NCBI GenBank assembly: GCA_002269645.1
Contig: NIVC01001585.1
Span: 1 to 64,000, forward strand
DNA length: 64,000 bases
Direction of reading: 5' to 3'
From: Macrostomum lignano
Lineage: Eukaryota
Shown: positions 1-64,000 of the stretch, one piece after another
Position numbering within the stretch: the first letter of the stretch is position 1
Layout of the letters: each line of letters starts with the position of its first letter
The notes under the pieces: generated by a model
What the model was told of the DNA's origin: nothing
Seen by the model: the letters and a program-made list of their open reading frames with translations, nothing else
Database searches by the model: none
Made by a program: the position numbers and the translations under genes

Positions 1-1023
1 CCATCAGCAGTCCCCAATTATTTTGTCTGCAAAGCCTGCAAAGGACTGTTGGTCAACTGCTTCCAGACGCCGCAAGGATTCAGACTGTGCCAGGTGTGCG
101 TAAACAGCTTGCATCCGACACACTGCGGGCCCTGTCCGGGAACAACAGACCAGGACAACGACAGTAATGTCGATGGCGAACGTCAGCGTTGGGTTTGTCG
201 TGACCGATGCTTGCCGGACTTGGCCACCCGACGGGAGCTGTCCGAGTTGTGGGTCTTCTGTCCGAATGCTGACCTCGGATGCTCTGAGCAGATGCAGTGG
301 AAGATGCTAGAGGAGCACTTGAAGCAGAAATGCGAGTACGAGACCGTCACGTGCCAATTTTGTCTCAGGGAAATCATTGTGTACAAGCTGCACCTTGTTC
401 ACTGCAATCTGGAGTCTGCCGACTGCTGTGTGCACTTCCGCTGCCACTGCGGCTACTGCGGCTTCTTCGGCTACGGCAGTGACATGCTAAACCGTGTGGA
501 CTTTATTAAGCATGCAAAGACTTGCTCTGAGATTCCCGTGAAATGTCCGTTCGCCGAGTTTGGCTGTCAAGTGAAGTTAAAGCAGAAGCAGCTGACTGAG
601 CATTACAGCCAAAACACTAATGAGCACTTGCTTATGATTGGCTGTTGCATCAGCGCCCAGCGCGGGAGAATGGATCGCTTGGAGAAGGAGAATCAGAAGC
701 TTAAATGTAAAAGCCAAGCCCAGAAAACTACCATATGGTATCTAGCACTGTTTCTAATGGTCGCATTGGCCATAATCTTTCTGGGGTGCAGCATTGCCGT
801 ATGTTCAATTTGGCCATTTAGCAGTACTTCTGGTGCTAATTTAGAGCCTGTAGCTCGTCCTTCTTCAACCGCTCTTTATTTGATCCCTAAAATCAAGCGC
901 TTGAGACAGTCCTTCTTTTCACCTACCGGTACGTCCCAAAGCCTGGAGTCTGCCAAAGCTTCTCACTATGCCACAGTAACGTATGCCACAGCCACAGTAA
1001 CGTACAGAGCAGTAATGAAATAA
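1..1023 (+). CDS. TRAF-like RING/zinc-finger protein, copy A1 (5' end outside window), with a C-terminal hydrophobic helix and no MATH domain
   Basis: Frame is open from base 1 (PSAVPNYFVCKACKGLL). Contains the TRAF signature PDLATRRELSELWVFCPN-x-GC-x-HL-x-C and TRAF zinc fingers (CPFAEFGC...H), a coiled coil (RMDRLEKENQKLK), then WYLALFLMVALAIIFLGCSIAVCSIW at about 736-819. Confidence 0.85.
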   Translation, partial: PSAVPNYFVCKACKGLLVNCFQTPQGFRLCQVCVNSLHPTHCGPCPGTTDQDNDSNVDGERQRWVCRDRCLPDLATRRELSELWVFCPNADLGCSEQMQWKMLEEHLKQKCEYETVTCQFCLREIIVYKLHLVHCNLESADCCVHFRCHCGYCGFFGYGSDMLNRVDFIKHAKTCSEIPVKCPFAEFGCQVKLKQKQLTEHYSQNTNEHLLMIGCCISAQRGRMDRLEKENQKLKCKSQAQKTTIWYLALFLMVALAIIFLGCSIAVCSIWPFSSTSGANLEPVARPSSTALYLIPKIKRLRQSFFSPTGTSQSLESAKASHYATVTYATATVTYRAVMK

Positions 1024-2547
1024 ATCAGGCATACATCACTGAGGAAAATATAACAAAGTTGGTCATCAAAACGGATCAGTCGATCACGCCTATGCAAAAC
1101 ATTTTAACGGCCGTCTCGCATTGAAATATCGACTGGTCTTGTCCGTTTATATTGCCAGCTTAAATCGACTGACTTTTAAGTGACTGTGAAATTTACTCTG
1201 AAGCTTTCTTGTCGAAGTTTGCTGGTGGAAGTAAAAACGTTACAAAGTGAAGTTCTGCTAGCATATTTCTTTGTTAAGAACTTTTTAATGAGTTTCATGA
1301 CACCCGACGCGCTTTTCAGCAAATAAGAATTTTTTTGAATATTAAAATCAAGCCTTGTTTTGGAGCTGCCACTGTTTTTTGTTCTTTTACATCTGGGGTC
1401 TGCAATAGTTATACGATCAGTTTAACATATAGCATATTTGTTCGAATATGTACGTACATTGCCAAATTTCGACCGCCCAACTTTTGTACGAGTGTTTATC
1501 TTTCGTTTGTGTGGATTATAGATTTTTTCATTTAATTGTTCATGAACTAGTATTGTACACTTACAGTCAGAACTCGTAAATATATCGACCCAGAGCACAA
1601 AGATTTTTTCCATTTTCATCGTTTTCTAGCGCATCAAAGTTTGTCTTCTATCTCTAGTGTTATTCTAGCAACCAAGATTTTATATTTAAGGGACAAAGGA
1701 CGAGTGCACTCCGTCCGAATGTTTTTTCAACAATCGAATCATGTTTCCTCTTGTTATCGTAAGATATCCTATTTCCAGATTTTACTTAGCAAAAGTTCTA
1801 CATATTTGATTACTAGATGCCTAAGTTATGATTCGCGCTTTTCTAACTAATTTTAGAGCCACTTTATACCGATCTTTTCATGACAAAATAAACTATTATT
1901 TTAGAAAATTCTACACTCAATTGCAAGTCGGTCTATTTTTACGATCCGACAGCGAAACTGCCGCTCTCTCCCATCTTCAGACTAAATTTGCATCTCTTTT
2001 ATCATATCGTGCTGACTAGAAATTTTACGAAGCCTAATTTTCCTAAGTATTATTAGGAAAGACCTAAAACTATGCTATGCTTCCACTCATAGCCTTCAAC
2101 CGAAAGGTTTTTCTACCGCGAAATTTCCGCGGCTTTTCCGCGGATTTGCCGTTTATTTTGCATTAGTCCTGACAAGCCAGATTATGTGGACGTACTGTTT
2201 ACTCTAGATTTCGCCCGCAAAGTCGGTCATGCAGCTTAGCTTACTATTAATCGAGGGTAAAGCGACAAGTTGAATGTTCTCGCACCGTATTCCATGCTTC
2301 GAATACGTACTTCTGGGCAGGGGGTAGTTTAACCTCTACTACTGTGCGTACACTATGCTATTGTACACTGGCCAGTGTATTCTGCTAACCCACGGAATTG
2401 CCTTGGAAATACCTTCAGAATTTGTTAAACTAAACTCACATTCCTTCATCCGTGTACTATGACCAAAGCGCCAATATTTTTTAAATGAAATAAAGCGCCT
2501 ACGTTTTTCTTACAATTCTTTATACTCGTACAGCTAAATCCAGATCA

Positions 2548-3712
2548 ATGGAGCTATCAGAAAGAGCCCTGCGTGCCAAGCCTGTGTCTCAATCAGCAGT
2601 CCCCAATTATTTTGTCTGCAAAGCCTGCAAAGGACTGTTGGTCAACTGCTTCCAGACGCCGCAAGGATTCAGACTGTGCCAGGTGTGCGTAAACAGCTTG
2701 CATCCGACACACTGCGGGCCCTGTCCGGGAACAACAGACCAGGACAACGACAGCAATGTCGATGGCGAACGACAGCGTTGGGTTTGCCGTGACCGATGCC
2801 TGCCGGACTTGGCCACCCGACGGGAGCTGTCCGAGTTGTGGGTCTTCTGTCCGAATGCTGACCTCGGATGCTCTGAGCAGATGCAGTGGAAGATGCTAGA
2901 GGAGCACTTGAAGCAGAAATGCGAGTACGAGACCGTCGCGTGCCAATTTTGTCTCAGGGAAATCATTGTGTACAAGCTGCACCTTGTTCACTGCAATCTG
3001 GAGTCTGCCGACTGCTGTGTACACTTCCGCTGCCACTGCGGCTACTGCGGCTTCTTCGGCTACGGCAGTGACATGCTAAACCGTGTGGACTTTATTGAGC
3101 ATGCAAAGACTTGCTCTGAGATTCCTGTGAAATGTCCGTTCGCCGAGTTTGGCTGTCGAGCGAGGTCAAAGCAGAGGCAGCTGACTGAGCATTACAGCCA
3201 AAACACTAATGAGCACTTGCTTATGATGAGCAACATAGTCAAAGAATTGCAGGCGTCCAAGTGCAGTGATGCTGCAAAAATAACACGCTTGGAGAAGGAA
3301 AATGGTGATCTAAAAGCTAGGATCAAGCTCATCGAAGCCAAACAGGTTCGTATAGTAAACACTGTCATTGTGATTAAGATCTAAAACTGAATTAGCCACT
3401 TTGAGTTGATATGCATGTAGCAGCGCTCCTTTATTGCAGGCCAAATCCGAAGCTTCGGTCTCAGCAACCAAGCCTGAGTTGCGAAGGTCTCTGGAGACAA
3501 TTACCAATCGCGTCTCTGCCAACAACGTCTCGGAACTCGGACGCGAATCTTCGACTCCAGCATCGGTTGCAGCTTTACCGTCGAAAGGTTGTCATCGACG
3601 GGTGCAATCGAGCCCATTTTCGACCAATTGGCTGCCCAGCCGCAAGAGAACCGCGTCGGAGAGTTTGACGGAAGAGACCAACGCGGAATTGGCTGTGCCT
3701 GGCGGAAACTGA
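2548..3712 (+). CDS. TRAF-like RING/zinc-finger protein, copy A2; probably two exons (2548-3345, 3440-3712), about 356 aa
   Basis: Near-identical to A1 as far as EHLLM. Donor CAG|gttcgt at 3346 and acceptor tttattgcag|GCC at 3439 are both phase 0 and join to the 3434..3712 ORF (Ser/Thr-rich tail). The unspliced ORF ends at 3384. Confidence 0.8.
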
Positions 3713-3834
3713 TACAAAAAAGAAAACGAGATTTAAGTTTTGTACATAATAATCTGTGTGACTCGGCGCGGATGATGTGGACGGGACACACCGGCGCAGG
3801 GATACAGTGACGCGTTGGTGACTCACTCGTCGCC

Positions 3835-4115
3835 GACGTTTACGTTGTCGATCTGGCCAGCGTGCGACGGCCGTCAACGTCTTGTTCGAGCTAGTCTGTC
3901 AGCGCCTCAGGGTGTACAGAGGCCCTAACTGTTTATCGGTCAGGCATGTACACTCTCTGCGCCTTGGAGTTGGCCCTAATGGTTGTGAATCGCACGACAA
4001 CCTCCGGTAAGTGTGGTGAATGCGCCACCTAGTTTAGGTCTCCGCCTAGCCACCCCTGCTTAATTGTACTGCAATGTCGATCCCACCCCAAACCCTAGGC
4101 TAGGTTGAGTCGCGA
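3835..4115 (-). mobile_element. SINE-like non-autonomous element (family 3), copy 1
   Basis: Repeated at 10405-10705. Shares a ~70-nt body (3910-3978) with SINE family 2. Degenerate A/B-box-like motifs on the minus strand (TGGCTAGGCGG; GTGCGATTC). Confidence 0.5.
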
Positions 4116-4179
4116 TTGACCTTTCTCATTCGTTTATCTCACTCTAAAGGGAGATCGCTTGCGCCGTTACTGTCGCTTG

Positions 4180-4980
4180 CGCGGCTCAGCGTGCTTGGCT
4201 ACGCCGACGATCTCGCCCTCCTTTCCTCCACCGTCGAGGGCGCCCAGCGCCAGCTGGACCGGCTGGTAAGCGTTGCGGCGAGCGTCGGCCTGGTGGTCAA
4301 CACGCAGAAGACCGTTGTGCTCTGCGTACCGGACGACATGAGGCTGAAATTTTCTGCCGAGGCGCAGACGCGCAGGTGACGAGGCTTCCGCGATGTCAGC
4401 AGTTCGTCTATCTCGGCGGTCTGGTGCCTGACGTTCGTGAGGACCTGCGACTTTGCTATGGATTTGCCTGTGCTGCCTTCCGTTCCGTGAGGGCTGTCCA
4501 GCAGTCCGAGGCCCTGCCTGACCGCCAGAGGGCGGCGTTGTTCCAGGCGGTGATCGAAACCGTACTGTTGTACAACGCCGAGACCTGGACCCTGACTGAT
4601 TCACTCGAACAGCAGGTCGATGCGGCGCACGCTGGCCTGCTGTGCGCCGCCTTCAAGATCGGCTACGAGCGAGTCACCAATGCGGCACTCTATCGCCACA
4701 CCGGCCTGTCCCGTCCCAGCGAAATGTTGCGCCATCGGCGACTCCAGCTGGCAAGGCCATATCATCTGAGACGAGTCGTACTGCCCACAGCCGGTGCAGA
4801 AAGTGCTTTTGCTCACGCTGCAGGAACCCTACCGGCGGGGGCAGGCCCGCACTCGGCGTTTCGTCGACTGCCTGCTGGCTGATGCCGGCGGTGCGGCCTA
4901 CGTTCGCGCCCAGGCCCTGAAACGCGCCCTGTGACATTGTCCCACGTTTGCTGGCTGACGTATTTTTTGTTGTTGTTGTC
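4180..4980 (+). mobile_element. 5'-truncated, frameshifted non-LTR retrotransposon (RTE-like), RT C-terminal part, copy 1
   Basis: LGYADDLALL...GLVVNTQKT, FVYLG and VIETVLLYNAETWTLT motifs in shifted frames; (TTG)n tail at about 4965-4980. Confidence 0.85.
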
Positions 4981-6409
4981 GCTCTAGTTGATTGGCTCAG
5001 CCGTTTTTTTGTGGCTACGTACGAGTGTAAGTCCCAGTTGTTGTCGTCCGTTTTTGGAAGGTTTGACTGGTTGGACGCGTCGTACGCCCGTCGCACCTCA
5101 ACTGGCACGCGTGCCAGAGGCATTAGAGAATCACTCGAGCAGTCTGGTCCTAGCCGACTCTGCGTCGTACGTCAGTAGGTTGGGATGATCGCTGAGCTGC
5201 TCTGCACCATAAGTTTGGTACTTGCATGTTTATTTGGTTGCATGTTAATTTGGTAGCATTCTGTCAGTGATATCTGCTTAAGTTGTTATGTGAAGGCCTG
5301 GTGTGGATTGGCTGGGCCGGGCAGCTGGCTCAGTTTTTCCTCACCCCCCGCCGCGGTGTGATTGGCTGGCGTGGGGTAGGGCCTGTCGGGAGGGGTTGTG
5401 GGGGTTGGAGGGCTCGGGGGTTTGCAGTCTCTCCCCCCCGCGTGCGCCAGCCATTTAGGTAGTCTGGGCGTCGTCACTCGCCTCTCTATACCTAGTTTGG
5501 CTTTCGGTGCTGTCCTGTGATTGGTTTTCTCTCGCCGTAAGGACGTTTTCCTATGGAAAAGATCCAATCCAAAGAGACGTGTTGAAAAAATCTAAGAAAG
5601 TTGGATGCGTTCCTCTGTCTTCCTTCTTTTGGTTGCCAAAAGGGGGCAACTAAGGCTTCGTGTGTCCTGACGCCTACTTACTGTAGTTTAGGCTACCTGG
5701 CGTCCTGATGCAGGTATGATCCGCATAGGAACATCCTGACAACCGACAAGCAAGGTGCACCCGTACCCTGTACACCCTACCGTATTATATAGGCCCGAGG
5801 TGTAGGGATAACATCATTATTTTTTACTGTTTCAGTGTATATCTTTTTTATCGTTTGCAGTACGAGCCAGTTTGTGTGGTAGTCATTTCAATAGTATTGT
5901 AACAAATTTTTTAATAATAGTAATATTCTACAATTTAGTGTTTAAAATAAATTTGTTATACTGTATGATTTGTTTTAATGCGATTGATTTTTGTTAACTA
6001 TGCTAGACTTTATTGAACTATAGGCGCGATCTAATAGGGAGCTAACTTAAATTAGTATTTATATACAGAGGAGCGCAAGGAGAAAATTCTTTCACGGGTT
6101 TTAACCTTTTCTTAATCAGTTCTGAATCTGTAGTCTAATCCTAATCATTCTTCTAAAAGGGGTGTTTGTCGATAGAACAGTAATTGCAAAGAAAAACTCG
6201 TTTTGTTGCAGAGAAAAAGGCGTTCTGTCTGTGAAACAATTGGTGTTTAACTGCTTTACACGTGTGCAGAGTGAAGTAAAGGGGCAACTTGCCCTGTGCC
6301 AAGTGAAAAGCTATGGGGGGAGTCCCCTGGAAATGAAGAAAGCCGGGAACCTCTCGATCATTGGTAACGCCGTTTTGGGACTTGACGCCTACAACACTTG
6401 GTGTCAGCT

Positions 6410-6690
6410 TGTGTGCAGCACACAAGGGCGCGAATACGTACGCAGTCATACGCACAGGCACTCACTCACACAGGAGTGTACAGCGGCCCTAACTTTATTT
6501 ATCGTTAGGCATGTACACTTCACTGTGCCTTGGGGGTTGGCCCTTAAGCTGGGAATTACGAGCGTAATTGCACGAGCAGAGCCAAGCCGAGATTCCAATT
6601 TAGCCTCAAAATTAATGTGTCTCTACTTGGAATCGAGCCTGGACCGCTGGCACATCAGAGCGCCTCGCCAGACCACTGGTCTACACCCCC
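6410..6690 (-). mobile_element. tRNA-derived SINE family 2
   Basis: Minus-strand head GGTGTAGACCAGTGGTCTGG...GGCTCGATTCC (A and B boxes). Dispersed copies at 13000, 24370, 26870 and 47350. Confidence 0.75.
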
Positions 6691-6879
6691 ATGTTCTCTA
6701 CATGTAAAAATGCAGCCTCAATCTCATTGGACGAGCTTTGCTAGATCAATTATAACAAACTCTGGGATTGGTGAGTGCATAAAAAGCGATGATGATCTGC
6801 TCCCAAATATTAGAAATTCGTTATTGAGTTTTGTGCTACGATTTCAAATGCAAGATTAGCAAAATTTTAAAGTCTCGAA

Positions 6880-7663
6880 ATGAAGATCCTCAACAAATTC
6901 CCGGCAATCCTGCTCGAGCTGCAGAGCTTTCTGATCTCGGTGACAGCTGGCAGCAGCCGGTGCTCATCGCAGCAGGCATTCACAGCCGTGAACGCCAGCC
7001 TGTGCATCGGCAGCGAGTTCACGGAGACGCCCCTGGGCAGCAGCGCGGCAGCATCGGAGGTCCTGTGCTCGCTGCTCTGCGCCAGCAGGCCCCGCTGCCA
7101 GGCCTTCAGCTTGGCCCGCGGCCCCTGCCAGCTGTTCGTGTTCGACAGGTGCAGCAAAGGCGTGCGGGACTGCAGCGCCAGCTGCTCGGCCTTCGGTCTG
7201 GTCTTCGTGAAGCAGCGACCGGGCCTGCCGCCTGGAAAACTCTGCCCGCCTGAGTTCGATTCCCAGCGAGTTCGATTCCCAGGTTCGCTACCGGCTGGTG
7301 AACGGCACGGCCGGCTGGCAGAGGGGCCGGCAGGTCTGCGCCAACCAGACCGACCTCGTCATCATGGCCGACGTGCTGGACGCTGAGGAGCTGCGCTTCA
7401 TCAACTCCCAGTTCAGCGGCCTGAACATCTGGCTCGGTGGCCACCAGGAAGAGGGAAGTCCCGAGCCAGGCGGAGGGTGGCGGTGGCTGGACTGTGGTCT
7501 GGAGTTCGATCCCAGCCTGTGGGCTGCAGCTGAACCAAATGACGGTGGAAATGCCGAGAAGTACATTCTCCACTACTCGGGCACAGCTGGCCTGGTAGAC
7601 GCACCAGAAACGCTGTCTTTCCCAACGAATGCCCTGTGCGAGTGCGTCTCGCCGTTTGAATGA
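6880..7663 (+). pseudogene. Secreted PAN/Apple + C-type lectin gene, copy 1, frameshifted at about 7268
   Basis: ORF 6880..7386 has a signal peptide and PAN-like C-x3-C-x5-C-x-AF-x6-C. ORF 7298..7663 has the CTLD (WLGG, W-R-W, WAAAEPND, terminal CEC). Copy 2 is continuous across this junction. Confidence 0.8.
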
Positions 7664-8414
7664 CGTGTGCTTGTCATTAGTGATACTCGAGCTCAACTGC
7701 TATAAAAATCGCTACGTGGGAATAGTGAAGTCTTCGTGTGATGCCCCGATATCGCGGAGTTAATGGATTTTCCTGAACAAAACTGAAAAAAATGTTTTCA
7801 GATTATTCGTGTCCCAGGAAACACCCACAAGTGCTTCACGTGGCGCATCGATGCGCAAAAAATTGAACGAACGAGTGGCAGTCAATTGGATAATATAAAA
7901 CCCTTTTTGCCCACTTTATATCTGTCAATTTGATAAAAAACCATACATTGCTTTGTTGCTCGTGGCTACTAAAAGTAAGGCTAGTAAGATAATTGGGATA
8001 CTTTTGCTATGAAACAGCAGAAAATCTCTTAGCAAATATCAATCAAATTGTTTATCATTAGGGAGTTGGATTTCTTCGGTCCTCGTTTTAAATATTTTAG
8101 TAATGGAATTAGAAGTACGAGCTATCTCACAGCACTCTACGAGTAGGTTAGAAAAATATGTTATTTTCTGCGTTAAGTTGGCACAAAACCGTACCAGTAG
8201 TACACTAACACGGTTGTATATAGATTTATGATTCGTTTTTCAAATTCAAAAAACAACAGATCTCCTTCGACCCATCCTGTTCAATTCCTTGACGGCGGCA
8301 TCCTGCTGGCTCTGATTGTCTTCTTCACCGGGCTGCTCTGTCAAATCGCTGTTGCTCAGTCGTCTCTGAAATTGCGGATAAACAGGGGCAGTGAATTCGG
8401 CACATCGATGGGTT

Positions 8415-9335
8415 TTAATGCTGAGAAACATTACAATTTAAAGCCTTATTTACCCCTTGATTGAGCAGTGTTTTTAGTAGAGGAGACTTTTCAAAGGTGG
8501 ATAAACGTTCGGTTAGCTTCAGGACTTTTTCCTTCAGTTGTCCGACTTCAATGGCCCTCTGTTTATCTCTGGTCTTGAGCTTCATCAACAAATTATTGAT
8601 TTCTTTTAGTTCGGAGTCCTTTCGCTGCAGCTCCTGTTGGAAGCGCTGCACCGTGAGCTCCAGGTGGCCATCGGTACCCGAGCAGTAGTGCTCATCGAGC
8701 TGCGACATTGCCACGTTCGTCTGACACCCGATGCTCTGTCGGTACTTGCAGTCGCTCGGTCTCTCCGGACAGGTCATCAGGTGCTCCTCGAACTCCGAGC
8801 GGTACAGCCTGCTGCTCGAGTCGCTGCAGTGAGGACACGGAGCTCGGAACTCGGAGCAGCAGTGAGGAGACCGCAGATCCGTGTGGCAGCCGTTCAGCTC
8901 GAACTGACGGACTCGCTCCGAGCAGCGGTCGCACGTGACGATCTCGAACTGGCACTCGTTGGTCAGATGAGAGTCCAGCTGCTTCAAGGTGAGCCGCTTC
9001 TCACAGCCGGACTCTTCGTTCGGGCATCGGACTTCAAGTTCGAGCACGTCCTTACGTGTTGCAGTGTCGGGGAAGCAGACAGCCTGACTCACAAAGTGCT
9101 CAACAAGTCTCGCACGGTCTCTGCAGCTGTCCAGCGAATGAATGCAGGGACAGACTCGATCGCTGGATTGCAGCAGCTCGGTGCTGAAGCACCGCTGGCA
9201 CAGGCGGCATCCGTGCGGAGTCTGGTAGGAATTTATGAGCAGCTCTGAGCAGCCGCTGCACATTAAATGGTTCGGTATCGGCTTGTTTCGAATTTTGATA
9301 GAAGATAAATCGCTTCGCACTAAAGCTTGCTCCAT
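8415..9335 (-). CDS. TRAF-like RING/zinc-finger protein, copy B1, no MATH domain
   Basis: CSGC...QTPHGCRLCQRC...CPC RING-like region; FPDTATRKDVLELEVRCPN-x-GC-x-HL-x-CQF; further zinc fingers; coiled coil. Confidence 0.85.
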   Translation of the reverse strand: MEQALVRSDLSSIKIRNKPIPNHLMCSGCSELLINSYQTPHGCRLCQRCFSTELLQSSDRVCPCIHSLDSCRDRARLVEHFVSQAVCFPDTATRKDVLELEVRCPNEESGCEKRLTLKQLDSHLTNECQFEIVTCDRCSERVRQFELNGCHTDLRSPHCCSEFRAPCPHCSDSSSRLYRSEFEEHLMTCPERPSDCKYRQSIGCQTNVAMSQLDEHYCSGTDGHLELTVQRFQQELQRKDSELKEINNLLMKLKTRDKQRAIEVGQLKEKVLKLTERLSTFEKSPLLKTLLNQGVNKALNCNVSQH

Positions 9336-10167
9336 TTTAGCTTGCTATGGGTGTCATTCAACTTGCGACGTAAAATTTGCGGCTTCTACACAGCAAGCTC
9401 GCGAATTTCTCATCCAAAACAGTCACTGGTTATAACATAACAAAAGTAGGTACTACCGTGTTTGGAGTGTTTACAACTGGCTGCAACAACCCCAGGTAAA
9501 TGAATTCGGTTGTGTGCGTGCAAGTACATTTAAGCTATAGATAACCTAAAGAGGTTAGGGCTACTGTAGTCTGCAGTGAAGGGTTGTAGCTCGTACACTC
9601 GTTTCTCTTCTATTTCTCTTCTCAATTCTATTTATGGCAAGTACCCTGCAATGTTGTCAATTCAACAGAACTGTCCCACAGCGCGACCTGCACACTGAAA
9701 TTTATGCACGTGATGCGTCTTATCTTATTTTTAGTTGAACAACAAGTTTATGTAGTCGTTTGCACAGTTTTTAGTAAACAAGTATTGGTTAATTATGGTT
9801 TAATTTGAGTATCATTAACCCTATGTTGACTGTTGGATCCGAGGTCTCACCATCTGGACATTTGAAATGCAGCATGCATGCGTTTGGTCCGATGTGAACT
9901 CGCAAGTTAATTGAGCTACTATAACCACAGGATACACTAAAACTAATCTTGCAAAGTTCCGGCGAATATTTCAGCTACTGAAATCATTTTTTATATATGG
10001 CAAAACCTCATTGTATCTTACGCTCTTACGCACAGCGTTTTTCTTACAAGTTACAGGAGCGTCGCCATGGATTTTATGGTAGGGGAGACGAAGCCGAGAG
10101 TTCTACATCTACATATACATTACTAAATTCCTACATGTACATTATTTCCGAACCGGTGTTGTCAGCG

Positions 10168-10325
10168 ATCATTTTAGCGCCGCAGGCACTCATTTTGGCG
10201 CCGCAGGCACTCATTTTAGCGCCGCAGGCACTCATTTTAGCGCCGCATGCACTCAATTTAGCGCAGCAGGAACACATTTTAGTGCCACAGGCACTCATTT
10301 TAGCGCCGCATGCACTCAATTTAAT
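10168..10325 (+). repeat. 21-nt tandem repeat (CATTTTAGCGCCGCAGGCACT), about 7 copies, at the junction of the two duplication units
   Basis: Read directly from the sequence. Confidence 0.85.
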
Positions 10326-10404
10326 GGTGCAGATGCTATGTTTTGTCGCCCTGAAGTGAAATGATTGATTTCCATAACAGGTCAACAAGGTGGGGTAGGG
10401 GGGG

Positions 10405-10705
10405 ACAAAGCAGTGGCATGTCTCCTACGTTGTCGATCTGGCCAGCGTTCGACGGCCGTCAGCGTGTTGTTCGAGCTAGTCTATCAGCGTCTCAGGGTGT
10501 ACAGAGGCCCTAACTGTTTATCGGTCAGGCATATACACTCTCGAGCATTGGAGTTGGCTCTAATGGTTGTGAATCGCACGACAACCTCCGGTAATTGTGG
10601 GGTGAATGCGCCGCCTAGTTTAGTTCTCCGCCTAGCCACCCCTGCTTAATTGTACCGCAATGTCGATCCCCCCCCCAAACCCTAGGCTAGGTTGAGTCGC
10701 GATTG
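10405..10705 (-). mobile_element. SINE-like element family 3, copy 2
   Basis: Paralogous to 3835-4115. Confidence 0.5.
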
Positions 10706-10766
10706 ACTCTTTTCTCATTCGTTTATCTCACTCTAAAGGGAGATCGCTTGCGCCGTTACTGTCGCT

Positions 10767-11550
10767 TGCGCGGCTCAGCGTGCTTGGCTACGCCGACGAT
10801 CTCGCCCTCCTTTCCTCGACCGTCGAGGGCGCCCAGCGCCAGCTGGACCGGCTGGTAAGCGTTGCGGCGTCGGCCTGGTGGTCAACACGCAGAAGACCGT
10901 TGTGCTCTGCGTGCCGGACGACATTGAGGCTGCAATTTTCTGCCGAGGCGCAGACGCGCAGGTGACGAGGCTTCCGCGATGTCAGCAGTTCGTCTATCTC
11001 GGCGGTCTGGTACCTGACGTTCGTGAGGACCTGCGACTTTGCTGTGGACTTGCCTGGGCTGCCTTCCTTTTCGAGGAAGTCCAAGGCCCTACCTGACCGC
11101 CAGAGGGCGGCGTTGTTCCAGGCGGTGATCGAAACCGTACTGTTGTACAACGCCGAGACCTGGGCCCTGTCTGATTCACTCGAACAGCAGGTCGATGCGG
11201 CGCACGCTGGACTGCTGCGCGCCGCTTCAAGATCGGCTACGAGCGAGTCACCATTGCGGCACTCTATCGCCGCACCAGCCTGTCCCGTCCCAGCGAAATG
11301 TTGCGCCATCGACGACTCCAGCTGGCAAAGCCATTCTATCCGAGCCGAGTCGTACTGCCCACAGCCGGTGCAGGAAGTGCTTTTGCTCACGCTGCAGGAA
11401 CCTTACCGGCGGGGGCAGGCCCGCACTTGGCGTTTCGTCGACTGCCTGTTGGCTGATGCCGGCGGTGCGGCCTACGTTCGCGCCCAGGCCCTGAAACGCG
11501 CCCTGTGACATTGTCCCACGCTTGACTATCTGACGTATTTTTTGTTTTTG
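10767..11550 (+). mobile_element. RTE-like non-LTR fragment, copy 2
   Basis: YADD RT motif and the same downstream motifs as 4180-4980, with different frameshifts. Confidence 0.85.
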
Positions 11551-12999
11551 TTGTCGCTCTAGTTGATTGGCTCAGCCGTTTTTTGTGGCTACGTACGAGT
11601 GTAAGTCCCAGTTGTTGTCGTCCGTTTTTGGAAGGTTTTACTGGTTGGACGCGTCGTACGCCCGTCGCACCTCAACTGGCACGCGTGCCAGAGGCATTAG
11701 AGAATCACTCGAGCTGTCTGGTCCTAGCCGACTCTGCGTCGTACGTCAGTAGGTTGGGTGACCGCGGTGCTGCTTTGGACCATAAGTTTGGTACTTGCAT
11801 GTTAATTTGGTAGCATGTTAATTTGGTAGCATTCTGTCAGTGATATCTGCTTAAGTTGTTATGTGAAGGCCTGGTGTGGATTGGCTGGGCCGGGCAGCTG
11901 GCTCAGTTTTTCCTCACCCCCGCCGCGGTGTGATTGGCTGGCGTGGGGCAGGGCCTGTCGGGAGGGTTGTGGGGGTTGGTGGGCTCGGGGTTTGCAGCCT
12001 CTCCCCCCCCCCGCGTGCGCTAGCCATTTAAGGTAGTCTGGGCGTCGTCACTCGCCTCTCTATACCTAGTTTGGCTTTCGGTGCTGTCCTGTGATTGGTT
12101 TTCTCTCGCCGTAAGGACATTTTCCTATGGAAAAGATCCAATTCAAAGAGACGTATTGAAAGGAGCTAGGAAAGTTGGATGCGTTCCTCTGTCTTCCTTC
12201 TTTTGGTTGCCAAAAGGGGGCAACTAAGGCTTCGTGTGTCCTGACGCCTACTTACTGTAGTTTAGGCTACCTGGCGTCCTGATGCAGGTATGATCCGCAT
12301 AGGAACATCCTGACAACCGACAAGCAAGGTGCACCCGTACCCTGTACACCCTACCGTATTATATAGGCCCGAGGTGTAGGGATAACATCATTATTTTTTA
12401 CTGTTTCAGTGTATATCTTTTTTATCGTTTGCAGTACGAGCCAGTTTGTGTGGTAGTCATTTCAATAGTATTGTAACAATTTTTTAATAATAGTAATATT
12501 CTACAATTTAGTGTTTAAAATAAATTTGTTATACTGTATGATTTGTTTTAATGCGATTGATTTTTGTTAACTATGCTAGACTTTATTGGACCATAGGCGC
12601 GATCCAATAGGTAGCCAACTTAAATTAGTATTTATACAGAGGAGCGCAAGGAGAAAATTCTTTCACGGGTTTTAACCTTTTCTTAATCAGTTCTGAATCT
12701 GTAGTCTTATCTTAATCATTCTTCTAAAAGGAGTGTTTGTCGATAGAACAGTAATTGCAAAGAAAAACTCGTTTTGTTGCAGAGAAAAAGGCGTTCTTTC
12801 TGCAGTGAAACAATTGGTGTTTAACTGCTTTACACGTGTTGCAGAGTGAAGTAAAGGGGCAACTTGCCCTGTGCCAAGTGAAAAGCTATGGGGGGGGAGT
12901 CCCCTGGAAATGAAGAAAGCCGGGAACCTCTCGATCATTGATAACGCCGTTTTGGGACTTGACGCCTACAACAACTTGGTGTCAGCTTGTGTGCAGCAC

Positions 13000-13270
13000 A
13001 CAAGGGCGCGAATACGTACGCAGTCATACGCACAGGCACTCACTCACACAGGAGTGTACAGCGGCCCTAACTTTATTTATCGTTAGGCATGTACACTTCA
13101 CTGTGCCTTGGGGGTTGGCCCTTAAGCTGGGAATTACGAGCGTAATTGCACGAGCAGAGCCAAGCCAAGATTCCTATTTAGCCTCAAAATTAATGTGTCT
13201 GTACTTGGAATCGAGCCTGGACCGCTGGCACATCAGAGCGCCTCGCCAGACCACTGGTCTACACCCCCAT
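13000..13270 (-). mobile_element. tRNA-derived SINE family 2, duplicated copy
   Basis: Paralogous to 6410-6690. Confidence 0.75.
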
Positions 13271-13454
13271 GTTCTCTACATGTAAAAATGCAGCCTCAAT
13301 CTCATTGGACGAGCTTTTCTAGATCGAGTATAACAAACTCTGGGATTGGTGAGTGCATAAAAAGCGATGATCTGCTCCTAAATATTAGAAATTCGTTATT
13401 GAGTTTTGTGCTACGATTTCAAAAGCAAGATTAGCAAAATTTTAAAGTCTCGAA

Positions 13455-14225
13455 ATGAAGATCCTCAACAAATTCCTGGCAATCCTGCTCGAGCTGCAGT
13501 GCCTACTGATCTCGGTGACAGCTGGCAGCAGCCGGTGCTCATCGCAGCAGGCATTCACAGCCGTGAACGCCAGCCTGTGCATCGGCAGCGAGTTCACGGA
13601 GACGCCCCTGGGCAGCAGCGCGGCAGCATTGGAAGTCCTGTGCTCGTTGCTCTGCGCCAGCAGGCCCCGCTGCCAGGCCTTCAGCTTGGCCCGCGGCCCC
13701 TGCCAGCTGTTCGTGTTCGACAGGTGCAGCAAAGGCGTGCGGGACTGCAGCGCCAGCTGCTCGGCCTCCGGTCGGGTCTTCGTGAAGCAGCGGCCGGGCC
13801 TGCCGCCTGGAAAACTTTGCCCGCCTGAGTTCGATTCCCAGCGGTGCGGGGTTCGCTACCGGCTGGTGAACGGCGCGGCTGGCTGGCAGAGGGGCCGGCA
13901 GGTCTGCGCCAACCAGACCGGCCTCGTCATCATGGCCGACGTGCTGGACGCTGAGGAGCTGCGCTTCATCAGCTCCCAGTTCAGCGGCCTGAACATCTGG
14001 CTCGGCGGCCACCAGGAAGAGGGAAGTCCCGAGCCGGGCGGAGGGTGGCGGTGGCTGGACTGCGGTCTGGAGTTCGATCCCAGCCTGTGGGCTGCAGCTG
14101 AACCAAATGACGGTGGAAATGCCGAGAAGTACATTCTCCGCTACTCGGGCACGGCTGGTCTGGTAGACGCACCAGAAACGCTGTCTTTCCCAACGAATGC
14201 CCTGCGAGTGCTTCTCGCCGTTTGA
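13455..14225 (+). CDS. Secreted PAN/Apple + C-type lectin, copy 2 (256 aa; C-terminus altered by a 2-nt deletion)
   Basis: Intronless ORF with signal peptide MKILNKFLAILLELQCLLISVTAG, PAN-like module and CTLD with EPN. Ends NALRVLLAV where copy 1 ends NALCECVSPFE. Confidence 0.8.
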   Translation: MKILNKFLAILLELQCLLISVTAGSSRCSSQQAFTAVNASLCIGSEFTETPLGSSAAALEVLCSLLCASRPRCQAFSLARGPCQLFVFDRCSKGVRDCSASCSASGRVFVKQRPGLPPGKLCPPEFDSQRCGVRYRLVNGAAGWQRGRQVCANQTGLVIMADVLDAEELRFISSQFSGLNIWLGGHQEEGSPEPGGGWRWLDCGLEFDPSLWAAAEPNDGGNAEKYILRYSGTAGLVDAPETLSFPTNALRVLLAV

Positions 14226-14970
14226 ATGACGTGTGCTTGTCATTAGTGATACTCGAGTTCAACTGCTATAAAAATCGCTACGTGGGAATAGTGAAGTCCT
14301 CGTGTGATGCCCCGATATCGCGGAGTTAATGGGTTTTCCTGAACAAAACTGAAAAAAATGTTTTTAGATGATTCGTGTCCCAGGAAACACCCACAAGTGC
14401 TTCACGTGGCGCATCGATGCGCAAAAAATTGAACGAACGAGTGGCAGTCAATTGGATAATAAAAACCCCTTTTTGCCCACTTTATATCTGTCAATTTAAT
14501 GGCTTCGTTGCTCATGGCTACTAAAAGTAAGGCTAGAAAGATAAGTGATACTTATGCCATAAAACAACAGCAATGATCTGTTAGTGAGCTGTTTAACAGG
14601 GAGTTTGAATTTTTTGGTCCTCCTTTTAAATAGCATTGGAATTTGAAGTACACGCATCTCGCAGCACGACGTTTTATGTAGAAAAAATATTTCTTTTGCT
14701 TTTAGTTGGCACAAAACCGTACCAGTAGTACACGAACAAGAATGTATCCTGTACAATACATATAACACGTTTGTATCTGGATGCATGCAATTTCAGTATA
14801 TAGATTTGTGGTTCGATTTTCAACTTCAAATAGCAGACATCCTTCGCCTCATTCTGTTCGATGAAGTAATCGATTCTTTGATCGCGGTATTCTGCTGGCT
14901 CTGATTGTCTTCTTCACCGGGCTGCTCTGTTAAATCGCCGTTGCTCAGTCGTCTCTAAAATTGCGAATGA

Positions 14971-15885
14971 TCAGGGGCAGTGAATTCGGCACATCAATGG
15001 GTTGTACTGCAGAGAAACATTACAATTTAAAGCATTATTTACCCCTTGGTTGAGCAGTGTTTTTAGTAGAGGAGACTTTTCAAATAGGAATAAACGTTCG
15101 GTTAGCTTCAGGACTTTTTCCTGCAGTTGCCCGACCGAATTATTCATTTCTTTTAGTTCGGAGTCCTTTTGCTGCAGCTCCTGTTGGAAGCGCTGCACCG
15201 TGAGCTCGAGGTGCCCGTCGGTACCCGAGCAGTAGTGCTCATCCAGCTGCGACATTGCCATGTTCGTCTGACACCCGATGCTCTGTCGGTACTTGCAGTC
15301 GCTCGGTCTCTCCGGACACGTCATCAGGTGCTCCTGGAACTCCGAGCGGTCCAGCCTGCTGCTCGAGTCGCTGCAGTGAGGACACGGAGCTCGGAACTCG
15401 GAGCAGCAGTGAGGAGACCGCAGATCCGTGTGGCAGCCGTTCATCTCGAACTGACGGACTCGCTCCGAGCAGCGGTCGCACGTGACGATCTCGAACTGGC
15501 ACTCGTCGGTCAGATGAGAGTCCAGCTGCCTCAAGGTGAGCTGCTTCTCACAGCCGGACTCTTCGTTCGAGCATCGGACTTCAAGTTCGAGCACGTCCTT
15601 TCGTGTTGCAATGTCGGGGAAGCAGTCGGCCTGACTCACGAAGTGCTCAACAAGTCTCGCACGGTCTCTGCAGCTGTCTAGCGAATGAATGCAGGGACAG
15701 ACTCGATCGCTGGATTGCAGCAGCTCGGTGCTGAAGCACCGCTGGCACAGGCGGCATCCGTGCGGAGTCTGGTAGCAGTTGACGAGCAGCTCTGAGCAGC
15801 CGCTGCACTTAAAGCGGTCCGGAATTGGCTCGTTTTGAATTTCGGTGGAAGTGAAATTGCTGCGAACTAAAAAAGCAGACTCCAT
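14971..15885 (-). CDS. TRAF-like RING/zinc-finger protein, copy B2
   Basis: Paralog of B1. ATG at 15885 (MESAFLVRS) aligns with the B1 start (MEQALVRS). Confidence 0.85.
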   Translation of the reverse strand: MESAFLVRSNFTSTEIQNEPIPDRFKCSGCSELLVNCYQTPHGCRLCQRCFSTELLQSSDRVCPCIHSLDSCRDRARLVEHFVSQADCFPDIATRKDVLELEVRCSNEESGCEKQLTLRQLDSHLTDECQFEIVTCDRCSERVRQFEMNGCHTDLRSPHCCSEFRAPCPHCSDSSSRLDRSEFQEHLMTCPERPSDCKYRQSIGCQTNMAMSQLDEHYCSGTDGHLELTVQRFQQELQQKDSELKEMNNSVGQLQEKVLKLTERLFLFEKSPLLKTLLNQGVNNALNCNVSLQYNPLMCRIHCP

Positions 15886-16533
15886 TACTTTGCTGGTTTC
15901 TTTCGAATTGCAACTTTCAATTCGCGGCTGCTGCAATTATTGTCTATATGAATATATCAGCACACAGCAGCTCGCACATTCGCCAACCTAAACAATCACT
16001 AGTGACTATATAGCAAAAGTAGGTACTACCGTATTCGGAGTGTTTACAAGTGTCTACAACAACCCCAGTGAATTGAAGTTGTTTATGCGCAATTACAATA
16101 AAGCTATAGACTAAAGAGGTTACGGCTACTGTAGCCTGCAGTGAATGATTGTACACTCGTTTCTAAAAGCGTACTCGATCTCTCTTACCTTGCAAATGCT
16201 ATTTACGGCAATTACACTGCAATGTTATCAATTCAACAGAATGGTCATACAGCTCGACCTGCACACCGACAATTAATTTACGCACGTGACGCGTCTTGTC
16301 TTACTTTAGTTTAAAGCTACACGCGGATGCAAAAACAGCTAGGCTTATAGCCGTCTGTACAACAGATGGTTAGGAATCAAGTGCTGGTTAATTAGTTTAA
16401 TTTGAGTATCAATGACTCTTAAAATTTTGACTGTTGTATCCGATGTCGCCTTCTGGACATTCGAAATACAGCATGGATGCGTTCTGTCCGATATGTGCAC
16501 TCGCAAGTTCATTAAGCAATTTGAACTAATCAT

Positions 16534-16840
16534 AATATTAATAATAATTGATTACACCTGCCTCAATTGGGCCAGATGTGCAACCGACAGCTCAGCCGCA
16601 GCTATTGCGCGGCGCATCGGAAGGCTGCGTACGGCTGTTCTGTCCAAGGACTGGGGGGTCGCCACACACAGCCTCAATTACCCCAGCTAATGCTGGCACC
16701 CATTTTACAGCTGGGTGAACTGAAGCAATGCAGAGTTAAGTGTCTTTCTCAAGGACACAAATTGTTCCGGGTGGGTCAGGAATCGAACCTCCGGACCTTC
16801 AAGTCGTGAGTCCGACGCCCCAACCATAAGCTACACCCCC
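16534..16840 (-). mobile_element. tRNA-derived SINE family 1 (CORE-like body), full length, with a 10-bp TSD
   Basis: Head GGTGTAGCTTATGG...GGTTCGATTCC, AT-rich tail, TSD AACTAATCAT at 16524-16533 and 16841-16850. The element is absent at the paralogous site near 9940. Confidence 0.9.
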
Positions 16841-17499
16841 AACTAATCATGCAAAGTTCTAGCGAGATTTTCAGCTACTCCAATCATTTTATCCATGCCG
16901 GAGCCTTATTTTAGCGCTATACAAAAGCAAACCTATGCCGAAGTCACTCTTCAAAAAAACTTTTTTTTCTAACTTTTTCTTGGCAAACCTGCGAGTGCAG
17001 TTGCCGAATGAAACGAATACTTGGTTGGTTTACAATTCGGATGTCCAAAAGGTGCCACATGGTAAGCTTCATCGTAAAGCTGACAAAAAACTTAAAGCCT
17101 GCTGTTTTGATCACAATTATTTGTCCATGCTGAAAGTGTGATTAAGCAAATTAAGTAAATTTATATATGGAAAAAAGAGCGTATAGGCTACTAGATAACA
17201 GTAGTACCGTAGATGGGTCTAATGCGATATCTGTAAATAATCTTTAGTAATATTTACACTGACCTATGGGCCAGATAAGATGAAAACTAAACACATCGTC
17301 CTAATTTGGCCATCTCGGTTTGGGGCGATTTTGGAATGCAGTTAGAATGCCAAGTCTGCACTGGCTGGATAGGACCAAACTAATATAAAAGTATAATATC
17401 ATTCAGCTCCGCACCTCGACTGATTTTTTGAGCACTAATTTTAAAACTATGAACTTATTTTTTGCTTTTTTGTTTCAATCACGATAGTTATAGCAACAA

Positions 17500-18550
17500 T
17501 CAGGCCGGAACACATCAGGCTCATACACATCAGGCTCATACACATCAGGCTCATACACATCAGGCTCATACACATCAGGCTCATACACATCAGGCTCATA
17601 CACATCAGGCTCATACACATCAGGTCATAGACATCATGCTGATACACATCAGGCTCATACAAATCAGGCTCATACACATCAGGTCATACACATCAGGTCA
17701 TAGACATCAGGTCATAGACATCATGCTGATACACATCAGGCTCATACAAATCAGGCTCATACACATCAGGCTCATACAAATCAGGCTCATACACATCAGG
17801 TCATACACATCAGGCTCATACAAATCAGGCTCATACACATCAGGTCATAGACATCATGCTGATACACATCAGGCTCATACAAATCAGGCTCATACACATC
17901 AGGTCATACACATCAGGCTCATACAAATCAGGCTCATACAAATCAGGTCATACACATCAGGCTCATACACATCAGGCTCATACACATCAGGCTCATACAA
18001 ATCAGGTCATACACATCAGGTCATAGACATCATGCTGATACACATCAGGCTCATACAAATCAGGCTCATACACATCAGGCTCATACAAATCAGGCTCATA
18101 CACATCAGGTCATACACATCAGGCTCATACAAATCAGGCTCATACACATCAGGTCATAGACATCATGCTGATACACATCAGGCTCATACAAATCAGGCTC
18201 ATACACATCAGGTCATACACATCAGGCTCATACAAATCAGGCTCATACAAATCAGGTCATACACATCAGGCTCATACACATCAGGCTCATACACATCAGG
18301 CTCATACAAATCAGGCTCATACACATCAGGTCATACACATCAGGCTCATACACATCAGGTCATACACATCAGGCTCATGCACATCATGCTGATACAAATC
18401 AGGCTCATGCACATCAGGCTCATACAAATCAGGCTCATACACATCAGGCTCATACACATCAGGCTCATACACATCAGGCTCATACACATCAGGCTCATAC
18501 AAATCAGGCTCATACACATCAGGCTCATACAAATCAGGCTCATGCACATC
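17500..18550 (+). repeat. 15-nt minisatellite (CAGGCTCATACACAT)n
   Basis: Read directly from the sequence. Confidence 0.95.
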
Positions 18551-18789
18551 AACTGGTACACATTAGTGTGGGCAGTGTACATCTGCCTCCCTCTCTCTCT
18601 CCCTCGCTCACTTAGTCCGGCGCTATCACTGCCCCGTACAAGTACGTACAGCCAACCACCCACTTCAATAATATATTTATTACGCAATTAGTCATAGCCA
18701 AATATAAGTCGGCCCTGCTAAGTGCAAGCGGCCCTTAAGTTATTCTTCATGCCTGCCTAGCATTATATCGCGGCATTAACTTTTCTACT

Positions 18790-19035
18790 ATTAGGTTGGT
18801 ACACATTAGGTTGGTACACATTAGGTTGGTACACATTAGGTTGGTGCACATTAGGCTGGTACACATTAGGTTGGTGCACATTAGGTTGGTACACATTAGG
18901 CTGGTACACATTAGGCTGGTACACATTAGGCTGGTACACATTAGGCTGGTACACATTAGGCTGGTACACATTAGGTTGGTGCACATTAGGTTGGTACACA
19001 TTAGGCTGGTACACATTAGGTTGGTACACATCAGG
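18790..19035 (+). repeat. 15-nt minisatellite (TAGGYTGGTACACAT)n
   Basis: Read directly from the sequence. Confidence 0.95.
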
Positions 19036-19624
19036 CAAACACGTGGGGATTTCTGACAAAAACTCTTGGACTATATGCGTCGATATCTTCATAACTATTT
19101 TATTTAATAAACAGCATATTCTGCTGAAGCCAGCACAGTTAAAGTTATAGTGAGTTCCTGTTTTCGCCGCGGCACGAGAGAATGACCGCACTCGAAGTTG
19201 AAATCGCGAGTAGCGAGTGCTTCAGCTTCCTGCATCCAAACTTTCTTCCTCTATAGAAAGGATTCGGATAGGCTTACTGGAGAGAACAGTCAGCTTATTT
19301 GTGCTGTGATCGGCTCCCTGCACGCAAGTCAAGCGAGTCAGAGAACTTTTCAGTTGGATGGCTGTACTTAGTAAGGGTAAGCCAGAGACTTTCCCAACAG
19401 CAAGGATAGTAGCAAGACTGACAATTTTTACAAGTTACAAGTCGCATTATCGTCTGTCTCAAGCACTCGTGTCACACAGTTTTTTTTCTTATCTTTCAAA
19501 AGAATAAATCCAACAAATATTCCTGTTCAGTAGTTTCGCTATGGGGTGGCTGGGCCAGGTTCTGGCTGATTGAAGGGGCGTGCAGTGCAATGTCTCTGGG
19601 CCTTGTCTTTGCAGGAGTCTGGTG

Positions 19625-22600
19625 TCTCTTTCAATAAGCTTTGGCGTCCCTCTGAATCAGCTTTGATGTCCCTTTGAATCAGCTTTAATGTCCCTCTGAA
19701 TCAGCTTTGATGTCCCTTTCAATTAGCTTTGATGTCCCTCTGAATCAGCTTTAATGTCCCTTTCAATCAGCTTTGACGTCCCTTTCAATCAGCTTTGATG
19801 TCCCTTTCAATCAGCTTTGATGTTCCTTTCAATCAGCTTTGATGTCCCTTTCAATCAGCTTTGACGTCCCTTTCAATCAGCTTTGACGTCCCTTTCAATC
19901 AGCTTTGACGTCCCTTTCAATCAGCTTTGACGTCCCTTTCAATCAGCTTTGACGTCCCTTTCAATCAGCTTTGACGTCCCTCTGAATCAGCTTTGACGTC
20001 CCTTTCAATAAGCTTTGGCGTCCCTCTGAATCAGCTTTGACGTCCCTTTCAATAAGCTTTGACGTCCCTTTCAATCAGCTTTGGCGTCCCTCTGAATCAG
20101 CTTTGACGTCCCTTTCAATAAGCTTTGACGTCCCTTTCAATAAGCTTTGGCGTCCCTCTGAATCAGCTTTGACGTCCCTTTCAATCAGCTTTGACGTCCC
20201 TTTCAATCAGCTTTGACGTCCCTCTGAATCAGCTTTGATGTCCCTTTCAATTAGCTTTGATGTCCCTCTGAATCAGCTTTAATGTCCCTTTCAATCAGCT
20301 TTGACGTCCCTTTCAATCAGCTTTGATGTCCCTTTCAATCAGCTTTGACGTCCCTTTCAATCAGCTTTGACGTCCCTTTCAATCAGCTTTGGCGTCCCTC
20401 TGAATCAGCTTTGACGTCCCGTTCAATAAGCTTTGACGTCCCTTTCAATAAGCTTTGGCGTCCCTCTGAATCAGCTTTGACGTCCCTTTCAATCAGCTTT
20501 GACGTCCCTTTCAATCAGCTTTTGCGTCCCTCTGAATCAGCTTTGACGTCCCTTTCAATAAGCTTTGACGTCCCTTTCAATAAGCTTTGGCGTCCCTCTG
20601 AATCAGCTTTGACGTCCCTTTCAATCAGCTTTGACGTCCCTTTCAATAAGCTTTGGCGTCCCTCTGAATCAGCTTTGACGTCCCTTTCAATAAGCTTTGG
20701 CGTCCCTCTGAATCAGCTTTGACGTCCCTTTCAATCAGCTTTGACTTCCCTTTCAATCAGCTTTGACGTCCCTTTCAATCAGCTTTGACGTCCCTTTCAA
20801 TAAGCTTTGGCGTCCCTCTGAATCAGCTTTGATGTCCCTTTGAATCAGCTTTAATGTCCCTCTGAATCAGCTTTGATGTCCCTTTCAATAAGCTTTGGCG
20901 TCCCTCTGAATCAGCTTTGATGTCCCTCTGAATCAGCTTTGATGTCCCTTTCAATTAGCTTTGACGTCCCTTTCAATCAGCTTTGACGTCCCTTTCAATA
21001 AGCTTTGGCGTCCCTCTGAATCAGCTTTGATGTCCCTTTGAATCAGCTTTAATGTCCCTTTCAATAAGCTTTGGCGTCCCTTTCAATAAGCTTTGGCGTC
21101 CCTTTCAATAAGCTTTGGCGTCCCTCTGAATCAGCTTTGATGTCCCTTTCAATCAGCTTTAATGTCCCTCTGAATCAGCTTTGATGTCCCTCTGAATCAG
21201 CTTTGATGTCCCTTTCAATCAGCTTTAATGTCCCTCTGAATCAGCTTTGACGTCCCTTTCAATCAGCTTTGACTTCCCTTTCAATCAGCTTTGACGTCCC
21301 TTTCAATCAGCTTTGACGTCCCTTTCAATAAGCTTTGGCGTCCCTCTGAATCAGCTTTGATGTCCCTTTGAATCAGCTTTAATGTCCCTCTGAATCAGCT
21401 TTGATGTCCCTTTCAATAAGCTTTGGCGTCCCTCTGAATCAGCTTTGATGTCCCTCTGAATCAGCTTTGATGTCCCTTTCAATTAGCTTTGACGTCCCTT
21501 TCAATCAGCTTTGACGTCCCTTTCAATAAGCTTTGGCGTCCCTCTGAATCAGCTTTGATGTCCCTTTGAATCAGCTTTAATGTCCCTTTCAATAAGCTTT
21601 GGCGTCCCTTTCAATAAGCTTTGGCGTCCCTTTCAATAAGCTTTGGCGTCCCTCTGAATCAGCTTTGATGTCCCTTTCAATCAGCTTTAATGTCCCTCTG
21701 AATCAGCTTTGATGTCCCTCTGAATCAGCTTTGATGTCCCTTTCAATCAGCTTTAATGTCCCTCTGAATCAGCTTTGATGTCCCTCTGAATCAGCTTTGA
21801 TGTCCCTCTGAATCAGCTTTGATGTCCCTTTCAATCAGCTTTGACGTCCCTTTCAATAAGCTTTGGCGTCCCTCTGAATCAGCTTTGATGTCCCTTTCAA
21901 TCAGCTTTAATGTCCCTCTGAATCAGCTTTGATGTCCCTTTCAATTAGCTTTGATGTCCCTCTGAATCAGCTTTAATGTCCCTTTCAATCAGCTTTGACG
22001 TCCCTTTCAATCAGCTTTGATGTCCCTTTCAATCAGCTTTGACGTCCCTTTCAATCAGCTTTAATGTCCCTTTCAATCAGCTTTGACGTCCCTTTCAATC
22101 AGCTTTGATGTCCCTTTCAATCAGCTTTGACGTCCCTTTCAATCAGCTTTGATGTTCCTTTCAATCAGCTTTGATGTTCCTTTCAATCAGCTTTGACGTC
22201 CCTTTCAATCAGCTTTGACGTCCCTTTCAATAAGCTTTGATGTTCCTTTCAATCAGCTTTGACGTCCCTTTCAATCAGCTTTGACGTCCCTTTCAATCAG
22301 CTTTGACGTCCCTTTCAATCAGCTTTGACGTCCCTCTGAATCAGCTTTGACGTCCCTTTCAATCAGCTTTGACGTCCCTTTCAATCAGCTTTGGCGTCCC
22401 TCTGAATCAGCTTTGACGTCCCTCTGAATCAGCTTTGACGTCCCTTTCAATAAGCTTTGGCGTCCCTCTGAATCAGCTTTGACGTCCCTTTCAATCAGCT
22501 TTGACGTCCCTTTCAATCAGCTTTGGCGTCCCTCTGAATCAGCTTTGACGTCCCTTTCAATCAGCTTTGACGTCCCTTTCAATCAGCTTTGACGTCCCTT

Positions 22601-23835
22601 TCAATCAGCTTTGATGTTCCTTTCAATCAGCTTTGACGTCCCTTTCAATCAGCTTTGATGTCCCTTTCAATCAGCTTTGATGTCCCTTTCAATCAGCTTT
22701 GACGTCCCTTTCAATAAGCTTTGGCGTCCCTCTGAATCAGCTTTGACGTCCCTTTCAATCAGCTTTGACGTCCCTTTCAATCAGCTTTGGCGTCCCTCTG
22801 AATCAGCTTTGACGTCCCTTTCAATCAGCTTTGACGTCCCTTTCAATCAGCTTTGACGTCCCTTTCAATCAGCTTTGACGTCCCTTTCAATCAGCTTTGA
22901 TGTCCCTTTCAATCAGCTTTGATGTTCCTTTCAATCAGCTTTGACATCCCTTTCAATCAGCTTTGATGTCCCTTTCAATCAGCTTTGATGTTCCTTTCAA
23001 TCAGCTTTGACGTCCCTTTCAATCAGCTTTGACGTCCCTTTCAATCAGCTTTGACGTCCCTTTCAATAAGCTTTGGCGTCCCTCTGAATCAGCTTTGATG
23101 TCCCTTTCAATCAGCTTTGACGTCCCTTTCAATCAGCTTTGGCGTCCCTCTGAATCAGCTTTGACGTCCCTTTCAATCAGCTTTGACGTCCCTTTCAATC
23201 AGCTTTGGCGTCCCTCTGAATCAGCTTTGACGTCCCTTTCAATCAGCTTTGACGTCCCTTTCAATCAGCTTTGACGTCCCTTTCAATCAGCTTTGACGTC
23301 CCTTTCAATCAGCTTTGACGTCCCTTTCAATCAGCTTTGATGTCCCTTTCAATCAGCTTTGATGTTCCTTTCAATCAGCTTTGACGTCCCTTTCAATCAG
23401 CTTTGATGTCCCTTTCAATCAGCTTTGATGTTCCTTTCAATCAGCTTTGACGTCCCTTTCAATCAGCTTTGACGTCCCTTTCAATCAGCTTTGACGTCCC
23501 TTTCAATAAGCTTTGGCGTCCCTCTGAATCAGCTTTGACGTCCCTTTCAATCAGCTTTGACGTCCCTTTCAATCAGCTTTGGCGTCCCTCTGAATCAGCT
23601 TTGACGTCCCTTTCAATCAGCTTTGACGTCCCTTTCAATCAGCTTTGGCGTCCCTCTGAATCAGCTTTGACGTCCCTTTCAATCAGCTTTGACGTCCCTT
23701 TCAATCAGCTTTGACGTCCCTTTCAATCAGCTTTGACGTCCCTTTCAATCAGCTTTGACGTCCCTTTCAATCAGCTTTGATGTTCCTTTCAATCAGCTTT
23801 GACGTCTCTTTCAATCAGCTTTGACGTCCCTTTCG
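19625..23835 (+). repeat. 22-nt satellite (CAGCTTTGACGTCCCTTTCAAT / CAGCTTTGGCGTCCCTCTGAAT), about 4.2 kb
   Basis: Read directly; roughly 190 units by length. Confidence 0.97.
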
Positions 23836-24369
23836 ATCCTTTTTAACAGTTGCTTCAAATGTTTAATAATGAGGCAACACTAAACTCGTTTAGCTGAATG
23901 CTGAATAAAGAAAACTGTTTGTTTTACTGGCCAAAATTAGCCAAAATCATGACACTATTCATTGCCAAAATTTGAACTGGCGATCGTGATCGTGACAAAC
24001 TGCTGTCTTAAGGCATCAATCAGCACAAAATGTCTGGGGCTTATTTGTGTACTTATTATATTTTAGCTTCCGAAGTATTGTACGACTAATTCGGGATTAT
24101 GGCCCGTTCGATTTTTCGGTTAGCCTTGCCTTGTAAAATAAGACTTTATAGTGCAGCTCTTTTGAAACCCACGGCCTGGTTAAACACAATTCTCAATCGC
24201 ACAGGTGCGAAATTAGGCGAGAGGTCATGATTAAAGTGCATTAGAAAGTTGAGAGCCAGTCTTACGAGCTGTGACTCAATTAAGTTACATGTTAGGCCAT
24301 GTCAAGGATAAATCCTGCACATCAACTGGGATCCGTTCCAGCACGCTAAGTCGGCGGAGTCGGCGGAAT

Positions 24370-24460
24370 GGGCAGTAATACCTGTCGCCGGTTGTGTGAC
24401 AATGTCGCTTTAAAGTGCACCAATGTGCACTCAGCTCCCCGTGTCTCAAATAAAATTAAC
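24370..24460 (+). mobile_element. SINE family 2, 3' fragment
   Basis: CGCCGGTTGTGTGACAATGTCGCTTTAAAGTGC...CAGCTCCC matches the reverse complement of 47360-47415. Confidence 0.6.
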
Positions 24461-26869
24461 TTTAGCCACTGCCTCTATTTAGCAACCATTTCTATAAACT
24501 CAACGAGTTTCTGCTCCATCTATTCTAGAACTTCGTGCACAGGACGTTCCCGTAGGGCTCCCTGTCGACACTTACATTCTAACCGACTATTACCTTTACA
24601 TTATACCGACGCTTAGATGAGTATGACGTCATTATCCGTCCATGCAATATAATAATGCCTATCTGGCAGCGAAGTGTATCAACGTTGGGTACTACGGATG
24701 CGTTGGTAAGACGTCAGAATGTTGTACAGGTTTGAACTTTCAAGTAAAATTCACCAATAATGATCAGAGTTCATGCGCACGGAGCGCTATTAGTATTACT
24801 AATCGCTATTGACATTTAAAGAATCAGGGTTTTGGTCGGTAATCTGAGCTGTCTTCTATAGCACAGCTTCTTAAAAAAGCAACCAAAGTCAATTTGCCTG
24901 AATTTGCTATTCCTACGCAATAACTGATAGTCTTAAAGTCTTTTAGGTCGCTTAGAATCCTTTTTGCGGCTTTATGAGCCGACTGAATTCCGAATTTAGA
25001 ATCAAAGCAAAGAGACTCGCGTGACGTATTCTAATTTGAATTCTAACTATCAATTTATTTGTCTAAACGCTCTGTTAATATCAGATCAAAGAGATTCATC
25101 AGCATACCATTATATTTCTTGGTCTTCATGAAGAGAGCTCTGTGAGTGAAATTATTTTCAAAGACGTACGTGTAAGCCATTACTTCAAAGCATCGCTTAC
25201 TACCCAATTACAACGTTATACGTTGAAAAGAGGATGGACTGATGGACAAAAAGGAGAGGAGAAGGGAAGGAGAGAGAGAGAGAGAGTAGGAGAGAGGGTG
25301 GTTGCGGCTCAGCGGTAAACCGCGTCTTGGTTCGATTCTGAGCACACAATCATTTGAGGCCTGTGTAAGAAAATTCATGGCCAGCGGATTGTCGTGCGGT
25401 TCATAAACGTGCGGTTCATATTGTAGGAGAAGAGATTGAAGTAGAGAGGGAAAGAGGTGATGAGAATTAAGGAATGACCGCTAAAGGTTGATATCAGCTT
25501 CGGATTGGGAAAAAGTCGTCTTAGATAAATAACACTTATCTAAGTAACACTTACCACCAGTCTAGTGGTCCTTGTACCAATTATATATATACGCATTACA
25601 ATAGTACTCGTAGATCCGTCAGTAATCCTCGCTAATCCCCTTGCTTTTGAGCACACATCGTCCATCAGGTTTTGGCTAGTGACTAACCGGTAGCGTACGA
25701 TACCCCATACGCAATACTATTATTATTGGCATTATTATGCCAGAATCACAGAAGAAGAACTCTAGCTGTCTCTGATCTTCATCAAAGAGGAATAATTTGG
25801 CAAGCGAGGCGAATCACGCCCACCCAGAGTTGGTCAGCTGAACGGGGAGGCACCGCGGAGGAGAGGGGATGTTGCAGTCCATGCACCCCAGAGATTGGGT
25901 TTTTTGCGCGCGAACTCCCCTAGCTGCAGTTTAGATGTCTGAGACCGGTCCCATCTTTGAAGAAGCTTCATCTATGTGCGAGAGTGGAACTGAACTCTTT
26001 TTCACACTTCGCACTATCGCAATTTTGCCCACTTTTTTTCTACAAAAATTCAGATCAAAAGCATAAATAAAGTGCAAGGATTATGGTAGTAATGTAATGG
26101 ACTATATTGTTAATACTAAAATGGAAATCCTATAGGACTAATACCTTTGCCTCTATCGCTGCTGGCTTTATCTAGAGGCTTACCCAGCCTCTACGATAAC
26201 AGTTTCCCTTCCTGCAGCTATGGTGAGGTCTGGCACGGCCTAAAAAATTCCCCGCTATATCTGTCAGAATGCGGCCAAGCTAGCTGTCAGACTCAGGAGA
26301 GCTTGGTGTGACGGCGGCAGCATAATCTTATTGCCTGATTCCTGACGGCAACAGTGCAGTGTGTGTATGTGTGTGTGTTTCAAGACTGGAGTGACTCGCA
26401 CGAACAGGTAGTTCGTATTCACCTGACACCAGAAAAGGTTAGGCGTACTTTGAAAACGACGTTAAAAAGCGCTAACTACAAAAGTTTACGACCTCTCGGG
26501 GTCGGTCCGCGGGTGCCGCTGTTTTGCATTGTAAAATGAGGAACTAGTAGGTGAGGTGAGGAGAGAGAGACGTGAGGAGCCGGCAGTCGGAAAACGGATT
26601 GCGTATAATTCCATTTTTTACATTTTTAATATGGGCTTCTATAGGGACTATTGTTGCATTTTAATTTTGACTTATTCCTGATGCAGGATGACTTCCCATT
26701 GTTTGAGCAAAAATGCAACTGTCGATTGTACCAATCTCTTCTCAGATGCAGTACAAGCTCGTAGCATTGTAATATTCAGAGTAAGTGTAGAGAAAAATTG
26801 ATTGCACGGAAGTCTCTAGTGATACGAGCCGTATTAAATGAGTCGTGTTTTAGAGGCGAGGGGCTGTGT

Positions 26870-27040
26870 GCACCCTGGCGCACTTTAAGCGACATTGTCA
26901 CAACCCGGCGAGAGGCATTACTGCCGGCTCCCCTGAGCAGGCATACAAGCGCGCGGATACGTACGCAGTCATACGAAAAGACACACACTCACACAGGAGT
27001 GTGCAGCGGCCCTAACTTTATTTATCATTAGGCATGTACT
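26870..27040 (-). mobile_element. SINE family 2, body/3' fragment
   Basis: Matches 47360-47500 and 6435-6515. Confidence 0.7.
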
Positions 27041-27355
27041 CAATACCAGAAAGTGTACTCAACAAAAGTGTTTTTACGAGCATTTTTTATATCGAAATCG
27101 TTGGCCAGGTGAAAGACACGGATCGAAAGACACTGCTCACTGTAGCAAAGGGTGGCAACTTTTCAATCTTGTTGAGTATAAATTGCAAACGATGTGTAGT
27201 TCGATCTAGCTGCATTATCCTATGGCCGTAAAGGTCGTAAATAACTAGCGTTTGTTCAGCAGCTATAGATAACTTTGAGCGAATGTAATTTGTGGGTGAG
27301 AGAGCCAGGAGTAAAAGAAAAAATGAAATATTGCTTTTGGCAGTTCTAAATGCGA

Positions 27356-27530
27356 CCATAGACAATCAAAGTGGGAATCTGCTACATACCATGTGCTCGT
27401 CTCTGTGGCCTGCCTGAATGACCTTGAAATCCGTGGGGCCATAGACAATCAAAGTTGGAATCTGCTACATACCATGTGCTCGTCTCTGTGGCCTGCCTGA
27501 ATGGCCTTGAAATCCGTGGGGCCATAGACC
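27356..27530 (+). repeat. 83-bp tandem duplication beginning CCATAGAC
   Basis: Unit starts at 27356, 27439 and 27522. Confidence 0.85.
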
Positions 27531-28589
27531 AATTTATCGGTCTTGATCTAAACAAAACTGTTTCTTGAAGAAACTACATTTCTTTTCAGTCATAACTTCT
27601 TTACGCCCCCCCCCCAGTTCGACAAACAGCAACCAGCAACTCAATGATAGAGGATCGGCAACCGCTCCAGCTGATGTCCGGTTAGAAGAGATTAAGATGC
27701 AATTGAAGAACGTCCAGACTAATGTGTTTCAAAGCAGAAGCCAGTCCTGAGCTGAGACTGACAGGTACCACCAAGACAGGTTGCTACGGCCTAGAAACTC
27801 TTCAAATGAATTATAAAATCCATTTGATGATTTGACCATATCGTGGACCTGGTCCAGGCACTGCCAGCTTTTCCGTGCCTACACCGTGCCATCCACTAGC
27901 CCTCGGTCTGCCTTATCAGTCCGGCTTGCAAGCTGGATCCTCACAACCTGGAAATTTTGCTCTCTGTCTGCCCAGCCGTTTAAATCCGGCGGAGGCTTTG
28001 TTTACTTTTTAAAGTTGGCTACAGTGAGTAAACTGCTTAAATAAAGGTTAATTTATGCCGAGTGAAGAAGTAGCTCAAAAGTGGCTTCGTTAAGAAGTAG
28101 CTTAGTTAGCTTAATCGCTTAGTCTCTGGTAAGCAGTCCAGCTGTCCTTATAATAAGGCCTGCAGACAGGCGGTCTAATTCTGCTGATTGACGTGGCACG
28201 ACAGCTTGAATTACAACGTACACCCCTGAGCAATCTTTGCGTCAGTTTATGTATCACGAAAGTTCTCTAAACAGACTGTGAGCCTGCATAAATAAAAAAA
28301 GCTATAGTTTGCTGGGCTCAATTTTGCTGTCATTCATTCGTGTCTTCTGTCTTTTGTTTCGAACAGCCAGGTAAAGAAATACGAACTAATTGCTGACAGA
28401 AAATTTAGACTCATCAATTTTTTCAGCGCAACAAATTTGAAGCCGCAGTCCACTAACAAAGTACATCTAAGTAGTAAAATTTTGTGCCAGTGATAACGGC
28501 AGGGTTGAGTTGTCGTTTATTGTAAATCCCCATTGCAGGGGTGCAGCTGTCCATAGTCTATAGTTTTTTATTTCATTTATTTGCAAGAT

Positions 28590-28875
28590 CGTTGCAGCCT
28601 AGTGGTTAGAGCGTCAGACTCGATCGCGACTTGAAGGTCGGTGGGTTCGATTCCCGACCCACTCGGAACAGTTTGTGTCCTTGAGCAAGACACTTAACTC
28701 TGCATTGCTTCAGCTCACCCAGCTGTAAAATGGGTGCCAGCATTAGCTGGGGTAGTTGAAGGTGTGTTTGGCGACCCCCCCCCCCAGTCCTTTTACTGAA
28801 CAGCCGTACGGTCGTCGGTTGTCGGTTGCACATCTGGCCCAATTGGGGCAGGTGTAATTAATTATTATTGTTATT
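28590..28875 (+). mobile_element. tRNA-derived SINE family 1, full length
   Basis: A box TAGTGGTTAGAGC, B box GGTTCGATTCC, shared body, (ATT)n tail. Confidence 0.85.
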
Positions 28876-29639
28876 GCACTCGGACTGAAGTTAGAATGGC
28901 GTCCACGAGCACCTTCAGTCCACGGGTCCTGTTTGCCAGATTTTGAAACTGGCAGAGATTTCTTTAGCCCGAAGCTGCGCCTTCGCGTCCCCCAGCGAAA
29001 TAATGCTCGTCGTTACATGTACATTTCGTCCTCACATCCAGAATCCAACTTAGTCCACTCGTACATGTTTTTCGCGACCATCACTGCAGGTCCGTCGTCT
29101 GAACTTAAAGTTTGTTTCTTCGCCTCGTGCCACTCATTCAACGTGGCTATAATTCACTCGCGTTTCTTCAAGGTGTTTGACGAACGGGTTCCATGGATGA
29201 GCGCGTTACCTTTGTCCTTGCTTAGATTTTTAAAAAATATTACGGCAGCCATTGAATTACTTTGCAGAAAATCTAGACTTGATAGCAGATTGACTTCTGA
29301 AACTTATTGATCTACGTTAACTCCTCTAAACTGCCTCAAACGATGGCCATAAACAAAGGAACATTTAAACAAAGCAAGTTGAATGTGCTAGGATTTCTGG
29401 CTCCTGATGCAATGAAGTTGGACCATAGACATCAAAACCGTTTTTTTGGTATAGTACGGCTTGTACAATTTAGCCTACGCATGTCCAAACGCTCAGCATC
29501 GCGCCATCAGCATCTGCGATTGTCGATAGCCAACCAATCTTATATGCAATCCAATTGCTTCCCATAGACTCAATGGTTAGGCTGGGTGCCACTGAGCGGC
29601 CTATCGAGTGTATATAAGATCTATGGACAGAACCCTCAG

Positions 29640-29950
29640 TGAGATGTGCATAGTCTTAACTGTCCATGGATTCTTCCAGAAACGAAATTCTCGTTGCTAA
29701 CCGGTTGCCCTCCCACCTGTCTTTTCTGTCGCATAGGAGAGGAGACCGCGGAGCATTACGTCACCTTCTGCCCTCACTTCAATAAGGCGCGGCATAAACA
29801 CACCTCGGCCACCCCCAGTTGATGGACGAACTGACCATACCGGACAACATTCGTGACCTTCGCGCCTTTGTCCGAGATACCGGCCGGATGAGGGTCGCCG
29901 ATACTGGTGGGGGCTACGTGCACTCCAGGGTTAAACCTTGGTTTCTTTTA
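29640..29950 (+). mobile_element. 3' fragment of a non-LTR retrotransposon (C-terminal CCHC knuckle; I/Ingi/Jockey-group-like)
   Basis: Translation from 29712 gives [28 protein letters not shown]; after a frameshift, [11 protein letters not shown]. Confidence 0.6.
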
Positions 29951-30711
29951 CGTTGGTGAAAGATTATTGTTTTTACAATAGACATTCTCAGCCAGCCGAG
30001 AATTAACCAGCTGAAAGCATCAAACCAAGTGAGGTTTTTGCCATAGAAATTTTCATGGGGGCCGTTTTGCACGATGTATGAATGATATAACTGGATCGCC
30101 AGAAGCTCGATTTTTTGGTCCTAGCCATAGACAAGCACCAATGAAACAAAAAATCGAGCTTTTGGCAATCCAGTTATATCATTCATCCATGTTTTGGTGC
30201 AGTAGTCTATGGTTTAATTGTTTATTTCATTTATCCGCACCGGTGCAAATTAATGATTTATTTGCACTGGAACTGAGAACGAATATTTCAGTAGCGATGG
30301 ATGAATGAATCAATGACTATAAGAATGAATCTTAGTCAGACACTCCAGCCGTCTCCCTTCTTCTTCACTTACCGGTACAGTTACGCTTCAGACCACAGAA
30401 AAATGATGGATACATGGTATAAATGTATAATAGCACTGGTATAAATGGGGAATATATACCATATACGAGTATTTCCCAGACTAATAAACTGAGCGAAACT
30501 GGTAATTTGCACAATGCAAAAGCGGGCAAAGAAATGGCTGTTTCTCCAAGTTTCTCTGATTATTCTCCAATTCCCAGTTGTGTCGCAGCGGGGGCGATCC
30601 CTTATTGCAGTGCCAATTTCCAAATTTGGTTCCACGCGCCAGTGATCACACAAGAATTCCGTCCCGCTTCTGATCGCTTTCTCATCTTTGCCCGCCCTTC
30701 CTGCCACTCCA

Positions 30712-32700
30712 TCTCTCTCCTATCTCTCCGTGAGTCCCTCCGATCTCTCCCTGAGTCTCTCCTATCTCTCCCTGAGTCGCTCCGATCTCTCCCTGAGTCG
30801 CTCCGATCTCTCCCTGAGTCTCTCCTATCTCTCCCTGAGTCTCTCCTATCTCTCCCTGAGTCGCTCCGATCTCTCCCTGAGTCTCTCCTATCTCTCCCTG
30901 AGTCTCTCCTATCTCTCCGTGAGTTCCTCCGATCTCTCCGTGAGTCCCTCCGATCTCTCCCTGAGTCTCTCCTATCTCTCCCTGAGTCTCTCCTATCTCT
31001 CCCTGAGTCTCTCCTATCTCTCCATGAGTGTCTCCTATCTCTCCATGAGTCTCTCCTATCTCTCCATGAGTCTCTCCTATCTCTCCCTGAGTCTCTCCTA
31101 TCTCTCCCTGAGTCGCTCCGATCTCTCCCTGAGTCTCTCCTATCTCTCCCTGAGTCTCTCCTATCTCTCCCTGAGTCTCTCCTATCTCTCCCTGAGTCTC
31201 TCCTATCTCTCCGTGAGTTCCTCCGATCTCTCCGTGAGTCCCTCCGATCTCTCCCTGAGTCTCTCCTATCTCTCCATGAGTGTCTCCTATCTCTCCATGA
31301 GTCTCTCCTATCTCTCCATGAGTCTCTCCTATCTCTCCATGAGTCTCTCCTATCTCTCCATGAGTCTCTCCTATCTCTCCCTGAGTCTCTCCTATCTCTC
31401 CCTAAGTCTCTCCTATCTCTCCCTGAGTCTCTCCTATCTCTCCATGAGTCTCTCCTATCTCTCCCCGAGTCCCTCCTATCTCTCTCTGAGTCTGTCCTAT
31501 CTCTCCCTGAGTCTCTCCTATCTCTCCCCGAGTCTCTCCTATCTCTCCATGAGTCTCTTCTATCTCTCCCTGAGTCCCTCCGATCTCTCCCTGCGTCTCT
31601 TCTATCTCTCCCTGAGTCTCTCCTATCTCTCCATGAGTCTCTCCTATCTCTCCCTGAGTCTCTTCTATCTCTCCCTGAGTCTCTCCTATCTCTCCCCGAG
31701 TCTCTCCTATCTCTCCCCGAGTCTCTCCTATCTCTCCCTGAGTCTCTCCTATCTCTCCCTGAGTCGCTCCGATCTCTCCCTTAGTCTCTCCTATCTCTCC
31801 CTGAGTCTCTCCTATCTCTCCCTGAGTCTCTCCTATCTCTCCCTGAGTCTCTCCTATCTCTCCGTGAGTTCCTCCGATCTCTCCGTGAGTCCCTCCGATC
31901 TCTCCCTGAGTCTCTCCTATCTCTCCATGAGTGTCTCCTATCTCTCCATGAGTCTCTCCTATCTCTCCATGAGTCTCTCCTATCTCTCCATGAGTCTCTC
32001 CTATCTCTCCATGAGTCTCTCCTATCTCTCCCTGAGTCTCTCCTATCTCTCCCTAAGTCTCTCCTATCTCTCCCTGAGTCTCTCCTATCTCTCCATGAGT
32101 CTCTCCTATCTCTCCCCGAGTCTCTCCTATCTCTCCCTGAGTCCCTCCTATCTCTCTCTGAGTCTCTCCTATCTCTCCCTGAGTCTCTCCTATCTCTCCC
32201 CGAGTCTCTCCTATCTCTCCCTGAGTCCCTCCGATCTCTCCCTGAGTCTCTTCTATCTCTCCCTGAGTCTCTCCTATCTCTCCATGAGTCTCTCCTATCT
32301 CTCCCTGAGTTTCTCCTATCTCTCCCTGAGTCTCTCCTATCTCTCCCCGAGTCTCTCCTATCTCTCCATGAGTCTCTCCTATCTCTCCCTGAGTCCCTCC
32401 GATCTCTCCCTGAGTCCCTCCGATCTCTCCCCGAGTCTCTCCTATCTCTCCATGAGTCTCTCCTATCTCTCCCTGAGTCCCTCCGATCTCTCCCCGAGTC
32501 TCTCCTATCTCTCCCCGAGTCTCTCCTATCTCTCCATGAGTCTCTCCTATCTCTCCCTGAGTCCCTCCGATCTCTCCCTGAGTCCCTCCGATCTCTCCCC
32601 GAGTCTCTCCTATCTCTCCATGAGTCTCTCCTATCTCTCCCTGAGTCCCTCCGATCTCTCCCTGAGTCCCTCCTATCTCTCCCTGCGTCGCTCCTATCTC
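30712..32700 (+). repeat. 21-nt pyrimidine-rich minisatellite (TCTCTCCTATCTCTCCCTGAG)n
   Basis: Read directly from the sequence. Confidence 0.95.
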
Positions 32701-33194
32701 AGAATCTCACCTCATGTGAGATTCATTCAAGCTCTAGATATCGTACATTCGACCATAAATTCTCTGAATTGAAGCGGATATTCCTAGGGCTAGAAAAATT
32801 CTACGCGACCAGTGAATTAATGTTTTACATGTTCGAGTACATCTGCATCAGTCTTAGAACACTAGGAGCTCCCTGTCTGCTGGTCGCCTCTAACCATGTT
32901 AATTAATCTAATTTGATTGCTCTTCAAAGGAGGAAAGAACCGGAAAGCAGCTCTTTATATAGTTTCATTTGTACCAGCTGTGCTTCCTCTTATGCTATCT
33001 TCAAAAGCCCAACCGACTAGATAGGTGAAATTTTTTAACACATTTCAATGCGTACTGACGACGAATGTTAATGTATATTTTGCTGAGTGCATAAGCCACA
33101 ACAAAAATTTACGAAAATAGCTGCTAGGCTATCGCGAACAGAAAGTGCGATCGATACTGCGATTAGATAAACATAAAGACTAGATTTAGTTAAC

Positions 33195-33975
33195 CCTAGT
33201 TATCACCGGACTGCACGCTGCCACCCCCTCCCCTCTCCAGTTATCATCGGACTGCACGCCGCCACCCCCTCCCCTCCCCAGTTATCATCAGACTGCACGC
33301 CGCCAACCACTCCCCTCTCCAGTTATCATCGGACTGCACGCCGCCACCCCCTCCCCTCCCCAGTTATCATCGGACTGCACGCCGCCACCCCTCCCCTCTC
33401 CAGTTATCATCGGACTGCACATTGCCACCCCCTCCCCTCCCCAGTTATCATCGGACTGCATACCGCCACCCCTCCCCTGCCCAGTTATCATCGGACTGCA
33501 CGCCGCCACCCCCTCCCCTCCCCAGTTATCATCGGACTGCACGCCGCCACCCCTCCCCTCCCCAGTTATCATCGGACTGCACGCCGCCACCCCTCCCCTG
33601 CCCAGTTATCATCGGACTGCACGCCGCCACCCCCTCCCCTCCCCAGTTATCATCGGACTGCATACCGCCACCCCCTCCCCTGCCCAGTTATCATCGGACT
33701 GCACGCCGCCACCCCCTCCCCTCCCCAGTTATCATCGGACTGCACGCCGCCACCCCTCCCCTCCCCAGTTATCATCGGACTGCACGCCGCCACCCCCTCC
33801 CTGCCCAGTTATCATCGGACTGCACGCCGCCACCCCCTCCCCTCCCCAGTTATCATCGGACTGCACGCCGCCAACCACTCCCCTCCCCAGTTATCATCGG
33901 ACTGCACGCCGCCACCCCCCCCTCCCCAGTTATCATCGGACTGCACACCGCCACTCCCTCCCCTCCCCGGTTATC
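33195..33975 (+). repeat. ~41-nt minisatellite (CAGTTATCATCGGACTGCACGCCGCCACCCCCTCCCCTCCC)n
   Basis: Read directly; lies just 3' of the GPCR stop codon. Confidence 0.95.
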
Positions 33976-34075
33976 ATCGGGCTTTAAAAAATCACTTAGC
34001 AAGGAACAATACGAGCTACACATAGAAAGCAAAAAAACAATTAGTTAATGTTGGACACGTAAGCCAAAGTCTTAG

Positions 34076-49355: not shown

Positions 49356-50079
49356 CACTAGCCCTACAAGGAAGTTTTACAATAACCCAAATTTTTTTTT
49401 GTATTTATACCTGAGCCATATCTAATTTTTTTCCTATATCCTATCTATACCTATAGGCTCTAGAATACATTTCTTATAACTGTTAATGAAATTTAGTTTA
49501 ATGGCACTAGCTTCTCAATAGTTTACTTTAGAAAGTAACAAAACATTATAACTTTAGCTCTCACTATCCTAATTACACAATGTGCACATGGCACTAAAAG
49601 TCTAATTTCTTGAGTCTCTAAGTACACAAACTTAAAAGTTTCCCTTATAAAAGCTTTAAAGCTAGCAATATTCCTATTCCTATTGCTTTATCTCTAACTA
49701 TAAAATCTACCTATACTTTACCTCATTTATCAAGTAGCTAATATAAGACTAAGACAATAATTTTATTTAGTAACCTTTAATATATAAAGTACAAGCTTAC
49801 TACGCTTCAATTAACGTGGGATTAAGCATATATATATATTAACAAGCTGTTGAAACCCGCGGATTTTGAACCCGGGGAATTCCAATACCCGGAACTACTT
49901 TTGCATGTATTCTGAAGTCTAAGGCCATACACAAACAAAAACTTGTTAATAGTTAGTAGGATAGAGGTAGACATAAAATGGAGCACATTCGTGTAAAATT
50001 AGGGTTTGAGACATTGTTGGCTGGGGTACTGCGCAGAATGTCAGGCAATGTCTGTCTGACTCTAAAACATATATTGCTA

Positions 50080-50541
50080 AACTCTGGCCTCTCCCTGACT
50101 CTCCCTACGTCCCTTGGATCCTTTAAAATTTCTATCGTCTCTTTGTTTCCTCTCATCTCTCTCGTCCCTCGTCTCTCCTCTCTCCTCTCTCCCTTTTCCC
50201 CTCTTCTCTCGTATCTTCCCTCATCTCTCTTCTCTTTCATCTCTCTTATCTCATCTCTTGTCTCTTCTTTTCTCTCCCCTCTCCTCTCTCCTCTCTACTT
50301 TTTCGTTTTCTCTCTCTCCTCTCTCCCCTCTTCTCTCGTCTCTTCTCTCACCTCTTTCCTCTCTCTTTCCTCTCATTTCTTTTCTTGTTTTATCTCTTCT
50401 CTCTCCCCTCGTCGCTCGTCTCTTCCCTCACCTCTCTTCTCTCTTGTCTGCGTTTTTATCTCTCCTTTCTCTTCTTTTATCTTTTCTCTCTTATCTCTTC
50501 TCGTTTCTCTCTGCTCTGCGCTCTCTCTCTCTCTCTGTCTC

Positions 50542-50579
<38 letters not shown>

Positions 50580-51480
50580 ACTCTCTCTCTCATCTCTCCT
50601 CTCCCATCTCTCTTCTCCTCTCTACTCTCTCCCTTCTTCATTCTCCTATTTCCTCTTCTGTCTCCCTTTCTCTCCTCTCTCCTCTAGTCTCTGTAATCTC
50701 TTCTCTCTTATCTCTCCTCTGTTCTCTCTACTCTCCCATCTCTCGTCTGTTCACCCTCATCTCTGCTCTCTCATCTGTCATCTTTACTCTCTAATACGTT
50801 CTCTCACTTATCTCCTCTGTACTCTTCTCTTTCACCTCTTCTGACTCCTCTCTTTCCTTACTCCTCTCTTCTTTTCTCTTCCTTCTTCTATACTCTCTCT
50901 CCTCTATTATCTTCTCTCGTCTCTCTGCACTCTCCTCTCACCTTTTCCATCTCTCATCTTTACTCTCTCATCTCTCCTTTCATCTGTCTCATCTCTGCAA
51001 TCTCATCTCTTTCCTCTCTTCTCCTCCGCTTCCCTTTACTCTCTCATCTCTCCTTTCTCCCCTCTTCTTACACCCCTCTCTTATCTCTATCTCTTCTCTT
51101 CTCACTCCTCTCTCCCCATCTTATCTCCTCTCTTCTCTATCCTTTCTACTCTCTCCTCTCTAATCTCTCCTCTCTAATCTCTCCTCTCCTATTGACCCTG
51201 TCCTCTTCTTTCTGCTCTCTAATCTCTACTATCTTCTCACTCTTCTCTACTCTCCTCTCATCGATCCTCTGTCTCATCTCTCCCCTCTTCTCACCTTTAC
51301 TCTTTTCTCTCCCTCCTTTCTCCCCTCCTCTCGCTTCTTCCTCCCTTCTTCTCTGCTCTCTCCTCGTCCTCATCACTTGTCTCTTCCTCTTACTCGTATG
51401 TTCAATGTTTTCTCATATCCCCCTCTCGCCTCTCCTCTCTTCTAACAGTCTATTCCTTCTCCTTTCCACTCTCATCTGGC
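50080..51480 (+). repeat. CT-rich low-complexity tract
   Basis: Read directly from the sequence. Confidence 0.9.
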
Positions 51481-51789
51481 CTGCACATAAGCTGGATTCT
51501 TTATCTGGCTTTTGAAGTAAAAATCTGCCCATTCCTGCTTGGAAAGCCAGTTTGTGGGACGTAGTACTCTCACATACATGCGCAACAGTCGGCCGAGTCG
51601 GCCGATCCGGCCGACCGATTTGGCGGCCAACCAAGTAAGTCGCAAAATTGATTAACCGCCAAAAAAAACGAAAAAACAAAAGACGAAAAAGGGGAAAGGA
51701 AAAGGAAAAAATGAGAAAAAGGGAGCAAAGAGAAAGAGAAAAACACAAAAAGAGTTGTAAGTGCTGTAAGTTGCAGCACTGAAGACAAG

Positions 51790-53390
51790 GTAAGTCGCAC
51801 CGAGGGCAAGCTAAGTCGCACCGAGGGCAAGCTAAGTCGCAGCAGGACCGAGCTAAGTCGCACCGAGGGCAAGCTAAGTCGCAGCAGGACCGAGCTAAGT
51901 CGCACCGAGGGCGAACTAAGTCGCACCGAGCGAGAGCTAAGTCGCACCGAGGGCGAGCTAAGTCGCACCGAGGGCAAAATAAGTCGCACCGAGCGAGAGC
52001 TAAGTCGCACTAAGTCGCAGCAGGACCGAGCTAAGTCGCACCGAGGGCGAGCTAAGTCGCAGCAGGACCGAGCTAAGTCGCACCGAGGGCGAACTAAGTC
52101 GCACCGAGCGAGAGCTAAGTCGCACTAAGTCGCAGCAGGACCGAGCTAAGTCGCACCGAGCGAGAGCTAAGTCGCACCGAGGGCGAGCTAAGTCGCACCG
52201 AGGGCAAAATAAGTCGCACCGAGCGAGAGCTAAGTCGCACTAAGTCGCAGCAGGACCGAGCTAAGTCGCACCGAGGGCGAGCTAAGTCGCAGCAGGACCG
52301 AGCTAAGTCGCACCGAGGGCGAACTAAGTCGCACCGAGCGAGAGCTAAGTCGCACTAAGTCGCAGCAGGACCAAGCTAAGTCGCACCGAGGGCGAGCTAA
52401 GTTGCAGCAGGACCGAGCTAAGTCGCACCGAGGGCGAACTAAGTCGCACCGAGCGAGAGCTAAGTCGCACTGAGGGCGAGCTAAGTCGCAGCAGGACCGA
52501 GCTAAGTCGCACCGAGGGCGAACTAAGTCGCACCGAGCGAGAGCTAAGTCGCACTAAGTCGCAGCAGGACCAAGCTAAGTCGCACCGAGGGCGAGCTAAG
52601 TTGCAGCAGGACCGAGCTAAGTTGCACCGAGGGCGAACTAAGTCGCACCGAGCGAGAGCTAAGTCGCACTGAGGGCGAGCTATGTCGCAGCAGGACCGAG
52701 CTAAGTCGCACTAAGGGCGAGCTAAGTCGCACCGAGGGCAAAATAAGTCGCACCGAGCGAGAGCTAAGTCGCACTAAGTCGCAGCAGGACCGAGCTAAGT
52801 CGCACCGAGGGCGAACTAAGTCGCACCGAGCGAGAGCTAAGTCGCACTAAGTCGCAGCAGGACCGAGCTAAGTCGCACCGAGGGCGAGCTAAGTCGCACC
52901 GAGCGAGAGCTAAGTCGCACTAAGTCGCAGCAGGACCGAGCTAAGTCGCACTAAGTCGCAGCAGGACCGAGCTAAGTCGCACCGAGGGCGAGCTAAGTCG
53001 CACCGAGCGAGAGCTAAGTCGCACCGAGGGCGAGCTAAGTCGCAGCAGGACCGAGCTAAGTCGCATCGAGGGCGAACTAAGTCGCACCGAGCGAGAGCTA
53101 AGTCGCACTGAGGGCGAGCTATGTCGCAGCAGGACCGAGCTAAGTCGCACTAAGGGCGAGCTAAGTCGCACCGAGGGCAAAATAAGTCGCACCGAGCGAG
53201 AGCTAAGTCGCACTAAGTCGCAGCAGGACCGAGCTAAGTCGCACCGAGGGCGAGCTAAGTCGCACCGAGGGCGAGCTAAGTCGCACCGAGCGAGAGCTAA
53301 GTCGCACTGAGGGCGAGCTAAGTCGCAGCAGGACCGAGTAAGTCGCAGCAGGGCCGAGGTAAGTCGCAGCAGGACTGAGTTAAGTCGCAG
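51790..53390 (+). repeat. 21-nt array built on GCTAAGTCGCA, inside the hAT element
   Basis: Variant units GCTAAGTCGCACCGAGGGCGA, ...GCAGCAGGACCGA and ...CCGAGCGAGA; about 75 units by length. Confidence 0.95.
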
Positions 53391-53593
53391 AGCATCTTTA
53401 GGATTATTAGGATAGGATTAGTTTAGGATGAATTTAATGTATCACTTACTAGGGTGTAGGCTACGTGTGCATTAACGCATCAATTTGAAAAATTAAGAAT
53501 TACGAAGCCAGAAATGGCTAAGGAATAGAAATAGGGATAGAATAACTTATAAGCAGTAATTTTTCAGCCCTATTACAATTGCAAATCATACTT

Positions 53594-55616
53594 TTAATAA
53601 TATTTAATTAGCAAATTAAAACTGCAAGATTCTAACGGTCTTATATATGAACTTAGAAGAACTGTAGTCTGACCAGAGATTGTCCTTTCTGTAGCGCGTT
53701 CTGAAGCATCTGCATCTCTAGAGTCTGAATCAGAAAGATGGTCCTCTGTTTCAGATTCAGAGCTGTCATCTTCCATTCCAAACCGTCTAGCAAGAGGTAT
53801 GATTCTCGAACTGTATGTAAAGACAGTATGTAATGTTTCAGCATTAGGCAATAACACTGGGTTGAGCACATTAAATATTGAGTAGTCATCCTCAGGAAAA
53901 TAATTACGCAGCTGATCAATTATGCTATCAATGATTCGACTGCGAATCTCATCCAGTGCTGGATAAGCTCCCATGTCAACAACACTGCCACGTCCACTAG
54001 CATCAAATAATCTATTTCTTAGAGATCTGTCTGCAGCAGAACCTGGTTGCTTCAACTCAAACCTCTCTGTTGGATCGCTGCTTCCAGGGCCGGAAGGACA
54101 AGCAAAGTTAGAATAAGATAGGTCTCTTGTGTGACATCCTGAATGGTATTCCAGCTGCGGATATCCATCTGCAGTTCCCAAAACTCGACGACACTTGCAG
54201 GAAGCCAAAAAGTCCACAATGCGAGGACCATTGTTCGTTTTTAAGGTTTCTAGTGAATGGATAAGGTTAGTGTGGCGTTCTTGCAAGCCAATAAATGTAC
54301 CCTTGGCTCTTTGAAACTGCAAGGACTCAAATTCCAGTAATTTTAGAATGTCCATGAGAAATAGATGTAATGAATAATACCGGACATTTTGCAATGTTTT
54401 CAATAATCCAGAGGCAGTTGCTTTACTTTCGTCATCAAAGCCTGAGGAAGGTGATTTGATATTTTCTAAATTTGTCAGAAGCAAGTAGTACGACTTTCGA
54501 ATCACATCAAGAGCAGACACTTCCGATGCAACCCACCTGATGCGATATATTCTTTTTAATTCATAGAAAACCAAGTTGAGTGCTTCCGAAGTTTGTGCCA
54601 AAGATGCCTTACGTTTAACAGCGTGGCTCATATAAAATTTGTGTAGAGAATTTATATTCTTATCGAGATGTTGCATAAATGGGAAGATTTCAAAGGCATG
54701 ATAGATTGAAAGTTCTAACTTATGCGCTGCACAATGGTGCTGAAAAAATTGTTTGCTAGCCCAAGGCCTCAGTTGACTTATTAATCCCACTCGACTTCCT
54801 GTCATTACGGATGCACCATCAGTTGTCACCCCCAATAGCCTTCGTTTGATTTCATCTTCTAGCTTGTCATCCGAAAATAAACGGATGAGAAGTTCATAAA
54901 TGCTTCGTCCAGTCTCTACTTCAGTCAGACGTTTAAACCGATAAAAAACATCAAATGTTGGCTGTTTTCAAGAACTCTGAAGTATATCATGACGTAGCTG
55001 TTTGAATGAATATCAGACGTTGTATCTAGTACAATAGAAATCGGAAGATTGTCAGCACTTTTAATGTAATTCACAAATGTCCGATGCATTGTATTACTGA
55101 TTGATTCCACCATTGCTGCGGCACTTTTGCGATGCTTATGATGGCTCCCCATATCCAACCCATTTTTTACTTGTAAATCAATCATATTTGGATGAGCACT
55201 GAATGGAATATTAGATTTGACTTCGGCATAAACTGTTGTCAAAACTCGGGCTGTTATTTCATCTCGTTTAGTTTTAGCTAGTCTAGCGGCCTCATTCATC
55301 TGTTTGAGTTGCTTTGCAAGAACTGAAGTATGTTTTTCCTTCATCCACTTTATGGCGTCACTGAAGTGTATTTGATGAATGTTCCTGTAGTTTTCTTCGT
55401 ACGCTATCTTTTGCATGACCTTTGGGAATGTAGCCTTGTTCTGTTGCAAAAGTTAACTTACGTTGGCTCTCTAGATTTGTCTCCTTTTTCTTATGTGCAT
55501 TCAAAAATTTTCTGCAGATCCGACATTGTATTCCAGATCTTGATAGATCTTCGGTGTTTTGAACATATTGAAACCATGTCTTCATTTCTTGTGACACAAA
55601 TTTTCTTGAAAATGAT
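53594..55616 (-). pseudogene. ZNF862/KIAA1586-type hAT transposase (TTF-type zinc finger + DDE core), two frameshifts, C-terminal dimerisation region apparently missing
   Basis: RKF...WFQY...CRICRKF zinc finger; SIVLDTTSD; GVTTDGASVMTG; HCAAHKLEL; RWVAS. Frameshifts near 55360 and 54960. Confidence 0.88.
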
Positions 55617-55747
55617 CTGCAATGGTCAAATTAGAGAATATTTTGGGATTTGGACTATTTGTGAGTATCTAAAAGCAATATGCTAATAAGTGCAATACAC
55701 AATACACTATACATTAATTTACAGTTCGTCAGTTTCCATTTACTTAC

Positions 55748-57375
55748 TGTGACTGGTGCATCTCCAAAGAATGTAACCACTCCTCTCGAAAACCAGATGT
55801 ATCCTCCCAGTCCTTTTTAGGGAAAACTTCAATATTTTCGCCCATCATAGAGGAAGACGAGGGCTTTGATGCTGAAGTGGCTAGACATGCGTCTGCAGAT
55901 GTGCTTATGCATGGTATTTTTTTTTGCGATGGCCCTGCTTCTGCAGTATTTACTTGTACTATTTCAACATCACCTGAACCCCTTGAGTCGCTCGAATCTA
56001 AATCAACAATAGGACTTTGGCAAAGTGATCGTTTCGTTGATTGTCTTTGAATATTTACTTGCCTAATAATTTCCACTTGTAGTTTGCTTGTTTGCTGGTC
56101 ATTCTCCAACAACTCTCTTCTTTCCTGTACATTTGCAGCAGAGCAAAAATTAGAAGTTTCTGCAGCAGCAGTTTGAACAGCATGATCTCGATTAGCTGCT
56201 ATTTGCTCTGAAAATTCATAGGACCTGGCCAATTCACTACGGTGTGAGCTTTCAGAACATGGAGCTGGAGCAGGAGCTAGTCGCATTTCGATTCTTTCTG
56301 TTGCTGATGAAGCAGATGCTAATGCTGAGTCTGCCAATGTACCTGCTTCTCTTGAAGGTGTATTTATGATGGCTTCAATATTGTCCTCTAAAATCCAATG
56401 AGCACCTGAGCAGTCATTTTCTCTACCTGGAGTCAACTGTCCAAGTTTCCACCTTGTAAAAAGCAAAGGCTTTCGTAACTCACTGCTGGATTCAGGGCAC
56501 CGGTTTATTGAATAGTCCTCATGACCAAGTTCATCCCATTCTCTTGCTGGCTTTAAGATGTAGTTGGGCTTGTCTCTTAGCCTACGATAAATGGACTAAA
56601 AAAATGTGCACCTGTTATTTTGTGTACTTCGTGCATAGATGATCATGTCATGCACATTGTTCCTAATAATTTCAGCTAATGAGTTATCAATGATAATTTT
56701 ATCTTCATAAACAGGTCTTCTTTGTGTTGCATGCATTTTAGCTAGTCGCAGTTTTCCAATGCTACTGGCAGTTGTGGAACTTGAACTGTCCGATTCTGAT
56801 CTAGAAAAGTCTCGTTGATACAAGAGAATAATGGCCATAGCACTTTTACCATTCCCATTCTTTAATGCATTTGGTTCTGTTGGAATTGTCTTACTAGCAG
56901 ACTTGAAAAAATCAATGATGGATGACTGCGATGATCCACTAGGAGCGGAACTTGGCAGCCCATGTCTAGTTTTTCCCTGATACCCAATAGATGTATCGGT
57001 AAAAAACATATCTGCTGCTTCCTGCTTCTCTTTTGATGCAATAACAAAGAAACTGCTGTCCGTTTTGAAGCCCGAGGACCGATAGAAGTCAGCAGAAAAT
57101 GAAACCACAGGTCGTCTAAAATCGCCGCTATATTCTTGAACTCCAATCAGAAGAAAATCACGGAGTCTCACTGGCACTGATCCTAATAGCATTGCAGTTG
57201 TGGAACAAACTTTCTTCAGCTCAATGAACTCTGAAAATTCTTGAGATCCAATATTAGGCTCATCAGTATTTAACTCATTTATAACAATTGAGCACTCACT
57301 CTCAGCTAGAATACCATTGATAGCTAGGATGCCACTTAGAATCAGTAGGCAAAGACAACTAAGGCTGTACATCAT
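55748..57375 (-). pseudogene. Signal peptide + lamin-tail-domain-like module + Ser/Ala/Glu-rich linker, one in-frame TAG (56598-56596), splicing in frame to the transposase
   Basis: MMYSLSCLCLLILSGILAINGILA; IVINELNTDEP...EFIELKK; the same frame continues past the TAG to LTPGRENDC. Donor CA|gtaagt at 55747, acceptor ttgcag|A at 55617. Confidence 0.7.
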
Positions 57376-57819
57376 TCTGTGAAAGATTAAGTCGAGTATA
57401 TGATTTTGGTGATAAAATAAAATTGATTTATGAGTATTACTATATAAATAAAACATTTAAAAGCCCTTACCTTTACCAATTCATGTACAGAAAGTAAGTG
57501 TAAATACAACCAATTGCCTTGGTAGTTTAGTTATATGCTCGTATCAGATGCAGGCAGACAGCATAGGCTGCCAAGGTGCTATAAGTTAAGGTTAACTTTC
57601 ACTATTTGGCTTTACAGACTGCTTTTATCGCTGCATGCATTGACTTAGCCTTAGCTTGTGCCATCATACTCATACAGCTATATATACATATGTATCTCTG
57701 CCACTCCCCACTTTTGCAACCTTACACTGTACAATCATGCCTAAAACACTCCGTGTCAAGTGTACTGTTCTAGTGCCACATGGGGTACAAATACGATTAG
57801 GAATGACAAGAGTCAAAAC

Positions 57820-57900
57820 CATACATGCACAATAGTTGGCCGATATGGACGACTGATTTGGCGGCCAACCAAGGTAAGTTGCAAAAATGCCCACCCAAAT
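57820..57900 (+). repeat. Internal direct copy of the hAT left terminus
   Basis: CATACATGCACAATAGTTGGCCGA...GATTTGGCGGCCAACCAAGGTAAGTTGCAAAA, compared with 51573-51650. Confidence 0.85.
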
Positions 57901-58689
57901 AAATACCAAAGTAGTATTAAGTAGCTGACGAAGCATTTTGCCTTAATAAAGACAGTTATAGTTACTCCTGCCGTTTACCCAAAGTTGCGTTAATTTTGCT
58001 TTCAGGTTTTTTTCATGTAAGTCGCATTTTTGGCCGAAAACTACGTCGCATTTTTGTTAAAACTAAGTCGCACGGCCGACCAAATTTTGGAGGTTGCGCA
58101 TGTATGTACTCTCATGGCTGTTCTCATGCTTTGATCACGTCATCTTTCTTGCCAATTTGCAGTCCTGAAAGGAATTTATGTATCTTCAGCTCCACTGCAG
58201 TCTGCATCAGTCTAACAATCAAGGAAATACGCATTTCTTAGGAGGACATTTAAAATTTAAAGTACTTTTAAGAGAAACAAAATTTCCATGGTGTGCCTAA
58301 TTTAGTAGGGTTGTATTGCATTGCATTGCCTTTTCATAAATCTTTCACTTTCACAAACCATGCCAGATTGCCTTGATTTGCCAATTGCCATCCTCTGTTA
58401 AACTGCTGCAGAGTTTGCCAATACAGAGGTGAGGGCAGTGGTTAGAATTTCTCACTAAACTGTTGTGGCTAAACGTAGCCTCCACGGGGGTGCAAAGAGT
58501 GATATAAAGAAAGCTATTCCAAAACACTGTACATTTGCTATGTACATTCAGTCCTATTGCCTGACCCTTGGTCTGGCTCTGGGGGAATGAGTGAGTGAGT
58601 GGCACAAATAACAGAAAAAGCAGACAAACTTCACGTGCTTACAGTTTCTGTTCTGATTGGGTTACAGAGTTGAAATTTTACATTTTGAC

Positions 58690-59225
58690 AGAGAATGAGT
58701 CAATGAAGAATTGTGTCAAGTTTGAAGTCAATCGCTTTACGTGGAGCAAACTTATGGCAGCTGAAAGTTAGTCAATTTTGAAACCCCTTTTACACATCTG
58801 GGCCCAGTTCAAGAAAGAGAGGCAGGCGGGCGGAGGTCGGGGTGGTTGCTACGCTGAAAAAAACAGCCTAACTTTAAAAGTGCACAGCAGCTTTCAGGAT
58901 TAAATTTGAGATTTGAAATTTTACATGATTGTGTCAAAATAGTTAAAAATTGCCTGTGTCAAATTTGAAGAGAATCGGTAGAAGTGGAGCGGCGCTATGG
59001 AGGATTTAGTGAAAAAATCGCGCATTTTGAGCAGTTTTTTGTACTTTTAGGTAGGAAGACTTGAGTCTAGGAAATTAAAAGGTAGCCTAAGACATTCTCC
59101 GTAGTGAGTTTAGGGTGGGTGTAAAGTTTGGTGTAATTTGGTTGGTTGAGCAGTTTGGGAGTCCATAGCGAAGTAATTTGTCCACAGACAGACAGACAGA
59201 GTTTTGATTTTTATAGGTAGAGATA
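58690..59225 (+). mobile_element. Possible non-autonomous Helitron/Helentron-type element
   Basis: Three loosely repeated AA(A/G)TTTG...AAT(C/T)G blocks, ending in a (CAGA)n tract and TTTTATAG. This layout resembles Lep1/DINE-like elements; no protein evidence. Confidence 0.35.
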
Positions 59226-62200
59226 ACTTATTTAAGAATAATGTGACTATTTTTTTATATAAAAATCACACTAGGCATAGTTATAGTCCATAGTGCTAAA
59301 TATACACTATACACAATAATTTTTTGCCTTGCACATTAATATGGAAGATTGCCATAAAATTCTAGCAAATACAAAGATCTTTGATATATTTAGCACATTA
59401 TAGCATACTAAACATGGTAATCTGGTCTTTGATGCACATAACATAACTTTCTTGACCAATTTATCAAGAAACTAAGGCATAGAAAGTGCCTTATTTTGCC
59501 TAGTAAGTGCCTAAAAGGCATATAAAGTGCAAAACATATGCATTGAAAAATCCATTTACCATTCATTAAGCAAACTTTTAAATAGAGTTCTACCATAGCT
59601 ATAGATCTCCACTTCCAAATCATAGTCAATTCCCTGAAAAAATGGTCAGCATAAAGTATCTAGTATATGGAACAATCCAATAGAAAATTGCACCATAGGC
59701 TAGAGCTAGCTAGTGTATGGTATAGCTATTGGCATAGGCCCTACAAAAGATCAAAATGTCATAATGCAAGAAAGGTTCTTATATTGCTGCAACACTATAT
59801 ATTTTTATATATAGGCCCCTACTTACTTAGGCCAGGGCTTAGGCTAGGCCTAGTACTAGTACTAGTTGACATATACAAGGCTAGATAGCTGAAGTAGGCC
59901 TATTATACTTTACAATATGACTATATAGGCCTAGGCCTAGCCCCTAGTTATACAGAAAGCAATGACATATTTCAAACCTATTTTTCAAGAGAAAAAAATT
60001 TAGCATATACTTTTTGATAACCTAAACTTAAAGATAAATACTTAATTTAGTTAGGCCTGGTAAAAAAGTAACACCAGACAAGATCTTAAAGACTTAGGCC
60101 TAGGCTAGGCCTAACTGAATAATAACATTGTAAATTTAATGACTTTTGTATTTGTTTGTTTGTAGCTTTAGTTGTAGACGATGACTTTTAGTTCTAGTTT
60201 CGTTCACGAATCATGATTCATCCCAAGTCATAGGAACATGGAACAGTACTAGTTATTAGGCCTAGTAATCAAGTCACAAGATCAGATGGAAGTCACAATG
60301 GACAACAGGTATCATAGTATCCAAATGAGTATGGAAGATACATAGAATAGGCTATGATAATTTATAATTGCACTACCAGCAATCTAATTTCTATCCATGT
60401 CCTATCCATCTTGCCATTTGCCATCTGACTGAGTCTCTGACCAAATTGAAGACTGCCGGGATATGGTTCCTTGTTTGTAAAAAGTGTTCGTGCGTGCACG
60501 TGTGCATGGAAAAGTTTAAACAAATCTTAAGACAATACTCATGCGTAAATGTTTTTAGTAAAAAATCGTTTAAACTTATATTTCAGTCTCATCTTGGAAT
60601 GTAACGTTTTCAACGCAGCATCTACATATACTTTAAAAAATTCCAATCTGGACTTTAAAGTACATGTACTTCAGGTGGACCTCAGTGTACTTCAATATAC
60701 TTCAGTATTTTGTCGTTTACTCAAGGACACTGGAATATTAGTAGTCTAGTCTAGTAGTCCTTGTGTCAACTTTGTGAGTTTATAGCAAGTTCAGGAAGGG
60801 ATGTGGGTCCCACATGTACCTGAATAATTGATTCAAAAATGGCAGTCAAATTCGATCCGGTCATATGCAACATAATTGTAGCTATACCTTACACATGTAC
60901 ACTAATACTATGTTATTCTTGTTAAGCAAATGAGATTCAATTCAACTAGCATTTATTGCTACAATTTATATGGTAGTAGTAGAAAAAAGCAGCCCAGTTC
61001 GTTAACAGCCACTTGGGGATGCTAGTACTACTGCATTTAATTAACTGCATGTATACTTGTATACGTAGTAACTGCAGGTAGTAACTGCATGTATATTTAG
61101 ATATGCTGCAAAAAAGGCAATGAACTGAAAAGGAAAGAAGATTTTGTTGATATATATACTCTCACAACTTGTACAGATACAACATGTACTTCAGAGCCAT
61201 ACAGAAAATTAAATGTATAAGTACTTGTTTACATCGATCAGTTATATTTCGAAATGACCCAATTGGCGCGCAGACAAATGACTCGACTTCCTTTGTATTT
61301 GATATTACCAAATTTAATAGGCTCTCGAAAAAAGGGAAAAGGGAAAAGGGTTTTGAAAAGGGAAAACACGGAAATTGCTTTATCAATGTAGTTTTTCAAC
61401 TTTTGCTGCTATTCTAGCTCCCGGTCATGTGCAACGCAATCCTAGCTACGCACCCCGGCCTCCTCAACCGCGTGCCGTGCTTACGTAAATGCCCCCTCAA
61501 CGTTCACCAAACCAAACCTCCATGTTTTCTTGACAACTCCCGTCATATGGCCACGGACTACTTAAGTAGTCCTACTAGTGGTCCTTGCATATGGCGTGCC
61601 CAACTCTTATTGCACGCATGTACATGAGGCATGTAGCTCTGACAACGCTATTACATGTACCTCGAAATTCCTGTCTTTTACGTTATAAGTGGCTTTTTGA
61701 TTTCTAATATTTTGTCACATGCTCTCTAAAACACGAATTTATGCATAGGCTTAAAAACGAGCATATTAAAAGAAATGTTATTGTATATACATTGTAAGAT
61801 ATAGAGTTCGTTTGCTGCAGAAGCAGAACTCATGAAGATCGAGGTGACGCTTTGATTGTCGATAATACAGAAAAGTACTGCAGGTACATAAAAAGTGTTA
61901 TGCGTACGCTCCTGTAGATAGATATCTACACGCGCCGTTCATTGGTCAAATTGAATATGGGTGCAAGCAATTTTAACCGTTTCTGCGCAATATTGACGTG
62001 AAAAAACTGTAAACTTTCAGTTCTATCTGTACATGCAAATGTATACCTCCACTGATAACGAGGTTGCATTGCTTTGAGGTACAAAAACTGGTCGGGAATG
62101 AAATTGTAAAAATCTAGTCGCTAAGACCAGCAAGAATGTCTAGTCACTGCCTGCAAAGATGCTGCAAAAAAGAAAATACTGTAGGCGTCGATTCTTCCGG

Positions 62201-62339
62201 CAATCACATCGAAAATAGTGAAGAAAAAGACGGCAGCGATGGATCAAAGGTGCAGGTAAAATCTCTAATACTTATACTACTAAGCAAAACCTTTTTATCT
62301 AGCCAACATAAATGACTAGCCTTAAGTCCCGTCTCCACT

Positions 62340-62620
62340 AACACCCACTCCACCATCAACTCCACCAGCAACACCCACTCCACCAGCAACTCCACCAGCA
62401 ACACCCACTCCACCAGCGACACCCACTCCACCAGCAACACACTCCACCAGCAACACCCACTCCACCAGCAACACTCACTCCACCAGCAACTCCACCAGCA
62501 ACACCCACTCCACCAGCAACACCCACTCCACCAGCAACATCCACTCCACCAGCAACATCCACTCCACCAGCAACACCCACTCCACCAGCAACACTCACTC
62601 CACCAGCAACTCCACCAGCA
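62340..62620 (+). repeat. 18-nt minisatellite (CCAGCAACACCCACTCCA)n
   Basis: Read directly; abuts the predicted LINE 5' end. Confidence 0.9.
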
Positions 62621-62733
62621 CTCCTCCCACCGGACTCTACGTCCGGTCTACGACTTTGTCGTAGCTCCTACTTGGCGCCGCGTTTTCGTCGCAGAGGGGA
62701 AACACGCCCAATGGGGGTGTACGAAGAGCGCCA
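62621..62733 (+). ncRNA. Predicted HDV-like self-cleaving ribozyme at the LINE 5' end
   Basis: P1 CTCCTCC/AGAGGGG; P2 TGGCGC/GCGCCA; P3 GCG/CGC; L3 TTTTCGT; P1.1 TT/AA; P4 ACACGCCC/GGGGGTGT; J4/2 contains CGAA. Folded by eye. Confidence 0.65.
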
Positions 62734-64000
62734 TAACTCGGACACCGCGTCCAGCGAGCGTGATTGCACTGAAAGAGGAGCGCGTATCGGTTCTAACACC
62801 GGGGGAGCCAAGTATCCGGCCCGCTACCTCCCCGCTCTTCTGTTGCTCAAGGCCGGCGATGTTGAGACCAACCCGGGGCCTGCTAACAGCTGCGGACACG
62901 TCAGCTGCGGCCGCCCTCTGCGCGGCAAGTTCCTCACCTACGCGAGATGTAACAGCCGCTTCCATCTGCAGAGGGAATGCTCCGGGTTGAGTCGCTGGGC
63001 CGCGAATAAGGCCGCGGACGCCCAGGAATGGCACTGCGCCAATTGCGAGAACGGCCCCACCACCCAGACAGACTCGTCGTCCTCTGACCAACCGTCCACC
63101 CCTATCTTCCAGCCCACGGAGCACACCGCTCGCAGGCAAGCCCTGCTCAACCATATCCGGCAGGAGAAACCTAAATGCAACAATTGTCGGAAACCAATGC
63201 GCGTCAGCTCCACCATCGCCTGCTGCAATGCCTGTGAAGGATTCTTCCATAACGCCTGCATGCAAGCCACGCGCGACCAGATAAAAAAGAAATCAGTCGT
63301 GGGCTTTGGAGATGCGGTCGCTGCACCGAAGCCACCTGCCTCCAATGCCCGCCCTCCCCTGAGGACCCTGACCCTACTCCTGTTGGGGGGAGCCACTCGG
63401 AAGCTGGGTAAGACTGCAAGAAACCCGAGCTCAAAATTATTCAATGGAATGCGGATGGGATCAGCAACAAAATGGGGGAGCTTGAGGACCTTGCATCCCG
63501 GCTTCAGGCCGACGTTATTGCGGTTCAAGAGTCGAAGCTCACCTCCTTCAACAAAACCCCTGCATCCCGGGCTTCAGCACCATCCGCAAGGACCGTAAAA
63601 CCGCCCGCTGCGACCCGAACTTTAAAGGCGGCGGCCTGCTCTTCATTATCCGGCAAGGCATTCCGTTCAATAAACTTCAAGGATGGTCTGGCGGAACCAC
63701 CGAAGGCTGCAGAATTTCGATCAGCAGCTCGGCCAGACAAAAACTTGTCATCTCAAACATCTACCACCCCCCATCCGGCGCGTGGAAGGCGAAGATCACC
63801 GTGAGCACCCCAGTGTCGATTCCTGGCTCAGATGCTTCCACAGGGAAATTCTGCTTGGTGACCTCAACCTCCACCACACTGCCTGGGGCAGCGATCCCAA
63901 TCAAGGACGTGAAGGTGCAGCACAAACTCAGTGCCTGGTCGACTGGTGCAACTCCGTGGACTACCGCATCCTGAACTCAGGGGAACACACTTGTGTTGAC
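62621..64000 (+). mobile_element. 5' part of an Ingi/Vingi-like non-LTR retrotransposon (2A peptide, two PHD fingers, APE endonuclease), disrupted, continues beyond the window
   Basis: LLLLKAGDVETNPGP; two PHD-like Cys/His arrays; LKIIQWNADG...IAVQESKL, GGGLL and LLGDLNLHHTAWG APE motifs in shifted frames. Confidence 0.85.

What the first reader, a model, noticed from the sequence alone, without database searches (positions are those of the whole stretch)
53594..57375. hAT transposon encoding a signal-peptide + lamin-tail-like domain fused to its transposase
Inside exact TIRs and TSD, one gene model runs as follows: 5' UTR intron (57470-57377); ATG at 57375; hydrophobic signal peptide; an LTD-like fold bounded by IVINELNTD..EFIEL and LTPGRENDC; an acidic Ser/Ala linker; a canonical 131-nt intron whose phase joins the linker in frame to the TTF zinc finger and DDE core (about 1,200 aa in total). 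A transposase must act in the nucleus, so an N-terminal secretion signal and a domain type usually found in secreted or surface proteins are paradoxical. Possible readings are a secreted or vesicle-borne transposase, a secreted cargo made by alternative processing, or ER sequestration as self-regulation. I know of no description of this architecture. This copy has one stop and two frameshifts.
Basis: partly seen in the sequence, partly recalled or inferred. Interest (0 to 1): 0.88.

Follow-up and report, generated by a model that had tools for sequence, protein, structure and literature searches.

The report
Transposase with secretion signal, lamin-tail domain
A dead copy of a flatworm jumping gene belongs to a widespread family whose DNA-cutting enzyme carries a secretion signal and an Ig-like lamin-tail domain at its front end. 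Its sequence also bears the evolutionary mark of proteins that pass through the cell's secretory pathway, which no transposase is known to do.

Summary
Window 51573-58106 (Macrostomum lignano) is a hAT transposon with exact 14-bp TIRs and an 8-bp TSD. On the minus strand one gene encodes a signal-peptide-like leader, an LTD-like module, a linker, a 131-nt phase-2 intron, a zinc finger and the transposase.

This copy is dead. It also has an unnoticed 506-bp deletion that removes the hAT dimerisation domain and the catalytic Glu.

The fusion is not a one-off. A sister element has an intact 1313-aa ORF in an RNA-seq-based annotation. In addition, 17 distant proteins (each representing a 50%-identity cluster) carry both halves collinearly in single ORFs.

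- **LTD homology:** profile-profile probability 98%.
- **Selection:** the module evolves at dN/dS 0.13.
- **Leader:** 84% of N-termini have a secretory-type hydrophobic segment, against 5.5% of internal controls.
- **New evidence:** N-x-S/T glycosylation sequons are depleted four-fold along the whole protein, transposase included (37 seen, 145 expected). Control motifs and LTD-less relatives show no depletion. This is the signature of proteins that see the ER lumen.

I conclude, by inference, that functional transposase enters the secretory pathway. How it then reaches DNA is unknown. I found no literature describing this architecture.

The parts
51565..51572 (.). Target-site duplication TACTCTCA (left)
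   Evidence: Identical 8-mer at 58107-58114 directly outside the TIRs.
51573..51586 (+). Terminal inverted repeat CATACATGCGCAAC (the 3' end relative to the gene)
   Evidence: 100% complementary to 58093-58106. The same TIR bounds TSD-flanked copies in L005, L006 and L007.
51791..53389 (+). 1.6-kb internal tandem array of about 21-bp units, each carrying TAAGTCGCA. The same motif occurs next to both TIRs (51636, 58018, 58064).
   Evidence: TRF. All 80 motif matches in the window lie inside the element, with 0.42 expected. The array is also present in L005 and L006. A role as a transposase-binding subterminal repeat is inferred.
53594..53668 (-). Spurious ORF tail: read-through into former 3' UTR after the 506-bp deletion
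   Evidence: This sequence lies downstream of the stop codon in intact L006.
53668..53671 (-). Junction of a 506-bp deletion, with AG microhomology. It removes the C-terminal ~135 aa: the hAT dimerisation domain, the catalytic Glu and the stop.
   Evidence: Alignment to L006. Intact proteins continue ...ISGQFGLLLKSL...SSAEAERGFS.... That Glu aligns with Hermes E572.
53669..55616 (-). Exon 2: BED/TTF-like zinc finger followed by the hAT DDE core. The Asp codons are at 55026-55024 (ISIVLDTTSD) and 54820-54818 (GVTTDGASVM). HCAAHKLEL and RIRWVASE motifs are present.
   Evidence: 98% identical to PAA56523 and 69% to PAA88322. Precomputed PF27073 plus PF05699 on intact copies. Hermes is the only PDB hit.
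54943..54948 (-). Frameshift 2: 1-nt deletion in a T-run (6 T here, 7 T in L006)
55361..55364 (-). Frameshift 1: 2-nt (CA) deletion inside the zinc-finger region
55617..55747 (-). 131-nt GTAAGT..CAG intron, phase 2. If retained, the reading frame stops at once (CAG TAA).
   Evidence: The same site and phase are seen in L007 (104 nt, spliced in the annotated model) and in L004.
55748..56355 (-). Acidic, Ser/Ala-rich linker with a degenerate basic cluster (QKKIP; QRKRP in the intact P0001) and a conserved DWEDTSGF motif
   Evidence: dN/dS 0.36-0.39. A basic cluster lies within 45 aa upstream of WE[DT]T..F in 41 of 50 relatives.
56356..57294 (-). LTD-like module of ~310 aa (C28...INELNTD...EFIEL...NRC...TPGRENDC...)
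   Evidence: hhalign against Pfam-confirmed LTDs: 97.7-98.6% probability, E 1e-12 to 1e-14. dN/dS 0.13-0.14. AF2 pLDDT 84, pTM 0.85. 188 homologues.
56596..56598 (-). Premature TAG, replacing Glu (FFESIY in intact copies)
57304..57375 (-). Start codon and signal-peptide-like leader MMYSLSCLCLLILSGILAINGILA|ESEC
   Evidence: Hydrophobic leader in 84% of 74 family N-termini, against 5.5% of internal control windows. Median h-region is 10 residues. T is enriched at codon position 2 and not at position 1, so this is coding sequence rather than a pyrimidine tract.
57377..57470 (-). Predicted 5'-UTR intron (GT..AG), unverified
   Evidence: Read from the sequence. Comparable sites in L001, L004 and L007. 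No cDNA seen.
58093..58106 (-). Terminal inverted repeat (the 5' end relative to the gene)
58107..58114 (.). Target-site duplication TACTCTCA (right)

Best explanation
**Shown.** Window 51573-58106 is a recently inserted but now inactivated copy of an autonomous hAT-superfamily cut-and-paste transposon of Macrostomum lignano. The family's single gene natively encodes one polypeptide of about 1,310-1,340 aa. In order, it contains:
- a secretory-type signal peptide;
- a divergent lamin-tail (LTD, Ig-like) module of about 310 aa;
- an acidic linker with an NLS-like basic cluster and a WEDTxxF motif;
- a BED/TTF-like zinc finger;
- a DDE/RNase-H core;
- the hAT C-terminal dimerisation domain.

This architecture characterises a whole clade of hAT transposases. 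It is under purifying selection.

**Inferred.**
- The leader is functional, and the whole chain, transposase included, is translocated co-translationally into the ER lumen (my estimate about 0.7).
- The molecules that matter for the element's fitness are those that have been in the lumen. Otherwise N-glycosylation sites would not have been purged from the catalytic half.
- The family has no transmembrane segment and no KDEL-type retrieval signal. By default it should therefore be secreted.
- It would have to reach chromatin in a second step. That step would be either uptake by a cell followed by nuclear import through the conserved basic clusters, or return from the ER to the cytosol. I cannot distinguish between these. 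I lean slightly to secretion and re-uptake, with the LTD acting as the extracellular or carrier module.

Once in the nucleus it would act like any hAT. It would bind the subterminal TAAGTCGCA repeats and TIRs, excise the element and reinsert it with an 8-bp TSD.
For: **The element is mobile.**
- Exact TIRs and TSD in the window.
- Three further TSD-flanked copies at unrelated sites, plus a 297-bp MITE.
- The window and L006 copies are 99.6% identical.
- At least 18 annotated paralogues in one 90% cluster.

**The transposase is a hAT.**
- PF27073 plus PF05699 on intact copies.
- Hermes is the only PDB hit, with Glu aligned to E572.

**The fusion is native.**
- An intact 1313-aa ORF with the intron at the same phase-2 site.
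- That annotation is RNA-seq-based (PMC5730564).
- 17 proteins of at least 900 aa, each representing a 50% cluster, are collinear with both halves. Two lie on 73-77-kb eukaryotic contigs.

**The N-terminal module is LTD-like and selected.**
- hhalign 98%.
- The family profile retrieves PF00932 proteins.
- dN/dS 0.13.

**The leader looks like a signal peptide.**
- 84% of N-termini against 5.5% of controls have a strongly hydrophobic window.
- A crude -3/-1 rule is met in 60 of 74.
- The h-region median is 10 residues; only 2 of 74 reach 19 or more.
- The same leader-plus-LTD arrangement occurs in bona fide LTD (PF00932) proteins.

**The chain has been exposed to the ER lumen.**
- N-x-[ST] sequons: 37 observed against 145 expected (ratio 0.25, P about 1e-26), with all 17 proteins below expectation.
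- The depletion is equal in the N-terminal part (0.32) and the transposase part (0.31).
- Control motifs in the same proteins give 0.96-1.31.
- LTD-less hAT relatives give 1.02.
- There are no sequons at all in the M. lignano proteins, with 9.6 expected.
- Sequon loss is a described signature of recruitment to the secretory pathway, for example BiP against cytosolic Hsp70 (PMC5562741).
- The Cys5/Cys34 pair is gained and lost together (47 both, 14 neither, 9 discordant), as expected of a disulfide.

**Nuclear import is plausible.** A basic cluster is conserved in 41 of 50, and there are K-rich C-terminal clusters.
Against: - No signal-peptide predictor could be run. No protein, localisation or glycosylation data exist.
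- No route is known by which a lumenal or secreted transposase reaches nuclear DNA.
- There is no lysine depletion of the kind seen in toxins that escape from the ER (K 6.85% against 7.5%).
- Foldseek gave only weak Ig-like matches (E >= 0.037). No family member reaches Pfam's LTD gathering score.
- The sequon control set is small (9 proteins). The Cys covariation is not corrected for phylogeny.
- Many annotated M. lignano models start at MKTWFQY in exon 2. Exon-1-less mRNAs may therefore exist.
- Outside Macrostomum I could not find TIRs or TSDs around the ORFs. Mobility is shown only for this genus.
Confidence: 0.6

Rival explanations
1. Ordinary nuclear transposase. The hydrophobic N-terminus is not used as a signal peptide. 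It is either bypassed or forms a structural or membrane-peripheral helix. The LTD-like module is just an accessory DNA-, chromatin- or lamina-binding or oligomerisation domain, and the basic cluster drives direct nuclear import.
For: - Transposases must act on nuclear DNA.
- An NLS-like cluster is conserved.
- Established knowledge: the LTD is the Ig-fold of nuclear lamins, and the lamin tail binds DNA and chromatin.
- The LTD-like module is not obviously extracellular by fold search.
Against: - An exposed N-terminal h-region with mean hydropathy of about 2.9 in 84% of members is a classical SRP substrate.
- This model gives no reason for the specific four-fold purge of N-x-S/T from both halves, which is absent in LTD-less relatives.
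- The module is acidic to neutral (median pI 6.2), which does not suit a non-specific DNA binder.
- The Cys pair covaries.
Confidence: 0.2
2. Two-product or self-limiting gene. The ER-targeted fusion, or an exon-1-only secreted protein made by intron retention, is a sink or a separate cargo. The active transposase would come from a leaderless isoform (trans-splicing or an internal start at exon 2) or from the small untranslocated fraction.
For: - A retained intron stops the frame at once (CAG TAA; GTG TAA in L004).
- Many annotated models begin at MKTWFQY, 10 codons into exon 2.
- 38.8% of M. lignano genes are trans-spliced (PMC5730564).
- Established knowledge: the P element makes a repressor by intron retention.
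Against: - If the active molecules never saw the oligosaccharyltransferase, sequons in the transposase half would be neutral. In fact they are depleted as strongly as in the N-terminal half (0.31 against 0.32).
- 17 distant relatives encode the fusion as one intron-less ORF.
- The best-conserved basic cluster lies in exon 1, upstream of the intron.
Confidence: 0.14
3. One-off exon capture or a chimeric gene model. In this reading an unrelated secreted LTD gene merely lies next to, or was transduplicated into, this copy.
For: hAT elements do capture host fragments. The local Pfam copy found nothing in either half of the window copy.
Against: - The module lies inside the TIRs in every copy examined.
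- It is conserved with the same intron in two subfamilies and in a 53%-identical homologue from another sample.
- It is collinear with the transposase in 17 distant single ORFs.
- It is under dN/dS 0.13.
Confidence: 0.01
4. Outside Macrostomum, the family members are domesticated or extracellular nucleases rather than transposases. This would parallel bacterial secreted LTD-nucleases. Only the flatworm lineage would remain mobile.
For: - No TIR or TSD was found around the ORFs in L008-L011.
- Leader-LTD-nuclease is a known bacterial layout. P0207, for example, has LTD plus Exo_endo_phos.
Against: - The contigs are AT-rich and my TIR search was crude.
- The proteins keep the full hAT core and the dimerisation domain.
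- Many partial copies per sample suggest multi-copy elements.
- This model does not explain the mobile M. lignano elements.
Confidence: 0.05

Closest known systems
hAT superfamily transposons (Hermes, Ac, hobo), specifically the DUF4371 / 'FAM200-ZBED5 RNase-like' (PF27073) group that includes the relatives of KIAA1586, ZNF862, C17orf113 and ZBED5
   Same: - 8-bp TSD and short TIRs.
- N-terminal BED/TTF-like zinc finger.
- DDE core with an insertion domain.
- C-terminal hAT dimerisation motif containing the catalytic Glu (aligned to Hermes E572).
- Subterminal repeats and MITE derivatives.
   Different: - About 540 extra N-terminal residues: a secretory-type leader, an LTD-like module and a linker.
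- Whole-protein depletion of N-glycosylation sequons.
- A conserved C-terminal [LI]-F end.
- None of these is present in the LTD-less relatives retrieved here.
Lamin tail domain (Pfam PF00932) proteins: secreted bacterial LTD proteins, including LTD + Exo_endo_phos nucleases (ExeM/NucH type), and metazoan multi-LTD proteins
   Same: - A leader immediately followed by the (V/I)-x-I-N-E-x-N...E-F-I-E-L strand pair.
- Profile-profile homology.
- An LTD placed N-terminal to a nuclease domain (P0207).
   Different: - The module is about 310 aa rather than about 110.
- It has a helix-containing extension and invariant Cys residues (C233, C270, C299).
- It stays below Pfam's threshold.
- It is fused to a eukaryotic transposase rather than to an EEP nuclease.
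ER-resident Hsp70 (BiP/Kar2) compared with cytosolic Hsp70: sequon loss on recruitment to the secretory pathway (PMC5562741)
   Same: A protein family whose secretory-pathway members have almost no N-x-S/T sequons, while their non-secretory relatives have the expected number.
   Different: BiP acts in the ER lumen. A transposase has no known substrate there.
Secreted nucleases that carry both a signal peptide and nuclear-targeting basic clusters, such as angiogenin and DNase1L3 (from my own knowledge; not tested here)
   Same: The combination of a signal peptide, a nuclease and NLS-like clusters, with action on nuclear nucleic acids after uptake or release.
   Different: They are host genes and not transposases. 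Nothing here shows uptake or release.
Envelope-bearing retroelements (errantiviruses such as gypsy/ZAM)
   Same: A mobile element that encodes a secretory-pathway protein and may use it to move between cells.
   Different: Those are separate env genes on retroelements that transfer a nucleic acid. Here the secretory module is fused to the DNA transposase itself.

Membership tests
hAT superfamily DNA transposon | 8-bp target-site duplication | tested here: met
   TACTCTCA on both sides of the window copy. CTTGGGTT, AATTTAAA, TAACATCC and TCCAGAAA flank four further copies.
hAT superfamily DNA transposon | Short terminal inverted repeats | tested here: met
   14-bp exact TIR, identical in two subfamilies.
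hAT superfamily DNA transposon | DDE/RNase-H-like core plus the C-terminal hAT dimerisation domain (PF05699) containing the catalytic Glu | tested here: met
   Met for the family: PF27073 plus PF05699 on intact copies and distant relatives, and Glu aligned to Hermes E572. Not met for the window copy itself, where a 506-bp deletion removes the domain and the Glu.
hAT superfamily DNA transposon | N-terminal BED/TTF-type zinc finger | tested here: inconclusive
   A C-x2-C ... H-x5-H pattern is readable, but Pfam zf-BED gives only E=0.064 and there is no TTF model hit.
hAT superfamily DNA transposon | Demonstrated transposition activity | not testable with these tools
   Only inferred, from near-identical dispersed copies (99.6%) and a MITE.
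Lamin tail domain (PF00932) | Score above Pfam's gathering threshold (34.3 bits) | tested here: not met
   No hit for the window protein. 7 of 56 relatives hit LTD only weakly, best E 0.0011.
Lamin tail domain (PF00932) | Homology detectable by profile-profile comparison with bona fide LTDs | tested here: met
   hhalign probability 97.7% (local) and 98.6% (global), E 1e-12 to 1e-14, over 100-129 columns. The family profile retrieves PF00932 proteins at E 1e-52 to 1e-6.
Lamin tail domain (PF00932) | Ig-like beta-sandwich fold | tested here: inconclusive
   The AF2 model is confident (pLDDT 84) and strand-rich in its first ~165 residues. Foldseek against PDB gives only weak Ig (Fab/VHH) matches, E >= 0.037, and no lamin entry. 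The model could not be cropped to the LTD part.
Secretory (Sec/SPI-type) signal peptide | N-terminal n/h/c regions: short h-region, small residues at -3/-1, positioned directly before the mature domain | tested here: met
   - KD9 >= 2.0 in 84% of 74 N-termini, against 5.5% of control windows.
- Crude -3/-1 rule met in 60 of 74.
- Median h-run is 10 residues.
- Median leader is 25 aa.
Secretory (Sec/SPI-type) signal peptide | Prediction by a trained tool (SignalP/DeepTMHMM), and experimental cleavage or translocation | not testable with these tools
   No such tool or data were available. Indirect support comes from sequon depletion.
Secretory-pathway protein (evolutionary signature) | Selective loss of N-x-S/T sequons relative to non-secretory homologues | tested here: met
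   Ratio 0.25 against 1.02 in LTD-less relatives. Control motifs in the same proteins give 0.96-1.31. The criterion comes from PMC5562741.

The most novel reading that the evidence does not exclude
This hAT clade encodes a non-cell-autonomous transposase. The enzyme would be made and secreted by one cell, kept free of glycans by selection, then taken up by another cell (for example a germline or stem cell) and imported into the nucleus through its basic clusters. There it would mobilise resident copies in trans. This would be a protein-level counterpart of the envelope-mediated soma-to-germline route of errantiviruses. It could bypass transcriptional or piRNA silencing in the target cell.
Probability: 0.2. 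Interest if true: 0.97.

Novelty: new variant of a known kind. Interest (0 to 1): 0.85.

Why it matters
Every known eukaryotic DNA transposase is treated as a cytosol-to-nucleus protein. Here a whole hAT clade carries three things that do not fit that view:

- a conserved secretory leader;
- an LTD module;
- the sequon-loss signature of lumenal proteins, extending across the catalytic core.

If correct, this implies a trafficking step in transposition that has not been described: ER entry, probably secretion, and later access to chromatin.

If the protein is exported and re-imported, it would be a new way for a selfish element to reach the germline or to cross between cells or individuals. It would also be a natural example of a cell-entering, DNA-integrating enzyme.

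The question is directly testable, because M. lignano has transgenesis and intact copies exist. Full-length fused homologues were retrieved in 17 separate 50%-identity clusters of an environmental and genomic protein collection.

If the trafficking inference fails, the finding still defines a new, conserved transposase architecture and a new divergent branch of the LTD fold.

Tried and rejected
- **Local Pfam scan.** Scans of the window ORFs, and of a frame-corrected 675-aa and 543-aa translation, gave nothing useful. The local copy lacks PF27073, and the C-terminal domain is deleted in this copy.
- **First AF2 run.** With only 4 sequences it failed (pLDDT 35). The 56-sequence run worked.
- **Structure and PDB searches.** Foldseek of the whole 320-aa model against PDB gave only weak Ig hits. 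An HMM of the module against PDB sequences gave one chance hit.
- **TIR/TSD search outside Macrostomum.** Searches around the fused ORFs in L008-L011 found nothing convincing.
- **Organism of origin.**
  - Cluster look-ups gave no names for the distant relatives.
  - A search for the sample accessions found no papers.
- **Literature.** Searches for LTD plus transposon or hAT, and for signal peptide or secretion plus transposase, found nothing relevant.
- **Furin reading of the basic cluster.** Rejected, because R-x-[KR]-R fits only 11 of 50 while an NLS-like pattern fits 41 of 50.
- **Toxin-like ER escape.** Rejected, because there is no lysine depletion.
- **Leader as translated pyrimidine tract.** Rejected as the source of the hydrophobic leader:
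  - T is 47% at codon position 2 but only 19% at position 1.
  - An in-frame stop lies directly upstream of the ATG in L007.
- **LTD as a basic DNA-binding module.** Rejected as unsupported, because the median pI is 6.2.

Full report
**What is in the window.**
- The DNA is from the flatworm Macrostomum lignano. The transposase half is 98% identical to PAA56523 and its paralogues.
- An exact 14-bp inverted repeat lies at 51573-51586 and 58093-58106 (CATACATGCGCAAC). It is flanked by an exact 8-bp duplication, TACTCTCA.
- The TIR occurs nowhere else in the window apart from a 2-mismatch match at 57820-57833.
- The element is 6,534 bp long.
- It contains a 1.6-kb array of about 21-bp units built around TAAGTCGCA. 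This motif also sits next to both ends. All 80 copies of the motif in the window lie inside the element.

**The gene, on the minus strand.**
- ATG at 57375.
- A hydrophobic leader, MMYSLSCLCLLILSGILAINGILA.
- A module of about 310 aa that begins CSIVINELNTDEP...EFSEFIEL and ends LTPGRENDCSGAHW.
- An acidic Ser/Ala-rich linker ending DWEDTSGFREEWLHSLEMHQS.
- A GTAAGT...CAG intron (55747-55617, 131 nt, phase 2).
- An exon encoding a C-x2-C zinc finger and the hAT motifs ISIVLDTTSD, GVTTDGASVM, HCAAHKLEL and RIRWVASE.

**State of this copy.** I compared it with a 99.6%-identical copy (L006) and with intact proteins. The window copy has four lesions:
- a TAG in place of Glu at 56598-56596;
- a 2-nt deletion at about 55362;
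- a 1-nt deletion in the T-run 54948-54943;

The 506-bp deletion removes the last ~135 residues. Intact copies continue ...ISGQFGLLLKSL...LPISSAEAERGFS...SGLF. The Glu of AERGFS aligns with the catalytic E572 of Hermes, and Hermes is the only PDB match. The copy is therefore catalytically dead even apart from the frameshifts. The stop at 53594 is a read-through into former 3' UTR.

**The element is a mobile family.** The same TIRs bound three further TSD-flanked copies in the M. lignano assembly, plus one MITE:

| Locus | Coordinates | TSD | Note |
|---|---|---|---|
| L006 | 7117-13011 | CTTGGGTT | 99.6% identical to the window copy |
| L005 | 8079-13323 | AATTTAAA | 5'-truncated, ~72%-identical subfamily |
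| L007 | 4539-10902 | TAACATCC | intact ORF |
| L007 | 11122-11418 | TCCAGAAA | 297-bp MITE |

One 90% protein cluster alone has 18 annotated members on many contigs.

**The fusion is native, not a capture.**
- L007 encodes PAA51197.1 (1313 aa), with leader, LTD-like module, linker, zinc finger, core and dimerisation domain in one intact ORF.
- That ORF is interrupted only by a 104-nt GT..AG intron at the same codon and phase as in the window.
- The annotation was built from RNA-seq and transcript assemblies (PMC5730564). The splice therefore has transcript support, although I did not see the reads.
- A homologue 53% identical, from a different sequencing sample (organism not identified), ends at the same phase-2 GTAAGT (L004).
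- An HMM of the N-terminal module found 188 homologues among 1.84 billion representatives, 91 of them at E <= 1e-10.
- Seventeen of these are at least 900 aa long and align collinearly with PAA51197.1 over both the module (residues ~30-400) and the transposase (~515-1300) as single ORFs.
- Four of those that I scanned have PF05699.
- Two lie on 73-77-kb AT-rich eukaryotic contigs; one of these has BTB and (faint) F-box neighbours.
- Between subfamilies the module evolves at dN/dS 0.13-0.14 and the linker at 0.36-0.39.

**Is it an LTD?**
- Pfam's own threshold is not reached. There is nothing for the window protein, and only weak LTD hits in 7 of 56 relatives.
- However, a profile of 70 family modules aligned to a profile of seven Pfam-confirmed LTDs gives 97.7-98.6% probability (E 1e-12 to 1e-14) over 100-129 columns.
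- The family profile also pulls out PF00932 proteins from bacteria and animals.
- AF2 with a 56-sequence alignment gives a confident model (pLDDT 84, pTM 0.85). It has a strand-rich first half and a helix-containing extension.
- Foldseek of the whole model finds only weak Ig-type matches.
- I therefore call it a divergent, extended LTD-like module. It is homologous to the LTD, but it is not a Pfam-level member.

**Is the leader a signal peptide?**
- SignalP was not available.
- In 74 family N-termini the ~25 residues before the I-N-E strand contain a 9-residue window of mean hydropathy >= 2.0 in 84% of cases. Equal-length internal windows of the same proteins reach this in 5.5%.
- The hydrophobic run has a median of 10 residues, with only 2 of 74 reaching 19 or more. 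That is signal-peptide length, not membrane-anchor length.
- A crude -3/-1 rule is met in 60 of 74.
- Bona fide LTD (PF00932) proteins show the same leader-then-LTD layout.
- The sequence of the leader is not conserved, but its character is.
- It is not a translated pyrimidine tract. T is 47% at codon position 2 and 19% at position 1. In L007 an in-frame stop directly precedes the ATG.

**New evidence: sequon depletion.**
- The M. lignano proteins contain no N-x-S/T sequon at all: 0 observed against 9.6 expected for PAA51197.1.
- Across the 17 fused proteins (19,088 residues) there are 37 sequons against 145 expected from per-protein shuffles. The ratio is 0.25 (Poisson P about 1e-26), and all 17 proteins are below expectation.
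- Control motifs in the same proteins are not depleted. [ST]-x-N gives 0.96, D-x-[ST] 1.31, Q-x-[ST] 1.08 and N-x-x-[ST] 1.19.
- The depletion is the same in the N-terminal part (0.32) and the transposase part (0.31). It is 0.29 in 70 separate LTD modules.
- Nine LTD-less hAT relatives show 35 against 34 (1.02), and bona fide LTD proteins show 1.16.
- Loss of sequons is a documented signature of proteins recruited to the secretory pathway. ER Hsp70 (BiP) has almost none, while Hsp70s of other compartments have several (PMC5562741).
- The Cys before the I-N-E strand and the Cys after E-L-K are present or absent together (47 both, 14 neither, 9 discordant; Fisher 6e-8, not corrected for phylogeny). 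Three further Cys are nearly invariant. This is compatible with disulfides.

**What follows (inference).**
- Selection can remove glycosylation sites from the catalytic half only if the molecules that matter for the element's spread have been exposed to the ER-lumenal oligosaccharyltransferase.
- This argues against a vestigial leader. It also argues against models in which only a leaderless isoform or an untranslocated minority is active.
- The proteins have no second hydrophobic segment and no KDEL-like end. The conserved C-terminus is [LI]-F, preceded by K-rich clusters. The default fate is therefore secretion.
- A basic cluster lies 14-40 residues before the conserved WE[DT]TxxF motif in 41 of 50 members: RKR[KR] in many, PKKKRV in one relative, QRKRP in the intact subfamily-1 protein. 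It fits an NLS better than a furin site, which matches only 11 of 50.
- Lysine is not depleted, so there is no toxin-like ER-escape signature.
- How the protein gets from the lumen or the exterior to chromatin is unknown.

My estimates:
- the leader is functional and the whole chain enters the ER: about 0.7;
- secretion followed by uptake: about 0.2-0.3;
- an intracellular return route: similar.

**Alternatives.**
- A plain nuclear transposase with an unused leader (0.2) does not explain the sequon purge.
- A two-product or attenuator gene (0.14) is suggested by the immediate stop on intron retention and by the many annotated models starting at MKTWFQY in exon 2. It predicts neutral sequons in the transposase half, and it cannot apply to the intron-less relatives.
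- One-off capture is refuted.
- Some non-flatworm members may be domesticated, because I found no TIRs or TSDs around them.

**Comparison with what is known.**
- The element is a member of the hAT superfamily: TSD, TIR, core and dimerisation domain are all met. It belongs to the DUF4371/PF27073 group.
- The N-terminal module is related to the LTD but falls outside Pfam's family boundary.
- The leader-LTD-nuclease layout recalls bacterial secreted LTD nucleases (P0207).
- Full-text searches found no description of an LTD or a signal peptide on a transposase.
- I rate it a new variant of a known kind. It has unusually high interest because it implies an undescribed trafficking step in transposition.

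Noticed in passing
window 51791-53389; also 51636, 58018, 58064: The TAAGTCGCA motif occurs about 77 times in a 1.6-kb internal tandem array and next to both TIRs, always on the same strand. This looks like an expanded subterminal transposase-binding repeat. The array is longer in the window copy than in L006 or L005.
   Followed up: partly
family proteins (P0025, P0031, P0044, P0047, P0062, P0090, P0116, P0158, P0005): The fused family has a conserved extreme C-terminus, [LI]-F-COOH (SGLF, SRLF, SLLF, DTIF, STIF, SELF, SRIF, SNLF). It is preceded by a DDPR motif and K-rich clusters. It is absent from LTD-less relatives. Its function is unknown; it could be a sorting or interaction motif.
   Followed up: no
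window 56356-57294 (LTD-like module): There are two invariant N-x-C motifs (S-I-N-R-C and E-N-D-C). N-x-C is three-fold over-represented in the family, while N-x-S/T is four-fold depleted. Whether these Cys form disulfides, bind metal or form atypical sequons is open.
   Followed up: no
L007 11122-11418: A 297-bp MITE with the same 14-bp TIRs and its own 8-bp TSD (TCCAGAAA) lies 220 bp from the intact element.
   Followed up: partly
window 58151-58306 and 51456-51546, against L005 14789-15176: The sequences flanking the window insertion match (75-87%) a contiguous stretch elsewhere in the genome. The element therefore seems to have inserted into another repeat. That stretch may serve as a paralogous empty site.
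   Followed up: no
window 57820-57833: An internal near-copy of the TIR (CATACATGCACAAT, 2 mismatches) lies about 270 bp inside the 5' end.
   Followed up: no
L001 427-1086 and 2963-3040: A related copy from another sample (92% identical) carries a ~660-bp insertion in the 5' region. It also has a CACTCC-type microsatellite inside the coding intron.
   Followed up: no
window 46038-47028 and 50148-51365: A 27-bp tandem array of about 35 copies (GGTCACACCTGAGACACGTGAAATGAC), and a 1.2-kb CT-rich low-complexity tract that ends about 200 bp from the element's TSD.
   Followed up: no
window 34076-35683 (-); 49-1023 (+); 8415-9335 (-); 14971-15936 (-): The host-gene context is a rhodopsin-family GPCR ORF and three ORFs with TRAF-type zinc fingers.
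   Followed up: partly
window 37986-40952 (-) and 30423-32772 (+): Long ORFs (988 and 694 aa) with no Pfam match. They were not examined further.
   Followed up: no
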